DNA of 64,000 nucleotides, from contig CAZYSM010000003.1 of assembly GCA_964649975.1 (NCBI GenBank), forward strand, positions 16,292-80,291. The letters run 5' to 3'. Positions 1-64,000 of this stretch are shown in pieces. The stretch is from an uncultured Bacteroidales bacterium. GTDB lineage: Bacteria; Bacteroidota; Bacteroidia; Bacteroidales; S143-33. Within the stretch, counting starts at the first letter, position 1, and each line of letters begins with the position of its first letter. Below the pieces are notes generated by a model that was given only the letters and a program-made list of their open reading frames with translations, ran no database searches and was not told where the DNA came from. A program made the translations under genes and the position numbers.

Positions 1-1364
1 TGGTCAGTGTTGAGATTATCCACGTCTTTGTAGTTCCACACGCCATTGATGCGGCGGAGTTCACCTTCCGGAATTGTCAGGGTCTCGCTTTGTTCCTGCT
101 GGTAAGGATAATGTTCCTCTCGCGGCTGGAAATCCGGGTCAAGTACCTCGCGCGGGTCAGAGATTTTTCCGTTCAGTGCGGAATATGCCACAGTAGCGGG
201 TGAAGCAAGGAATATACTTGCGTTCTTGTTGCCCATACGTCCGAGGAAGTTACGGTTAGCCGTGGAGATAACGTTCCATCCGTCGGCCGGGATCCCCTGC
301 CCTGTTCCCAGGCATGGTCCGCACGAGGAAGTAAGGATATTTGCTCCGGCAGAGACAAAGGTCGTGATAATTCCGTTGGTAATAGCCCGGAGGTAAATTT
401 CGCGGGAAGCTGGGGTGACAATCATTTCCACGTCCGGATGCACCATTTTTCCGCGGAGAATAGAGGCAGCCTGTTCCAGGTCCTCATAGCGTCCGTTAGT
501 ACATGTACCCACAAATGCCTCATTAATAGGTGTTCCGATAACCTCGCGCAGGGCTTTGATATTATCCACGTGATGCGGAGCTGCTACAACAGGGAACAGT
601 TCGCTCAGATTTATTTCAATCACGCGGGCATATTCAGCGTCCGGGTCAGCCCACAGTCCGCCGAGATCGTCAACGGATACGCCGTAATAGTCTGCCAGCA
701 CCTCATCCGGCGGGAAAACTGCATTTTTAGCTCCAAGCTCTGAGGCCATATTGGCAATTGTCATACGGTCAGCTATGGACAGGGTTTTTACTCCGTCGCC
801 GTGGAACTCAATGGACATGTAGTTAGCGCCTGCCGATCCAATCATTCCGGCAATCCACAGGATAAGGTCTTTGGCAAACACTCCTTTTGGCAGACTTCCG
901 TGAAGGACTATTTTAATTGTCTCTGGCACACGGAACCATGTTTCGCCTCTGAGCCACAGTCCGGCAGCTTCGGTGCGGTCAATACCAGCGGCAAGAGTGT
1001 TGAAAGATCCGGCAGTGCAGGTATGGCTATCACTTCCGACGATAATCATTCCGGGGCGGGCATGCTTTGCCATAAGCTGATGGCAGATACCTTCGCCCTC
1101 GTCGTGGAAACGTTTAATACCCTGTTCCTTGACGAATTTGCGCACAGCGTCGTGGTCTGTGGCTACCTTGGAGTTAGTAGGCGGTGAGTTATGGTCAAGC
1201 ACAATTACCAGGCGGTCGGGGTCATAGACCTTTTTCCCGCCCATTTTTTCAAAGGTCTTGCGTATGGATGCGGTGTTATCATGCGTTAAAATCAAATCCG
1301 GTTGTTTGAAGACAATGCTCCCGGCTCTGGCGCCCAGGATTTTCTCAGCAAAAGTCAGTCCCAT
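1..1364 (-). CDS. Aconitase-family dehydratase (LeuC-type large domain fused to the start of a LeuD-type swivel domain); 3' end runs off the window
   Basis: Absent from the ORF track because it has no stop inside the window. My minus-strand translation from the ATG at 1364-1362 reads MGLTFAEKILGARAGS..VIVLDHNSPP..IIVGSDSHTCTAGSF..FVGTCTNGRYEDL..SSCGPCLGTGQG (aconitase-family Cys ligand motifs). It ends ..GVWNYKDVDNLNTD at the window edge, which resembles a small-subunit start. Track ORFs 173-421, 438-743 and 801-1187 are shadows of this gene. Confidence 0.85.
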   Translation of the reverse strand, partial: MGLTFAEKILGARAGSIVFKQPDLILTHDNTASIRKTFEKMGGKKVYDPDRLVIVLDHNSPPTNSKVATDHDAVRKFVKEQGIKRFHDEGEGICHQLMAKHARPGMIIVGSDSHTCTAGSFNTLAAGIDRTEAAGLWLRGETWFRVPETIKIVLHGSLPKGVFAKDLILWIAGMIGSAGANYMSIEFHGDGVKTLSIADRMTIANMASELGAKNAVFPPDEVLADYYGVSVDDLGGLWADPDAEYARVIEINLSELFPVVAAPHHVDNIKALREVIGTPINEAFVGTCTNGRYEDLEQAASILRGKMVHPDVEMIVTPASREIYLRAITNGIITTFVSAGANILTSSCGPCLGTGQGIPADGWNVISTANRNFLGRMGNKNASIFLASPATVAYSALNGKISDPREVLDPDFQPREEHYPYQQEQSETLTIPEGELRRINGVWNYKDVDNLNTD

Positions 1365-1430
1365 AGGAATAAGTTTTTAAAATTTTGGTTAAAAATAGCA
1401 AAATGCCTTAATAGGTCAAAAATAAAAATC

Positions 1431-1642
1431 GGGGCAGCGGGCGGAGCGGGTCAGACGGGTGAAGGCGAGGCCATAGCCTGCCGCTGAGGCGGGGCGATCA
1501 GAGTAAGCCACGACGAAGCGTTAAACAGGCTAAGCCGTGCCGAGGCCGGATGCAAGCAAAGCACGCGATGGGGCGGCTGCCGTGCAAGCAAGCGTCTGGA
1601 ATGCAGCCATAATGCAACAAAAGGCAGCCGCCCCAGCCCCCC
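1431..1642. other. GC-rich structured intergenic island (unclassified)
   Basis: Abrupt switch from AT-rich spacer to GC-rich sequence (ggggcagcgggcggagcggg...). It contains a perfect 12-bp inverted repeat, ggggcggctgcc (1570-1581) and ggcagccgcccc (1623-1634). It lies between the ttcA-like stop and the aconitase-family start. Confidence 0.35.
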
Positions 1643-1656
1643 AGAAAAACAAAAAA

Positions 1657-2433
1657 CTACTTATCTTGTTCTTGAGGCATTTTTTCAGCAGGAAGAGGCA
1701 AATATTTAGCTATATACTTGCGCGGAGCACGGAAAACGTTTTGCTTGATGCCAGGGTGGATTTTGTAAAACTGTTCCAACATCTGGCCTACGTCCGCGCG
1801 TTTGTTGATTTTGACGTTCACACACTTGCCAATTTCAGCTTTGAGGTCCAGCAGGTTAGCGTAATATTCTATGTCCTTTGCCTCCACTTCCAGCATGGGG
1901 CGGATGAGCTGGAACTTACCGTTGAACATATCCACGGAATAAGGCAAAGAGCTGATTTCGCCATTAAAGAGGATGTTCATCAGCAGAGTTTCGTTGGCAT
2001 CGTCCATGTGGTGACCAAAAGCCAGTTTGTTGCAACCCAGCTCCTCGGTCAAGCGGAACAGGCGTGTGCGCCGTCCCCAGGCGCATTTGAAGCAGGGTGA
2101 TAATTTCTGGTCGCGTTCAAAATCCACGTCCACCTCAATCTTATGGAACTCTATGCCATAGTGGTCGCACAAAGCCTTGATTTTCTGGTCATCAGCCAGC
2201 TGCGGCAAATCACGCACAACTATATGGGCAGCTTTGACCTGGTATTTGAACGGAAAAGAACGGCGGCGTTCAGCCAGGATGTCCAGCAAAGCCATAGAGT
2301 CCTTTCCGCCCGAGACACCCACGAGCACACAATCACCATCTTTCAGCAGATTTTGCTGGTAGATTGTCTTGCCAACTTTTTTGCGTAGCTTGTTGATAAA
2401 ATTACGTTGTCCTTTTGTAAAATTTTCTTTCAT
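1657..2433 (-). CDS. ttcA: PP-loop ATPase, TtcA-family tRNA 2-thiocytidine biosynthesis protein
   Basis: PP-loop SGGKDS (VGVSGGKDSMAL), CxxC..RR (SPCFKCAWGRRTRLF) and GHHMDDANETLLMN, all typical of the TtcA family. Confidence 0.7.
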   Translation of the reverse strand: MKENFTKGQRNFINKLRKKVGKTIYQQNLLKDGDCVLVGVSGGKDSMALLDILAERRRSFPFKYQVKAAHIVVRDLPQLADDQKIKALCDHYGIEFHKIEVDVDFERDQKLSPCFKCAWGRRTRLFRLTEELGCNKLAFGHHMDDANETLLMNILFNGEISSLPYSVDMFNGKFQLIRPMLEVEAKDIEYYANLLDLKAEIGKCVNVKINKRADVGQMLEQFYKIHPGIKQNVFRAPRKYIAKYLPLPAEKMPQEQDK

Positions 2434-2888
2434 TTTTCCACTTCTACTGTTTGCAGCTTTTTATGCTGGAAAAATTTGACATAGTAAATTATGCTGGAAA
2501 TAAGCAAAGCAAGGCCAATACCCAGATACACAGGCGCCAGGTATTTTTTATGGATAATTCCTGATACCCTGAGGGTTATGCCTGTACCCATCATTAGAGC
2601 AATAAGGATATAACTTGATGGTTTCTGAAAATGCCACCAGTGCACCTTATGGGGCAGGTCCAGTATACGTTTAATGTTTTTTGCAGACAGTTTGTTAAAC
2701 AGCCAGCCTTTTAACAAGCCAAGAGGGATGCCAATGATGAGTGCCCACATAATTTGCCTGCCGGTGAGCAGATGCAGCCAGCGCAGGAAAATGCTCAGCA
2801 ACATCAAGCCGGCCATTGACCACAACAGACCTGAATATAGAATGAGGTTGTGTTTATGTGTTTTCATTTTTTCATTGATTTTTTTCAC
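2430..2888 (-). CDS. Hypothetical integral membrane protein (about 4 TM helices)
   Basis: Hydrophobic helices. Its stop overlaps the ttcA-like start by 4 nt (ATGA), which suggests co-transcription. Confidence 0.6.
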   Translation of the reverse strand: MKKINEKMKTHKHNLILYSGLLWSMAGLMLLSIFLRWLHLLTGRQIMWALIIGIPLGLLKGWLFNKLSAKNIKRILDLPHKVHWWHFQKPSSYILIALMMGTGITLRVSGIIHKKYLAPVYLGIGLALLISSIIYYVKFFQHKKLQTVEVEK

Positions 2889-2988
2889 CCTGCAAAATTA
2901 AGAATTTTAGGTCTTTTTTTCCGAATGATAAAGATTTTTATATGTTTTTGTATTTTTTTACTTTTACAAAAAAGAAAATCTAAAAGTT

Positions 2989-3414
2989 ATGCTAAGATAT
3001 CCGATACCTACTGCGTTTACACTCATAGCATTACCATACCTGGTAATAGGCTATATTTTTGAGGTGATAATTTTCTGGTTGTTTGCAAAAAAATATGCCA
3101 TACGTTTCTGGCATTCGGCCTTTGTGGTACTCATAGCTAACCTATTTTCGGCTTTTGCAGGGTTGTTTGTGGCGCTGGGCACAAGCTTTACTGCTAATGT
3201 GCTGTGGTTCCTTGGCTTTTTTGTAATATCCTCGGTCATAGAGGCAGGTTTTTATATAGCATATTTTTATAAAGGTGAAATACGCAACTGGCGCCTGATA
3301 ACAGCCTCAGTTCTTGGCAATCTAATCACCTTTGTAATAGTTGGTTATGGGATATTTATCAATCCTGTCCTCACGGAAAAATACCTCCCGCTGCTGGGAA
3401 TAAAATTTTTCTAA
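2989..3414 (+). CDS. Hypothetical integral membrane protein
   Basis: 141 aa, four predicted hydrophobic helices, no recognisable motif. Confidence 0.55.
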   Translation: MLRYPIPTAFTLIALPYLVIGYIFEVIIFWLFAKKYAIRFWHSAFVVLIANLFSAFAGLFVALGTSFTANVLWFLGFFVISSVIEAGFYIAYFYKGEIRNWRLITASVLGNLITFVIVGYGIFINPVLTEKYLPLLGIKFF

Positions 3415-3426
3415 AAACTTATAGCC

Positions 3427-4227
3427 ATGGCAAGTAATCTGTTATTAATCATAGACCCACAGAATGATTTTTGCAATCTGGGTGATGAAAACGGAAAAGG
3501 CCGGGGCGCCCTGTATGTTCCAGGTGCTCATGATGATATGATACGCCTTGCCGGCTGGATAAAAGACAATAAACAGAAAATTGACCACATTATCATTACT
3601 CTGGACAGTCATCATCTGATGGACATTTCGCACACGCTTTTCTGGGTAGATGAGCAAGGCAACCATCCGGAGCCGTTCAGCACTATACGGGCTGCTGAAG
3701 TGGAACAGGGACGCTGGCGTTCGGTCATTGACAACGATAAATCCCTGGAATATCTGCAAAAACTTGAAGCCCAGGGCATCACGCACACAGTATGGCCTCC
3801 GCATTGCCTTATCGGGTCCGAAGGTGCTGCTATCTTTCCGCCACTGATGGAAGCCATTACAGAATGGGCAGCACAAGGACGCTATTATCAACCTGTTATG
3901 AAAGGAACTTATCCTTTCTCCGAACACTTTGGAGCATTTGCTGCACAGGTGATATTTGACGATGTGCCAGAGACACAGATTAACAGCGAATTGCTGGACA
4001 CACTGGGAGAATTTGATAATATTTTCCTGGCAGGCGAGGCGCGTTCGCACTGCGTAGGCACAACGCTCAAACAGATTATAGACTATGCGCCTATTGTAGT
4101 GCAGAAAATAACCGTGCTGGAAGACGCTATGAGCAATGTTCCGGGCTTTAAGATGGAAGAAGTATATAGCCAGGCCAGGGATCTGGGCGCCAAGCTGCTA
4201 ACTACAAGGATGGTGACGCTTTACTGA
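3427..4227 (+). CDS. Isochorismatase-family cysteine hydrolase, nicotinamidase-like
   Basis: LLIIDPQNDFC, WPPHCLIGSEG and the catalytic-Cys context GEARSHCVG are nicotinamidase/isochorismatase motifs. Confidence 0.8.
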   Translation: MASNLLLIIDPQNDFCNLGDENGKGRGALYVPGAHDDMIRLAGWIKDNKQKIDHIIITLDSHHLMDISHTLFWVDEQGNHPEPFSTIRAAEVEQGRWRSVIDNDKSLEYLQKLEAQGITHTVWPPHCLIGSEGAAIFPPLMEAITEWAAQGRYYQPVMKGTYPFSEHFGAFAAQVIFDDVPETQINSELLDTLGEFDNIFLAGEARSHCVGTTLKQIIDYAPIVVQKITVLEDAMSNVPGFKMEEVYSQARDLGAKLLTTRMVTLY

Positions 4228-4251
4228 TTTTTCCGCATTTATCATTATTGA

Positions 4252-4323
4252 GGGACTGCCCTGTATGTACGTGTCCGGGTAAAGGAGACGTATGACTGCG
4301 GGGCAGCCCCTTTTTGTTTTTTT
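4252..4323 (+). terminator. Candidate rho-independent terminator (long imperfect hairpin plus T-run)
   Basis: gggactgccc (4252-4261) pairs 9 of 10 with gggcagcccc (4301-4310). An inner stem acgtgtcc/ggagacgt is present, followed by tttttgttttttt. Confidence 0.45.
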
Positions 4324-4349
4324 AAGTCTTTAGCGCACCAAGAAATATT

Positions 4350-4357
4350 TACTTTTG
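4350..4357 (+). promoter_or_regulatory. Bacteroidota-type -7 promoter box TAnnTTTG (tacttttg)
   Basis: Exact TAnnTTTG match 23 nt upstream of the MFS start codon at 4380. Confidence 0.4.
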
Positions 4358-4379
4358 GGCAGGAAAAAGATTTACGCCT

Positions 4380-5576
4380 ATGGGAGTGAAAAAATTTTTC
4401 AGGAAACAAGCAGAAAAAGACTTTCGTTTGTGGGACGTGTTAACAGTTTCTTTTTCGCATTTTGCCCACGACATTTACACAGCTTTCCTCTCGCCTATTC
4501 TACCGCTGATTATTGAAAAATATTCCATTTCATATACAGCAGCAGGTTTGCTGAATGTGATACGTAATTTTCCGACCATACTCAATCCTGTGGTAGGTGC
4601 TATTGTGGATCGGCGAGGCGGACGTTTCCTGGTGATAATAGGGCCTACCATCTCGGCCATAGGGATGACGATCATAGGAGTGGCTCCAAGTTATGGGGTG
4701 CTCCTGCTATTATTGTTTGTAGTAGGGCTAAACTCCACGCTTTTTCATGTTCCTTCGCCAGTGATGATAAAGCTGGTATCGGGCAAGCGTGTGGGTCTGG
4801 GAATGAGCTTTTACATGGTAGGAGGTGAGACAGCCCGCACACTTGGCCCTATTGTAGTGCTGGCAGCAGTCTCGGCCTGGGGTCTGGAAGGCATCTGGCG
4901 TCTCATTCCGTTCGGAGTGGCTGCCTCGGCTTTCCTATGGTGGCGTCTGAGCCAGCTGCCCATAAAAGGCCAGGGTGTTACACGCACGGACGAGAAACTG
5001 ACAGGTATAAAAGAAATTCTGCGTAAGGTTTACAAGTTTTTCCTGGTGATGCTGTTGTTCTTGCTTTTCCGGGCAATGCTGCGTTCAGCCCTGACGTTTT
5101 ATTTGCCAACCTACCTGAAAGTGGAGGGACATAGTTTGTGGCTCTCTGGCATAGCCCTGTCTGTTCTGGAATTTGCCGGAATATTCGGCAGTTTCTTTGG
5201 TGGCACAATATCCGACCATATAGGCAGGAGGAATACTTTGCTCATATCGGCTATAACTACACCATTTTTGATGTTGTTGTTTCTGGGCATGAATGGATGG
5301 TGGGCTTTTCCGCTGCTTATATTGCTGGGCTTGATGATATTCATTACCTCGCCGGTGCTTCTGGCTTTTGTCCATGATATAGAGACTGACCGTCCGGCTT
5401 TTGTCAATTCCATATACATGATATTGAATTTCTTTGGGTCGTCCGTAGCAGCCTTGCTGGTAGGATTTTTGAGCGATAAGTTTGGGATAAAAGAAAGTTT
5501 TTACCTGATAACGTATTTTTCCTTTGGCGCTATTCCAGTAGTTTTGCTGTTCAAAAAGCATGAGCCGAGCGCTTAA
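4380..5576 (+). CDS. MFS transporter
   Basis: 398 aa with about 12 hydrophobic helices. The loop motif DRRGGRF after TM2 is typical of the MFS. Confidence 0.8.
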   Translation: MGVKKFFRKQAEKDFRLWDVLTVSFSHFAHDIYTAFLSPILPLIIEKYSISYTAAGLLNVIRNFPTILNPVVGAIVDRRGGRFLVIIGPTISAIGMTIIGVAPSYGVLLLLLFVVGLNSTLFHVPSPVMIKLVSGKRVGLGMSFYMVGGETARTLGPIVVLAAVSAWGLEGIWRLIPFGVAASAFLWWRLSQLPIKGQGVTRTDEKLTGIKEILRKVYKFFLVMLLFLLFRAMLRSALTFYLPTYLKVEGHSLWLSGIALSVLEFAGIFGSFFGGTISDHIGRRNTLLISAITTPFLMLLFLGMNGWWAFPLLILLGLMIFITSPVLLAFVHDIETDRPAFVNSIYMILNFFGSSVAALLVGFLSDKFGIKESFYLITYFSFGAIPVVLLFKKHEPSA

Positions 5577-6103
5577 TCTGCATCGCAGCCCAGCATTATC
5601 TTAATCATCTTAATGAGTTCCAGTTCAGGACGCGATATATCCCAATACACGTGAGCCATACGGTAGTATGGCTCACGTTGTTTTAATAGTTGTTCCAGAT
5701 AGTTTTCCAATTCCTTTTGAGTAGAAAAATTTTTCAGCAAGGGGCGTTTATCCTTTTCCGGGAAAAGACGGGCAGCAAGTAAATCCACAGGTGCAATGAG
5801 GTAAATAGTCAGGCCACTGTCATACATCAACTGGTAATTATTATGATAGATGGGCGTGCCTCCGCCTGTGGCCATAATAAAATTATCCTGTGAGGAGATA
5901 ATTTCTTTGAGCGTTTGATGTTCCAGATCACGAAAAAACTCTTCGCCTCTGGTAGCGAAGAGTTTATCAATTGATTGTCCGGAATGTTTTTCAATTTCCG
6001 TATCCAGGTCAATAAAATTTGGTATTTTCTGGAAATGTCCTGCCATTGCTTTGCCCAGGGAGGTTTTACCACTTCCGGGCATGCCCCATAGAAAAATTCT
6101 CAT
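5573..6103 (-). CDS. aroK: Shikimate kinase
   Basis: Walker A GMPGSGKTSLGK at the N-terminus, GGG motif (ATGGGTPIY), about 176 aa. Confidence 0.85.
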   Translation of the reverse strand: MRIFLWGMPGSGKTSLGKAMAGHFQKIPNFIDLDTEIEKHSGQSIDKLFATRGEEFFRDLEHQTLKEIISSQDNFIMATGGGTPIYHNNYQLMYDSGLTIYLIAPVDLLAARLFPEKDKRPLLKNFSTQKELENYLEQLLKQREPYYRMAHVYWDISRPELELIKMIKIMLGCDAD

Positions 6104-6282
6104 TTCTTTTTGTTTTTCTCGTGCATATAAACTTCGCGTCCGCCGAGGAAAATGCCACCTAAGAGCAAGAAAAGCAATCCACCATCAATGGGGATAGGCT
6201 GTGGTGGTGGAGGAGGCGGTTGACTAAATCCTATAGAAGCAAAAATTATTAGTGCCAGAAATGTTAAGATTAATTTTTTCAT
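6100..6282 (-). CDS. Tiny secreted peptide: signal peptide, poly-Pro, then a PID/PEP-CTERM-like tail (motif, TM helix, basic cluster)
   Basis: MKKLILTFLALIIFASIGFSQ | PPPPPPQPIPIDGG | LLFLLLGGIFLGG | REVYMHEKNKKK. There is a 4-nt ATGA overlap with the aroK start. Confidence 0.5.
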   Translation of the reverse strand: MKKLILTFLALIIFASIGFSQPPPPPPQPIPIDGGLLFLLLGGIFLGGREVYMHEKNKKK

Positions 6283-6496
6283 ATTTCGTTTTTGCTTTTT
6301 TCCTTTTTTGTTTGAAGTAAATTAACTGAACCGCAAATTTATAACAGATTTTTCAAAACTTACAAGTTTTTTTCTTATTGTATAAACAAATAAAGCGCCA
6401 AAAATGTTTCGCATTTTATAAAAAGTTTTGACAGAATTACTGAATTTATTGGTATTTAACTAAATTTGAATAAAAAACTCTGTAAAAATTTTAACC

Positions 6497-7825
6497 ATGT
6501 CCCTGCTAATAAAAAACGCCCGTATAGTTAATTTTAACGAAATCAAAGACGGAGATATTTTAATAGAAAGAAAAAAAATTATCCGTATTGACAGGAATAT
6601 CTCCTCTGGATCAGACCAAATCATTGATGCCCAGGGCAAATACGTAATTCCGGGCGGAATAGACACGCATGTTCATTTTGCCCTACCCACTTCTGCTGGC
6701 CTTACGGCTGATGATTTTCTCACTGGATCGCGTGCTGCTCTATGGGGAGGTACTACCTCGGTGATAGACTTTGTCACGCCCCTGCCCGGACAATCCTTGA
6801 TTGAGGCATATTTGCAACGTGTAGCAGAAGCCAAGGAGGCACTAACAAATGTATTTTTCCACGTCAGCCCTATTGAATGGACTGCTTCCACGGCAGATGA
6901 AATGAAGACCCTGGTAAAGGAACACGGTATTACTTCCTTTAAGGTTTATATGGCCTACAAAAACTCTATTGGCATAGATGACACAGTATTAATAAAAGTA
7001 CTGGAAACTGCCGGGAAATTAGACGCCTTGACAATTGTCCATTGTGAAAACGACGAAATTATTGAGTATCTACGAAATAAATACTTTAGTCAGGGTAAGA
7101 CAGAACCTCTGTATCATCCACTCTCTCGTCCGGATGATGCCGAAGCTGAGGCTATCAACCGTCTGGCACTGTATGCTGGCACACTGGGTGTATCAGTTTA
7201 TGCTGTGCATGTGTCCACAGAGAAAGGGCTGGAACGTATCCGTCAGGCACGCAAGCAAGGAGTGGAATTTTATGCTGAGACCTGTCCGCAATACCTCACA
7301 CTCACCGATGAGGTTTACGATGCACCATTTGACCAGGCTGCTAAATATGTTATGAGCCCACCTCTGCGCAAGGAACATGACCGTCAGGCATTGTGGGATG
7401 GAGTTTCCGATGGCACTGTGCATACTATTGGCACTGACCATTGCTCGTTTACCATGGAACAAAAACGCAAAGGAATAAATGACTTCCGCAGAATACCTAA
7501 CGGAGCAGGCGGCGTGGAGCACCGTTTGGAACTGCTTTATACCCTCGGTGTGGCCAGCGGAAAAATAGATATGAAGCGCTTTGTGGAAATTACTTCATAT
7601 AATGCAGCCCGTCTGTTCCGCCTGCAAGGAAAAGGCCAAATCAGAGAAGGATTTGACGCAGACCTGGTTATATGGAACGCGGAAAAAAGACATATTATCT
7701 CATCCACCACACACAAGATGAACACGGACAACAACATCTATGAAGGCCTTGAAGTCATTGGTCAGGCCGAGACAGTTATCCTTGGTGGGAAAATAGTCAA
7801 AGATGGAGGGCAATTATTCGTATGA
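6497..7825 (+). CDS. Dihydropyrimidinase / D-hydantoinase (cyclic amidohydrolase)
   Basis: GGIDTHVHF metal-binding motif, GGTTSVIDF, FKVYMAYK (carboxylated Lys context), 442 aa. Confidence 0.8.
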   Translation: MSLLIKNARIVNFNEIKDGDILIERKKIIRIDRNISSGSDQIIDAQGKYVIPGGIDTHVHFALPTSAGLTADDFLTGSRAALWGGTTSVIDFVTPLPGQSLIEAYLQRVAEAKEALTNVFFHVSPIEWTASTADEMKTLVKEHGITSFKVYMAYKNSIGIDDTVLIKVLETAGKLDALTIVHCENDEIIEYLRNKYFSQGKTEPLYHPLSRPDDAEAEAINRLALYAGTLGVSVYAVHVSTEKGLERIRQARKQGVEFYAETCPQYLTLTDEVYDAPFDQAAKYVMSPPLRKEHDRQALWDGVSDGTVHTIGTDHCSFTMEQKRKGINDFRRIPNGAGGVEHRLELLYTLGVASGKIDMKRFVEITSYNAARLFRLQGKGQIREGFDADLVIWNAEKRHIISSTTHKMNTDNNIYEGLEVIGQAETVILGGKIVKDGGQLFV

Positions 7826-7894
7826 TTATTTGAAAAATGTTTAATTGTGGAATATTTTTTTGCGAAAAATTTTCTTTTTATGATTAAAATATCT

Positions 7895-7902
7895 TACTTT
7901 TG
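7895..7902 (+). promoter_or_regulatory. -7 promoter box TAnnTTTG (tacttttg) upstream of rpmB
   Basis: Exact motif match 32 nt upstream of the rpmB ATG. Confidence 0.4.
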
Positions 7903-7933
7903 CAAGTCCAAATAACTAAAAAAACAGGATAGG

Positions 7934-8176
7934 ATGTCACGAGTTTGTCAGATTACAGGAAAGCGACCGATTGTTGGGAATCATGTATCGCACTCTCATC
8001 ACAAAACTAAGCGTCGTTTTTATCCCAATTTGCAGGAAAAGAAATTTTATCTTGAAGAAGAAGGTCGCTGGATCAAGTTACGCGTTTCTACCGAAGGCAT
8101 GCGCTTGATCAACAAAATTGGTCTCAAAGCCGCTCTTGAGCGTGCAAAGGCTAAGGGTTACATTAAAAGCTATTAA
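7934..8176 (+). CDS. rpmB: 50S ribosomal protein L28
   Basis: [29 protein letters not shown] is the canonical L28 N-terminus. Confidence 0.95.
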
Positions 8177-8195
8177 AAATTAAAAAAGTTAAGTC

Positions 8196-8399
8196 ATGGC
8201 TAAGAAAAAAGGAGGCAAAAAAAAGAAGGCTGACCGCATACAGGTCATCCTGGAATGTACTGAGCAGAAGAAGCTTGGAGTACCGGGAATTTCCAGATAT
8301 TACACAACAAAGAACCGTCGTAATACTCCCGGACGTCTGGAACTTCGTAAGTATAACCCGTATCTTAAACGTTACACTATTCACCGTGAGGTTAAATAA
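8196..8399 (+). CDS. rpmG: 50S ribosomal protein L33
   Basis: ..[41 protein letters not shown] is an L33 signature. Confidence 0.95.
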
Positions 8400-8412
8400 A
8401 AATTAATTAACT

Positions 8413-8574
8413 ATGGCTAAGAAAGTTGTTGCTCGTCTGCAGACAGGTAAAGAAGGTAAAGGTGTTACCAAGATAATCAAAATGGTACGTTCTCCTAAAA
8501 CAGGTGCTTATATCTTTAAGGAGAAAATCGTTAATACCGAAAGGGCAAAAGAGGCTTTAAAGGAATTGAACTAA
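8413..8574 (+). CDS. DUF4295-family small basic protein (53 aa)
   Basis: Below the ORF-track size cutoff. My translation is MAKKVVARLQTGKEGKGVTKIIKMVRSPKTGAYIFKEKIVNTERAKEALKELN. A small gene of this kind typically follows rpmG in Bacteroidota. Confidence 0.8.
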   Translation: MAKKVVARLQTGKEGKGVTKIIKMVRSPKTGAYIFKEKIVNTERAKEALKELN

Positions 8575-8580
8575 AGCCTT

Positions 8581-8632
8581 TTCTCAGCGCTGAGAAAAAA
8601 GAGGCCGTCGTGATGATGAGCCTCTTTTTTTT
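8581..8632 (+). terminator. Rho-independent terminator of the rpmB-rpmG-DUF4295 operon
   Basis: Palindrome ttctcagc/gctgagaa (8581-8596), then a gaggc..gcctc stem (8601-8605 / 8620-8624) followed by a T8 run. Confidence 0.75.
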
Positions 8633-8694
8633 ATTTTTACGGTTTTGTTTACACCAGGATTTTTATTTAATATTGAGAAAAATAAAAATCCTCA

Positions 8695-9528
8695 ATGTTT
8701 GAATTTCTCAAGCGCAAGTATCCTTTTACTTTCAACCTGGTTCATAATGCTAAAATCGTCTTTTTTGTGAGCCTGGTATTAGGTGTTTTCTTGTATTTCT
8801 TTCAACCGTTTGACTTATACAGTTTTCCTCCAAAACAAAAAATAATCTTTTCTCTGTCAATAGCTGTGATAACCTTTGCTGTCCTGGCTTTTAACATGTT
8901 GGTTTTACCTTCCTATTTCACTAAAATTTTTACTCAGGAAAAATGGACGGTATGGAAGGAGATATTGTGGAATTTGTGGCTTATAACAAGTATTTCCGCA
9001 GCTTATGTAATTTTTCTGAAGATTATACACATTCCTTTGATCAAGGGTGTTTTTGTCTTAAAGGTTATATTGCTCAGTGTTATTCCCATTTCCTTATTGG
9101 TTGTATTTAACCGTAACCGTCTTTTGCGGCTTAACCTTTATGATGCTGTGGAAATGAACCGTAAATTATTACAAAAACTAAGAGAGCGCAGGGAAACGGT
9201 TACCTTGCAATCGGAATACAATGAGACACTTACCCTAGAACCGGATAAAATAATCCTTGTCCGTGCAGCAGGAAATTATATAGAGATTTTTTATGATGAT
9301 AATCTCAAAGCTGTGCGTAAGATATTGAGGATAACGCTTAAACGTGTGCAGGAAATTTTGTCCAAGTATAGTTTTATATACCGCACACACAGGTCTTATC
9401 TGGTGAATGTCAATTATATTACTCAGGCCGAGGGCAATTCCCAGGGCATACAACTTAAACTAAACCTTATAGATTTTATGGTTCCTGTATCACGGAATTA
9501 TATTCAAGGTTTGAAAAATCTTTTATGA
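8695..9528 (+). CDS. Membrane-anchored LytTR DNA-binding domain protein
   Basis: About 4 N-terminal TM helices, then a LytTR-type C-terminus (IILVRAAGNYIEIFYDD..RTHRSYLVNVNYI). No receiver domain. Confidence 0.8.
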   Translation: MFEFLKRKYPFTFNLVHNAKIVFFVSLVLGVFLYFFQPFDLYSFPPKQKIIFSLSIAVITFAVLAFNMLVLPSYFTKIFTQEKWTVWKEILWNLWLITSISAAYVIFLKIIHIPLIKGVFVLKVILLSVIPISLLVVFNRNRLLRLNLYDAVEMNRKLLQKLRERRETVTLQSEYNETLTLEPDKIILVRAAGNYIEIFYDDNLKAVRKILRITLKRVQEILSKYSFIYRTHRSYLVNVNYITQAEGNSQGIQLKLNLIDFMVPVSRNYIQGLKNLL

Positions 9529-9713
9529 TATTTATCCCTGGCTTTTTGTTTACTACCATGTAGATTCCTATAGTATTTCCTTGATTTACAGGCAGATTTA
9601 ATTGTTTCGTTTATCCCTAGAATTTTTCTCTTATCCCTGTTTTTTGTCTGCTGTACCTTTATTTTTTCCAGGGGTTTTTTCTGTGATAGTTTTGGGAAAG
9701 AACTCTAAATTTT

Positions 9714-10826
9714 TTGTTTATGCAATCATTACAAATCGGCGATCTTACTGTACGTTATCCCATTGTCCAGGGTGGAATGGGCGTTGGCATTTCTCTTTCC
9801 GGGTTGGCTTCGGCTGTGGCTAATCAGGGTGGACTAGGCGTTATTTCAGCTGTGGGGATAGGTATGTTGGAAGGGGACAGGAAACATTTCCGTGAGAATA
9901 ATCAGAAACTGTTCAGGCGGGAGATAAGACGTGCACGTGATCTGGCACCCGGCGGAGTAATAGGTGCAAATATCATGTTTGCTGTTACTGATTTTGAAGA
10001 TATGTTCCGTATAGCTCTTGAAGAGGATCTGGATGTGGTAATTGTGGGAGCCGGCTTGTTTCTGAAAAAGCCAGAGAATCTTACTATGGATGAATTTATC
10101 CATACCCGCACAAAAATATTGCCCAAGCTTTCCTCGGGCAGAGCCGTCAGTCTAACTTTTAAAGTATGGGACGAAAAATTCGGAAGAATTCCGGACGGTG
10201 TGGTCATAGAAGGGCCAATGGCAGGAGGACATCTTGGTTTTAAGAAAAATCAACTTTCCGGAGAATTGATACCATTAGAGGATCTGGTACAGCAGGCACG
10301 CAATGCACTTATACCTTTTGAGGATAAATACGGACAGCATATTCCTATAATCGCTGGAGGTGGAATATATACTGGTGAGGATGTATATCATATCATTGAC
10401 GTTGGAGCTGACGCTGCAAAGATAGGTACCCGTTTTGTGACAACCCAGGAGTGCGATGCCGATGAGGCTTTTAAAATGGAATATATACGTGCCGGCGCAG
10501 AGGATATTGTCATCATAGACAGTCCTGTGGGCTTACCCGGACGCGCTGTGGAAAATGATTTTATCCGCAGTGTCAATGCTGGTGAGAAAAAACCGGTCAA
10601 ATGTGCCTGGAAATGCCTTAAAACCTGCGATTGGCATAAAGTTCCTTATTGTATTGCCGATGCCCTGGCCAATGCTGCCAAAGGAAACCTCAAGGATGGT
10701 TTTGCTTTTGCTGGTTCCAATGCTTATAGATCCACTAAGATAACCACTGTAAAACAGGTATTTGAAGATTTGATAAGAGAATACCAACAAGCGGAAGAAA
10801 AGAATATGTTAGCTTTACGTATATAA
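9714..10826 (+). CDS. NAD(P)H-dependent flavin oxidoreductase, nitronate monooxygenase / FabK-like family
   Basis: YPIVQGGMGVGIS, GPMAGGHLG and IIAGGGIYTGED are NMO-family motifs. A C-terminal Cys cluster KCAWKCLKTCDWHKVPYC is also present. Confidence 0.8.
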   Translation: MFMQSLQIGDLTVRYPIVQGGMGVGISLSGLASAVANQGGLGVISAVGIGMLEGDRKHFRENNQKLFRREIRRARDLAPGGVIGANIMFAVTDFEDMFRIALEEDLDVVIVGAGLFLKKPENLTMDEFIHTRTKILPKLSSGRAVSLTFKVWDEKFGRIPDGVVIEGPMAGGHLGFKKNQLSGELIPLEDLVQQARNALIPFEDKYGQHIPIIAGGGIYTGEDVYHIIDVGADAAKIGTRFVTTQECDADEAFKMEYIRAGAEDIVIIDSPVGLPGRAVENDFIRSVNAGEKKPVKCAWKCLKTCDWHKVPYCIADALANAAKGNLKDGFAFAGSNAYRSTKITTVKQVFEDLIREYQQAEEKNMLALRI

Positions 10827-10845
10827 CCCAAAAACATTTATTCAT

Positions 10846-10876
10846 CAAAAAGCCGGCTGCAAGGCCGGTTTTTTTA
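10846..10876 (+). terminator. Rho-independent terminator
   Basis: aaaaagCCGGCtgcaagGCCGGttttttt: a GC stem with a T-run. Confidence 0.7.
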
Positions 10877-10922
10877 TTGGATTTTTAGTATTTTGAAGAA
10901 GGAAAAACGAAAAAATTTTAGT

Positions 10923-13019
10923 ATGAAACGCCTGTATTTTTTCTTATTACTATTCCTTCCTTTGATAAGCTCTGGGCAGCTGCCACTGCTTATCAGCGAT
11001 AATTTCCTGGATAATAGTAATGATTGGTATGAAAAAGATGATAAAACAGTCACAGCCAAAGTAGGCAACGGCATCTATTATCTATACCTCAAAGATGAAG
11101 ATTACACTTACCGGTTCTGGAACAAACTCTATGACTTGACTAGCCTGGACGAGTATAAAATAGAGTGCCGGATGAAATTATTAAGCGGAAGGGATGATGA
11201 TTTCTACGGCCTACTGTTTGACACCCAGGATGCTGAAAACTGTAGTGAGTTCAAAATTGCCTCAGTCAAAGAAGCTTATATTAACCGGCGTGAGGACAAG
11301 GACTACAAATATTTGACCTACCGTCTGGATTTTCCGTTCATAAATCCACGGGGACAATATAATACCCTGACCGTGCACAAACATAACGGATATTATGACT
11401 TTTACATAAATGGACATTTTTTCAAACGGCTTAATGCCAAGAAATTAATTCCACAAGGCGGAAAAGTGGGATTTTTCCTGGGCGGAAAAATGGAAGTTGC
11501 TGTGGATTACATCAAAATATACGGACGTAAGTCAAAAATCAATCTGGTGGATAACCCGCTTAATAGCCAAAAAGTAAATCTTGGGCCTGGCGTCAACACA
11601 GGAGCTGACGAGCTGCGTCCTATTATCAGCTCGGATGGAAATTATCTATACTTTGTGCGGGTAGGTGGTGATTACGGCGATGATGATGACATCTGGGTCA
11701 GCCAAAAAGTCAATGGACAATGGACAAAAGCGAAAAAACTACCTCCTCCCTTTAATGACGAACACAACAACGGAATTTATTATGTTTCCCCGGACCGGAC
11801 GGTATTCATTGTTTCTGGCACATACGACAATGGAGTTTATGTTAACTCCGACGGCTTATCCGTGATTTATAAAAATCCTGATGGCACCTGGATCAAGCCT
11901 CAAGCCTTGATAATAGGAGACATTCGTAATGCTTCAGAGTATTATTCCTATTGTATGTCGGCCGATAGGAAATATTTGCTTCTTTCGGTGGAAATTCCGG
12001 GTGATACCTATGGAAAACGGGATATTTACGTGAGTTTTTTACAAAATGATGGCACTTATTCCACCCCGGTTAACCTGGGCCCTATAGTCAATACAACAGG
12101 GAATGACGGAACACCTTTTCTGGCATCTGATAACCGCACACTGTATTTTTATTCTGATGGACATCCGGGATATGGCGACGGAGATATTTTCGTAACCCGG
12201 CGTCTGGACGACACATGGACAAACTGGACAGATCCGCAAAACCTTGGCCCAGCCATAAATAGTGATGACTGGGACGCTTATTTTACAATAGATTCCCGGG
12301 GGGAATATGCTTATCTGGTCTCCTATAAGCCAGATAATGCCTTTGGGCAGGGAGACATCTACTCCATCCGGCTGAGCGAAGAAGCCCGTCCTAATCCTGT
12401 AGCAGTTATCAACGGAAAAGTTATTGATAAAAGCTCTGGACGACCAGTTCAGGCAAATATCATTTATTACAAAGGCGATGAGGATAATGTTACCAATACA
12501 TCAATATCTGATGCAGCCACTGGAGGGTTTAAGCTTGTTTTGCCTCTGGGACAGAAATATACTATTTATGCCAACAAACCTGGCTATATCTCTTCTCTAA
12601 AAGAAATTGATTTAACGGATTCGTTAAATTACACAGAAATCCCCCTGGTGCTAAATATTAAAAAAATTTCAGCAGGCCAGACCTTCACTCTGAAAAACAT
12701 TTATTTTCCGGCTGGTAGTTCAAAGTTTTTACCACAGTCATATCCGGAGCTTAACCGCCTGGTAATGTTCATGAAACAAAACCCTGAGGTTAAGATAGAA
12801 ATATCTGGACATACAAATAACATCGGCAACAGGGATAAGCTATTAAAATTGTCATTAGATAGAGCCAGAGCTGTAAAAAAATATCTGGTAAATGCAGGTA
12901 TAAACGCTAATAGAATAACAGTAAAAGGCTATGGCCCTGACAAACCTGTGGCAGATAATTCCACTGTTCAGGGACGAAGGCTTAACCAGCGGGTAGAAAT
13001 CAAAATTATAAAGGATTAA
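10923..13019 (+). CDS. OmpA-family outer-membrane/periplasmic protein with TolB-like beta-propeller repeats
   Basis: Signal peptide MKRLYFFLLLFLPLISSGQ (start moved from 10893 to the internal ATG at 10923). Repeated ..DG..LYF.S motifs. C-terminal OmpA domain (ISGHTNNIGN..LSLDRARAVKKYL..NQRVEIKI). Confidence 0.85.
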   Translation: MKRLYFFLLLFLPLISSGQLPLLISDNFLDNSNDWYEKDDKTVTAKVGNGIYYLYLKDEDYTYRFWNKLYDLTSLDEYKIECRMKLLSGRDDDFYGLLFDTQDAENCSEFKIASVKEAYINRREDKDYKYLTYRLDFPFINPRGQYNTLTVHKHNGYYDFYINGHFFKRLNAKKLIPQGGKVGFFLGGKMEVAVDYIKIYGRKSKINLVDNPLNSQKVNLGPGVNTGADELRPIISSDGNYLYFVRVGGDYGDDDDIWVSQKVNGQWTKAKKLPPPFNDEHNNGIYYVSPDRTVFIVSGTYDNGVYVNSDGLSVIYKNPDGTWIKPQALIIGDIRNASEYYSYCMSADRKYLLLSVEIPGDTYGKRDIYVSFLQNDGTYSTPVNLGPIVNTTGNDGTPFLASDNRTLYFYSDGHPGYGDGDIFVTRRLDDTWTNWTDPQNLGPAINSDDWDAYFTIDSRGEYAYLVSYKPDNAFGQGDIYSIRLSEEARPNPVAVINGKVIDKSSGRPVQANIIYYKGDEDNVTNTSISDAATGGFKLVLPLGQKYTIYANKPGYISSLKEIDLTDSLNYTEIPLVLNIKKISAGQTFTLKNIYFPAGSSKFLPQSYPELNRLVMFMKQNPEVKIEISGHTNNIGNRDKLLKLSLDRARAVKKYLVNAGINANRITVKGYGPDKPVADNSTVQGRRLNQRVEIKIIKD

Positions 13020-13111
13020 GTATTTAACCCTATTTTAATTTGCGTTTAAAAAGGTTTTTTTATTATTTTACAGAGTTATAATAATTCGGATTTAATAATT
13101 TTTTCTGGGAA

Positions 13112-15157
13112 ATGAACAAAAATTTCAAACAACTGCTGCTTGTATTTTTTTTGTTTTTAGGTCTGACATATTCCCATGCCAGCAACATAGATTCATTAAT
13201 AAGGCAGTTAAATAAAGTCCAGGGAAAACAAAAAACCGAACTTTTGCTTAATATCACCTGGAAACTGCGTAATACCAATCCTCAGGAAGGCATCAAGTAT
13301 TGCAAACAAGCTATTAGACTGGCTGATAGTACGAAAGACTATGCCAATGCTGCCAAAGCTTATAGTTTCCTTGGGGTATTATACAGAAATCTGGGCTATT
13401 ATAGCATTGCTTTTTCGTATTACAAAAAAGGATTGGAAATTGCTATCAAACACAATATATTAGACCAGGAAGGTTACGGATATAACAATCTGGGTAATAT
13501 CTACCTTTATCAAAAACAACCCAAATTAGCCATCAATTATCTCAAAAAAGCTGATAGCTTAGCCCAAATTATGAAAAACGATGATGTCAGGGCCTATGCT
13601 TTGCAAAATATCGGAAGGGCTTTTATGATGTTAGGTCAAGCTGATAGCGCTATAAAATATTTAAACCTTACTCTGGAGGTCAGAGAAAAAATTAATGCTG
13701 TCAACAAAATTCCAGTTACTTATAAATACCTTGGGGATGCTTATAAATTGAAAGGAGATTATAAATCAGCTTTTAAATATTATGCACTTACGGCCAGCAG
13801 TGCGGATTTTGAAAATGATATGGACCTTTATTCAGACTATTCCTATAATATGGCGGATTTATATCTAAAAACCAATCGTCTGGATTCTGCGCTGTGGTAT
13901 GCCCAGCAGTCAATAAAAGCTGCCAAAAAAGTAAACACCCTTTACAGGGAAATGCTGGCTTACGAAATCCTGGCAAAAGTCTATGCACAAAAGCAAGACT
14001 ACAAAAAGGCTTATGATTATAGTCTGCAAGCCCTTAAAATAAAAGACCAAATTTTTACCGAAGAGGTGGTCAAAGGTGTTAAGAGTATTGAGTTTACCGA
14101 ACAAGCAGCAAAAAAAGATGCAAAAATCAAACTACTGGAAAAAGACTTAAAAATAAAATTACTGGAGAATAAAAGACGAACTTACCTCCTCTACTCTGCT
14201 ATATTTGCCCTGCTTATATTAGTAATTCTGGCAGTGTCTATTTATATACAAAACATTAAGGTCAAACGTTATGCTGAGCAACTAAGCGAAAAAAATTATA
14301 TTATCAACCAGCAAAATGAAGAACTCCAGCAACACTCTAATATTTTAAAATCCATTAATGAAGAATTAGCAGAAAAAGACAGAACGATTACTCAGAGCAT
14401 TGAATATGCCAAGACTATAAAACAGTCTATGATGGCCTCAGAGGCAGCATTACAGGAATGCCCTGTAGTAAGGGATTATTTCATCATTGATAAGCCCAAA
14501 GACATTATTGGCGGCGATTTCTACTATTTCAACCGATTCAAGGATTATATTTCCATCATTGTTGCTGATGCCACAGGCCACGGTATCCCTGGCGCTTTTA
14601 TAAGCATTATTTCTATTGCTATTTTCAAAGATATTTTACATTCCTTAGAAAATCCAGATGCCGCCCAGGTGCTCACAATATTCCGGGCAAGGATAAAATC
14701 AGTATTGCGCCAGGATCAGAAACGTTTCAATGTAAAAGATGGTGTGGACGTAGCAATATGTCTTATTTATCCTCAACGCAACATACTGAATTTTGCTGGA
14801 GCATATCAGGATTTATACTATATCAATCACGGAGAACTCACTGTTGTGAAAGGAGTAAAGAATACAGCTGGCTTCTCTTTTGTAGAAAAAGAATTTGTTA
14901 GCCACAATATTTACCTTGAAAGCATTGATAAATTTTATTTATTTTCTGATGGTGTTGTTGACCAGCTGGGGGGTGAGGATTATACGCGCTTTAGCACTCA
15001 AAGATGGCAAAACCTGCTATTGGAAATATACCACTACCCAATGAAAAAACAAAAAGAAATTATTGAACAGATTATTGAGAAATGGCAAGACAATAACAGA
15101 CAGACCGATGACATCCTCATAGTGGGCATTGAACTGGATAAAAGCGTGTTAATGTAA
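13112..15157 (+). CDS. Sensor phosphatase: signal peptide, TPR repeats, TM helix, coiled coil, PP2C/SpoIIE phosphatase domain
   Basis: TPR-like repeats (AYSFLGVLYRNLGYYSIAFSYYKKGLEIA etc.), TM helix LLYSAIFALLILVILAVSIYI, and SpoIIE motifs GGDFYYF, VADATGHGIPGAF, LFSDGVVDQ, TDDILIVG. Confidence 0.85.
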   Translation: MNKNFKQLLLVFFLFLGLTYSHASNIDSLIRQLNKVQGKQKTELLLNITWKLRNTNPQEGIKYCKQAIRLADSTKDYANAAKAYSFLGVLYRNLGYYSIAFSYYKKGLEIAIKHNILDQEGYGYNNLGNIYLYQKQPKLAINYLKKADSLAQIMKNDDVRAYALQNIGRAFMMLGQADSAIKYLNLTLEVREKINAVNKIPVTYKYLGDAYKLKGDYKSAFKYYALTASSADFENDMDLYSDYSYNMADLYLKTNRLDSALWYAQQSIKAAKKVNTLYREMLAYEILAKVYAQKQDYKKAYDYSLQALKIKDQIFTEEVVKGVKSIEFTEQAAKKDAKIKLLEKDLKIKLLENKRRTYLLYSAIFALLILVILAVSIYIQNIKVKRYAEQLSEKNYIINQQNEELQQHSNILKSINEELAEKDRTITQSIEYAKTIKQSMMASEAALQECPVVRDYFIIDKPKDIIGGDFYYFNRFKDYISIIVADATGHGIPGAFISIISIAIFKDILHSLENPDAAQVLTIFRARIKSVLRQDQKRFNVKDGVDVAICLIYPQRNILNFAGAYQDLYYINHGELTVVKGVKNTAGFSFVEKEFVSHNIYLESIDKFYLFSDGVVDQLGGEDYTRFSTQRWQNLLLEIYHYPMKKQKEIIEQIIEKWQDNNRQTDDILIVGIELDKSVLM

Positions 15158-15685
15158 AAGTCCGGGAGGCAAAACAACCTTTACGTATTTTTTCTTATGG
15201 CTAACCTTTAATACTTGTGTTCCATTAATAGGGATTAAAATTTCTTCTCCATTAAAATCCGCTTTCACAAGCGGATTTTTTTCTATATCAACGAATTCGG
15301 TAATAATGCCCGTCTTAGCTGTGTTTTTATCCTCTATAGTGTAGTTAATCAAGAATTCCAGATTATCCAGGTTGACATATTTTTTTGCTATATCCCGGGG
15401 GAGGAAGATTTCTCTGCCAGCCAGTTCCCTGGCCTGTTGTTCATCCTCCACATCATAGAATTTTATAATAGGTTTGAGAGCCTCAAGATTGCTCTGGTCA
15501 TATTCAATAAAAAAAGGAATCAGCCAGCCGGATATTCCGGCAAAGACTGATTCCTCGGTAAGTTTTACAGGGTCAAAACGTAAATTTATTTTAACGTGCC
15601 CTTTATATCCGTGAGGTTTGAGGATTTGTCCTATCCGGATGTTGTTTTCCGGATTAAGGAGTTTTTTAGCCTCACGAAATTTCAT
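15149..15685 (-). CDS. rimM: 16S rRNA processing protein RimM
   Basis: IGQILKPHGYKGHVKINL N-terminal motif. It sits 3 nt downstream of rpsP, the classical order. Confidence 0.85.
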   Translation of the reverse strand: MKFREAKKLLNPENNIRIGQILKPHGYKGHVKINLRFDPVKLTEESVFAGISGWLIPFFIEYDQSNLEALKPIIKFYDVEDEQQARELAGREIFLPRDIAKKYVNLDNLEFLINYTIEDKNTAKTGIITEFVDIEKNPLVKADFNGEEILIPINGTQVLKVSHKKKYVKVVLPPGLLH

Positions 15686-15687
15686 AA

Positions 15688-16233
15688 TTATTCTGCTTTT
15701 TCCTCAGCACCGGCATTTTCGTCAGCAGCCTGCTGATCTGTTTGTTCTGCTTCCTGTGCCTGTTCCTCGGCCTGTTCAGCAAACTTCTTGGCAATTTCTT
15801 CAGCACGTTTCTGAGCAATCTTTCTCTCTTCCTCAAGCATCTTGTTCATTTTCTCTTTTTCCTGCTGCTTAGCCTTTTCCTTAAGCTGACGTAATTTTTC
15901 CTCTTTCTGCTTTTTCCATTCATTGAACTTGGCATAAGCCTGATCCTCGGTAAGTGCTCCTTTTTTTACTCCACGCAAAAGATGGAACAAATAAAGCGCT
16001 CCGGCTTTGCGTAAGAGTGTTCTGGCTGTATCAGTAGGCTGAGCACCTACAGAAAGCCAATAAACAGCACGATCAACATTAATCTGAATAGTCTCGGGAT
16101 AGGTGTTGGGGTCATAAATGCCCAACTTCTCAATGTGCTTGCCGTCACGCGGCGCACGACTGTCGGCAACTACGATGGAATAAGTAGCGTAGTGCCTACG
16201 CCCTCTACGGGCCAATCTAATTCTTACTGGCAT
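15688..16233 (-). CDS. rpsP: 30S ribosomal protein S16 with a long acidic/Lys-rich C-terminal extension
   Basis: [42 protein letters not shown] is canonical S16. The C-terminal roughly 95 aa are K/E/A/Q-rich. Confidence 0.95.
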
Positions 16234-16278
16234 ACTTCCTTTTTGATTTTTCTGTTTTTAGTTTACTTTTAAGCAGGG

Positions 16279-16286
16279 CAAAGATA
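16279..16286 (-). promoter_or_regulatory. -7 promoter box TAnnTTTG (tatctttg on the minus strand) upstream of rpsP
   Basis: The reverse complement of caaagata is tatctttg, 46 nt upstream of the rpsP ATG. A second match, tacttttg, lies at 16306-16313. Confidence 0.35.
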
Positions 16287-16357
16287 AAATTATTATCTTT
16301 AATGGCAAAAGTATTTGAACTGATTTTAAATTTTTTTCCATTATAAAACACGGATTT

Positions 16358-19300
16358 ATGAAAAAAATATCTTTTTTCCTGGCGCTGATTTTCATCTCAT
16401 TTAGCCTCAATGCACAATATTTTACAGATTCTCTCTTTACTAAACAAATAACAGAGTTTCTCAAACCTGCGATAAACTCGCCGGAAAATGAACAAATACT
16501 ACAACGCTTCCTTGCTTACTGGCAGGCAGATTTATCCAGCTATCATTCTGATTTACTGGATGTCCTCAATAGTATGAAAGAAAAGCACATAACACGCAAA
16601 TATTTCATTCTCTACCTTGATGATATAAATTTACTTACCGAAGCAGGGAAACTATCAATGATACCTCTGTGGAATAAATTGCTTTATGCAAAAACCAGTG
16701 AGCGAACGGACAAAAACGTAAGACAATGGATAAGTTATCTAAACAATCTGCTTCACTATGACAGAATTTCGCCTGCAAATGACCTGGGCATCATCATTGA
16801 CGGTGATTATGATTTTTCCTTGAAAAAAGATGGTAACTTTTCTTTTAGAATTATATCTGGTGCGGATGTAAAATTATTTCTGGGAAAAGATACTGTCACA
16901 ATCCGCAATACATCAGGTACCTACAATACTGCTAACCGTCTATGGCAAGGACAGGGAGGCATAGTATACTGGGATAAGTTCAAGGATATAGGCCAAAAAG
17001 CTTATGCCCGCATCAATGGTAGTTATAAATTTTCTTCGCAAAATAAGAGTTTCACAATTAATAATGTTGCTTTTTCCGCAAATTACAGATTACTCAATAT
17101 CAATAATTTACAGGGAAAATTATTACTTCATTTTTCCTATACCCCGGATGAGCAGAAACGTAATCCTGCATTTATTTCGGCACAGGAAGAATATAAAATT
17201 CCGCAATTATTGCCTAAAACATCTTTCACAGGAAAAATAAAAGTGGAAGGACGAAAAATAATACTCTCTGGCGAAATGGACTTTTATCTCAAAGACAGTG
17301 TGTTAATAAAATCTGTTTCCGACAAATTTGTGGTGACACCCCGACAAATAAGGTCTTACAACACCTCAATGAAACTGCTGCTGGCAGATGACTTATACAT
17401 CTGGCATCCTTCCACAAATATGTATCTTCTCTATGATTCCGCACTGATAGAACATTCCTATCCATATCTGGCGCAAAAGGCTCTCTCCTATAGTCCGCCC
17501 CGTATATTGAGCTTTATAAGGACCTCCTCAATGGCTGGCAGGCAGCCATTCCACGACGATTACCACAAAATAAATGCTTATACTGCCGAAATGGTATGGA
17601 CATTTGATAACAAAGCTTATTTTGTTAACACAATGAATTATCTTGAAGACACAGCTTATTTTGTTCCTTACTCCTATTATTCTCCGGATATTTTGCAGGA
17701 TTTTTATGACGTAGCAGGTAACAACTATGCTAAATTGCTTTACCAATACCTCCGGCATAAGCACTTCCCCGAGAGTGTCCGACTAAATGCTTTTACTAAT
17801 TATCTGCTACGCTTGAAGATAAGGACATCGCAAAAGGCTGTGATGTCATACTGGCAAAAAATGGAGGAAAAAGGATGGATAAGAATTCATTATGCCGAAA
17901 AATACCAGAATGTTTATGCTTATAAGATTAATCCACAATTTTACCATATTGTTAAAGCCTCTTTGCGCAGCCATTTCCGTAGGGATACAATTAAATTAAA
18001 AAAATACACGGATGATTTTGACGTGATAAAAATTTATTCCCTGGCCAGGATAGATACTTCGGCAATTTTCAAATCATTTAATAACCTGGCGACTAATGCA
18101 CTGGGTATCAATGCCCGGGTGGATGTAGGCACAAAAACCTTAAAAATATTTTATCCCAAGCCTTTTTATGTTTCCCGGGTGCGCCAGATAAAGATATATA
18201 CCGACACCCTTGTTTTCTATAAGGATTTTGATTTCAAATTTAATGGAAAAATAGAGGCCGGACTGCTGACTATGCAAGGAAAAGACTTTATGTACAAAAA
18301 TGATAGCTTTAAAATCAAGCTGGGGATGGTCAATACAATGTCAATGAAATTTTACAAACCTGTGGATTCCACAATTATTAACACATTAGTTACCGAAAAC
18401 GGCGACACTCTGTATGTTTACCGCTATTCATACAAGCTAAATGAGTCTGTATCCAAAATGCATAATTTTACTGGAGTTCTGACCATTGACAAAATGAATA
18501 ACCACAGCGGACTGCTGGCAAAAGAGGATGACGGCTATCCAAGCTTGCAAACATTTTCCAATTCTATGATTTTCTACCCTAAGGCGCCTGTGGATTCGCT
18601 CAACTTCTATTTCAAAAACTACCCTTTCACACTTAAAAACCTGACATTTATTACTCCGGATAAACTCGTTATGACTGGCCTGTTTCATTCGTCCATCCTG
18701 GCAGATATGGACAGCGTAAAACTTTCCATACAGGAAGACAACTCACTTGGTTTCAAGAAAGTAGATACAACCGAAGGATTTAAAATATTTGGCGCAGCAT
18801 CGCTCGTGGGTATGATGCAGCTCAATAGTATGGGATTGCAAGCAAGAGCTTATTTGAAATTCCTCAGTACCTATGCCTGGGGCGTGTTCAACCTTTATCC
18901 TGATACACTCAAAGGTACAGCCGACACTCTGATTATGTATCCTGTGGACCGCAATACAATGGTGGCCCAGAATTATCCGCATCAGTACCCAAACCTTGTA
19001 GCCAGAGATAAAACCGATATTTTGCTCTATGACAATAAAGATTCCACGCAAACGATGATTATAAAACAGATTGGAGATAAGCCCATTGATATGTATCCCA
19101 ATTTTCTGAAAGATGACCAGAAAGGTGTTCTGGACAGCGCCCAGGTGGAACTGGGTTATAATGGAGTGAATGCATCCGGCGTCATGGTCTTTGCTGATGC
19201 CCGCATATCTGGCAAGGATTTTAAAATGAATTATGACAATTTCCTGTCCGATAGCTGTAGCTTTGAAATGAGGGATAGTACTTTTTCCCAGACACTTTTC

Positions 19301-21085
19301 AATACTCATAATGTCAGCTGCTATCTGGACCTGAATACAAAAGTGGGAACCTTTGTTTCAAATGATGTGGAAAACTACATTGCTTTCCCCAAAAACAGGT
19401 ATATAGTTTACTCTGACCATTTCCAGTGGATGATTAACCGTGGATTAATAGACATAGGAGGATCGCTTGATGACCCCAAATACATAGTGGTAAGCACTCC
19501 TGATCAGCGCGATTCCCTCATTCAGTTGGGACGGACTGACGAAAAATATATCCGTGTGAGTGGGGCAAAGCTGGTATCAATGAAAAAGAAAAATCCGGTT
19601 AATTTCCAGGCTTCGCGTACTACTTACGCACCACGCAACGGCTTGCTTATAGCTTATGATGTTCCGTATCTGGAGATTGCCGATGCCCGCATCTATTCCT
19701 CACAACCTATTGTGATTCTGCCTGGTGGAGAAATAGACTCACTACGAAATGCCCGGATAGTAGCCGGGAAATATGATCATAAAATTGTGGATGCCAAAGT
19801 AAAAGTAAAAGATAAAAAATCATATTCCGGAATGGGATATTACATTTACCCGGAAAACCAACGCATTTTCTTTGATGCCATCACCACTGTAGATACCATT
19901 ACTTATGCTTATGCGGATTTGACAGACGATAAGACAATAAAACTAAACGATTATTTTACTTTTCGTGGAGGCCCAACCACTACAGATGTCTTGCTCAAAG
20001 GCAATGAACGATTTTTACAATTCAATGGTTATGTCCGGATAAATAACGAGTGCGAACAAATAAGCCCGCGTGAATTTGTTGTCAACAGCCAGATTAATCC
20101 GGATAGTGTTATGATACCTGTAGATATTCCTATCCAGGGTAAAATGAGCCGTTTGTATGCAGCTCCGGTAGTTCATAAAATTGATTTGACACGCTATAGA
20201 ATGTACAACACTTTCCTGACACGTATCCCGGACAATACCGACAGAATTCTAATGACCACCAAAGGCTATATAACATACAGTCCTTCAAAGGCTTATTATC
20301 TCATAGGCCCTATGGATAAAGTAATCAATCCTGATACCACCCTGCCAATGGTTGCCTTTGACTATAAACGTTGTCTGATTTTTGCTGATAATAAAATTGA
20401 TTTGCATATTGACTACGGAGACATACTCAAATACAAACTCTTTGGCCGTTACAGGGCTTATCTGAATGATGGAAAAAATGAATTTTACTCAACAGTGGTA
20501 TCACTTGATTTTCCGTTTCCTTCAAAAGTATTTGACTATATACGCAAGGATGTGTCAAACTCCGACAGTCTCCCATTTGTTTACTTTGACGAAAACAAAA
20601 ATCTTGCCCGGTCAATACTGCTGGCAACACAGAATCCTAAGGAAGCTGAGGATTTCAAAGAAACAGGGGCCTTACCAAAGGAATTGGATGGAAATATGGT
20701 TCTGGGAGATGTAAAATTAATCTGGGACCCAAACCGGGCGTCTTTCCGGACACCAGCTGATGACAATCGTATTGCCCTGCTATCACTTGACGGAAAAGAC
20801 CTGGGCGTTTACATCAATGGATATGTGGAATTCAGATATAAACGAAATGGAATAAGCCGCATACTTATGTATCTGGAAATTGAACCTGGAGTATGGTACT
20901 TTTTCTGGTACCAATACAAAGGCAAAAATGGTACAATGAGAGTGGCTTCCTATAATAACAAAGCAGAAAAATATATCAGCCAGCTTAGCAAAAAACAACG
21001 TACCCTGGCCAAACACTATACCATTGGAACAGCCGAAGAAGATGAACTTCGTCGTTTTCTGGCACTTTACGGGAAAAAACTTTAA
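16358..21085 (+). CDS. Very large secreted hypothetical protein (1575 aa)
   Basis: Uninterrupted 4.7-kb ORF with signal peptide MKKISFFLALIFISFSLNAQ. Y/F/N/K/D-rich. I recognise no domain, repeat, T9SS C-terminal domain or lipobox. Confidence 0.8.
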   Translation: MKKISFFLALIFISFSLNAQYFTDSLFTKQITEFLKPAINSPENEQILQRFLAYWQADLSSYHSDLLDVLNSMKEKHITRKYFILYLDDINLLTEAGKLSMIPLWNKLLYAKTSERTDKNVRQWISYLNNLLHYDRISPANDLGIIIDGDYDFSLKKDGNFSFRIISGADVKLFLGKDTVTIRNTSGTYNTANRLWQGQGGIVYWDKFKDIGQKAYARINGSYKFSSQNKSFTINNVAFSANYRLLNINNLQGKLLLHFSYTPDEQKRNPAFISAQEEYKIPQLLPKTSFTGKIKVEGRKIILSGEMDFYLKDSVLIKSVSDKFVVTPRQIRSYNTSMKLLLADDLYIWHPSTNMYLLYDSALIEHSYPYLAQKALSYSPPRILSFIRTSSMAGRQPFHDDYHKINAYTAEMVWTFDNKAYFVNTMNYLEDTAYFVPYSYYSPDILQDFYDVAGNNYAKLLYQYLRHKHFPESVRLNAFTNYLLRLKIRTSQKAVMSYWQKMEEKGWIRIHYAEKYQNVYAYKINPQFYHIVKASLRSHFRRDTIKLKKYTDDFDVIKIYSLARIDTSAIFKSFNNLATNALGINARVDVGTKTLKIFYPKPFYVSRVRQIKIYTDTLVFYKDFDFKFNGKIEAGLLTMQGKDFMYKNDSFKIKLGMVNTMSMKFYKPVDSTIINTLVTENGDTLYVYRYSYKLNESVSKMHNFTGVLTIDKMNNHSGLLAKEDDGYPSLQTFSNSMIFYPKAPVDSLNFYFKNYPFTLKNLTFITPDKLVMTGLFHSSILADMDSVKLSIQEDNSLGFKKVDTTEGFKIFGAASLVGMMQLNSMGLQARAYLKFLSTYAWGVFNLYPDTLKGTADTLIMYPVDRNTMVAQNYPHQYPNLVARDKTDILLYDNKDSTQTMIIKQIGDKPIDMYPNFLKDDQKGVLDSAQVELGYNGVNASGVMVFADARISGKDFKMNYDNFLSDSCSFEMRDSTFSQTLFNTHNVSCYLDLNTKVGTFVSNDVENYIAFPKNRYIVYSDHFQWMINRGLIDIGGSLDDPKYIVVSTPDQRDSLIQLGRTDEKYIRVSGAKLVSMKKKNPVNFQASRTTYAPRNGLLIAYDVPYLEIADARIYSSQPIVILPGGEIDSLRNARIVAGKYDHKIVDAKVKVKDKKSYSGMGYYIYPENQRIFFDAITTVDTITYAYADLTDDKTIKLNDYFTFRGGPTTTDVLLKGNERFLQFNGYVRINNECEQISPREFVVNSQINPDSVMIPVDIPIQGKMSRLYAAPVVHKIDLTRYRMYNTFLTRIPDNTDRILMTTKGYITYSPSKAYYLIGPMDKVINPDTTLPMVAFDYKRCLIFADNKIDLHIDYGDILKYKLFGRYRAYLNDGKNEFYSTVVSLDFPFPSKVFDYIRKDVSNSDSLPFVYFDENKNLARSILLATQNPKEAEDFKETGALPKELDGNMVLGDVKLIWDPNRASFRTPADDNRIALLSLDGKDLGVYINGYVEFRYKRNGISRILMYLEIEPGVWYFFWYQYKGKNGTMRVASYNNKAEKYISQLSKKQRTLAKHYTIGTAEEDELRRFLALYGKKL

Positions 21086-21097
21086 AACTATCTATCA

Positions 21098-21790
21098 ATG
21101 GAACTGTTTTATGCACCTGAGATAAAAAAAATTACCACATTGGCACAGGACGAATCCAGGCATTGCACAAAAGTTCTGCGCCACCGTAAAGGAGATATTA
21201 TAAACCTCATTGACGGCAAAGGGTCTATGTATGAAGCTGTTATCCTTGATGCAGACCCCAGATCAACAGTAGTGGAAATACAGAAAGAGCACAAAGACTA
21301 TGGCAAAGTACCTTATAATCTGACTATTGCATTACCACCTCTCAAAAACACAGCGCGTTATGAATGGTTTGTGGAAAAAGCCACAGAAATAGGAATAACA
21401 CGTATTATCCCGATTATTACCAAATACACTGAACGCACTTCGGTAAAACATGAGCGAATACAGAAGATCCTAATTTCCGCAGCCAAACAATCTTTGCATG
21501 CACGAATACCGGATTTTGATGAAATAATGGATTTTGACCGTGTATTATCTTTGCCTTATGAACAAAAATTAATAGCCTTGTGCAATGCTGACAGGCCATT
21601 AACGGAAATTTATCAAAAAGACAAAAATACTCTGGTAATGATAGGACCAGAAGGAGGATTCGCCAAAGAGGAGATTAACAAAGCTTTAGAGAATGGTTTT
21701 GTTCCTGTAAAAATTGGATCATCACGGCTAAGAGCCGAAACTGCTGGCATAGTAATTGCCTCGGTAATATGTAATTTAAATTTATTTTAA
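21098..21790 (+). CDS. rsmE: 16S rRNA (uracil1498-N3)-methyltransferase RsmE
   Basis: MELFYAP.. start, a PUA-like N-terminus, and a C-terminal MIGPEGGFAKEE ... LRAETAG SPOUT-knot motif. Confidence 0.85.
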   Translation: MELFYAPEIKKITTLAQDESRHCTKVLRHRKGDIINLIDGKGSMYEAVILDADPRSTVVEIQKEHKDYGKVPYNLTIALPPLKNTARYEWFVEKATEIGITRIIPIITKYTERTSVKHERIQKILISAAKQSLHARIPDFDEIMDFDRVLSLPYEQKLIALCNADRPLTEIYQKDKNTLVMIGPEGGFAKEEINKALENGFVPVKIGSSRLRAETAGIVIASVICNLNLF

Positions 21791-21849
21791 AGAAAATTTT
21801 TTCTATTTTAGCAAAAGAGTAAAAAGACGTGTCGTAAACTCTACTTAAA

Positions 21850-22248
21850 ATGAAAGGAAAAGATTTATTCGTATATTTATCCACTACAAAAACTCCAGAA
21901 ATCAGACTTTCACAGGATATTAATGACGATTCATTGTATATTTTGAGTATTAAAGGACGAAGCATTCCTGAAAACCCTCTGGAATTTTTCACACCAATTA
22001 TTGACAAATTACTCTCACGCATCCCTGACGATAGCGGTGTAAATAAGATAATTATAGACTTAAAATTAGACTATATCAATTCCATCTCAATAAAATTTTT
22101 TATTAAAATACTCAAACGTATAAGCGAACATTTTAAGGCTGAAAACATTGTTATTAATTGGTATTACGAAGACGAAGACATTTACGACCTGGGTAAGGAT
22201 CTGGAATTTATGACTGGATTGAATTTTAATTTTGTAGAAGTGGATTAA
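21850..22248 (+). CDS. Stand-alone DUF1987 / SiaC-like regulatory phosphoprotein
   Basis: TPEIRL..L.I.G.SIPENPLEFFTPIIDKL..IIIDLKLDYINSISIKFF..VINWYYEDEDIYDLGKDLEFMTGLNFNFVEV matches the DUF1987 pattern. Confidence 0.75.
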   Translation: MKGKDLFVYLSTTKTPEIRLSQDINDDSLYILSIKGRSIPENPLEFFTPIIDKLLSRIPDDSGVNKIIIDLKLDYINSISIKFFIKILKRISEHFKAENIVINWYYEDEDIYDLGKDLEFMTGLNFNFVEVD

Positions 22249-22286
22249 AAAAACCGAGCCACCCTCCGGGCAGCTCGGTTTTTTGT
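22247..22286. terminator. Bidirectional terminator between convergent genes
   Basis: aaaaaaccgagc..(loop)..gctcggttttttgttttt: a stem flanked by an A-run and a T-run. Confidence 0.7.
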
Positions 22287-22288
22287 TT

Positions 22289-24451
22289 TTATTCCCCGGC
22301 TTTTTCAGCCAATTCTATGCTCACTCTGGGTTTCACACCCAGATTCCAGTATGCAAAGCTGTACATATCAGCCCATTGATCAAGGATTTTTTCTGTAGGC
22401 GTGCCAGCACCATGACCAGCTTTGGTCTCTATGCGTATAAGCAGAGGATTGGGATTGTTCTTGCATTTATCCTGAAGCGTCGCAATATACTTAAACGAAT
22501 GGGCTGGTACCACGCGGTCGTCATGGTCAGCTGTCATCACCATAATTGCTGGATACACCCGCCCGGAATCGCAGCGGATATTATGCAACGGAGAATAGCT
22601 GTAAATATATTCAAACATTTTCTTGCTTTCGGTAGGAAGCCCGTAATCCGAAGCCCATGCACGACCAATGGTAAACTTATAATAACGCAACATATCCATT
22701 ACCCCTACCTGCGGAAAAGCTACTTTGAACAGGTCGGGACGCATATTAACAACAGCACCAATTAACAGTCCTCCGTTTGAACCGCCCTGAATGACAAGAT
22801 AATCCGGACTGGTATATTTTTCCTTAATGAGATACTCGGCAGCTGCTATAAAGTCGCGGAAAACATTTTTCTTATGGAGTTTTGTACCAGCCAGATGCCA
22901 TTTTTCGCCATATTCACCGCCTCCGCGGATATTGGCAACAGCAAATACTCCACCATTTTCCAGCCACAACATCCGCACAGAGCTGAAATAAGGTGTCAGA
23001 CTGATATTAAATCCTCCGTATCCATATAACCATGTCGGATTTTTACCATTAAGCTTTATGCCTTTTTTGTAAACAATAAACATTGGCACTTTTGTTCCAT
23101 CAAAGCTGGTATAAAAGACCTCTTTTGTTTCATAATCATCAAGATTAATACCATTGATTTGAGGTTCCCAGTATTTTTCCAGTTTTCCGGAATTAATATC
23201 AAACTTGAAAATTGTTCCTGGATAAGTGTACGAAGTAAGAGTCACAAATCCGTAATCCAGATAAGGACTAACACTTAGACTTGCGGATCCTGGAGCCGGA
23301 AGCTGCAGGTCATAAAGTTTTTTACCGTCTTTATCCATTACCTCAATGTGAGAGACCACATCCTTGAGGAAAGAAGCAATAATTTTATCAGTATCGGCAA
23401 TTTGCACACCACTTAACACATAGTCACGTTCAGGTATTAAATCAATCCAGTTTACAGGTTCTGGACTATTGGGGTCAACAGCAATGAGCTTGTAATTTGG
23501 AGCATTAAAATTGGTTATGAACAAAAGTTTTCCATTGAAATGGTCCACAAAGTAAAAATCAAAATCAAAGTTCTTGTTTAACTGTATAAACTTAGCATCA
23601 GGCCTGGTCAAGTCCTTGAAATAGATACGATTTCCGCTTGTACCTTTCCACTCAGAAATTACAAGAAATTGCTCATCAGAGCTGACGCTTGCCCCAAAAC
23701 CGTTTTCGGGTTGACGCGGATTTTCAAAAATAAGCTTATCCTCACTCTGTGGTGTGCCCAGTTTGTGGTAATAGACTTTTTGATAGAGGTTTTTAGCAGT
23801 CAGCTCCTGCCCGGGTTTTGGTTCAGGGTAGCGACTATAGAAAAATCCGTCCTTATACCAGGATATTCCGGAAAATTTCACCCATTTAATATGGTCATCC
23901 AGGTCTTTTTTTGTAGCTATATCGCGCACAAAAATTTCCTGCCAGTCGGAACCAGCCCGGCTTATGGCATATCCCAGATATTTACCATCATTGGACACAG
24001 CAGTGGTACGCAGAGCCACAGTACCATCCTCAGAAAGCTTATTGGGGTCAAGCAATACTTCTGCTTGGCCATCCGGGCTATCCTGCACATAAAGCACTGA
24101 TTGATTTTGAAGCCCATTGTTGCGGTAAAAGAAAAACTTTCCGCCTTTATACCCCGGCGCAGAACGTCGCTCGTAATTATACAATTCTTTCAGGCGCTTG
24201 TAAAGGTCCTGACGATAAGGAATTTGTGACAGATACCTATGAGTAAGATTGTTCTCCTGATCAATCCATTTTTTCAGATCAGGAGAATTTTCATCCTCCA
24301 TCCAGCGATAAGGGTCTTTTACCACTATTCCGAAAAATGTACTTGAACTGTCTGTCTTTTTTGCAAAAGGATAAGTTAGTTTCATACTCTTATGATTTGT
24401 ACATGAAAACAACAGTAGAATTGCTGCAAAGGTAAATACAATTTTTTTCAT
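22289..24451 (-). CDS. Prolyl oligopeptidase (S9A prolyl endopeptidase)
   Basis: VVKDPYRWMEDENSPDLKKWIDQEN, catalytic GGSNGGLL, and ADHDDRV..H. Start set to MKKIVFTFAAILLLFSC (24451), which removes the overlap with the upstream gene. Confidence 0.9.
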   Translation of the reverse strand: MKKIVFTFAAILLLFSCTNHKSMKLTYPFAKKTDSSSTFFGIVVKDPYRWMEDENSPDLKKWIDQENNLTHRYLSQIPYRQDLYKRLKELYNYERRSAPGYKGGKFFFYRNNGLQNQSVLYVQDSPDGQAEVLLDPNKLSEDGTVALRTTAVSNDGKYLGYAISRAGSDWQEIFVRDIATKKDLDDHIKWVKFSGISWYKDGFFYSRYPEPKPGQELTAKNLYQKVYYHKLGTPQSEDKLIFENPRQPENGFGASVSSDEQFLVISEWKGTSGNRIYFKDLTRPDAKFIQLNKNFDFDFYFVDHFNGKLLFITNFNAPNYKLIAVDPNSPEPVNWIDLIPERDYVLSGVQIADTDKIIASFLKDVVSHIEVMDKDGKKLYDLQLPAPGSASLSVSPYLDYGFVTLTSYTYPGTIFKFDINSGKLEKYWEPQINGINLDDYETKEVFYTSFDGTKVPMFIVYKKGIKLNGKNPTWLYGYGGFNISLTPYFSSVRMLWLENGGVFAVANIRGGGEYGEKWHLAGTKLHKKNVFRDFIAAAEYLIKEKYTSPDYLVIQGGSNGGLLIGAVVNMRPDLFKVAFPQVGVMDMLRYYKFTIGRAWASDYGLPTESKKMFEYIYSYSPLHNIRCDSGRVYPAIMVMTADHDDRVVPAHSFKYIATLQDKCKNNPNPLLIRIETKAGHGAGTPTEKILDQWADMYSFAYWNLGVKPRVSIELAEKAGE

Positions 24452-24470
24452 AGCTATTTTATTTTGGAGT

Positions 24471-25019
24471 TTAGATAATTCCCAGTTTTTTCTTGTAAGC
24501 AATGATTTTTTCCAGTTCCTGGTCTTTATTAATAGCCAGACTATTTTTAACTATCTGGTCCATAAAATTTGAGAAAGTTTTTGTCATAGAAGTGTCTGCA
24601 TCAGGATTTTTGTCAAATCTGAGCAATAATCTAACTGCTTCAATAAAATCTTTTTCATAACGATCCATATCTCTGGCAATATGCAATAATTCGGCACCAA
24701 TACGCAGGTTGAATTCCTCATTAAGCATAACATTCATTGGTTCGGGAGCAAAAGATAACAATTCCACCAGATTGAGGTCAAGTGCATTAGCATCAATACT
24801 TTTTGCTATTTTATCCAGAATACGCATCTCCTGCTGGTCCACCTGCTTATCAGCAGATATTGCCAGAGCAGTAGGAATATAAGTCAGAAAAATAAATATC
24901 TGTGAATTGGACATTATAAAATCCCTCTCCTGCATATATCCCTGTAAATGCTGACGTATTAATGGAAAAAATTCCCTTACTTCATCTATGGCCTGTGGAG
25001 AAAGTTCAAAAGCTTGCAT
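24471..25019 (-). CDS. Hypothetical protein (182 aa, helical)
   Basis: Clean ORF with no recognised motifs. Confidence 0.55.
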   Translation of the reverse strand: MQAFELSPQAIDEVREFFPLIRQHLQGYMQERDFIMSNSQIFIFLTYIPTALAISADKQVDQQEMRILDKIAKSIDANALDLNLVELLSFAPEPMNVMLNEEFNLRIGAELLHIARDMDRYEKDFIEAVRLLLRFDKNPDADTSMTKTFSNFMDQIVKNSLAINKDQELEKIIAYKKKLGII

Positions 25020-25113
25020 GTTTACATAAATTTTAGTTTTGCATAAATTTAAAAAAATTCACTTGTTTTTTATGGGTTAAAAAAGTTAAAAAAGCATCTT
25101 TCAATTTTAAATA

Positions 25114-25435
25114 GCCACGAATGTACTAATGATTTTTTACCACAGTGTATCACAGAGTTTTTTCACGGAGTTTCACAGAAGTTATTATTCGTGTAATTAA
25201 TGGCTAATTTTAATGCCACGAATGCACGAATGAATTAAACACCACCAATGAACAAATACTCCTCCTTAGAAAAGGAGGCTGGGAGGATTGATAATGTCTA
25301 AGTGATTAAATCAAATGCCACCAATCCACGAATGATTATTTAACCACAGGGTAGCACAGAGTTTTTTCACGGAGGTTTTATTTGTGTTAATTAGTGTAAT
25401 TAGTGGCTAAAAAAATGCCACGAATACACAAATAC
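25114..25435. repeat. Cluster of intergenic repeats: two 91-bp hairpin-forming units plus three solo arms
   Basis: Unit 1 spans 25114-25204 and unit 2 spans 25317-25407. Both start gccac[gc]aat..a[ct][tg]aatga, share the core accacag.gta.cacagagttttttcacggag, and end in an imperfect inverted copy of the arm (..gtaatta[ag]tggc). Solo arms occur at 25215 (gccacgaatgcacgaatga), 25240 (caccaccaatgaacaaata) and 25417 (gccacgaatacacaaata). Confidence 0.7.
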
Positions 25436-25484
25436 TTTTTATCTTTCAATCAATGCCAGGATTTTAAGCCGTTAAAATTTTCTT

Positions 25485-25492
25485 TATTTTTG
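25485..25492 (+). promoter_or_regulatory. -7 promoter box TAnnTTTG (tatttttg) upstream of recG
   Basis: Exact motif match 24 nt upstream of the recG ATG. Confidence 0.4.
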
Positions 25493-25515
25493 CACTAAAC
25501 CCGCGGAAAATTATA

Positions 25516-27612
25516 ATGGACTGGAATACAGAAATAACCTATCTCAAAGGCGTTGGTCCCAAACGTGCCCAGCTGCTTAACAAAGAACTGGAAATATTCA
25601 CTATTAAGGACCTCCTTTACTATTTTCCGTATAAATATGTTGACCGGAGTAAGTTTTACAAAGCCTCAGAACTCACCACTAACAGCACCTATGTGCAGAT
25701 GAAAGGTAAAATATTAGGCATCAGTGAAGAAGGACAGGGTAACAAACGCCGGTTGATAGCCAAATTCTATGACGGAACAACAATAATAGACCTTGTTTGG
25801 TTCAAAGGAATAAAATGGATTAAGCAAAATATAAAAATAGGATCCCAATACGTTATTTTTGGCAAGCCTAATTTTTTCCGGGAAGGTATTTCCATTCCTC
25901 ATCCCGAGATGGAATTGCTTTCAAAATATGAAGCCCGTACCATCCGCGGCGGTTTGCAACCTTATTATTCCACTACCGAGAAACTTAAAAAAAACTTCAT
26001 CACTTCCCGCACTATCAGTGATCTGGTTTCCAGGGCACTGGAAACAGTAAACTATATCCCGGATTTCATGCCCGACTATCTCATAAAACGCCTGGGGCTG
26101 ATGCCCCTGCATGAGGCCCTGCGCAACATACATTTTCCACAGGACAACCACAACCTTAAACTGGCAGAATATCGCCTGAAATTTGATGAATTTTTCATTA
26201 ACCAGCTATCACTCATAAAACAGAAAAAACTCCGCACGGAAAAAGTTGCAGGATATGTTTTTGAACGAGTAGGCGACTATTTCATGAAATTTTACAACGA
26301 AAAACTGAACTTTGAACTGACCGGAGCACAAAAACGTGTGTTAAAAGAAATCCGTCGTGATTTCAAATCTGGCAAGCAAGCTAACCGTCTTTTACAAGGA
26401 GATGTTGGCAGCGGAAAAACTGTCGTTGCCCTGATGAGCATGCTTATTGCTCTGGATAACGGCTATCAGGCCTGCTTGATGGCTCCCACGGAAATTCTGG
26501 CTCAGCAGCATTATAAGACCTTTGTCAGTATGCTGGAAGGTATGGATATAAACATAAAGCTGCTGACAGGATCCACCAAACAGCGGGAACGCCGTATCAT
26601 CCATGAACAGCTGCGCAATGGACAGTTGCAAATCCTCATTGGCACACATGCCCTGATAGAGGACACTGTGCAATTCAAACGCCTGGGACTGGCAATCATA
26701 GATGAACAACACCGTTTCGGCGTGGCTCAACGTGCCAAACTCTGGAAAAAAGGACATATTCCGCCACACGTAATAGTGATGACTGCAACTCCTATTCCAC
26801 GTACCCTGGCAATGACGCTCTATGGCGATTTGGACGTTTCAATAATTGACGAGATGCCTCCCGGACGTAAACCTGTCAAGACAATACATATGCGAGAGCA
26901 TCAACGCCGCAAGCTGTATAATTTCATTCACCAACAAATTGCCAGAGGACGCCAGGTGTACATTGTCTATCCGCTGATAAAAGAATCCGAAAAGCTGGAT
27001 TACAAAAACCTGGAAGAAGGCTATCAACATATCCTTGCGGAATTTCCTCCGCCAAAATATCGTGTGGGCATGGTACACGGACAGATGCGACCTGAGGATA
27101 AAGATATGGAAATGGCACGCTTTGCCCGTGGCGAGACCCAAATTCTTGTAGCTACTACTGTTATAGAAGTTGGCGTGAACGTTCCCAATGCCACAGTAAT
27201 GGTCATAGAAAGTGCCGAACGTTTCGGGCTGTCGCAGCTGCACCAGTTGCGCGGACGCGTTGGTCGTGGTGCGGATCAATCTTACTGTATCCTTGTGACC
27301 AAAGATAAGCTGAGTAGCGAAGCTGCAAAGCGCATTCATACTATGGTACAAACCACGGATGGATTTAAAATTGCAGAAATAGACATGAAATTGCGTGGTC
27401 CTGGCGATATATTCGGCACTGCCCAGAGTGGTTTTCCTTTTCATTTCCGGATAGCCAACCTCTCACGAGACGGATCCATTCTGAGCCTTGCCCGATCTAT
27501 TGCCGAAGAGATATTAAAAGAGGACCCTGCTCTATCCCGTCCGGAACATACCTTACTCAGAAAAGAAGTAGCCAAAGAAATTAAACGTACGCCGTGGGGC
27601 TTGATTAGTTAA
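25516..27612 (+). CDS. recG: ATP-dependent DNA helicase RecG
   Basis: Wedge-domain N-terminus, Walker A GDVGSGKT, DEQHRFG, QLHQLRGRVGRG, 698 aa. Confidence 0.95.
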   Translation: MDWNTEITYLKGVGPKRAQLLNKELEIFTIKDLLYYFPYKYVDRSKFYKASELTTNSTYVQMKGKILGISEEGQGNKRRLIAKFYDGTTIIDLVWFKGIKWIKQNIKIGSQYVIFGKPNFFREGISIPHPEMELLSKYEARTIRGGLQPYYSTTEKLKKNFITSRTISDLVSRALETVNYIPDFMPDYLIKRLGLMPLHEALRNIHFPQDNHNLKLAEYRLKFDEFFINQLSLIKQKKLRTEKVAGYVFERVGDYFMKFYNEKLNFELTGAQKRVLKEIRRDFKSGKQANRLLQGDVGSGKTVVALMSMLIALDNGYQACLMAPTEILAQQHYKTFVSMLEGMDINIKLLTGSTKQRERRIIHEQLRNGQLQILIGTHALIEDTVQFKRLGLAIIDEQHRFGVAQRAKLWKKGHIPPHVIVMTATPIPRTLAMTLYGDLDVSIIDEMPPGRKPVKTIHMREHQRRKLYNFIHQQIARGRQVYIVYPLIKESEKLDYKNLEEGYQHILAEFPPPKYRVGMVHGQMRPEDKDMEMARFARGETQILVATTVIEVGVNVPNATVMVIESAERFGLSQLHQLRGRVGRGADQSYCILVTKDKLSSEAAKRIHTMVQTTDGFKIAEIDMKLRGPGDIFGTAQSGFPFHFRIANLSRDGSILSLARSIAEEILKEDPALSRPEHTLLRKEVAKEIKRTPWGLIS

Positions 27613-27650
27613 CAAAAAACGGGGCGTCTTTCAGACGCCCCGTTTTCTTT
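27613..27650. terminator. Bidirectional rho-independent terminator (recG / htrA convergent)
   Basis: aaaaaacggggcgtct ttca agacgccccgttttc: a perfect 12-bp stem with an A-run and a T-run. Confidence 0.85.
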
Positions 27651-27665
27651 CTTTCGCCAGACAAT

Positions 27666-29117
27666 TTACCTTATACCAAAGGCATAATAAGCCACGGTAC
27701 CATCCGGATAAATACCCTGAATGTAAACGCCACCACGTACTTTATCAATAACTTTTTTGAGCTCGTCAACCGAACGAATCGGATGGTCATTAATCTTTAC
27801 AATGATAAATCCAGGCTTTACACCTACTGCACGGAGCTTACCAGGACCAAGGTCAACCACACGCACTCCGTATTTAATACCCAGCTGTGCCAGCTCGTCT
27901 TTGGACAAATCCTCAAATGTAGCACCCAGCTGGTCAATCCTCTGTGCTAACTCCACAGAAGTTTTTCCATGGGCATTGCGCAATATTACAGGAATATCCA
28001 TTTTTTTACCGTGACGTAATACTGTAATAACAACCTTATCACCAGGACGATGCTGTCCGATTTTCTCAAGCAATTCTGGCACATCTGTAACAGTCATGCC
28101 ATCTACTGCAGTAATAACGTCACCTACTTTTATTCCAGCAGCTTCGGCAGCTCCACCCTGATTAACCTGCATCACTATGGCACCGTTATAATCAGATAAA
28201 CCGAATTTCTTGGCAATTTCATCATTAATATCCGATACCGAAACGCCAAGGAAAGCACGCTGAACAGATCCATACTCCAGCAAGTCAGCAACGACTTTCT
28301 TGACAATGTTAACAGGTACAGCAAAGCCATAGCCTGCATATACACCTGTTGGAGAAGCTATTGCTGTATTGATACCAACCAATTCTCCATTAAGATTTAC
28401 CAGAGCACCACCACTATTTCCGGGATTAATAGCAGCATCTGTCTGGATGAAAGATTCTATGGCATAGCGACGGTCAATAATGCTCACACTACGCCCTTTG
28501 GCACTAACAATACCAGCAGTAACCGTGGAAGTAAGATTAAACGGATTACCAATAGCCAGTACCCATTGCCCTACTTTTAGCTTATCAGAATCGCCAAAGG
28601 GCAAAACAGGCAGGTTATCTGCATCAATCTTTATAAGAGCAATATCCGTAGCCGGGTCACGTCCAATAACCTTGGCTTTGTATGTATGTTTGTTAAAGAG
28701 CGTCACAGTAATATTAGTAGCATTTTCTACCACGTGATTGTTTGTAACAATATATCCATCCTTTGAGATAATAACACCAGACCCACTACCTTTTATTTGT
28801 GGCATTTCAAAATTCCCAAAAGGAAAACCATTCCATACTGGCTGGGTGTAATATTCAGTTTTTATATGCACCACAGCTTTACGGGCTTTTTCGGCCGCCA
28901 CAGTAAAATCCAAATCCGTATTAATAACATTCACTCCTTTATCTCCTACCGGAGTAACATTTGTAGAAGATGATTGAGAGGCAGAAGAGATTGCTGTTTG
29001 CGTAGCAGATACCTTTTTCTGCAATCTATCTGCAGCAACGGTAAAAGCTACTACTCCACCCAGAATTCCGAAAACAAAACTAAACAAATAAACCTTCCAA
29101 TTTTTTTGCCGTAACAT
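27666..29117 (-). CDS. htrA: Periplasmic serine endoprotease, HtrA/DegP/DegQ (Do) family
   Basis: Catalytic-triad contexts TNNHVV, DIALIK and GNSGGALVN, plus two PDZ-like C-terminal domains. Confidence 0.9.
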   Translation of the reverse strand: MLRQKNWKVYLFSFVFGILGGVVAFTVAADRLQKKVSATQTAISSASQSSSTNVTPVGDKGVNVINTDLDFTVAAEKARKAVVHIKTEYYTQPVWNGFPFGNFEMPQIKGSGSGVIISKDGYIVTNNHVVENATNITVTLFNKHTYKAKVIGRDPATDIALIKIDADNLPVLPFGDSDKLKVGQWVLAIGNPFNLTSTVTAGIVSAKGRSVSIIDRRYAIESFIQTDAAINPGNSGGALVNLNGELVGINTAIASPTGVYAGYGFAVPVNIVKKVVADLLEYGSVQRAFLGVSVSDINDEIAKKFGLSDYNGAIVMQVNQGGAAEAAGIKVGDVITAVDGMTVTDVPELLEKIGQHRPGDKVVITVLRHGKKMDIPVILRNAHGKTSVELAQRIDQLGATFEDLSKDELAQLGIKYGVRVVDLGPGKLRAVGVKPGFIIVKINDHPIRSVDELKKVIDKVRGGVYIQGIYPDGTVAYYAFGIR

Positions 29118-29205
29118 AGCAAATCCTTTTTTAATTGTACTACTAAAATAACAAGTCCAAACAAGCCTTATTAATTTCTCAAATTAAAAAAACTAAAATC
29201 TAATA

Positions 29206-30747
29206 TTAATTTTTCTTACTCCATATCATAATCTCCTCGGGTTTTAGTGGACGGAAATACCATAGCCACTGGAAGCCCTCCAGTTTACGCTCATCCTCCG
29301 ACAGTTGAGATGGCGGATATACTTTTCCCTTGGGTTTACCAATGGCCAGGATAGAATGTACTCTTTTGTTCTTTATAAAAATACGTATTGTATCGCACTG
29401 AATTTTATTTATTCCTACAGTCACCGAATCCTGGGTAAGGAAATAAATTGCAGAGGCATTCTGATCCACATCCACCCGGTAAATAGCCCGCTTACGGAAA
29501 AAAGCTTCTATTTTATCGCCCTTAATTTGATTAAAATTATCCTCGCGGGTATGCTCAATAATGAAAGCATTACCATCCACTACCAGCTTGTATGGCTCTC
29601 CTGCCAGGCTCAAAAGCTCCATAAAATTTCCTGATATCTGGACACTGTCGGACCACAGAACAGGACTACCGTAGAGGAAAAGCGTGGAGTCGAGCATGGA
29701 ATAAACCAGACTATCGGTCTTTACTTGCAAACTACGCTGAAAACCTTTGACATGGTGATAAGCCAGGGCTTTGCGATAGACAAAAGTATCCGTAGCCTCA
29801 TAAAGGGTATCCATAAAAGAATAAATTGTATCACTATGAAGCCAGAGGGTATCCTGGTCACGGAACTGTGTGAGGACTGCCTGGCGCGTGATAAAAAATT
29901 CCTTTGTTTTATCATTGAATTTGCCCAATTCACCAGTAACCCTGTATTTTTCCACTGTATCAATAATCACCACATTTCCTCTGGCTGTGCCATTACCCGA
30001 AGCTCTATCATAATTAATAGCATCAGCCGAAACTATCTGTGTTTTCAAGAATAACTGTGCACCAGATACAATGGAGGCTTTCTGGTGGCGATGATCAAAA
30101 CTACCACGGGTACAATAGAGGTTCATAGAGTCGCCCACAATATGTGTTTTTCCGAAAAAATAAGAAACCTCAGTGTTAAGATCATGGAAAAGCGAATCTG
30201 TGTAAATATCATACTTCTGGCTCAATAGCACCACATTTTTACTGAAGGCAAGATTTTTTTCCTTGGTGTTATAATAGCCACGGATACTGATAAGAGTGTC
30301 AGTTTTGGTAATAATCTTTCCTTTATGCAGATAATAGGCTTTGTCCTGGTCAAAATTGTATAACAATTCGTTAGTAAAAAGCCTGATTGTGTCTTTTATC
30401 AATCTGACATTCCCTCTAAAGGTAGCCAGCCGCGCATTGGCATTATAAATCAAAGAGTCGCAATACAATAGCACAGTGTCTTTCTGGTCAGCTTTTATCA
30501 CCCTCACGTCTCCGTATCCTTTCATCAAATTGCTATCCCGGTCAATATAAGCGCTATCGCAATATATTGTTGACATTTTATGGGAAACAATCACCTGGCC
30601 TTTAAGAATTTGAATATTTTTACCAAGCTTTTTTGTGGCATATAAATAATTGGAATGCACCAGTTCTATTGGCTCTTGCTGCTGTGCCACAAGCCTTAAT
30701 ACGGAAAAGAGAATCATTAACAGCAGAAAAAAAATCTTTTTTTCCAT
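29206..30747 (-). CDS. OstA-like (LptA/LptD N-terminal fold) repeat protein
   Basis: Signal peptide and repeated ..L.G.V.I.....I.CDSA.Y......A.GNV.. beta-jellyroll motifs (GDVRVIK, RGNVRLIK, SKNVVLL, RGNVVII). Confidence 0.6.
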   Translation of the reverse strand: MEKKIFFLLLMILFSVLRLVAQQQEPIELVHSNYLYATKKLGKNIQILKGQVIVSHKMSTIYCDSAYIDRDSNLMKGYGDVRVIKADQKDTVLLYCDSLIYNANARLATFRGNVRLIKDTIRLFTNELLYNFDQDKAYYLHKGKIITKTDTLISIRGYYNTKEKNLAFSKNVVLLSQKYDIYTDSLFHDLNTEVSYFFGKTHIVGDSMNLYCTRGSFDHRHQKASIVSGAQLFLKTQIVSADAINYDRASGNGTARGNVVIIDTVEKYRVTGELGKFNDKTKEFFITRQAVLTQFRDQDTLWLHSDTIYSFMDTLYEATDTFVYRKALAYHHVKGFQRSLQVKTDSLVYSMLDSTLFLYGSPVLWSDSVQISGNFMELLSLAGEPYKLVVDGNAFIIEHTREDNFNQIKGDKIEAFFRKRAIYRVDVDQNASAIYFLTQDSVTVGINKIQCDTIRIFIKNKRVHSILAIGKPKGKVYPPSQLSEDERKLEGFQWLWYFRPLKPEEIMIWSKKN

Positions 30748-30828
30748 AAGAAATTTTTTAGCACGTATTTTTTACAGATTTTTGTAAAGCTAAAAAAAAG
30801 ATTTTCATTAAGAATTTAAAATAAAAAA

Positions 30829-31494
30829 ATGATAAAGGGAGTAATCTTTGACATGGATGGCTTGCTGATAGATTCAGAGCCTCTATGGATGCAAGCCGAA
30901 ATAGAAACATTCAAGGAACTGGGCATAGACCTGACACCAGAGGATTGCCGCAAGATGCAGGGCATAAAAATACAGGATGTTGTAAATCACTGGTATAAAA
31001 TGAATCCGTGGCAGGGGCCCACTCCGGAAGAAGTAGCAAAGAAAGTAGCAAAACGCGTTGAGCAACTGATAATCAGCAAGGGACAAATGCAGCCCGGAGT
31101 TATTGAGACCCTGGAATTTTTCCGTAAAAAGCATCTGCCCATGGCTGTGGCCTCGTCCTCCTCACCGGAGTTAATACGTCTGGTAACGGACAAGCTACAC
31201 ATCACTGATTATTTTGAATTCCTGCATTCTTCACTCGCGGAAAAACGGGGCAAACCCTATCCTGACATTTTTTTGACTGTTGCCCAAAAGATCGGGGTTG
31301 CACCAGAACACTGCCTTGTCTTTGAGGATTCGATAAATGGTGTAATAGCTGGCAAACGCGCTGGTATGACAGTAGTAGCTGTACCATATCCAGAACGTTA
31401 CGCAGACCAGGGATTTGACATTGCGGATATGAAACTGAGATCGCTCTTAGAATGGAACGAGGAAAAATTCCGTTCTCTACTCGTCAAGGCCTGA
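30829..31494 (+). CDS. HAD-superfamily phosphatase (beta-phosphoglucomutase / sugar-phosphatase subfamily)
   Basis: Motif [14 protein letters not shown], motif II VASSS, motif III/IV K..P.....[16 protein letters not shown]. Confidence 0.85.
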
Positions 31495-32172
31495 TTTTTT
31501 CCACAAATCAGGCCGCAGACGTTTAGTCCGTTCAATTGACTGTTCCAGGCGCCACTGTTCAATAGCTTTATGGTCGCCCGAGAGGAGCACCTCTGGCACT
31601 TTCCAGCCCTTAAATTCCGCAGGCCGCGTATAAACCGGAGGTGCCAGCAGGTTGTCTTGAAAAGAATCTGTCAGGGCGGATTCGCTATCTCCCAGAGCAC
31701 CGGGCAATAGACGTACCACACTATCCACAATCACGGCAGCAGCCAGCTCTCCCCCCGAGAGGACATAATCGCCAATGGATATTTCCCGTGTAATAAGGTG
31801 ATCACGCACGCGCTGGTCCACACCTTTGTAATGCCCACAGAGGATAAGAATTTTATCCAAAGTAGAAAAATAATTGGCTATCTGCTGGTTATATGTCTCT
31901 CCGTCGGGTGTTGTATATATAATCTCGTCATAGCCTCCGCGTTTTTCCGTCAGATATTCAATAGCCCGATAGATAGGCTCAATCATCATAACCATTCCTG
32001 CGCCCCCGCCATAAGGATAATCGTCCACCTGACGGTATTTATTAGTAGCAAAATCACGGATATTTATGACATTAATTTCCACAAGTCCATTATCTCTGGC
32101 CCGTTTTACAATAGAATAATCAAAAGGGCCCTGCAAAATCTCCGGAACAACAGTTAAAATATCTATTATCAT
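31477..32172 (-). CDS. trmD: tRNA (guanine37-N1)-methyltransferase TrmD
   Basis: [13 protein letters not shown].., [35 protein letters not shown]. Confidence 0.95.
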
Positions 32173-32288
32173 TTTTTATTTTTTTGAGAAGATTTTTAAT
32201 TAAATTAAAAAACCATATACTTCAATTTTTCGTTATGATAAGGTACGAATATAAAAAAATATATGGAAAATCTCTACTCTCGGGCAAT

Positions 32289-35200
32289 ATGAACAAAATA
32301 CGAATTATTTTTTTTCTACTGCTGTTTACAAAAATAAGTTTTGCCCAGTTTCTGACCAAAATCCCGTTTGACCATTACAATATATCCTCGGGGCTGAGCA
32401 GCAATAATATCACCACGATAATCCAGGACGGCAGTGGGCTTTTATATATTGGCACAGACAAAGGACTTGAAACCTACGATGGATATAAATTTGAGAGAAT
32501 AGACATCTCCCAGAACGAAAATCTTTATATAACCTCCCTGCTAATTACACAAACACCTCGTAAATCCCTATGGATAGGCACATTAGACAGTGGCCTGATA
32601 AAAAGGGATTTGATAAATAATGAGAATTATTTTTTTCTATTCCGGCTATTTAAAGAACTACGTTCAGACAGGATAAATGATCTGGCATTGGTTGATAACG
32701 AAATTTTTATTGGCACCGACAGCGGCCTGACACGACTTAATCCTATAAGTGGGGTATTACATTATATTCCTATAAATCAAAACAATATTAACATAACATC
32801 ACTAAAAACACTGGGCAATACCCTGATAATTGGAACGGACCAGGGATTATTCTTTTTAAACGTAAAATCATTATCCACCGAAAGGTTAACACCTCCAGAA
32901 CTCAAAGGAATGTATATTACATCCCTGGAGATAGACAAAAATCATAACATCTGGATAGGGACATCCTCAGGAGTGTTTATTTATAACATTCCAGAGAAAA
33001 CACTTAAACATATTAATTATCCTGTTTCTCTTAGCAATTCATACATTACTACAATAAAATACACTTCCTACAACGAAGTATGGATAGGCACACGCAATAA
33101 CGGACTATTTATCATTAACCAGAAAAAGCATAATATAGAACATATCGTAAGCAATCCTTTTCTTTTCCATAGCATCAAAAGTAATAATATAACCACAATT
33201 TTTGAAGCTCAAAACAAAGATATATGGATAGGCACATACGGAGGCGGCCTATACAGATACGCGCCTTCTCACCGGCATTTACAATATATTTCGTTTTACC
33301 TCCAACCCAGGGAAGGAAAAAATATTCAAACCATAGCCCGGGATAAAAAAGGTAACATCTGGATAGCCACACGTAATGCCGGGATAAAAAAATGGAATCC
33401 ACACACCAACACCACTACAACATTCTCACATAACCCCAAATCCAAAAAATCCATAGCTCAAAATAACATCACTGCAATATATGCCGACAGCAAAGGAAGA
33501 ATATGGCTGGGCACAGAAAGTAAAGGCGTTGATATGCTAGATCCTGTAAAAGGCAAAGTTATCAAACATTTTTCCCAGCTAAAAGATGTTTACATCTCAG
33601 ATATTACCGAAGACAAAGACGGAAATATCTGGATTGCTACTTTTGGAAAAGGGCTGATTAAGTTGCATAATAACAAAATCAAGACCTATACCAAATCCAA
33701 TTCCCATTTACCAAGCAATTTTGTTACCCGGGTGTTTTGTGACAGGAAAAACCGCATCTGGATAGGTACAATAAAAGGACTGGCTATACTAATGCCTGCT
33801 TCCAATAAAATTACACCAATTTTAACCTCGGATAAAAACTTAAATCTATTATGGATATACGCCATATATCAAAGTGATGACGGTAATATCTGGCTTTCCA
33901 CAAAATCCGGAAAATTATACAAAATAGATAAAAATCTACAATATAAAGAGATTAATGACACAACCCTTACCCAGAACAATGTTATATATGACATTAATGG
34001 ATATGATGGGATAATATGGCTGGCCAGTAAAAAAGGGCTCATTAAATATAATCCACATACCGGAAAAAAATATATACTTTATAACGGAATAATAAACTGC
34101 CACGGTGGATATAACCGCCTCGTAAAATCAGAAAAAGGTTTTTACGCTATATCCGACAACGGTCTTGTCAAAATAGATACTAATATTAGCAACCTGACAC
34201 AGTATACTCCACGCATTGATATAGCATCACTGGAGATCAATAATAAAAAACAAGTTATTAGTTCCAGAAAAAAAATAGAGATTAAAGGCCTGAAAAACAG
34301 CCTAAAATTAATCTTACATCCCATTGATTTTCATAATCGTTTCCATCTGTTTAAATACAAACTCCTTGGGCTGGATACAACATTCCATATAAATGATAAA
34401 CCAATAATTGCCTATAAAAATATTCCTCCTGGTAAATACCGGCTTGTTGTAAAACCAATTAGTGCGACTGGAGATGCCGACTCTGTTATTATTCCGCTGG
34501 ATATAGTAGTAAAACGACAATTTACTGACACCAGGGCTTTTGCGTTACTCCGCTCAAGCCTGTATATAATTCTATTTCTGAGCGTTATCATTCTGATGTT
34601 AGGGTATTTTATAAGACGACAACGCAAACTGTTAAACATTATCACAGCTCAAAATAATGAGTTAAAAAAGAAAAATAAGGAACTGGAAGAAAAAATCAGA
34701 ACCATAAAAGAACAATCTGATTATATAATAAAATTAAATGAAAAATTAAGTATTAGCAACGAGGAACTCAAAACAACAAACCAGATACTTAAAGAGCAAG
34801 AGGAGCTACTGAGCGCACAGACTCAAGAAATAGAATCCAGCCTGCAATACGCCCAGCACATACAACGTTTATTAATGCAGTCGCATGAAGACCTGCGACA
34901 GATATTCAGCCAGCACTTTTTGATATATATACCCCAGGGATATGTTTCTGGAGATTTCTACTGGGCTGCCCAGATAGACAATAATAAAATAGCAATAGTG
35001 GGAGATGCCACTGGACATGGTGTCCCCGGAGCCCTGATGGCAATTTTAGGATTAAGTATAATCAAAAAAGTTGTAAATGAATATAAAATCACTGATCCTC
35101 AAGATATTCTCAACAAAGTAAAAGTTGACCTGAAAAGTTTTCAGAACAAATATAACTACGATAGTGAAGGTTTTAAGCTTGATAGAGAAGGTTTTGCCCT

Positions 35201-35630
35201 GGCAATTGCCAAAATAGACCAGCAAAATAATTTAATAAAATATGCCACTGCGGGAGGTATTATTTATTTCATAGACGTAAAAAACAACCAACTGCATGAA
35301 TTCAAAACAGCACGCCGTGATATAACTTTTGGCTTCAGTGCTCCCGAATATACCCAGGCCATTTATAAATACAACAATGGCGATATGTTATACCTATTCA
35401 CTGATGGATATGCCGACCAGATAGGCGGCCCTGACGGGAAAAAATTTAAATACCGCAAATTAAAAGAACTATTGAAAAAAATTTGTGTTCTTCCTGTAGA
35501 TGAACAGAAAAGGATACTTGAACAAAATTTTTATCAATGGATGCATCATCCTTCCAAAGACGGGCTATTACCTCATTATTTCCAGATTGATGATGTCACG
35601 TTTATGGGGATAAAGCTGGAAGCTGATTAA
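32289..35630 (+). CDS. Sensor phosphatase: two-component-regulator propeller repeats, Y_Y_Y domain, TM helix, coiled coil, PP2C/SpoIIE domain
   Basis: Start set to MNKIRIIFFLLLFTKISFAQ (the track starts at an upstream TTG, 32184). Many ..I..I..D..G.IW[IL]GT.. propeller repeats. Y_Y_Y-like FKYKLLGLDTTF. TM helix LYIILFLSVIILMLGYFI. SpoIIE motifs SGDFYWA, VGDATGHGVPGAL, LFTDGYADQ, IDDVTFMG. Confidence 0.85.
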   Translation: MNKIRIIFFLLLFTKISFAQFLTKIPFDHYNISSGLSSNNITTIIQDGSGLLYIGTDKGLETYDGYKFERIDISQNENLYITSLLITQTPRKSLWIGTLDSGLIKRDLINNENYFFLFRLFKELRSDRINDLALVDNEIFIGTDSGLTRLNPISGVLHYIPINQNNINITSLKTLGNTLIIGTDQGLFFLNVKSLSTERLTPPELKGMYITSLEIDKNHNIWIGTSSGVFIYNIPEKTLKHINYPVSLSNSYITTIKYTSYNEVWIGTRNNGLFIINQKKHNIEHIVSNPFLFHSIKSNNITTIFEAQNKDIWIGTYGGGLYRYAPSHRHLQYISFYLQPREGKNIQTIARDKKGNIWIATRNAGIKKWNPHTNTTTTFSHNPKSKKSIAQNNITAIYADSKGRIWLGTESKGVDMLDPVKGKVIKHFSQLKDVYISDITEDKDGNIWIATFGKGLIKLHNNKIKTYTKSNSHLPSNFVTRVFCDRKNRIWIGTIKGLAILMPASNKITPILTSDKNLNLLWIYAIYQSDDGNIWLSTKSGKLYKIDKNLQYKEINDTTLTQNNVIYDINGYDGIIWLASKKGLIKYNPHTGKKYILYNGIINCHGGYNRLVKSEKGFYAISDNGLVKIDTNISNLTQYTPRIDIASLEINNKKQVISSRKKIEIKGLKNSLKLILHPIDFHNRFHLFKYKLLGLDTTFHINDKPIIAYKNIPPGKYRLVVKPISATGDADSVIIPLDIVVKRQFTDTRAFALLRSSLYIILFLSVIILMLGYFIRRQRKLLNIITAQNNELKKKNKELEEKIRTIKEQSDYIIKLNEKLSISNEELKTTNQILKEQEELLSAQTQEIESSLQYAQHIQRLLMQSHEDLRQIFSQHFLIYIPQGYVSGDFYWAAQIDNNKIAIVGDATGHGVPGALMAILGLSIIKKVVNEYKITDPQDILNKVKVDLKSFQNKYNYDSEGFKLDREGFALAIAKIDQQNNLIKYATAGGIIYFIDVKNNQLHEFKTARRDITFGFSAPEYTQAIYKYNNGDMLYLFTDGYADQIGGPDGKKFKYRKLKELLKKICVLPVDEQKRILEQNFYQWMHHPSKDGLLPHYFQIDDVTFMGIKLEAD

Positions 35631-36235
35631 TCCATTTGTATCCTATCAATATCCAGAGGAATAAAAATATCAGCTTCCTCTCTGAGGCGTCCGCTGACAA
35701 AATCCTCAAAAAAAGCTACCACAGTAGGTATCCTGAATTTGTTTTTGATAATATGTATAACGCTGTGGAAATCACCGTCTCCGCTAACTATGACAGCAAA
35801 ATCGCAAACCCGCTGGGTTATATCCATGACTATATCTGTGGCCAGCAAGGTATCATCTCCCTTGATGTGATGGTCGCGGCCAATCTCCAGCTCTATTATT
35901 CCAAATTCCACTTTTACCTTTTTATCACAAAAACCTTTGTTCACACGGGACTTTACTGCCTGCAAAAATTTTTCTTTTTTAAGGCGTTTAGCCTCATCAT
36001 TAATTACCAATCCGTCATACAACTTAACCTTTGATAAATCTAATTCATTTATACCCAGACGATTACCCAGCTCTTTAATAATAAAACAACACAATTTATA
36101 ATAATCTATCTTTCGTCCCCCACGGTCAAGATTTCCATCTATTTCCTTAAGATTATTGAGAAAATTGGAATTGTCAATATACAAGCAAACTTTGTTAAAA
36201 TATCTGGAAAATATGTTTATTGCACCTTTATCCAT
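35627..36235 (-). CDS. NYN (LabA-like, PIN-related) domain protein
   Basis: VCLYIDNSNF, KGDDTLLATDIVMD and AVIVSGDGDFHSVI are NYN/LabA acidic motifs. Confidence 0.75.
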   Translation of the reverse strand: MDKGAINIFSRYFNKVCLYIDNSNFLNNLKEIDGNLDRGGRKIDYYKLCCFIIKELGNRLGINELDLSKVKLYDGLVINDEAKRLKKEKFLQAVKSRVNKGFCDKKVKVEFGIIELEIGRDHHIKGDDTLLATDIVMDITQRVCDFAVIVSGDGDFHSVIHIIKNKFRIPTVVAFFEDFVSGRLREEADIFIPLDIDRIQMD

Positions 36236-36330
36236 TAAAACAAAACTATTTATTTTTAAAACTTTTAAAATTAAACTAAGTAAATTAAATTTGTGATTGA
36301 CAAGTTCAAATTAAAAGAAAATTTTCCGCA

Positions 36331-36921
36331 ATGACAATTGATATTTACTCCAGAAACAAAATATTTCACCTGACCGATGAACCCAATGAGTATCATATAC
36401 AATACAAGGACAGAAAACAGCTGAAAGATCTGCTGGATAAATTTGCAGAAGGCTTTTATACCGAAGTATATGTATATCACAGCGATTTGACAGAATTGTT
36501 TAAAAATTTCAGGCTATTTTTCAATTACATAGAATCAGCCGGTGGTGTGGTATTCAATAAATACGGACAAATTCTTTTTCTGAAAAAAAATCAGATATGG
36601 GATCTGCCCAAAGGAAAAATAGAAAAAGGCGAAACTCCCGAAGAAGCTGCAGTAAGGGAAGTGTCAGAAGAAACCGGACTGGATAACCTGGTAATTGTCA
36701 ATTCTTTACCTTCCACATATCACATTTTCAAACGTAAAGACAAAAAATACCTCAAAAAAATCTATTGGTATAAAATGCTCTACAAAGGATATAAAAATCC
36801 TCGTCCGCTCAAGGAAGAAGGCATTACCGATATCCAATGGGTAAATCCGGAACAGCTGCCATACATAATTGATCACATCCATCCCAACCTTACCGAGATG
36901 GTCAAAAAACTTATAGCATGA
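36331..36921 (+). CDS. NUDIX hydrolase
   Basis: Nudix box GKIEKGETPEEAAVREVSEETGL. Confidence 0.85.
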   Translation: MTIDIYSRNKIFHLTDEPNEYHIQYKDRKQLKDLLDKFAEGFYTEVYVYHSDLTELFKNFRLFFNYIESAGGVVFNKYGQILFLKKNQIWDLPKGKIEKGETPEEAAVREVSEETGLDNLVIVNSLPSTYHIFKRKDKKYLKKIYWYKMLYKGYKNPRPLKEEGITDIQWVNPEQLPYIIDHIHPNLTEMVKKLIA

Positions 36922-38129
36922 AAATTATACATACTTCCGACTGGCATATAGGACGCAAATTTGAGAACATACCGCTGGAAGAGGAATTTAATTTTTTCAT
37001 TGACTGGCTTGTGCAAACAATAGAAGATCAAGAGGCTGATATTCTGATTATTGCAGGCGACATCTTTGATACCAGTATGCCATCTATACAGGCACAAAAA
37101 CAGTATTATTCCACTCTGGCAAAACTATCGGCAACACGTCTGCAAAAAATTATAATAATCAATGGCAATCACGATTCGGCAAATTTCCTCCTTGCCCCGC
37201 GCACCATTTTAAGCGGAATGAATACTTTTATTTCTGCAGGTTTACCCAAAAAGCTGGAAGATATTATCCTCACCTTGCCGGAAAATAATCCAGAAGTTGT
37301 TATTGCAGCTGTTCCATATCTGCGAGATATAGACATAATTAATTTTTTCCCCGAAGCAGATAAATACAGTGAAATTCAGAAAAATATAGCTCTATTTTAC
37401 CATATTATTGCCGAAAAGACTCAGCGTTTTAAGAAACAAGGCCTTCCTGTGGTTGCCACAGGGCATTTCTTTGTCACCGACAGCCGCCAGAGCGAAAAAG
37501 ATATTACAGACTATTCCCTGGGCGGATTGATTGACATTACCAGCTCACAGCTTCCTGATGCAATAGACTATTATGCTCTGGGACACGTGCACCGTCCATG
37601 GGCTCTGAAAGAGAAAAATATCCATTATTGTGGCAATCCTTTCCCTATGAGTTTCAATGATATACGTTCAGACATTCCTAAACAAATAAATCTCATTGAC
37701 ACACAAGACATTAGCAAAATCAAGACAATACCTGTGCCATTGCCCCGTCAGATTGTAAAACTCACAGGCACAGCCGGGGAAGTGGAAGAACAATTAAAAA
37801 ACTTTGATAACAAAGGCTTTTTCTCTCCGGCCTATGCTGTGGCTATAATTGAAGATCATAATGGTGATATGGATAAAATTAGAGAACACCTGACATCTAT
37901 AAATAATGAACAAATCAAGCTGTTAACCACTATATTTCCGCCCAAAAAAAATAATTCCGATACTTCAAATAAAACGGACATAAAAGCGTTTGAAAATAAC
38001 GACCCCAAAACAATTTTCTCTTTGTTTATCTCTCAGCAAGATGATATAAATCAGCAGCTAAAAAAGGAATTACTGGAGACCTTTGACGAACTGTTGAGCC
38101 TATACCGTCAAAAATCAGCAGATCAATAA
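36918..38129 (+). CDS. sbcD: Exonuclease SbcD (Mre11-type phosphoesterase)
   Basis: IIHTSDWHIG, IAGDIFD, INGNHD, TGHFFV, GHVH phosphoesterase motifs. 4-nt overlap with the NUDIX stop. No sbcC follows. Confidence 0.85.
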   Translation: MKIIHTSDWHIGRKFENIPLEEEFNFFIDWLVQTIEDQEADILIIAGDIFDTSMPSIQAQKQYYSTLAKLSATRLQKIIIINGNHDSANFLLAPRTILSGMNTFISAGLPKKLEDIILTLPENNPEVVIAAVPYLRDIDIINFFPEADKYSEIQKNIALFYHIIAEKTQRFKKQGLPVVATGHFFVTDSRQSEKDITDYSLGGLIDITSSQLPDAIDYYALGHVHRPWALKEKNIHYCGNPFPMSFNDIRSDIPKQINLIDTQDISKIKTIPVPLPRQIVKLTGTAGEVEEQLKNFDNKGFFSPAYAVAIIEDHNGDMDKIREHLTSINNEQIKLLTTIFPPKKNNSDTSNKTDIKAFENNDPKTIFSLFISQQDDINQQLKKELLETFDELLSLYRQKSADQ

Positions 38130-38166
38130 TTTTTGGTTAACAAATTGCATAGTAAATTTAAGTTTT

Positions 38167-39639
38167 TTGGCATGGGTAATTTATATGCGGGTAAGTTTTT
38201 TATACATAGGGCTTTTGTTTTTTTTTATTATACAGGCGCAAGCGCAATATACTTATCAATGGGAAAAAGCTTTTGGAAATTCCGGGATCGTGGAAGCCAA
38301 TTCATTAGCAATTTGCCCATCCGGTGAGATAATCATTGTTGGTACATTAAAAAATAACGGTTTACATACCTGGATAAAAAAAATTTCCCCTCAGGGAAAA
38401 ACTCTATGGACAAGGTTTGTAGAAAACCATCAAACCGCAGCCCCGGCACGCGTGGTAGTTTTACCAGATTCTTCCTTTGTAATTGCCGGGTATGTCCGCA
38501 ACTACGAAGACCCTACCGACTATCTGTGGCTGGCTAAATTCGACTCCATTGGCACTCTTATGTGGGAAAGAAGTTTTTATAATCTCGGATTTGCCCGTGC
38601 CCAGGATATTCGCCCTACGCCGGACAAAGGCTTTATCATTGCTGCAAATGTTTTTTCCCAGCAGGATCCTTCGGACTGGCTTATTGTAAAAACAGATTCC
38701 CTGGGATTTATACAATGGCATCACCAGAGTGGAACGCCCTACAACGACCAGGCCAATGCTATTGCCGTATTGAATGACAACTCATACGCTATTGCTGGTT
38801 TTGTCGGACTTAATAAAGGTAATCTAAAGACTATGGCAGTATCCATCTACGACTCCACTGGCTACGAAACCGGATACCGCGAATTTAAAGACCTGGGGTT
38901 TTCAGAGGCTATGGCTCTGGCAGCATCCGCCGATACTTCACTTATCATTGCCGGATATACCATTGATAGTTTTTACCGTAATGATATTGTTGTGATGAAA
39001 TTGAATTATTACGGCGATACTCTCTGGAAAAGACATATAAAACTACCTTTCCGCGAGATACCTTTCTCGGTTATACAGGCCTTTGACAAAACCTATGTCG
39101 TGGCATATAACCTTATGACAAGTGAATTTCCGTATTCCGACATAGGAATTATTCAATTAAGCCCGGATGGAAAAATTATTTATTCATCGTTAATAAAACA
39201 AGCAGGCGACGAATTTATTGCCCAACTCGTGGAAAATAAAGACAACGGCATCTCCATCCTTGCCACAAATCACACTATTGCCCAGGGATGGAAAGTTTCG
39301 TTAACAAAATGCAAAAGCAAAATTACTACTCAACTTAGATTTATTATTCCACATTCAGCTCTCACTGCTACATCACACAACAAGGCCGTCATAAAAGCCT
39401 GTATTACAAGCTATTTAAAACCTAAAAAAGTTATTATCCTTCACAACGGGCAACCTCTGGACACTATCACACGTTTTGATATTTTACAGGATAAAAGATG
39501 TCAATTTGCTTTTGAAACACAATTTAAATTGAAATTAGGCATAAATGTCATTACCTTTGTGCTTACCGATTACAAAGGCTATAAGATTATTCGCAAGCGA
39601 ACAATTATCTATATACCTTTGCCCGGAAAAATATGGTAA
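38167..39639 (+). CDS. Hypothetical secreted protein with beta-propeller-like repeats
   Basis: Signal peptide (..LLFFFIIQAQA; the start may be the ATG at 38185). Recurring strand motifs [FY].[IV]AG[YF] (FVIAGY, FIIAAN, YAIAGF, LIIAGY, YVVAYN). Confidence 0.6.
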   Translation: MAWVIYMRVSFLYIGLLFFFIIQAQAQYTYQWEKAFGNSGIVEANSLAICPSGEIIIVGTLKNNGLHTWIKKISPQGKTLWTRFVENHQTAAPARVVVLPDSSFVIAGYVRNYEDPTDYLWLAKFDSIGTLMWERSFYNLGFARAQDIRPTPDKGFIIAANVFSQQDPSDWLIVKTDSLGFIQWHHQSGTPYNDQANAIAVLNDNSYAIAGFVGLNKGNLKTMAVSIYDSTGYETGYREFKDLGFSEAMALAASADTSLIIAGYTIDSFYRNDIVVMKLNYYGDTLWKRHIKLPFREIPFSVIQAFDKTYVVAYNLMTSEFPYSDIGIIQLSPDGKIIYSSLIKQAGDEFIAQLVENKDNGISILATNHTIAQGWKVSLTKCKSKITTQLRFIIPHSALTATSHNKAVIKACITSYLKPKKVIILHNGQPLDTITRFDILQDKRCQFAFETQFKLKLGINVITFVLTDYKGYKIIRKRTIIYIPLPGKIW

Positions 39640-39652
39640 AATTCTATAAAAT

Positions 39653-42637
39653 ATGCGGAGACAAATAAAAATACTGCTGATTGCCATTCTTGTTCCTTTG
39701 TTCATGGGGCTTAGCCAGGTAAATTATTATGTTCCGGATATAGCTGTGCCTGCACGGATAAATCCGCCTTTTATGCAAGGACAGGCTTCGTGGGCACAGA
39801 GCGTTTTTGACACACTGACACTGGAAGAAAAAATTGGGCAATTATTTATTTATCAGGTATATCCGAACAATCCTGACAATATCAAGCAGGTAAAAGAATA
39901 CATAAAAAAATATCACCTGGGCGGAGTGATATTTTTCCGTTCGCGGGCAGAAAAAATTCCGCCACTTGTCAGGGACTTCCAGAACTTGTCTCCGCATATA
40001 CCTATGTTTTTTGCCATAGATGCCGAATGGGGCGTCAATATGCGTATCCCCGGCACAGTGAAATTTCCTTACCAGATGACGCTGGGAGCAGTGCAGAACA
40101 ACACGCTTATTTACGAAATGGGTCACGAGATAGCCCATCAGCTGCACCTGCTTGGATTGAATATGAATTTTGCTCCGGTGTCAGATATAAATGTCAATCC
40201 GCGCAATCCTGTTATTGGAGTGCGTTCCTTTGGTGAGGACAAAGTCAATGTCACACGCAAAGCCTTTGCCTATATGCAAGGGCTGCAGGATTCGGGCATA
40301 ATAGCTTTTGCAAAACATTTTCCGGGCCACGGAGACACGGATAAAGATTCGCACAAAACCCTTCCGCAGATCAGCCACTCGTATCAAAGAATATATAATG
40401 TTGAACTCTATCCATTCCGCAGTTTGATAAAAGGCGGCCTAACAGGCATAATGGTTGCCCACCTCTATGTGCCCGCCCTGGAAGACGCACCCAACACTCC
40501 CACTACCCTATCCCGTAATGTAATAAAAGGCTTGTTGCGGGACAGCCTGGGCTTCCGTGGATTGATTGTGACCGATGCTATGACAATGAAAGGCGTAACA
40601 AAATATTTTGCTCCGGGCGAGGCAGAAATACGGGCTTTACTGGCTGGTAATGACATCATTCTTATGCCTTCTAACCTGCCTGTTGCTTATAATGCCATCC
40701 GCAATGCTGTGCTGCGGGGAGAAATTCCTATGTCAGTAATAGACAGTGCTGTGATGCGTATCCTGCGCGCCAAGCAATGGATAAGAAACTACTCCGTCCG
40801 ATCGGCTGATGCAAAAAATATCCTGCAGAAAATAAATTCTCCGCAGGCAGAATACATTAGCCAGAAACTGTATGAACAGGCTATTACTCTGGTGAAAAAT
40901 ACTGATAATCTTATTCCTGTGCAGGATTTGGACAAAAAACGTATTGCCGTTATCTCGGTTGGTGCGCCCAGGGATAATACTTTCCAGAAATATCTTAACT
41001 ATTATGCCAGAGTTGATGAATATTACGTATCCAATAATGCAGATTACCAGCAATTTATGGATATGGCCAAGCGCCTTTCTGGATACGATATGGTTATCGT
41101 CTCGGTGCACGGAAAAAACAGTTTCTCGCCTCCTTTCTACGGAGTTAATGAGAACGCTGTATGGCTAACAGCCTACCTGGCCAACAAAACAAACGTCATA
41201 CTGGATTTATTTGCTCCGCCATATCTGCTAAATATGTTCAACAACATTGACAAAATCAAGGCCATTGTCATTTCTTATGAAAACACGAAGTATGCTCAGC
41301 AGGCTTCGGCACAGGTAATTTTCGGCGGAATTGGTGCGCAGGGCATACTCCCGGTAAGTGCTGGTGGTTTCGCGGCTGGCACAGGCATTTTTACCAAAAG
41401 GATAAGGCTAAAATATTCCTCTCCCGTGGAACTGGGTATAAATCCGGACAAACTACGCATAATTGACACTATCATACAGACTGCTATTGACAGCGGTGCT
41501 TTCCCCGGATGTCAGATCCTGGCCATAAAAGACACTGTGGTATTTTTTAACAAAGCTTACGGATATTTTACCTATCAAAAAAAACATCCTGTCACCACAA
41601 ACACACTCTACGATATAGCCTCGCTAACCAAGACCACAGCTACCACCCTGGCTTTAATGCGTTTATACGACCAGGGCAAGCTGGATTTGAATCAAACACT
41701 GTCTCATTACCTGCCCGGGACTGACACAACAAACAAAGGCAATATCAGAATTATTGACATCCTCACGCATCAGGCACGCCTAAAATCATGGATACCTTTT
41801 TATCTGCATACTTACACAAAGGATCACACAAGGCTCAACCCAAAGATTTATTCCGACCACTACACTTCAAAGTATAACACGCAAGTAGCTGACCATTTAT
41901 ACATAATAGGCAGCTATCGTGATTCCATCCTCAAACAAATTTATGCTTCCAGGCTACTCAGACGCAAACGCTATTTATACAGCGACCTGGGCTTTATACT
42001 TATGAAACAGCTAATTGAACGCCAGACAGATACCAGCCTTGATCAATATGTAAAAATCAATTTCTACGACCCGCTGGGAGCATGGCATACAGTCTTTAAC
42101 CCATTAAAATATTTCCCAAAAAATCAGATTGCGCCTACTGAAAACGATACTTATTTCCGGCACCAGATCATCCAGGGATATGTGCACGACTATGCTGCTG
42201 CCCTTATGGGCGGGGTAAGCGGACATGCAGGACTGTTCTCCAACGCCAATGACCTGGCAAAAATTTATCAGATGCTTTTGCAAAATGGATATTATGCAGG
42301 AAAAAGATATATCAAATCTACCACAGTTAAGCTATTCACTACCAGACCTTTTCCGCGCACTAACCGCCGTTATCTGGGCTTTGACGGAAAAGATGGAGAA
42401 AAAACTTATTACGTTGCACCCTCGGCACCGGATGATAGCTATGGACATACCGGATTTACCGGATGTATGGTATGGGTGGACAGACAGAATAACTTTATTT
42501 TCATTTTTCTGTCCAACAGGGTGTATCCGGACATAAAAAATTATAAAATGAATCATATGCGTATCCGTGCAAGAGTGCATCAAGCTTTTTATGAGGCTTT
42601 CCCACAGCAAAATAAAAAAGAATACATTGCCCAGTAA
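39653..42637 (+). CDS. Fusion protein: GH3 beta-N-acetylhexosaminidase (NagZ-like) N-terminus plus serine hydrolase / beta-lactamase-fold C-terminus
   Basis: GH3 motifs KHFPGHGDTDKDSH and LIVTDAMTMKG. The C-terminal half carries SxxK (ASLTKT), YSDLGF and HTGFTG motifs of the class C beta-lactamase/PBP fold. Confidence 0.88.
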   Translation: MRRQIKILLIAILVPLFMGLSQVNYYVPDIAVPARINPPFMQGQASWAQSVFDTLTLEEKIGQLFIYQVYPNNPDNIKQVKEYIKKYHLGGVIFFRSRAEKIPPLVRDFQNLSPHIPMFFAIDAEWGVNMRIPGTVKFPYQMTLGAVQNNTLIYEMGHEIAHQLHLLGLNMNFAPVSDINVNPRNPVIGVRSFGEDKVNVTRKAFAYMQGLQDSGIIAFAKHFPGHGDTDKDSHKTLPQISHSYQRIYNVELYPFRSLIKGGLTGIMVAHLYVPALEDAPNTPTTLSRNVIKGLLRDSLGFRGLIVTDAMTMKGVTKYFAPGEAEIRALLAGNDIILMPSNLPVAYNAIRNAVLRGEIPMSVIDSAVMRILRAKQWIRNYSVRSADAKNILQKINSPQAEYISQKLYEQAITLVKNTDNLIPVQDLDKKRIAVISVGAPRDNTFQKYLNYYARVDEYYVSNNADYQQFMDMAKRLSGYDMVIVSVHGKNSFSPPFYGVNENAVWLTAYLANKTNVILDLFAPPYLLNMFNNIDKIKAIVISYENTKYAQQASAQVIFGGIGAQGILPVSAGGFAAGTGIFTKRIRLKYSSPVELGINPDKLRIIDTIIQTAIDSGAFPGCQILAIKDTVVFFNKAYGYFTYQKKHPVTTNTLYDIASLTKTTATTLALMRLYDQGKLDLNQTLSHYLPGTDTTNKGNIRIIDILTHQARLKSWIPFYLHTYTKDHTRLNPKIYSDHYTSKYNTQVADHLYIIGSYRDSILKQIYASRLLRRKRYLYSDLGFILMKQLIERQTDTSLDQYVKINFYDPLGAWHTVFNPLKYFPKNQIAPTENDTYFRHQIIQGYVHDYAAALMGGVSGHAGLFSNANDLAKIYQMLLQNGYYAGKRYIKSTTVKLFTTRPFPRTNRRYLGFDGKDGEKTYYVAPSAPDDSYGHTGFTGCMVWVDRQNNFIFIFLSNRVYPDIKNYKMNHMRIRARVHQAFYEAFPQQNKKEYIAQ

Positions 42638-44007
42638 TGAAAAAAATCTTTTACATATTACTGATAATCACCGCATTAACAGGTTGCCAAAAAATTTCCT
42701 TTTATAATGGTCAGGTAAAACTGAATTTCTCCACAGATACTGTATTTTTTGATACAGTGTTCACCAATATAGGTTCTGCTACCCGCATTCTAAAAGTATA
42801 TAATCCTGTTAATCAATTTGTAAAAATAAACTCCATAAGCCTTGCAGGCGGAAAAAACAGTGCATTCCGCCTGAATATCAACGGGGAACCAACCAGCTAT
42901 GCCAGGGATGTTATTATTCCGCCTCGCGACAGCATTTACATCTTTGCCGAGGTCACCATTGCTCCTAACAAAGGCTATCTGGTGGAACAGGATTCTATCA
43001 TCTTTGCAATTAACGGAAAAACCCAGATCATTCCGCTTTATGCCATAGGCTGGGACGTGCATCTGATAAAAAACAAAATCATTTCCTCGGATACGGTATG
43101 GAATGCGGACAAACCTTATCTCATCTGGTATTACGTGGCCATTGATACTGGCGCCCAGCTGCAAATAAACCCCGGAGTGCAGGTCTTTTTACACAGGAAT
43201 GCCGGCCTATTCGTCTTTGGTTCACTCAAAGCTTACGGAAGCCTTGACAGTAATATTACTTTTTCCTCCGACCGCCTGGAACAAGATTACAACGACATTC
43301 CCGGACAATGGGGTGGTATAGTGCTGGAACGCACAAGCCAGGGCAACGAATTCCACTGGACAAGGATAAAAAACTCCATTGTAGGCATATCAGCGGACTC
43401 GGTGCAGGACACTGTCATCATACACAACTGCGAGATTATCCATCAGAGCTATGCCAGCATATTTGCTTCAATGAGCAATATAAACATCTTTGGCAGTGTG
43501 CTGGCCGATGCCGGATGGTATAACCTGGGCATTATCAAAGGCGGAGACTACAAAATTATCAATACCACAATTGCCAATTACTACGGCTGGGGCACTATCC
43601 GGAAAACTCCTGCCGTGGCAGTGACTAACTACGAGATTATCGGGAATACCCCTGTTTTCCGAAGCCCTGTGAACCTTGAAATCATCAATTCCATCATCTA
43701 CGGAAACCACGAAAATGAGCTTTTGCTATCCCCTGCTGTGGAATGGGAAAATTTCAATTACCTGATTAATAACTGCCTGATAAGAACAACAGAAGATTAT
43801 ACTTTCCATCAGTGTATAATAAACCAGGACCCGCAATTTTCCGACATTACAAAATATGACTTCCACCTGGGCAGCAAATCACCAGCCATTGGCAAAGCCG
43901 ATTACGGTATAATCAGCCTGTTTTCAAGGTTTCTCAACATTGATATTGACGGAAATTCCAGAAATAACCCTGCGGATATTGGCGCTTATGAATATGTGGA
44001 AAATTAA
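42637..44007 (+). CDS. Hypothetical lipoprotein, probable right-handed beta-helix
   Basis: Lipobox LTGC at residues 14-17. Repeated I.N[CS].I turns. C-terminal ..NPADIGAYEY is typical of beta-helix repeat proteins. Its start overlaps the upstream stop by 1 nt. Confidence 0.6.
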   Translation: MKKIFYILLIITALTGCQKISFYNGQVKLNFSTDTVFFDTVFTNIGSATRILKVYNPVNQFVKINSISLAGGKNSAFRLNINGEPTSYARDVIIPPRDSIYIFAEVTIAPNKGYLVEQDSIIFAINGKTQIIPLYAIGWDVHLIKNKIISSDTVWNADKPYLIWYYVAIDTGAQLQINPGVQVFLHRNAGLFVFGSLKAYGSLDSNITFSSDRLEQDYNDIPGQWGGIVLERTSQGNEFHWTRIKNSIVGISADSVQDTVIIHNCEIIHQSYASIFASMSNINIFGSVLADAGWYNLGIIKGGDYKIINTTIANYYGWGTIRKTPAVAVTNYEIIGNTPVFRSPVNLEIINSIIYGNHENELLLSPAVEWENFNYLINNCLIRTTEDYTFHQCIINQDPQFSDITKYDFHLGSKSPAIGKADYGIISLFSRFLNIDIDGNSRNNPADIGAYEYVEN

Positions 44008-44116
44008 TTTTCCTTATTTCAATATTTTTTGGACGAAAAAATTTAGTTTTTTGAGAAAAAAGTTATAATATTGCAGTCCGTTTAGTCATAACAAAAACAA
44101 AGTAAAACAGAAAACC

Positions 44117-44488
44117 ATGGACCAACTAATTCGCATAGTAGAAGAGAATTACAAGACAGAGCGGAAGGAAGAGTTTCCAGAATTTTCGGCTGGTGATACC
44201 ATAACTGTTTATTACCGCATCAAGGAAGGTAATAAGGAACGTATCCAGGCTTTCCGTGGGGTTGTAATTCAGCGTCGTGGCAAGGGTCTGGCCGAGACCT
44301 TTACAGTAAGAAAGATCTCCGACGGTATTGGCGTTGAGCGTATTTTCCCGGTTAATTCACCTTTCATTGAAAAGATAGAAGTTAACAAACGCGGTAAAGT
44401 CCGTCGTGCCCGTATTTTCTACTTCCGTAAGCTCTCGGGTAAAAAAGCCCGTATCAAGGAAAGACGTGATTACAACAAAAAGAAGTAA
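44117..44488 (+). CDS. rplS: 50S ribosomal protein L19
   Basis: [52 protein letters not shown] is canonical L19. Confidence 0.95.
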
Positions 44489-44574
44489 TTTTTTATCTGC
44501 GGGGTTGGCCGTTGTAATGTTCAATGTCAACCCCTTTGTTTTGTTAGAAAAAAGACCGAAAAAAATTTTATCTC

Positions 44575-45273
44575 ATGGCAAAAAAAGACACCAAAAAGCC
44601 CAAGAAAGATCTTGTTGACAACATTGAAGAAGATCTTACTAAATTTGAAATTTTCTTTCAGAAATATCAAAATTACATCCTCTGGGGCGTAATTATCATT
44701 GTAGCAATAGTTGCTCTTATCTGGGGCTATCAGAAATATATCAAGCAACCACGGGAAAAAGCTGCCCAGAGTGAGATGTTCGTTGCCCAGAAATATTTTG
44801 CCATTGATTCGTTCAAAGTTGCCCTGGAAGGTGTTGACCAATATCCTGGTTTTCTGGATATTATTGACCAATACAAAGGAACAAAAGCCGCTAACCTGGC
44901 ATACTATTATGCTGGTGTTTGCTATGCCAACCTGGGACAGTGGGAAAATGCTATTAACTACTTGAAAAATTTCAAGTCCGAAGATTTATATCTGAACTCC
45001 ACTAAATACGGACTGATGGGCGATGCCTACATGCAGCTGAATATGAAAGACAAGGCTGTGGATGCTTATAAAAAGTCCGTTGAAGACTATGCCAATCACC
45101 TGACCACACCTATCTATTTGAAAAAATTAGGTCTGGTTTACGAGGATATGGGACAATACAAGAAAGCCCTCAAAGTTTATCAGGAACTTTACAAGAAATA
45201 TCCTGCAAGCAACGAAGGACGCACAATTGAGAAATACATTGAACGCGTAAAATATCATCTGCAAGAAAAGTAA
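44575..45273 (+). CDS. Membrane-anchored TPR-repeat protein
   Basis: N-terminal TM helix (ILWGVIIIVAIVALIWGY) followed by TPR-like helices (AYYYAGVCYANLGQWENAINYLK..). Confidence 0.7.
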   Translation: MAKKDTKKPKKDLVDNIEEDLTKFEIFFQKYQNYILWGVIIIVAIVALIWGYQKYIKQPREKAAQSEMFVAQKYFAIDSFKVALEGVDQYPGFLDIIDQYKGTKAANLAYYYAGVCYANLGQWENAINYLKNFKSEDLYLNSTKYGLMGDAYMQLNMKDKAVDAYKKSVEDYANHLTTPIYLKKLGLVYEDMGQYKKALKVYQELYKKYPASNEGRTIEKYIERVKYHLQEK

Positions 45274-45290
45274 TACCCATTTTATCATAC

Positions 45291-45331
45291 AAAAAAACGG
45301 TCGTCTCCACAAGAGGCGGCCGTTTTTTTTT
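45291..45331 (+). terminator. Rho-independent terminator
   Basis: aaaaaaacggtcgtctc cacaa gaggcggccgtttttttttt: an 11-bp stem (with G-U pairs) plus a T10 run. Confidence 0.75.
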
Positions 45332-45413
45332 TATATATTTTTTTATATATTACCCTCAGTTTGTCTTCTTCCAGGAGGCATAAACCATAAAAATAAACAT
45401 CCTCTCACCCATT

Positions 45414-45815
45414 CTACTTGCACAGATAAGGTATGTATTTACGGTCATTGACAAGGATATGGTCTATGAGCCAGTCCTTGAGCGTCATCATTATCTCAAA
45501 GGCTATCATCTGTTTATTGCCAGCCTCCAGGTCTTGTTTGAACTTCTTTATTTTATCCACAAAATACTGATGCTCAGCTTTATGTTCCCTGGCCAGGGGA
45601 AAGTTATATTGTTCAAACATTTTTTCCTCAGTCTGAAAATGATAAACAGTATAGTCCTCCAGCTGTTTGAGAATAATCGGCACCTGACTTCCTGCATAAG
45701 CAGCTTCAAAAGCGGCAAACAGCTCATTTATAATCTGAAAGAGCTTTTTATGCTGATCATCAATCACTTTACACCCTGTATTGTATTCGTCCTTCCAGGA
45801 AACCAGTTCACCCAT
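45414..45815 (-). CDS. Bacteriohemerythrin (hemerythrin-like metal-binding protein)
   Basis: W.DEYNTGCKVIDDQHKKLF.., ..H..HF..EE..M, H..EH..F: the His/Glu di-iron ligand pattern. Confidence 0.85.
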   Translation of the reverse strand: MGELVSWKDEYNTGCKVIDDQHKKLFQIINELFAAFEAAYAGSQVPIILKQLEDYTVYHFQTEEKMFEQYNFPLAREHKAEHQYFVDKIKKFKQDLEAGNKQMIAFEIMMTLKDWLIDHILVNDRKYIPYLCK

Positions 45816-45906
45816 ATCTATAAACTTTTAAATTATCCGGTAAAGATAAAGAAATTTGCGGTTAAATGAATAATTTTTTATGTAAAAGTGCATTTATTTT
45901 ACATTA

Positions 45907-46283
45907 GGGCGTGCCCCTCACCAGAATTTTCACTCAGCCTTATAATAATTTCTCCGCTTTATAAACCATAAAAACTCTTTCCGCCTGTTTGATGCTACCT
46001 GGCTCGGGTCGGTCTGCGGCTGCGGTCTCGCTCGGTTCGTGCCGCAGTGGCGGCAGTGCGTAGGGCTCAGTCCCATCGCCTCCGCCTGCTCGCCACTGCC
46101 CAAAACGGCAATTTATACATAATTTCCACAATATACTCTGGGTGTCCCCGCCTTTATCCCATCCACGCAAGGCTCCACCAGGCACAAAACAGCTACTACT
46201 AACCTCGCACAAAATCCTAATCAGTGCCAACAATACACGGTCAGGCACGAACCATCGCTCACCCTCCGCCTCCGCCCTCACGC
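45907..46283. other. GC-rich structured intergenic island (unclassified)
   Basis: A 505-bp gap between the ligA stop and the hemerythrin start. Stems: ctgcggc/gccgcag (46014-46020 / 46041-46047), gcagtggcg/cgccactgc (46044-46052 / 46091-46099), and the 10-bp inverted repeat ggttcgtgcc/ggcacgaacc (46034-46043 / 46244-46253). Both ends carry ccctcac. Confidence 0.35.
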
Positions 46284-46320
46284 AGAAAGGAAAAAATACC
46301 AGCCACCAGACAATAGTATC

Positions 46321-48366
<2,046 letters not shown>

Positions 48367-48446
48367 TTAATTTTGGGAATTTAAATAAATTAATTTTTGC
48401 AATAATATTTTAATTTTTTTTACTTTACTTAAACTTTTTCCAAAAA

Positions 48447-49988
48447 ATGGATAAACCGAAATTAGGAAATAAAAACGATTATAGCAATAATCAAGAAACT
48501 CCTTGTATGAGTCTTTCTATTTTCCGTACCCTCCAGGATAACAATATTGAATACGTCTATATTGGTCAGTTTACCAATAAAATCACAGATTCCATACTCT
48601 CCCTGGCCGAACTAAATCTACAATTAATCAACGAAAGTCTCAAAGTACGCAAACGTGTCTATTTCATACTTGTAGAAGGCCTGCAAAATATCACACGACA
48701 TCAGAGCATCACCCCAAAACATGTGGATAAAAGTGGAGTACTGATAATACAAAGAATTAAAGACCAATACATCATAACCACAGCCAATTATGTAAAAAAG
48801 AGTGAAATAGAAAACCTCAAACAGCACATTGACTCCATTAATAGCCTTGGCGACAAAGAATTAAAAGACTATTACCGGGAAATTTTACAAAAACAAAAGA
48901 TCTCTCACAAAGGAGGAGCAGGACTTGGACTAATAGAAATAGCCAGAAAATCCAATAATAAATTATTATACGAATTCCAACCTGCTGATAAAGAACATTA
49001 TGTATTTTTCCTGCAAACACAAATCTCTCCGGCCAAAAGCACTGAAAATCAAACCAATAAAGAAAACCTTGAAAACATAAAAGAAGTATATAACAAACTG
49101 GTAAAATGCAATATTTTATTTTCAATTTCCGGAATATTTAACCAGGACAAAATAATTTACATGCTCTCGCTCCTGGAAAAAAGATTGCAATCCCAGACCT
49201 CCTCTAAAAACAAAATTTTTAATATAATAGTAGAGCTCTTACAAAATATTGTAAACCATGCCGATGATTATATAGAACATAAAGCTCAGGGACATCACGG
49301 AGTATTTTACATTGCCGAACAGGACAATAATCTCATTATCACCACGGGAAATTATATTAAAAATGAAAAGATAAACAAAGTAAAAGGTCTCCTCAACAAA
49401 ATTAACTCTCTATCTATAAAGGAATTAAATGAGAAACACCGTAATATACTCAAAAAATTTAAAAGTAATCAGAAATATGATCAGGCTGGGCTGGGGCTTA
49501 TAAATTTACGGCTGAAATCCAGAGACAAAATAAATTTCTATTTTGAAAAAGTAGATGATAAATTTAGCTTCTTTTCCATAGAGGTAAAATTAAAAAAAGA
49601 CAGCAACATAAGACTTAACCCCCTGCATATCAAAGCAACTGACAACACCCCAGCTGTTATTTTAGCGCCCACTAAATCGGAATTTATATTCCGTGGCACC
49701 TGCATTCCCTGTGATGCCAGGTCGTTTTTTGCGCCGATACAAAAATGGATGGACCAATATTCAAATGCACCTCTAAACTATACCCCTATAACATTTGACC
49801 TAAACATCATAAACACTCCATGCCAAAAAGAATTAACACAACTCTTTGAAAAGATTAGCAAACTGAACGACAGTTCAATAGTAACTATAAAATGGAAATA
49901 TAAAAAAGGAGATACGGACATAAAAGAATTTGGCGAGAATTTAGCCAAAATATTTCCTCATATAAAAATAGAACTTATCCCCAAATAA
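48447..49988 (+). CDS. Fusion protein: two tandem SiaB-like GHKL kinase modules plus a C-terminal DUF1987/SiaC-like domain
   Basis: Internal duplication: VYFILVEGLQNITRH / IFNIIVELLQNIVNH; YIITTANYVKKSEIENLKQHIDSINSL / LIITTGNYIKNEKINKVKGLLNKINSL; GGAGLGLIEIARKS / DQAGLGLINLRLKS. The C-terminal 124 aa (nt 49614-49985) read TPAVIL..FIFRGTCIP.DARSFFAPIQKWM..ITFDLNIINTPCQ..VTIKWKYKKGDTD, the DUF1987 pattern. The true start may be the ATG at 48507. Confidence 0.75.
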   Translation: MDKPKLGNKNDYSNNQETPCMSLSIFRTLQDNNIEYVYIGQFTNKITDSILSLAELNLQLINESLKVRKRVYFILVEGLQNITRHQSITPKHVDKSGVLIIQRIKDQYIITTANYVKKSEIENLKQHIDSINSLGDKELKDYYREILQKQKISHKGGAGLGLIEIARKSNNKLLYEFQPADKEHYVFFLQTQISPAKSTENQTNKENLENIKEVYNKLVKCNILFSISGIFNQDKIIYMLSLLEKRLQSQTSSKNKIFNIIVELLQNIVNHADDYIEHKAQGHHGVFYIAEQDNNLIITTGNYIKNEKINKVKGLLNKINSLSIKELNEKHRNILKKFKSNQKYDQAGLGLINLRLKSRDKINFYFEKVDDKFSFFSIEVKLKKDSNIRLNPLHIKATDNTPAVILAPTKSEFIFRGTCIPCDARSFFAPIQKWMDQYSNAPLNYTPITFDLNIINTPCQKELTQLFEKISKLNDSSIVTIKWKYKKGDTDIKEFGENLAKIFPHIKIELIPK

Positions 49989-50024
49989 CATCATTCTTTA
50001 ACAAAAAAACAATTTAATATACCA

Positions 50025-50723
50025 ATGAAAGCAATGATACTCGCTGCAGGTCTGGGTACCCGTCTGCGGCCATGGACTAATAACAGACCCAAAGCACTTG
50101 TGGAATATCATGGAAAAACTCTGCTTGAATACGCAATAGAAAAACTTAAATCTTACGGTTTCAACCAGATAATAATCAATGTACACCATTTCGCAAATCA
50201 AATTATTGATTTCGTAAAACAGCATAACTACTTTGATATTGAGATTGTATTTTCGGATGAAACAAAGGATCTATTGGATACTGGTGGGGGCATACAAAAA
50301 GCCAGCTGGTATTTAAAGGATAGCCCAAAATTCCTCGTCTATAACGTTGATATTCTCTCGGATATAGACCTGAAAAAATTATATGAAGATCATCCCCAGC
50401 AGGCACTTGCAACACTGGCAGTACAGAAAAGGCCTACCAGCCGGACTCTCCTGTTTACTCAAGCAGGAAAAAAACTCTGTGGGTGGAAAAATCATAATAC
50501 TGGTGCACAAAGACTTATAGAAAGTTTATGCACTAATTATCAAGAGTTTGCTTTTAGCGGAATTCACATTTTATCCGGGGAAATATTCAAATTCTTACCC
50601 TCGGGGAAATATTCAATCATCACAGCTTACCTTGATATAGCAGAACAAGGAGGCTTTATAACTTATCACGACCATACGGGAGATAACTGGAAAGATATGG
50701 GACTGAAGGAAAATTACTTGTAG
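50025..50723 (+). CDS. Sugar-phosphate nucleotidyltransferase (MurU / NTP-transferase family)
   Basis: MKAMILAAGLGTRLRPWTNNRPKALV is the N-terminal nucleotide-binding signature; ..DTGGG... Confidence 0.8.
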   Translation: MKAMILAAGLGTRLRPWTNNRPKALVEYHGKTLLEYAIEKLKSYGFNQIIINVHHFANQIIDFVKQHNYFDIEIVFSDETKDLLDTGGGIQKASWYLKDSPKFLVYNVDILSDIDLKKLYEDHPQQALATLAVQKRPTSRTLLFTQAGKKLCGWKNHNTGAQRLIESLCTNYQEFAFSGIHILSGEIFKFLPSGKYSIITAYLDIAEQGGFITYHDHTGDNWKDMGLKENYL

Positions 50724-50724
50724 C

Positions 50725-51093
50725 TTACTCCACTGAAATAAAATTAAAATCAATGCCAATCAAATCGCTTATATCCATACCTAAATCACGAAATTCCTCG
50801 TCCGAATAATACCAATTAATTACGACCTTATAACCCATTTTCTGCAAGTCTGACATCAAACTGATTATCTCAAATAAATGTACCTGCGAGCTCGTATTGA
50901 AAAAATCAAGATTAATGTCCAGAACAGTTTCTTGGGCAGGTACAAGGATATATTCCTTCAACCAGGCTATAGGCTTTTTGTAAAACTCATGAGCATTTTC
51001 AAGAATGGACACCCCTGTAATTGACAAACGTCCATCGGCCAAAAACTTAATCTCCGGACTCTTATTCGTCTGCCTGATAATTAGGTCTTCCAT
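50725..51093 (-). CDS. Stand-alone DUF1987 / SiaC-like regulatory phosphoprotein
   Basis: SPEIKF..GRLSITGVSILENAHEFYKKPIAWL..VLDINLDFFNTSSQVHLF..VVINWYYSDEEFRDLGMDISDLIGIDFNFISVE. A paralogue of 21850-22248. Confidence 0.75.
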   Translation of the reverse strand: MEDLIIRQTNKSPEIKFLADGRLSITGVSILENAHEFYKKPIAWLKEYILVPAQETVLDINLDFFNTSSQVHLFEIISLMSDLQKMGYKVVINWYYSDEEFRDLGMDISDLIGIDFNFISVE

Positions 51094-51172
51094 CTCTCTA
51101 TTTTATTTTTGCAAGCATAAATGTAAAAAATCCTCTTGGAAAATAAAAAAGAAAATGTGAAGTTAACAAAAA

Positions 51173-51514
51173 TCATTCTCCTATTAACATCTGCCATACA
51201 GCGCCCCAGCCAGGAAAGCCTCCCAGATTACGGTCATCTATATATATATCAGCCAGGATTTTACGACTACCTTCGGACGGATTAAACACCTCTCCCGGAT
51301 AATTAGCATTGACAGCATAAAATTCCACTCCGTTTTTTCTGCAAAATTCCACTGCTTCATCCAGTAACTCTCCAGTGCGATATGTCCACAATATCAATAG
51401 ATGTCCTCGCTTCTGCAGTTCTCGCAGGGTCTGAAAAGCAAAACGCTTGGGTTTTCCAATCTTTGGATACCGGTCTTCAACAATTGTTCCGTCAAAATCC
51501 ACTGCAATAATCAT
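51173..51514 (-). CDS. Small HAD-like phosphatase (single-domain, BT0820-like)
   Basis: MIIAVDFDGTIVE (DxDGT motif I), ..ILWTYR.., ..DIYIDDRNLGG. Confidence 0.7.
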   Translation of the reverse strand: MIIAVDFDGTIVEDRYPKIGKPKRFAFQTLRELQKRGHLLILWTYRTGELLDEAVEFCRKNGVEFYAVNANYPGEVFNPSEGSRKILADIYIDDRNLGGFPGWGAVWQMLIGE

Positions 51515-51601
51515 TTTTTTCGTATTTTTATAAAAACTTGCAACTTTACATGCAAATCTACAATCTATATTTTAAATGAGCCAAAAGCTAAAATTTTTAG
51601 A

Positions 51602-54600
51602 ATGAAAAAAATTGCTTTATTTCTTATAATCACTTCCTTATTTATACCAGTCATAATTGAGGCACAAACAACACTACCATCGTCCGAGAGTTTTGAAACC
51701 GGCTTTGGTATATGGAAACAAGCAACTAACGATAATCTGGACTGGACAAGATGGTCAGGCCCTACTCCAACCGATTCCACAGGGCCTGATGCGGCATACG
51801 ATGGCGACTATTACATTTATATAGAAAGCGACCCTCACAACTATAATCCAGCTCACCATGCAGACCTGGTAGGATTTTTTGACTTCACAGGAACTACATA
51901 TCCCATGATCTCCTTTTATTATAACATGTACGGAGAATTTATTAACTATCTGGAAATTAAAATTTCAACAGATTCAACTAATTGGACTCTTCTGGACAGA
52001 ATCATTGGTAATCAGGGCCAGGGGTGGCACAGAAAAATAATTTGTCTGAATAATTATGCGGATACTGATACAGTTTATATTGTATTCAGTGCATACACAA
52101 GTGGGGACAGCTCTGCTAATGCTACAAGATCCGATATTGCTATTGATAAAATTCAACTGGTGGACTTCAAATTTGTGGACACAACAATTACAGATGTCTC
52201 CTGTGGTGGATATTCCGACGGTTCTATCAATGTCGCAGTAAAGGGCGGCTTTGCTCCTTTTGAATACACCATTGACGGAGGTACAAATTACACTACCCCC
52301 TCGTCCGATACAGTTCATCTTTTCTCCGGGCTCAGCGGAGGTGCTTATTTTACCAAGGTACGATCCGCCGGAACATGCGTAATGTCCGCAGGTTATTTAA
52401 CTGTTAACGAGCCGCCTAAACCTGATATCGTAGTGGATACCCAATACATCAAACCCTGTGTCTATAGTAATAATGGAGAAATACACATATCAGTATCAAA
52501 TGGGGATGCCCCACTATCTTATTCCATCACAGGACCGAGCGGAACATTTGTTTCTTCACCGGATTTTACTGGTCTGGACTCCGGATATTATCACGTAGCT
52601 GTCAAAGACGGCAAAGGATGTATATACGACCAGGGTCAGTATAAAATTGATCCCCTGTATCCAATAATAATAACAGACATACAAGCACAGGACGTTAACA
52701 CCTGTTATGGAGATTCCACAGGTTCCATTAACGTACAAGCTACGGGCGGATACGGTACTCTCACATATTCCATTGATACGGGCAATACATACGAGCCTGA
52801 CGGATATTTCCCTAACCTCCCTGCTGATACCTATGTAATATTTCTGAAAGATCTCAACGGATGCGTGGATACCACGCCTGAAATAACCATAAATCAACCT
52901 GCAAAAGTAGTTATAAATAACATCACAAAACAGGATGTAACAACCTGTTACGGGGATTCTACTGGATACATTGACATAAGTGCCAGCGGAGGATCCGGAG
53001 GTCTGAAATATTCCATTAACGGAGGCAATAGCTATCTGCTTAACAGTAAATTTGATAGCTTGCCAGCAGGAGATTATTATGTTATGGTAAGCGATAGCAA
53101 TAACTGCACGGATGGGCCCGACACTGTCACCATCACTCAACCTCCGAAACTTGTCATTGACAGTGTCAAATATACAAACGTTACAGGCTGCTATGGAGAT
53201 TCCTCTGGAACAATTGAAATATACGCGAAAGGAGGAACACCCACATTGCAATATTCCATTGACAACGGTCAAAACTTCAAACTACTGAACTATTTTGACA
53301 AACTACCTGCTGGCACTTATTATCCTTATGTCAAAGATGGATCCAATTGTATTGTTACAGCTCCACAAATAACTATCACTCAACCGCCAAAGCTTACAAT
53401 ATCCAGTATAGCAACAACCAATATTCAAAAATGCTACGGCGATTCTACCGGACAGATAATCATCTATGCTGTAGGCGGAACCTCACCTATCTCCTATTCC
53501 ATTGATACTGGCACCACTGTGCAAAGCTCCAATCTTTTTGATAGTCTGCCGGCTGGTACTTATCGTCCTTTTGTTCAGGATGCCAACGGATGTAAAGATA
53601 CAGGAAACGCTGTCACCCTTACCCAACCCACACAAATAACCATCACAGACCAGGCCTGGGGAGATGTTAAATGTTATCAGACCGAGACAGGCTGGATATA
53701 TGTCAATGCCACAGGTGGCACAGGATCCTTGCTATATTCTATTGATAGTGGATCAGTATTCAACCACAACATAGGGGACACTATCTCGGTATATGCAGGA
53801 AATTACAATATAGCAGTCCAGGACGAAAACGGATGTACTGTTTTTGGCAGCCAACTTACTGTTAACGAACCACCCTTGCTTGCAATAGACAGCGTTGTAG
53901 TACAGGATGTTAATACCTGCTACGGAGATTCTACTGGTAAAATAACCATCTATGCCAGCGGTGGAACACCACCTTACCAGTATTCCATTGATGGTGGCGC
54001 CACGTTGAGATCGTCAAATGTATTTGACAGCTTGCCTTCTGGAACAAATTATTCTCCTTTTATAATAGATGCTAACGGATGTATCAAAACCAGCTCAAAT
54101 GTTTCCATTGCCCAGCCATCACCAGTACATTTTGTTGATATTTCAAAAGCAGATATAGATACATGCCACGGTGTGCCAATAGGGCAAATATCCATACAGG
54201 TAGCTGGAGGAACTGCACCTTACCAATATTCCATAGACAGTGGACAGAATTTTGTAGTATCTTCTAACTTCAATAACCTATATGCAGGACGATATTACAT
54301 AACAGTTAAAGATGACCACGATTGTCAAATCTGGTATTCCCAGCCTATTGATATAATTCAGCCTGATACTCTGGTATTTGACAGCCTGACATACAGGAAC
54401 ATTACCTGTAATGGTCTGCAGGACGGACAAATCACAGTATTCTCACATGGAGGTAAAGGGCCATATTCATATCATCTGATTAATCTTAACACTAACGACA
54501 CAATTACTTCTGCTTCCTATTATTTTCCTTCGCTGAGTGCTTCATCTTATCAGGTACAGGTGCAGGACTACTACAATTGCAGAATTGACACACAAGTTAC

Positions 54601-56617
54601 TATAACCGAGCCACCAGCTCTGGTATTGGATTCTGTATCTTATCAGGACGTGCAAACTTGTTACGGTGATTCCACGGGTGTAATAAAAATATACGCCCAT
54701 GGAGGAACAGCGCCGATAAAATACTCCTACGCTATTATTGGCCGTAATCTTACACAGTATTACGATACCAACGTATTCAATGTTCCGGCAGGTTTCTACT
54801 ACACAGGAATAATTGATTCTATGGGCTGTACTCAAACCTCACAGGCTTTTACCATACATCAGCCCGACCCGGTTTATTTAAGCAGCTACCAGACTACACC
54901 TATTACATGTCACGGTGATAATAATGCTACAATCCTTATTAATGCCCAGGGAGGCACTGGTCAGCTATATTACAGTATAGATTCCGGACAAACCTGGTCA
55001 GTGGATTCTCTCTTTATTAACCTCATAGCTGGTACTTACCACTTAAGAGTTAAAGACCAACGTAACTGCTATTCATCTCAAATACCAGAAGTGACAATTA
55101 AGAATCCGGATCCGCTCATTATTGACACAATAGTGGCATACGACGTAAAATGCTACGGATCTGCAGACGGACATATCGTTATAATAGCACGCGGAGGAAC
55201 AGATCCTCTGCAATACAGCATTGACAGCATTCATTTCCAGAGCCAAAATGATTTTTATAATCTTGACACAGGGATATATGTCGGCTATGTAGTGGATGCC
55301 AACGGATGTAGTGCTTCAGATACAAGCCGTTACATCACACAACCTCCTAACTATGCAGAATTCACAGTGGATACTAACCAGGGCTGTGCACCTCTGAACG
55401 TCAGATTCTTGCCAATACGCCCGGAAAATACTACTTTTTCGTGGGAATTCGGCGATTTGACCAGCTCACGCCAAACATCCCCATTACATATTTTCCATAA
55501 CCAGAGCGGTTCACCAGTAACCTATACCGTATCGGTCAAAGCTTACCACGGCTTATGTACCGACACTGCCAGTATGCCTATTACTGTTTATCCGCAACCC
55601 ACTCTGGACATAACCATTGATTCTGTAGTATCCTTTTATCCCGACACAATAGTGGAATTCACAAATAATTCCCCGGCATATTATACGGATTATACATGGG
55701 ACTATGGAGATGGAACTGTGGAACACATTGTACATCCTGTTATACATGCCTATCCAGGCTGCGGAGAATATAATCTGATGGTTAGTGCCCGTAATACTTA
55801 TTATTGTTATGATACACTCAGGACAACCATTAATATAACAGCATTTCCACCCACACCAGCGTTTGTGATGAGTGATAATGACGGATGTGCTCCTCTGACC
55901 ATTGAATTTTACAACTCTACAAGTGATGCACAAAGTTATGTATGGAACTTTGGTGATAACACCGACACGACAACGGAAATCAATCCTACACACACCTTTA
56001 CCCAGGGCGGAACATACATGGTAACACTCAAAGCAATAGGTTATTGTGGTAAATATGCCGAAATTTCCCAGCCGGTTTATGTATATAAAAATCCATCTGT
56101 GGAATTTTCTATTGCCCCGGATACTGCCAGCGTGGGCCAGGTAATCGTTTTCACTAATAAAACCATAGGTGGTGATTATTATCTCTGGGATTTTGGAGAT
56201 GGAGAAACATCCTCGGAAGAAAATCCACGGAAAAAATACGACAAAGCCGGTATCTATGACGTAAAACTTGTTGCAACTTCGGCAGATGGATGTACCGACA
56301 GCCTGACAAAAGAAGATGCTGTGGTTATTATCAGTGACCTGTTTGTACAATTTCCAACTGCCTTTACTCCGGATGGTGACGGCATCAATGACTATTTCAA
56401 ACCTATAATGAATTACGTAAAATACGCAAAATTGTCTATTTACGACCGCTACGGTAATCTGATATTCCAGACCGACCATCCGGAAAGTGAATTCTGGGAT
56501 GGCAATCTGCCCAATGGGAAACCATTGCCTTCAGACGTCTATGTATGGCATATCACAGGAATGTTTATCAACGGACAGGGATTTGATAAATCCGGAGAAG
56601 TGACTTTATTGCGATAA
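51602..56617 (+). CDS. T9SS type-B cargo: MAM-like domain, 13 SprB repeats, PKD domains, gliding-motility-type C-terminal sorting domain
   Basis: Start set to MKKIALFLIITSLFIPVIIEAQ; the track ORF starts at 51401 and overlaps the neighbouring gene. MAM-like FETGFGIWKQ..DWTRWSGPTPTDSTGP. 13 units of CYGDSTG.I...A.GG...[LY].YSID.G......F..L.AG.Y. PKD-like (GCAPL..F.N.S.....W.FGDG). C-terminal FPTAFTPDGDGINDYFKP. Confidence 0.9.
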   Translation: MKKIALFLIITSLFIPVIIEAQTTLPSSESFETGFGIWKQATNDNLDWTRWSGPTPTDSTGPDAAYDGDYYIYIESDPHNYNPAHHADLVGFFDFTGTTYPMISFYYNMYGEFINYLEIKISTDSTNWTLLDRIIGNQGQGWHRKIICLNNYADTDTVYIVFSAYTSGDSSANATRSDIAIDKIQLVDFKFVDTTITDVSCGGYSDGSINVAVKGGFAPFEYTIDGGTNYTTPSSDTVHLFSGLSGGAYFTKVRSAGTCVMSAGYLTVNEPPKPDIVVDTQYIKPCVYSNNGEIHISVSNGDAPLSYSITGPSGTFVSSPDFTGLDSGYYHVAVKDGKGCIYDQGQYKIDPLYPIIITDIQAQDVNTCYGDSTGSINVQATGGYGTLTYSIDTGNTYEPDGYFPNLPADTYVIFLKDLNGCVDTTPEITINQPAKVVINNITKQDVTTCYGDSTGYIDISASGGSGGLKYSINGGNSYLLNSKFDSLPAGDYYVMVSDSNNCTDGPDTVTITQPPKLVIDSVKYTNVTGCYGDSSGTIEIYAKGGTPTLQYSIDNGQNFKLLNYFDKLPAGTYYPYVKDGSNCIVTAPQITITQPPKLTISSIATTNIQKCYGDSTGQIIIYAVGGTSPISYSIDTGTTVQSSNLFDSLPAGTYRPFVQDANGCKDTGNAVTLTQPTQITITDQAWGDVKCYQTETGWIYVNATGGTGSLLYSIDSGSVFNHNIGDTISVYAGNYNIAVQDENGCTVFGSQLTVNEPPLLAIDSVVVQDVNTCYGDSTGKITIYASGGTPPYQYSIDGGATLRSSNVFDSLPSGTNYSPFIIDANGCIKTSSNVSIAQPSPVHFVDISKADIDTCHGVPIGQISIQVAGGTAPYQYSIDSGQNFVVSSNFNNLYAGRYYITVKDDHDCQIWYSQPIDIIQPDTLVFDSLTYRNITCNGLQDGQITVFSHGGKGPYSYHLINLNTNDTITSASYYFPSLSASSYQVQVQDYYNCRIDTQVTITEPPALVLDSVSYQDVQTCYGDSTGVIKIYAHGGTAPIKYSYAIIGRNLTQYYDTNVFNVPAGFYYTGIIDSMGCTQTSQAFTIHQPDPVYLSSYQTTPITCHGDNNATILINAQGGTGQLYYSIDSGQTWSVDSLFINLIAGTYHLRVKDQRNCYSSQIPEVTIKNPDPLIIDTIVAYDVKCYGSADGHIVIIARGGTDPLQYSIDSIHFQSQNDFYNLDTGIYVGYVVDANGCSASDTSRYITQPPNYAEFTVDTNQGCAPLNVRFLPIRPENTTFSWEFGDLTSSRQTSPLHIFHNQSGSPVTYTVSVKAYHGLCTDTASMPITVYPQPTLDITIDSVVSFYPDTIVEFTNNSPAYYTDYTWDYGDGTVEHIVHPVIHAYPGCGEYNLMVSARNTYYCYDTLRTTINITAFPPTPAFVMSDNDGCAPLTIEFYNSTSDAQSYVWNFGDNTDTTTEINPTHTFTQGGTYMVTLKAIGYCGKYAEISQPVYVYKNPSVEFSIAPDTASVGQVIVFTNKTIGGDYYLWDFGDGETSSEENPRKKYDKAGIYDVKLVATSADGCTDSLTKEDAVVIISDLFVQFPTAFTPDGDGINDYFKPIMNYVKYAKLSIYDRYGNLIFQTDHPESEFWDGNLPNGKPLPSDVYVWHITGMFINGQGFDKSGEVTLLR
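52175..55350 (+). repeat. Tandem coding repeat array (13 SprB-type units, about 240 nt each)
   Basis: Recurrent nucleotide blocks tgctacggagattctactgg / tgttacggggattctactgg / tgttatggagattccacagg and ..tattccattga[ct]a.. at roughly 240-nt spacing. Confidence 0.8.
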
Positions 56618-56623
56618 AATAAA

Positions 56624-56631
56624 TATCTTTG
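56624..56631 (+). promoter_or_regulatory. -7 promoter box TAnnTTTG (tatctttg)
   Basis: Exact motif match 23 nt upstream of the start codon at 56654. Confidence 0.4.
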
Positions 56632-56653
56632 CGCAAAGACATTAAACCAGCTG

Positions 56654-57904
56654 ATGCTTCTGAACGAAACAATTGGCGAAAAAGATCATAAAAAGAATTT
56701 CGTTCTGCTGCTGTGGCAGTCGTTTTTCTTTTTATTGACAATCAACATACTGGACAAAGACACAATACTGCCTGGAATGTTCTCACGTATGGGAGCAGGC
56801 GAAATACTCATCGGCCTGCTCTCTGTCATTACTATAGGCTTACCTAAATTTTCCCAAATTTTTTTCGGACTAATATTACAGAATAAAATTACAAGGAAAA
56901 GATACATCCTTCACGGATTTAGCGTCCGTATAAGTGCATTATTGGCAATAGCTTACGTGCTATGGCAATATTACATATTCAACATCCCTGCTGGGTGGAC
57001 AATAGTCTTAATTCTGCTGCTGTTTACTATCTATTCCCTGGCAGCTGCATATACCAGCGTAGGTATGATTGACCTGGCTCCAAGATCATTATTTTATTCC
57101 TCGCTAAAAAAATTTTACTCCTTAAAACAGCTGGGCAACGGAATAGGAATAATTATTGCCCTGCTGGCAGTAAGACCTTTGCTGAAGATATTTCCTTATC
57201 CTGCCAACTATAGTTTTTTACACCTACTTGGTGCTATTACCCTGACCATTAGCACTATTGCCATATTTTTTGTAAAAGAAAAAATCATAGTCGCAAAAGC
57301 CAGCTACACATTAAAAAGATATTTTGGATTTGTTGTTAATGAACTGAAAAACAATAAAAGCCTTCTTTACCTCGCTCTAATAGTAAACTCCGAGGGTCTA
57401 TTTTTATCAATAATACCATTTTTTACAACACTGGCAATAAGCAAATTTGCTTTCAATGCCAAATTGGTAGGAACCTTGTTTGCATGGAAAATAATAGGTA
57501 TCCTTGCCAGCAGTATTTTTCTTACTTTCAAAAAAAACTATGATTACTTCAATGTCCTGAGGATAAATATTCTAATATCCATCCTTGCACCAATATTCAT
57601 TATCATTTTTTCTCAAAAATTACTTATTTATAAAATAATATTCTTCCTTGTAGGCGTGTTCAATAGTCTATACCGTATAAGTTTTGAAGGTTTACTTGTT
57701 GAAATATCCACCGAAAAGAACCGTCCGACCTATGCGAGCATCCTTGGATCAAGCAATATTTCCACCTTTATAATACCTTTATTATCAGGCAGTATGATAA
57801 AAGTCCTGGGATATGATTTTACTTTCATCCTTAGTGCAATATTTCTGTCGGCCACAATGATTTTTATATTCAAGCTAAAGCAAGAGATTAGTCATCAAGC
57901 ATAG
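56654..57904 (+). CDS. MFS-like polytopic membrane transporter
   Basis: 416 aa with about 12 hydrophobic helices and a central loop, which is MFS-like topology. No specific family recognised. Confidence 0.65.
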   Translation: MLLNETIGEKDHKKNFVLLLWQSFFFLLTINILDKDTILPGMFSRMGAGEILIGLLSVITIGLPKFSQIFFGLILQNKITRKRYILHGFSVRISALLAIAYVLWQYYIFNIPAGWTIVLILLLFTIYSLAAAYTSVGMIDLAPRSLFYSSLKKFYSLKQLGNGIGIIIALLAVRPLLKIFPYPANYSFLHLLGAITLTISTIAIFFVKEKIIVAKASYTLKRYFGFVVNELKNNKSLLYLALIVNSEGLFLSIIPFFTTLAISKFAFNAKLVGTLFAWKIIGILASSIFLTFKKNYDYFNVLRINILISILAPIFIIIFSQKLLIYKIIFFLVGVFNSLYRISFEGLLVEISTEKNRPTYASILGSSNISTFIIPLLSGSMIKVLGYDFTFILSAIFLSATMIFIFKLKQEISHQA

Positions 57905-58595
57905 CAGTAATTTTATTAAGATCCTGCCTGTAAACTGAAGTATCCTGTATCAGTTCAGGAGAAGAATATTTCTGTTGGAGCTGTTCCAATGCCTGCATAG
58001 CAGCTATTTTTTGCTTGACATCTGCTTCAATGGTGTCATAGGAATAAGTCCTTGAAATTATTTCTTTTTGTCCCTCCATATCGCCTTGCATAGCAGCCAG
58101 ACGTTCTGCATGCCTATCCAGACGATTTTCCAACTGCTGCTTTGTTTTGGCCTGACGTAGATCTTTGAGCAAGTCGGAATATTTCTGTTCCACTTTTTCA
58201 GCTGCCTGTCTCTCCTGCAATTTTAGTTCCATCTGGGCTTTATATCCACTTATAAGATTATCCAGCTTTTCCAGCGTATTACTATCCTTGTTCTGTCCAT
58301 AACTGTCCCGTATCTGTTCATACTTATCAATAAGAACATCAGCCGGAATATCCGTAACTTCCACAAATACTTCCGAAATTGCTTGATTTGCCCACATCCT
58401 TAACTTACGAATATCTGAATCGGCTTTAAACTTAACCCTGCGGGCCGCAGAGATTGCATCCCTTAACCTGGCTTCCAGATCATTAGTCTTTCCTCCACTT
58501 TTTTTAGAAGCCCTGATAAGAGCCACTGCAAAAATTACTGCCAAAACGATACCTAATAACAAGATTGTAAAAATAAAATTCATAAGCAATACCAT
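57888..58595 (-). CDS. Membrane-anchored coiled-coil protein, hypothetical
   Basis: N-terminal TM helix (FIFTILLLGIVLAVIFAVALI; alternative start at 58583), then about 190 aa of heptad-rich K/E/Q/L sequence. Confidence 0.6.
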   Translation of the reverse strand: MVLLMNFIFTILLLGIVLAVIFAVALIRASKKSGGKTNDLEARLRDAISAARRVKFKADSDIRKLRMWANQAISEVFVEVTDIPADVLIDKYEQIRDSYGQNKDSNTLEKLDNLISGYKAQMELKLQERQAAEKVEQKYSDLLKDLRQAKTKQQLENRLDRHAERLAAMQGDMEGQKEIISRTYSYDTIEADVKQKIAAMQALEQLQQKYSSPELIQDTSVYRQDLNKITAMLDD

Positions 58596-58709
58596 TATAA
58601 AAGATTTGAAAACTACAATAAAAATAACAAATCATACATAATTATGCATAAGCTTTTTGTTCAAATATTTTATTTTCGTATTTTAAGAAAGAAAAAGCAA
58701 ATAAAGTAA

Positions 58710-59354
58710 GTGATAAAAATTTTTTTCAAAATACTGATAATCTGGGCTGTCCTTCCTTTTATGCAACAAGGAAGCCTTCTGAATAATTCATTTGAATTCC
58801 AAGATGGTATTTATCTGGATTTCAAACAAGTAAGGACAAACAGCCCAATAAAACGCAGTCAGATAATAACACAGCTGGACAAGACAGACTTTGATTTTTA
58901 TGAAAAACTACTAAAACAAGAATATATCACGTTTACAGATTCTACCGGAAGCCATAGAATTGAAAGTGATAAGATATGGGGTTTTTCTGACCAGGGCACA
59001 TTGTTCATAAATTGGCGCGGAGATTATGCAAAAATTTTGACAAAAGGTTTTCTGGGATATTTTGTAGCCACCGAGAAGGTAACTTATTACCAAACTCCTA
59101 CATCAGTTGTCTATTATGACACTTATCCAGGCTATCCGCAAACCACACATGAAATGCGCCAGTATATAATTAATTTTGCTACAGGAGAAATTTTAGATTT
59201 TTCTCCCAAATCTTTACTTTTAATCCTTGAAAAATATGACCCGGATCTTTATAAAGAATATCAGAAATTAAGCAGGAGAAAAAGGAAAAAAGAATTATTT
59301 TTATACCTGAGAAAATTCAATGAAAAGCATAAAATTATTATTCCTCAAAGATAA
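58710..59354 (+). CDS. Hypothetical secreted protein
   Basis: GTG start in the track, hydrophobic N-terminus, basic C-terminal tail (SRRKRKKE). No known motif. Confidence 0.5.
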   Translation: MIKIFFKILIIWAVLPFMQQGSLLNNSFEFQDGIYLDFKQVRTNSPIKRSQIITQLDKTDFDFYEKLLKQEYITFTDSTGSHRIESDKIWGFSDQGTLFINWRGDYAKILTKGFLGYFVATEKVTYYQTPTSVVYYDTYPGYPQTTHEMRQYIINFATGEILDFSPKSLLLILEKYDPDLYKEYQKLSRRKRKKELFLYLRKFNEKHKIIIPQR

Positions 59355-59364
59355 ATTTATTGCT

Positions 59365-60225
59365 ATGAAAAAATATTTTTTAGTAATTGCAAGTTTGCTA
59401 CTTGTGCTTATAGCCAGATCACAAATTGAAATTGGCGATACCACTGATTTTAAGGAATTTTTTTCAACTACAACTTACTTTGTAAAAGACGCCAACCTAT
59501 TCAGCGATTTCAATTATTACATAAAAGATGCAGCCAAACAAGCGTGGACTATAACCCCTTATAAAATAATAACTTACGAGGAATATAAAAAAATGCCTCT
59601 TACAAAGGGCAAATCATTTGTGATGACAACAACTGTATTTCCTGAAAAAAATCCTCAGCTCAAATACGACTTTCTAACAGTTTTAATGGGAGGGGAGGGT
59701 TCCAAACTTGGTTCAAAAGGCGGAAGTATGCCTGTTCTGGCCGCCATTCCCCTGTCTTTCCATGGAGATGATGAAAATTACTATGACTACAAGCTGGTGC
59801 CATTCCTGTACTTCTTACAAAAACATATTAAAATTGCTTCGCAAAATCCAGAATATACCCAACGGGATTACCTGAGACTCTACAATAAAAATGCAAGGAA
59901 GCTAAAAAATAAAACCCTGGTACTCAGTCAGGATCAGATACCTGATAATTTTGACGTAACAAAATATTATCACGGAAGGGTAAAAATCATGCCTCAGGAA
60001 GAAATTGCCAAACTTATCAAAGCCGGTGACACTACAATAGTCTTTGCTCATATAGTTGCAGCGCCCACTGATGACGAAATTATTCCACAATCATATTGTT
60101 ACAAAATGCTATTTGATGCAAAAGGCACTCTGTATTATTTTGCCTGGCACAAAATGAATAACAGTCAATTAAATGTTTTACTTAAACAAGATTTTATTAA
60201 ATTAGACAAAAAAATCAGAAAGTAA
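59365..60225 (+). CDS. Hypothetical secreted protein
   Basis: Start set to MKKYFLVIASLLLVLIARSQ (the track starts at 59320 inside the upstream gene). No known motif. Confidence 0.6.
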   Translation: MKKYFLVIASLLLVLIARSQIEIGDTTDFKEFFSTTTYFVKDANLFSDFNYYIKDAAKQAWTITPYKIITYEEYKKMPLTKGKSFVMTTTVFPEKNPQLKYDFLTVLMGGEGSKLGSKGGSMPVLAAIPLSFHGDDENYYDYKLVPFLYFLQKHIKIASQNPEYTQRDYLRLYNKNARKLKNKTLVLSQDQIPDNFDVTKYYHGRVKIMPQEEIAKLIKAGDTTIVFAHIVAAPTDDEIIPQSYCYKMLFDAKGTLYYFAWHKMNNSQLNVLLKQDFIKLDKKIRK

Positions 60226-60236
60226 GTTAGTCCAAT

Positions 60237-62600
60237 ATGGCCAGAAGAAAATTTAAAAATAACCTCTATCAAAGGATATTCCTTATTATCAGCTCAGTAT
60301 TATTGATAATAGTCATAACGTCTTTTTTTCTCATTATAAAACCATATTTGATAAGACAAAAATCCATACGTTTATACAATCAATTACTTCCTGAAGATCA
60401 ATATGTTCAGCAAGAGCTTAATAAAAGTATCCTGCTTTCCGAAATCTTAGCTTCAAATCTAAAAACTTTTTACACTCCTAATACGGCTTTATATCTATCT
60501 GACGAATACCTACAATCAGTTGCCAATGATATTCTTAAAGAACACTATTATATTCATGCCATAGGATTTATTATTCAAGCAGATCTGCAATTATCTATTA
60601 CAAACGAGGATTACATTAATGAAAACGGGTATTTCACTGGTATATGGGAGAAAAACTTTAATAATCAAATAGAACATAAAATTTTAAATCTGAAAAAAAC
60701 AGGAAACGAAAATATATTATTAGAAGTCAAAAATTCCAAAACTCCTATCCTTGGCAAACCGTTCCTTTATACATCCCAGGGTATCAATACTATAATGCAG
60801 CCAATAGCTGCGCCTATCTTTGTCGGCAATAAATTTATCGGAACAGTAATTATCTTCTTATCAATGGATTTTATGGATGAAGCATACAAATTCAATATAT
60901 ACACAAAAAAAGACAATAAATTATTGCTATTCAATAAAGACGGTACTATACTTTTCTATCCCTTGAAATTAAATATCGGTTCGCAGCTGGAAACGCTATT
61001 TCCTGGACATTCTATAGAAATTCTGAAAACTATTGCACGAAAAGAAAATCTAACTGGAAAATTTGGAGATTACTTCATAACAGGCTTATATATCAACACG
61101 ATACAAAAGGATCAATATTGGATAATTTCCATCTTTACGCCTTACAATAAATTTATCAGTAGCATATATCTTGTACTGGCCGTATTGATTATAGGTACCT
61201 TACTTATTAGCATTGCTGTTGTAATTAGTCTTTCACTTATATCTGCACCTTTTGAAAACATTTTCACCTCAATGCAAAAGAGTGCTACAAATCTATATAA
61301 AGGCGAATTAGATGAACAGGTAGAAATAATTTCCTCCTTTGAAGAAACTTACCAAATAACACATACACTGGAGCGCTTACGCCTCAGGTTGCTAAGTACC
61401 GTAGAACTACATAACAAATTGGCCGAAAGAATATATACCGACCGCCTGCCTGTTCTTGGTCCTCGTGACCGCCTGGCAAAATCAATAAATAATGCTTTTG
61501 AAAAAATTATCCAGCGCTGGAAGGACAGGATGACCCTGGAAGAAAATAAACGCAAATCAGACTGGATTAACCAGGGTATTGCTGCAATGTACGAAGCTGT
61601 TAGAGTACAGAAAAACTCATACAACATACTGGGAGATCAAGTCCTTGATAGCTTTATAAAACATGCTAACCCAGTAATCGCTGGTTTCTTTATCTATGAC
61701 CAGGATGACAATAAACTGAAAACTGTTGCAGCTTTTGCTTATGAAGAAAAAAGATCTTTTAACAGGGAAATTGAACCTGGTCAGGGATATATAGGCAATG
61801 CTGTACTGGAGAAAAAAATGACTTACATAAAAAAACTCCCGGACGATTATCATATGTATCTTTTAGGACTGGGTGAGACAAAGCCAAAATCCGCTCTTAT
61901 CCTTCCAATAGTATTAAATGAAGAAATACTTGGAGCAATAGAATTGCTATTCCTCAGAGAATTAGAAGATTACGAATTTGAATACTTTGACAAATCAACT
62001 ATTGCCATTGCCCAGGCTATAAAATCAATACAAATAAACCTGAGAACAGAAAAACTCCTTGAACAGAGCCGTCAGCAAGCACAGGAACTGGAAAAAACAA
62101 AAGAATTGCTACAACAGCAGATAGAATCATTAAAACAACGCGAGCAAGAGCTTAAAAAAGCCGAGCAAGAAACAAAAGGCATACTCCAGGCCGTCAATCA
62201 TACTCTATTAACCGTAGAATATAAAACAGACGGAACATTTATCTCTGCTAATGAATTATTCCTGCAAAAAATGGAATATTCCCTGGATGAGCTGGAAGGA
62301 ATTAATGTACTGGAAATTGTACCCGAAGACCAACAGAAAGATCTTAAGCAGATTATAAAGCGGGTTGCCAAAGGAGAACACATTTCAAAAATTGTTAAAC
62401 GACAAACTAAATACGGGGAAATAATATGGTTATATGCTACTTATACTCCATTCTACGACCTTTCGGGCACAATAACAAAAATATTGTTCTTTGCCTTTGA
62501 TATTTCGGACACATACAAACGAATCCAAGAATTGGAAGAAAAAGTCAAATTACTTAACGAAGAAATTGCCGCTCTGGAAAAAGCACTAAACGAACTATAA
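60237..62600 (+). CDS. Membrane sensor protein: TM, Cache-like periplasmic domain, TM, HAMP, GAF, coiled coil, PAS; no enzymatic output domain
   Basis: TM1 IFLIISSVLLIIVITSFFLII, a loop of about 280 aa, TM2 IYLVLAVLIIGTLLISIAVVISLSLI, a HAMP-like segment, a GAF-like segment (..GQGYIGNAVLEKK..ALILPIVLNEEILGAIELL), and a PAS-like segment (AVNHTLLTVEYKTDGTFISANELF..). It ends in a coiled coil. I found no H-box, GGDEF or other catalytic motifs. Confidence 0.75.
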   Translation: MARRKFKNNLYQRIFLIISSVLLIIVITSFFLIIKPYLIRQKSIRLYNQLLPEDQYVQQELNKSILLSEILASNLKTFYTPNTALYLSDEYLQSVANDILKEHYYIHAIGFIIQADLQLSITNEDYINENGYFTGIWEKNFNNQIEHKILNLKKTGNENILLEVKNSKTPILGKPFLYTSQGINTIMQPIAAPIFVGNKFIGTVIIFLSMDFMDEAYKFNIYTKKDNKLLLFNKDGTILFYPLKLNIGSQLETLFPGHSIEILKTIARKENLTGKFGDYFITGLYINTIQKDQYWIISIFTPYNKFISSIYLVLAVLIIGTLLISIAVVISLSLISAPFENIFTSMQKSATNLYKGELDEQVEIISSFEETYQITHTLERLRLRLLSTVELHNKLAERIYTDRLPVLGPRDRLAKSINNAFEKIIQRWKDRMTLEENKRKSDWINQGIAAMYEAVRVQKNSYNILGDQVLDSFIKHANPVIAGFFIYDQDDNKLKTVAAFAYEEKRSFNREIEPGQGYIGNAVLEKKMTYIKKLPDDYHMYLLGLGETKPKSALILPIVLNEEILGAIELLFLRELEDYEFEYFDKSTIAIAQAIKSIQINLRTEKLLEQSRQQAQELEKTKELLQQQIESLKQREQELKKAEQETKGILQAVNHTLLTVEYKTDGTFISANELFLQKMEYSLDELEGINVLEIVPEDQQKDLKQIIKRVAKGEHISKIVKRQTKYGEIIWLYATYTPFYDLSGTITKILFFAFDISDTYKRIQELEEKVKLLNEEIAALEKALNEL

Positions 62601-63019
62601 TGATTGTCTATTGCAGAAACTGTGGACAACCTATAAATATCAACAATACAGGATTGCTAAACAATCCGCGGTTTATATGCCCCAACTGTGGCATGCCTAT
62701 TATGCAGGGCGGTAACTACTGCTACAAATGCGGAAAACCTACTTTCCCTACCGACAGGGTATGCATCAATTGCGGATCCGTTCTAAAACAGACTTTCTCC
62801 GACTGGTTAACTACCCTACTACTGGCAGTATTTTTGGGAACACTCGGAGTGCACCGCTTTTACACCAGAAATTATATAACAGGGCTGCTGCAACTCATCA
62901 CGCTTGGTGGCCTGGGTGTGTGGACACTCATTGACATTATCCGTATACTCACAGGAGATTTCAAAGATGGATACGGTAATCCTATTCCTGCACCATATAA
63001 CAAAACCCAAAAAATATAA
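62600..63019 (+). CDS. Double zinc-ribbon plus TM2-domain membrane protein
   Basis: CRNCG..CPNCG and CYKCG..CINCG ribbons, followed by the TM2 signature LLLAVFLGTLGVHRFY..GLLQLITLGGLGVWTLIDIIRIL. 1-nt overlap with the sensor stop. Confidence 0.8.
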   Translation: MIVYCRNCGQPININNTGLLNNPRFICPNCGMPIMQGGNYCYKCGKPTFPTDRVCINCGSVLKQTFSDWLTTLLLAVFLGTLGVHRFYTRNYITGLLQLITLGGLGVWTLIDIIRILTGDFKDGYGNPIPAPYNKTQKI

Positions 63020-63021
63020 AT

Positions 63022-63579
63022 ATGAACCAAGACGTAAAAAAGCTCTGGGGTGAAGAACTTAACTGGATTAAAAATCAAGATTTACGGGAAAAAGTTGCAA
63101 AAACATGGGAACTGGCACTGGAAAAAAGCGTGCTTTCGGCCGATGATTTGTTTAAAATACCTTTTACACTCAAAGCCCCTACAAATGTCAGCTTCATGGA
63201 TCATAAACGTGCCGTGGTGCACATGTCCAAAGCTGTAGGAGAAAAATATCCGGATTTCTTCGGAGAGGAATTACCTGTGGACATGGACGTACTCATAGCT
63301 GGCGCAATACTGGCAGACGTGGGTAAATTACTGGAATATGAAAAAGACGAAAACGGAAATATCATCCAGGGCGACTACGGAAAATACCTCCGCCATCCTT
63401 TCAGCGGAGTTTCCCTGGCTGAAAAATGCGGAGTACCAGCACCAGTACTGCATATCATTGCAGCCCATGCTGGCGAAGGTGACCATGTAAGCCGTTCCGT
63501 AGAGGCATATATCGTTCATCATGTGGATTTTATGACTTTTCTGCCTTTTAAAAACCGTCTTATTCCTAATAAAAAATAA
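63022..63579 (+). CDS. HD-domain superfamily protein with a variant metal dyad (AD instead of HD)
   Basis: FMDHKRAVVHM.., ..LIAGAILADVGK (codons gca gac where HD proteins have His-Asp), ..LRHPF.G..L, ..IIAAHAGEGDH. Confidence 0.7.
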   Translation: MNQDVKKLWGEELNWIKNQDLREKVAKTWELALEKSVLSADDLFKIPFTLKAPTNVSFMDHKRAVVHMSKAVGEKYPDFFGEELPVDMDVLIAGAILADVGKLLEYEKDENGNIIQGDYGKYLRHPFSGVSLAEKCGVPAPVLHIIAAHAGEGDHVSRSVEAYIVHHVDFMTFLPFKNRLIPNKK

Positions 63580-63584
63580 TCATA

Positions 63585-63618
63585 AAAAGCTGTGCCTCAG
63601 ACAGGCACAGCTTTTTTT
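63585..63618 (+). terminator. Rho-independent terminator
   Basis: aaaaagctgtgcct cagac aggcacagcttttttt: a perfect 9-bp GC-rich stem extended by A/T pairs. Confidence 0.85.
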
Positions 63619-63695
63619 ATTTTTATTAATACCTAAAAAAATGACAGCTTGACAAATTATTCTATTTTAATAGCAAATTAAAAACTCATAAAATT

Positions 63696-64000
63696 ATGGA
63701 ACTGCCATACGCCGAACCATTTAAAATCAAGATGGTAGAACATATCAAGCAATCTACCCGTGAGCAAAGAGAGCAATGGATACGTCAGGCCAAATTTAAT
63801 CTGTTCAACCTACGTAGCGAACAGGTATTCATTGACCTGCTTACCGACTCCGGAACCGGTGCAATGAGCGATCGCCAATGGTCAGAACTCATGCTGGGCG
63901 ACGAAAGCTATGCAGGTGCAAGCTCCTACTACAAACTAAAAAATGCTATAAAAGATATTTTCGGATTTGACTATTTCCTGCCCACGCACCAGGGACGTGC
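63696..64000 (+). CDS. tnaA: Tryptophanase / beta-eliminating lyase family (N-terminal fragment; continues past the window)
   Basis: My translation is [82 protein letters not shown], a typical TnaA/tyrosine phenol-lyase N-terminus. Absent from the track because it has no stop in the window. Confidence 0.85.

Follow-up and report, generated by a model that had tools for sequence, protein, structure and literature searches.

A SiaB–SiaB–SiaC fusion protein as candidate kinase and substrate core of a Bacteroidota partner switch

To our knowledge Bacteroidota are largely without c-di-GMP signalling, and a Bacteroidales gene that joins two SiaB-like kinase modules to a SiaC-like domain raises the question of what such a protein would switch, and by what means. 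The SiaB/SiaC switch is otherwise known from Pseudomonas only, where it gates a diguanylate cyclase: dimeric SiaB phosphorylates T68 of SiaC, SiaA reverses this modification, and SiaC cannot bind its target while phosphorylated (PMC7278518, PMC7647112, PMC8457831). Here we relate the fusion to this system, using the protein itself, its homologues and the whole 64-kb stretch of DNA that was analysed (referred to hereafter as the window).

The fusion gene is an intact open reading frame encoding 513 residues (Table 1), with no transmembrane segment detected in a TM scan of the product. Translation could also start at M21 (nt 48507), given the lack of conservation over the first ~20 residues; an AlphaFold2 model reaches pLDDT 86 over the whole protein (below 50 for residues 1–15), and its pTM of 0.77 suggests a defined packing of the three-domain chain. 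The earlier note had read the chain from its letters as SiaB-like, SiaB-like and SiaC-like, and profile HMMs, a PDB sequence search and a fold search agree on this order. Pfam DUF6272 (PF19788, E 2.6e-67, 225 bits against a cutoff of 26.6) and NCBIfam SiaB_fam_kinase (NF038262, 241.7 bits against 85) each match in two stretches, PF09345 matches residues 395–512 (E 9.4e-25, 87 bits against 24.5), and the model matches P. aeruginosa SiaB and SiaC (PDB 6KKO, which contains two chains of each) and then GHKL kinases of the SpoIIAB/RsbW type. The protein falls under the cutoffs of the equivalog models for SiaB (NF038264, biofilm regulation kinase; 102.5 bits, cutoff 225) and SiaC (NF038265; 36.3 bits, cutoff 150).

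Table 1. Coordinates of the fusion gene, its parts and associated genes in the window.
Feature	Position	Strand	Basis
SiaB–SiaB–SiaC fusion, 513 aa, predicted cytoplasmic	48447..49988	+	profile HMMs
Kinase module 1 (residues 21–196)	48507..49034	+	matches 6kko_A, E 2.4e-9
Kinase module 2 (residues 205–385)	49059..49601	+	matches 6kko_A, E 4e-6
SiaC/DUF1987 domain (residues 390–513)	49614..49985	+	PF09345, Foldseek
Codon of T457, predicted phospho-acceptor	49815..49817	+	alignment to 6kko_C, 6k4f
MurU-like sugar-1-phosphate nucleotidyltransferase	50025..50723	+	PF00483; NCBIfam MurU 132.5 bits, under 250 cutoff
Free-standing SiaC paralogue, 122 aa, NTSS phospho-site motif	50725..51093	-	PF09345, E 2.7e-27
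BT0820-family small HAD phosphatase	51173..51514	-	NCBIfam NF046079, 182.5 bits vs cutoff 165
Second free-standing SiaC paralogue, 132 aa, Ser at phospho-site (NSIS)	21850..22248	+	PF09345, E 1e-22
Candidate SiaA-type sensor phosphatase: signal peptide, TPR, one TM helix, cytoplasmic SpoIIE/PP2C	13112..15157	+	Pfam, TM scan
Candidate SiaA-type sensor phosphatase: signal peptide, Reg_prop beta-propellers and Y_Y_Y, one TM helix, SpoIIE/PP2C	32289..35630	+	Pfam, TM scan

Relatives of the fusion are numerous. The tandem-SiaB family matched at least 578 stretches in GTDB species genomes and has 906 representatives at 50% identity with E<=1e-30, auto-named in databases as ‘SiaB family protein kinase’ or ‘DUF1987 domain-containing protein’. 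Among 80 loci fetched (Bacteroidota and Chlorobiota MAGs), 63 carry a tandem SiaB–SiaB gene followed 0–25 bp later by a separate SiaC gene, and a genome may hold up to four tandem copies (for example L003, L015, L051 and L071, from one MAG). These split operons have the same module order as the fusion, the same ATP-lid asymmetry between modules (described below) and SiaC immediately after the kinase; in the fusion, by contrast, no stop codon separates the two, leaving a single chain. The three-domain form is the minority and mostly monophyletic, indicating that it arose essentially once, and by sequence comparison the split two-gene operon is its ancestral form and direct evolutionary parent. 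Because that ancestor is a two-gene operon with a 0–25 bp gap, the fusion would amount to the loss of a stop codon.

Genes so close that a single base change could fuse them also invite the view that the fusion means nothing for function, having come about through faulty sequencing or assembly or because two neighbouring genes have lately come to be read as one, and one contig of 0.4x coverage (L001) does carry a broken version. The probability of this is practically nil, and we regard it as ruled out: full-length fusions (~500–520 aa, both Pfam domains, identity down to 37%) are found in over 115 clusters formed at 90% identity, the fused forms make up one deep clade, linker length is conserved, and the whole chain is modelled with good confidence. 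The fusion is a member of a large, widespread Bacteroidota signalling family and not a one-off. The suggestion that the arrangement is undescribed thus stands in part; a search of the literature available found no description of DUF6272, of SiaB-like or SiaC-like proteins, or of DUF1987 outside Pseudomonas, but the arrangement is not rare, being a subfamily of a tandem-SiaB family already auto-named.

The internal duplication claimed for the kinase region is real, in that its two halves share 34% identity across 172 aa (E 1e-20) and each alone matches the SiaB chain of 6KKO; the motifs that had been quoted for it are likewise present (EGLQNITRH 77–85, ELLQNIVNH 263–271, GGAGLGL 156–162 and AGLGL 347–351). 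Module 1 is the better conserved, SiaB-like half (58 of 176 columns at least 90% conserved), with an N-box (E77..Q80 N81..H85), N114 and an ATP lid (K155-GGAGLGL-162, nt 48909–48932) that do not vary across 118 fused and 64 split homologues. Module 2, the second copy, has diverged (26 of 181 columns at that level); it retains E263, Q266, N267, H271, N302 and G348-L-G350 and is without the K-G-G-A part of the lid, columns 344–347 being variable or gapped across the same 118 and 64 homologues; this asymmetry is universal among the homologues compared. Alignment with SiaB places E77 and E263 at the Glu of its IEMTQNI motif, which we take to be Glu61, the residue predicted to be catalytic by Poh et al. 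(SiaB dimer-interface and catalytic residues were drawn from a microreview and from Poh et al.), and places the GGAGLGL of module 1 at SiaB SGAGLGL, of which module 2 has AGLGL only. In five loci from Salinivirgaceae the tandem kinase gene is followed by two SiaC genes, a number that fits two binding sites and not specifically one active site.

The GHKL label given to these modules holds, since their best structural matches after SiaB are the anti-sigma kinases SpoIIAB (1TIL, 1TH8, 1L0O), UsfX (8IH8, 8JZT) and RsbW (6M37), together with CheA P4 (Foldseek E 3e-3 to 8e-2, probability 0.9–1.0, TM 0.58–0.70 on target). The Bacillus RsbU/RsbV/RsbW and SpoIIE/SpoIIAA/SpoIIAB systems likewise pair a dimeric Ser/Thr kinase of GHKL type (in the fusion, a predicted pseudo-dimer) with a small phospho-substrate of alpha/beta fold, and have an opposing PP2C, for which the window holds candidates. 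The SpoIIAB dimer binds one sigma factor asymmetrically, which is brought to mind by the built-in difference between the halves here. One could then envisage an anti-sigma-type switch, in which a sigma factor or other regulator is sequestered by the kinase modules (especially the diverged module 2) and is freed once the unphosphorylated SiaC domain binds to these modules again, the output running via the kinase; the likeness to SpoIIAB, RsbW and UsfX (probability 1.0) points this way, as does an RpoD-like sigma-70 gene lying 2–4 genes from the split operon in eight loci. We nevertheless think such a switch quite improbable. That neighbouring gene resembles the housekeeping 286-aa RpoD, such that its linkage may be plain synteny, and no sigma factor gene occurs among the ~48 of 69 window ORFs scanned (those of at least 110 aa; the remainder are mostly shadow ORFs overlapping larger genes). 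The same scan found no GGDEF or EAL gene, bearing out their reported absence over the ORFs covered. The output of the Pseudomonas system, moreover, goes via SiaC and not SiaB (PMC7278518). The fusion departs from the Bacillus systems in having no evident sigma partner, in a kinase that is tandem-duplicated and substrate-fused, and in having DUF1987 as substrate where they have canonical STAS (the structure of SiaC does resemble STAS; PMC7647112).

The SiaC-like segment follows module 2 after a linker of ~9 residues and begins at residue 390 (nt 49614), where the earlier note had placed the start of DUF1987; its fold superimposes on 6KKO_C, 6KKP and 6K4F with TM 0.88–0.90 and rmsd 1.5–1.7 Å. 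Residues N456-T457-P-C align with N67-T68-S-S of P. aeruginosa SiaC, putting T457 at the position of T68. Across the 118 fused homologues the surrounding motif is conserved as N-T-x-[ST], with position 457 occupied by T (109), S (5) or E/H/K (4), that is, T or S in 114 (97%); free SiaC copies have T or S at this site in 62 cases out of 63. In four of the eleven closest homologues examined, the acceptor is replaced (E, E, H and K) while all kinase motifs are kept, and phosphorylation of the fused domain would therefore be dispensable in some lineages.

Two free-standing SiaC genes (Table 1), overlooked in the earlier note, also lie in the window. It thus holds three SiaC domains against one SiaB-type gene, a six-frame HMM scan of the 64 kb having found no other of the latter. 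The 122-aa paralogue is convergent with the fusion operon and lies 0.7 kb from the fusion gene, and a free SiaC adjoins this operon in six of nine subclade loci, the window included (also L081, L083, L084 and L086; in L088 it is displaced by recG). Upstream of the window copy, on the same strand, lies the HAD phosphatase gene, and a gene for 112–116 aa precedes the free SiaC in five relatives. With two free SiaC genes present, one of them nearby and conserved in relatives, the idea of a ‘self-contained’ switch is doubtful.

Taken with the loss of the acceptor in four close homologues, these features could mean that the kinase is gated by the fused domain, which would act as a tethered pseudo-substrate or regulatory plug, and that the real substrates, carrying the output, are the two free SiaC proteins. 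The N-boxes and module 1 lid stay invariant where the acceptor is lost, the free copies of the subclade loci all have T or S, and the ratio of SiaC domains to SiaB-type genes in the window would suit this reading. We hold it to be rather unlikely, given that nearly all fused homologues, the window protein among them, do retain T or S at 457, and that the fused domain derives from the SiaC of the split operon, where it is the obvious substrate. L085 (P0010), with E at the site and no free SiaC beside the fusion, hinted at a tie between loss of T457 and absence of that neighbour, but L086 (P0006) also has E and does have the free gene, leaving no correlation between the two.

On the other side of the fusion gene lies a candidate for what the switch might act upon. 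The MurU-like nucleotidyltransferase gene starts 36 bp 3′ of the fusion on the same strand, with no terminator-like site found between them on the + strand, and occupies the same place in eight of eight subclade relatives examined, plus L002. The pairing is kept in ten loci, whose fusion proteins are 41–90% identical to that of the window, and in five loci the two genes overlap by 4–8 bp. The nucleotidyltransferase is thus a probable operon partner of the fusion and a candidate output of the switch; adjacency alone does not prove that the downstream gene is regulated. Other fused subclades have a different gene here (a repeat and ion-channel protein in 10 of 14 loci, DUF1538 in one), and because the downstream gene varies in this way we see no universal output. 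Clustering of the neighbours of all 80 loci returned neither an output gene conserved across the tandem loci nor GGDEF or EAL among the recurrent clusters, the sensor PP2C being the sole specific recurrent neighbour; HtrA, DapF, RpoD and PPK1 recur beside subsets of the loci, which may be plain synteny.

SiaA-like sensor PP2C genes stand directly beside 26 related loci. Split operons usually have such a gene convergent and right downstream, whereas fused genes have the variable same-strand second gene. The two PP2C genes that had been pointed out in the window are real, Pfam giving TPR and SpoIIE for one and Reg_prop/Y_Y_Y and SpoIIE for the other (the latter starting at M36 of a TTG ORF). The best NCBIfam match of both is SiaA (NF038263), scoring 157 bits on the PP2C region of the TPR protein and 118.6 bits for the beta-propeller protein against a cutoff of 700, and both fall in the homology cluster (c2) of the phosphatases beside the 26 loci. 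They lie 13 and 33 kb from the fusion gene, and we would pair them with it solely because they belong to the same family.

Set against P. aeruginosa SiaABCD (SiaB PA0171; 6KKO, 6KKP, 6K4F, 7E6G), the fusion shares the kinase fold, motifs and predicted catalytic Glu, the DUF1987 fold and the position of the N-T-S-S phospho-loop, and SiaA-like PP2C domains likewise occur in its genome region; SiaB works as a dimer (PMC7278518), as the two modules of the fusion would. It differs in that the kinase is tandem-duplicated, has diverged halves and forms one chain with the substrate; the candidate phosphatases lie outside the operon and have sensors of TPR or beta-propeller/Y_Y_Y type, and SiaD has no counterpart among the window ORFs scanned. 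The principle of fusing a partner-switch kinase to its substrate is not itself new: it has a precedent in Mycobacterium tuberculosis Rv1364c (PAS-PP2C-kinase-STAS), whose own kinase domain phosphorylates its Ser600 (PMC9138534). Unlike the fusion, Rv1364c has one RsbW-type kinase and its own phosphatase and sensor domains, acts on SigF, and is without SiaB/SiaC homology or kinase duplication.

Building on the domain identities, the conservation of motifs and Thr, the fold, the family distribution and the linkage to phosphatases and a downstream gene observed above, we favour, as somewhat better than an even chance, the reading that the fusion is the kinase/substrate core of a SiaABC-type partner switch rebuilt in a Bacteroidota-specific way, with a pseudo-dimer, a tethered substrate, PP2C reversal and a target that is not a cyclase. 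The two SiaB modules would form a covalent pseudo-dimer in place of the Pseudomonas SiaB homodimer, module 1, with its intact ATP lid, acting as the main catalytic half and module 2, which keeps the Mg/ATP N-box, perhaps providing, for the most part, a surface for docking or scaffolding. The paired modules are predicted to phosphorylate Thr457 of their own tethered SiaC domain in cis, and probably free SiaC paralogues as well. SiaA-type membrane sensor PP2Cs would strip the phosphate in response to a stimulus received by their extracytoplasmic domains (TPR or beta-propeller), and the unphosphorylated SiaC domain would bind and modulate a target other than a diguanylate cyclase, for which the tightly linked MurU-like enzyme is the best candidate in this subclade. 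With its substrate tethered, the switch would by default be in the phosphorylated state and would be insulated from the several paralogous kinase/SiaC pairs of the same genomes.

Bacteroidota and their relatives possess another, far more abundant form of the SiaB/SiaC pair, with a tandem kinase that is sometimes fused, linked sensor PP2Cs and no c-di-GMP enzyme found. The family supplies candidates for what the very many orphan sensor phosphatases of Bacteroidota act upon. More tentatively still, and with appreciably less confidence than in the core itself, we suggest that Bacteroidota rewired SiaABC into a phylum-wide network of many paralogues, in which sensor PP2Cs act on an asymmetric tandem SiaB and SiaC, and of which the fused form is self-insulated and directly regulates an adjacent enzyme or channel. 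If so, the MurU-like nucleotide-sugar enzyme would link envelope sensing to the supply of cell-wall or polysaccharide precursors, and a function would be at hand for the Reg_prop/Y_Y_Y- and TPR-SpoIIE phosphatases of Bacteroidota, a large family of orphans. The protein would also offer a natural case of a homodimeric kinase turned into an asymmetric covalent pseudo-dimer, and a handy single-chain system in which to compare cis and trans phosphorylation.

Upstream of the gene, a scan for sigma-70 promoters was uninformative (13 sites against 14.3 expected); by eye, a putative Bacteroidota-type TAATTTTG can be made out ~73 bp 5′ of the fusion ATG.

The uninterrupted ORF of the fusion gene encodes 513 residues that join two SiaB-like kinase modules and a DUF1987-type domain, as the earlier note had read from the sequence. 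Profile searches agree with that reading: the kinase stretches match Pfam DUF6272 twice (PF19788, whole-protein E 2.6e-67) and, again over two stretches, the NCBIfam subfamily model SiaB_fam_kinase (241.7 bits, cutoff 85), while the C-terminus (residues 395–512) matches the SiaC family domain (PF09345, formerly DUF1987; E 9.4e-25), and in a PDB sequence search each half separately retrieves the SiaB chain of 6KKO (E 2.4e-9 and 4e-6). The suspected internal duplication is equally clear, with 34% identity over 172 residues (E 1e-20) in a pairwise comparison of module 1 (21–196) and module 2 (205–385). All the GHKL-type motifs that had been quoted are found, as EGLQNITRH (77–85) and ELLQNIVNH (263–271) for the N-box, and GGAGLGL (156–162) and AGLGL (347–351) for the G-box; a scan for transmembrane segments in the protein found none. 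An AlphaFold2 model built from an alignment of 118 homologues has a mean pLDDT of 86 and a pTM of 0.77, the latter suggesting that the three domains are packed in a defined mutual arrangement. Foldseek comparison of this model with the PDB returned SiaB (6KKO_A/B, TM 0.83–0.84 on target), SiaC (6KKO_C/D, 6KKP, 6K4F, 7E6G; TM 0.83–0.90, rmsd 1.5–2.4 Å), the anti-sigma-factor Ser kinases SpoIIAB, UsfX and RsbW (TM 0.58–0.70, probability 1.0) and the CheA P4 domain, matches that justify the GHKL label for the kinase modules.

The protein is thus a SiaB and SiaC family member at subfamily and domain level. It scores below cutoff against the Pseudomonas equivalog models for SiaB (102.5 vs 225 bits) and SiaC (36.3 vs 150), and the window ORFs scanned hold no GGDEF, EAL, STAS or sigma-factor domain, in keeping with the absence of GGDEF and EAL noted before; because the SiaD/GGDEF output that defines SiaABCD is absent and the equivalog cutoffs are missed, we do not assign the protein to that c-di-GMP system.

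In Pseudomonas, the dimeric kinase SiaB phosphorylates SiaC on T68, the PP2C phosphatase SiaA undoes this modification, and SiaC binds its target only when unphosphorylated (PMC7278518, PMC7647112, PMC8457831). T457 of the window protein (INTPC) aligns with this phosphorylated Thr68 (LNTSS), and among 118 full-length fused homologues the position is T in 109, S in five, E in two, H in one and K in one; position 456 carries N 104 times and S 14 times, and 114 homologues have S or T at 459. The fused SiaC domain might nevertheless be a pseudo-substrate or regulatory plug, with the free SiaCs as true substrates. Four of the 11 closest homologues examined have lost the acceptor (E, E, H, K) with kinase motifs intact, which would suit such a role; against it, the acceptor position is 97% conserved overall, and we regard this alternative as rather unlikely.

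The Glu of IEMTQNI in SiaB, which we take to be Glu61, the predicted catalytic residue (Poh et al.), is matched in the alignments by E77 and E263. The two modules are unequally conserved. In module 1, 58 of 176 columns are at least 90% conserved and the E..QN..HQ box, N114 and the K-G-G-A-G-L-G-L lid are invariant; module 2 reaches this level in 26 of 181 columns, retaining E263, Q266, N267, H271, N302 and G348-L-G350, with the four lid positions preceding GLG variable or gapped. This asymmetry recurs in 64 non-fused tandem proteins and is therefore older than the fusion.

A protein database search with the window protein gave 813 matches, the best 120 of which are nearly all 500–530 residues long with both Pfam domains (37–99% identity); those with a name are listed as 'DUF1987 domain-containing protein', 'SiaB family protein kinase' or 'hypothetical protein'. 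Scanning one genome per GTDB species yielded at least 578 matching stretches, from Bacteroidales, Marinilabiliales, Salinivirgaceae, Draconibacterium-type, Flavobacteriales and Sphingobacteriaceae sources and, beyond the Bacteroidota for which a census had been proposed, 'Chlorobi/Chlorobiota' MAGs. We fetched 80 loci and subjected each to ORF and HMM scans: 63 are split operons, in which a ~375-aa tandem SiaB-SiaB gene is followed 0–25 bp on by a ~124-aa SiaC gene (two SiaC genes in five Salinivirgaceae loci), 14 carry fused genes, to which the window adds another, and a few tandem genes have no adjoining SiaC. A profile run against 1.84 billion representatives at 50% identity found 9205 proteins at E≤1e-3, of which 906 reach E≤1e-30; only about nine of the best 150 are ~500–513 aa, and about 140 are tandem-only proteins of 360–390 aa. 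When the tandem regions were placed in a neighbour-joining tree, the window protein grouped in a single clade with 13 of the 14 fused sequences. L029 probably fused independently, and L001, whose contig has 0.4x coverage, probably represents a fused gene in broken form. Within a large family, census and tree thus describe the fusion as an old and conserved variant that a minority of members share, and its conservation across fused homologues rules out an artefact, a reading to which we give practically no credence. Individual genomes hold several paralogues (loci L003, L015, L051 and L071 all come from one MAG), and a canonical single-module operon (SiaB 191 aa, SiaC 128 aa, sensor SpoIIE phosphatase 938 aa) lies ~5 kb from the fused gene at L003:3970-7945 and L006:564-4685; single, tandem and fused forms therefore coexist.

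Features of the window discussed in the text
Feature	Position	Strand	Remarks
Sensor phosphatase, TPR	13112..15157	+	signal peptide, one TM helix, cytoplasmic SpoIIE
1575-aa ORF	16358..21085	+	between rpsS16/rimM genes and rsmE
RsmE-type RNA methyltransferase	21098..21790
Third SiaC, 132 aa	21850..22248	+	motif NSIS, Ser at phospho-site; far from any kinase gene
Sensor phosphatase, Reg_prop/Y_Y_Y	32289..35630	+	signal peptide, one TM helix, cytoplasmic SpoIIE
GH3 fusion, 994 aa	39653..42637	+	GH3 (NagZ-like) glycosidase and beta-lactamase/transpeptidase-like domain
Lipoprotein, 456 aa	42637..44007	+
GC-rich island	45900..46300		56-60% GC vs 32-40% nearby
ligA	46321..48330	-	divergent from fusion gene
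SiaB-SiaB-SiaC fusion	48447..49988	+	513 aa
MurU-like nucleotidyltransferase	50025..50723	+	36 bp after fusion; 132.5 bits NCBIfam MurU, below cutoff 250
Free SiaC	50725..51093	-	motif NTSS; PF09345 E 2.7e-27
BT0820-family small HAD phosphatase, 113 aa	51173..51514	-	182.5 bits vs cutoff 165
GAF-PAS protein (787 aa) and the two genes that follow it	60237..63579	+	GAF and PAS domains confined to C-terminal 330 residues

The interval between the fusion and MurU-like genes has no terminator-like site on the + strand. The pair converges with a small operon made up of the HAD phosphatase and, directly downstream of it, the free SiaC. The third SiaC gene directly follows that of the RsmE-type methyltransferase. 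A six-frame HMM scan of the 64-kb window found no other SiaB-type sequence. For the SpoIIE domains of both sensor phosphatases the top NCBIfam match is SiaA (157 bits for the TPR protein, 119 for the other), below the equivalog cutoff.

Clustering all neighbours of the 80 loci left sensor-SpoIIE phosphatases as the only specific recurrent family (26 loci, usually one to three copies, convergent with and directly after the split operon), and both window phosphatases belong to this cluster. RpoD is a neighbour in eight loci, possibly through synteny; together with the fold similarity to anti-sigma-factor kinases, this would accord with a regulator being held by the kinase modules in an anti-sigma-like mode, an explanation we think improbable. 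All eight relatives looked at in the window subclade (L081, L083–L088; 46–90% identity) keep ligA (-) beside the fusion (+) and then the nucleotidyltransferase (+), the last two overlapping by 4–8 bp in five of the eight; L002, with a fusion protein only 41% identical, has the same pair at a 1-bp gap, and L081, L083, L084, L086 and L088 retain the HAD-SiaC pair. A ~663-aa protein is encoded 18–300 bp directly downstream of the fusion (e.g. L005:11793-13784) in 10 of 14 loci of the other fused subclade (including L003, L005, L008–L012, L016 and L026). Its N-terminal half is rich in repeats, pentapeptide-repeat-like by eye and given no Pfam call, and an Ion_trans_2 pore lies at its C-terminal end; the fusion proteins of these loci share only 43–60% identity with each other. 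The ~663-aa protein is a candidate alternative output. One locus has DUF1538 in its place, and ppk1 often adjoins. The fused gene is therefore the first of a two-gene operon, and which gene comes second depends on the lineage.

By homology and anatomy, we lean slightly towards a mechanism like that of SiaABC/RsbUVW-type partner switches. The tandem modules would be a covalent, asymmetric form of the SiaB dimer in which module 1 does the catalysis; the substrate would be T457 in the tethered SiaC domain, and free SiaC paralogues are likely further substrates. Input from outside the cytoplasm would arrive via the SiaA-like sensor phosphatases, and output would come from the dephosphorylated SiaC domain binding another protein, the best candidate here being the operon-linked MurU-like enzyme. 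Tethering would raise the local kinase concentration, giving a tight default-off state, and may insulate the switch from paralogous pairs of the same genome. Both the two-SiaC Salinivirgaceae operons and the window's fused and nearby free SiaC are consistent with each pseudo-dimer having two sites for SiaC, by analogy with the 2:2 complex 6KKO.

The fusion had been put forward as an undescribed signalling arrangement, and this holds in part: the literature searched contained no description of the tandem/fused family, but the fusion is a variant of a large, widespread family, and M. tuberculosis Rv1364c is a precedent for a partner-switch kinase fused to its own substrate (PMC9138534), so that kinase–substrate fusion brings no new principle. 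Three features appear undescribed: a SiaB pseudo-dimer in tandem, sub-functionalised form, the joining of this pseudo-dimer to SiaC, and the phylum-wide expansion of tandem SiaB alongside sensor PP2C phosphatases but no c-di-GMP enzymes. The window fusion is a solid, testable lead into this uncharacterised, abundant Bacteroidota signalling family.

Several further features were observed. The GC-rich island sits in the 505-bp gap between a hemerythrin gene and ligA, has no Rfam, tRNA or tmRNA match and no second copy in the window, and is missing from L081, a relative of 89% identity that has just the first 90 nt of the gap in common. Its RNA fold z-scores are -3.0 on the + strand and -1.7 on the - strand. 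The island could be an inserted element or an unrecognised structured RNA. The 1575-aa ORF has no Pfam match at E≤0.001. The GH3 fusion gene is kept upstream of the locus in L081 and L088 and, with the MurU-like gene, hints at peptidoglycan recycling in the region. The N-terminal 460 residues of the GAF-PAS protein received no domain assignment; its gene is followed by those of a zinc-ribbon/TM2 protein and a 185-aa HD-domain protein, and weak homologues lie near tandem-SiaB genes in L004, L047 and L051. Homologues of the 456-aa lipoprotein, of which that in L088 has a weak Beta_helix_4 match, adjoin tandem-SiaB genes in L004, L048, L059 and L061, which may be plain synteny or a functional link.
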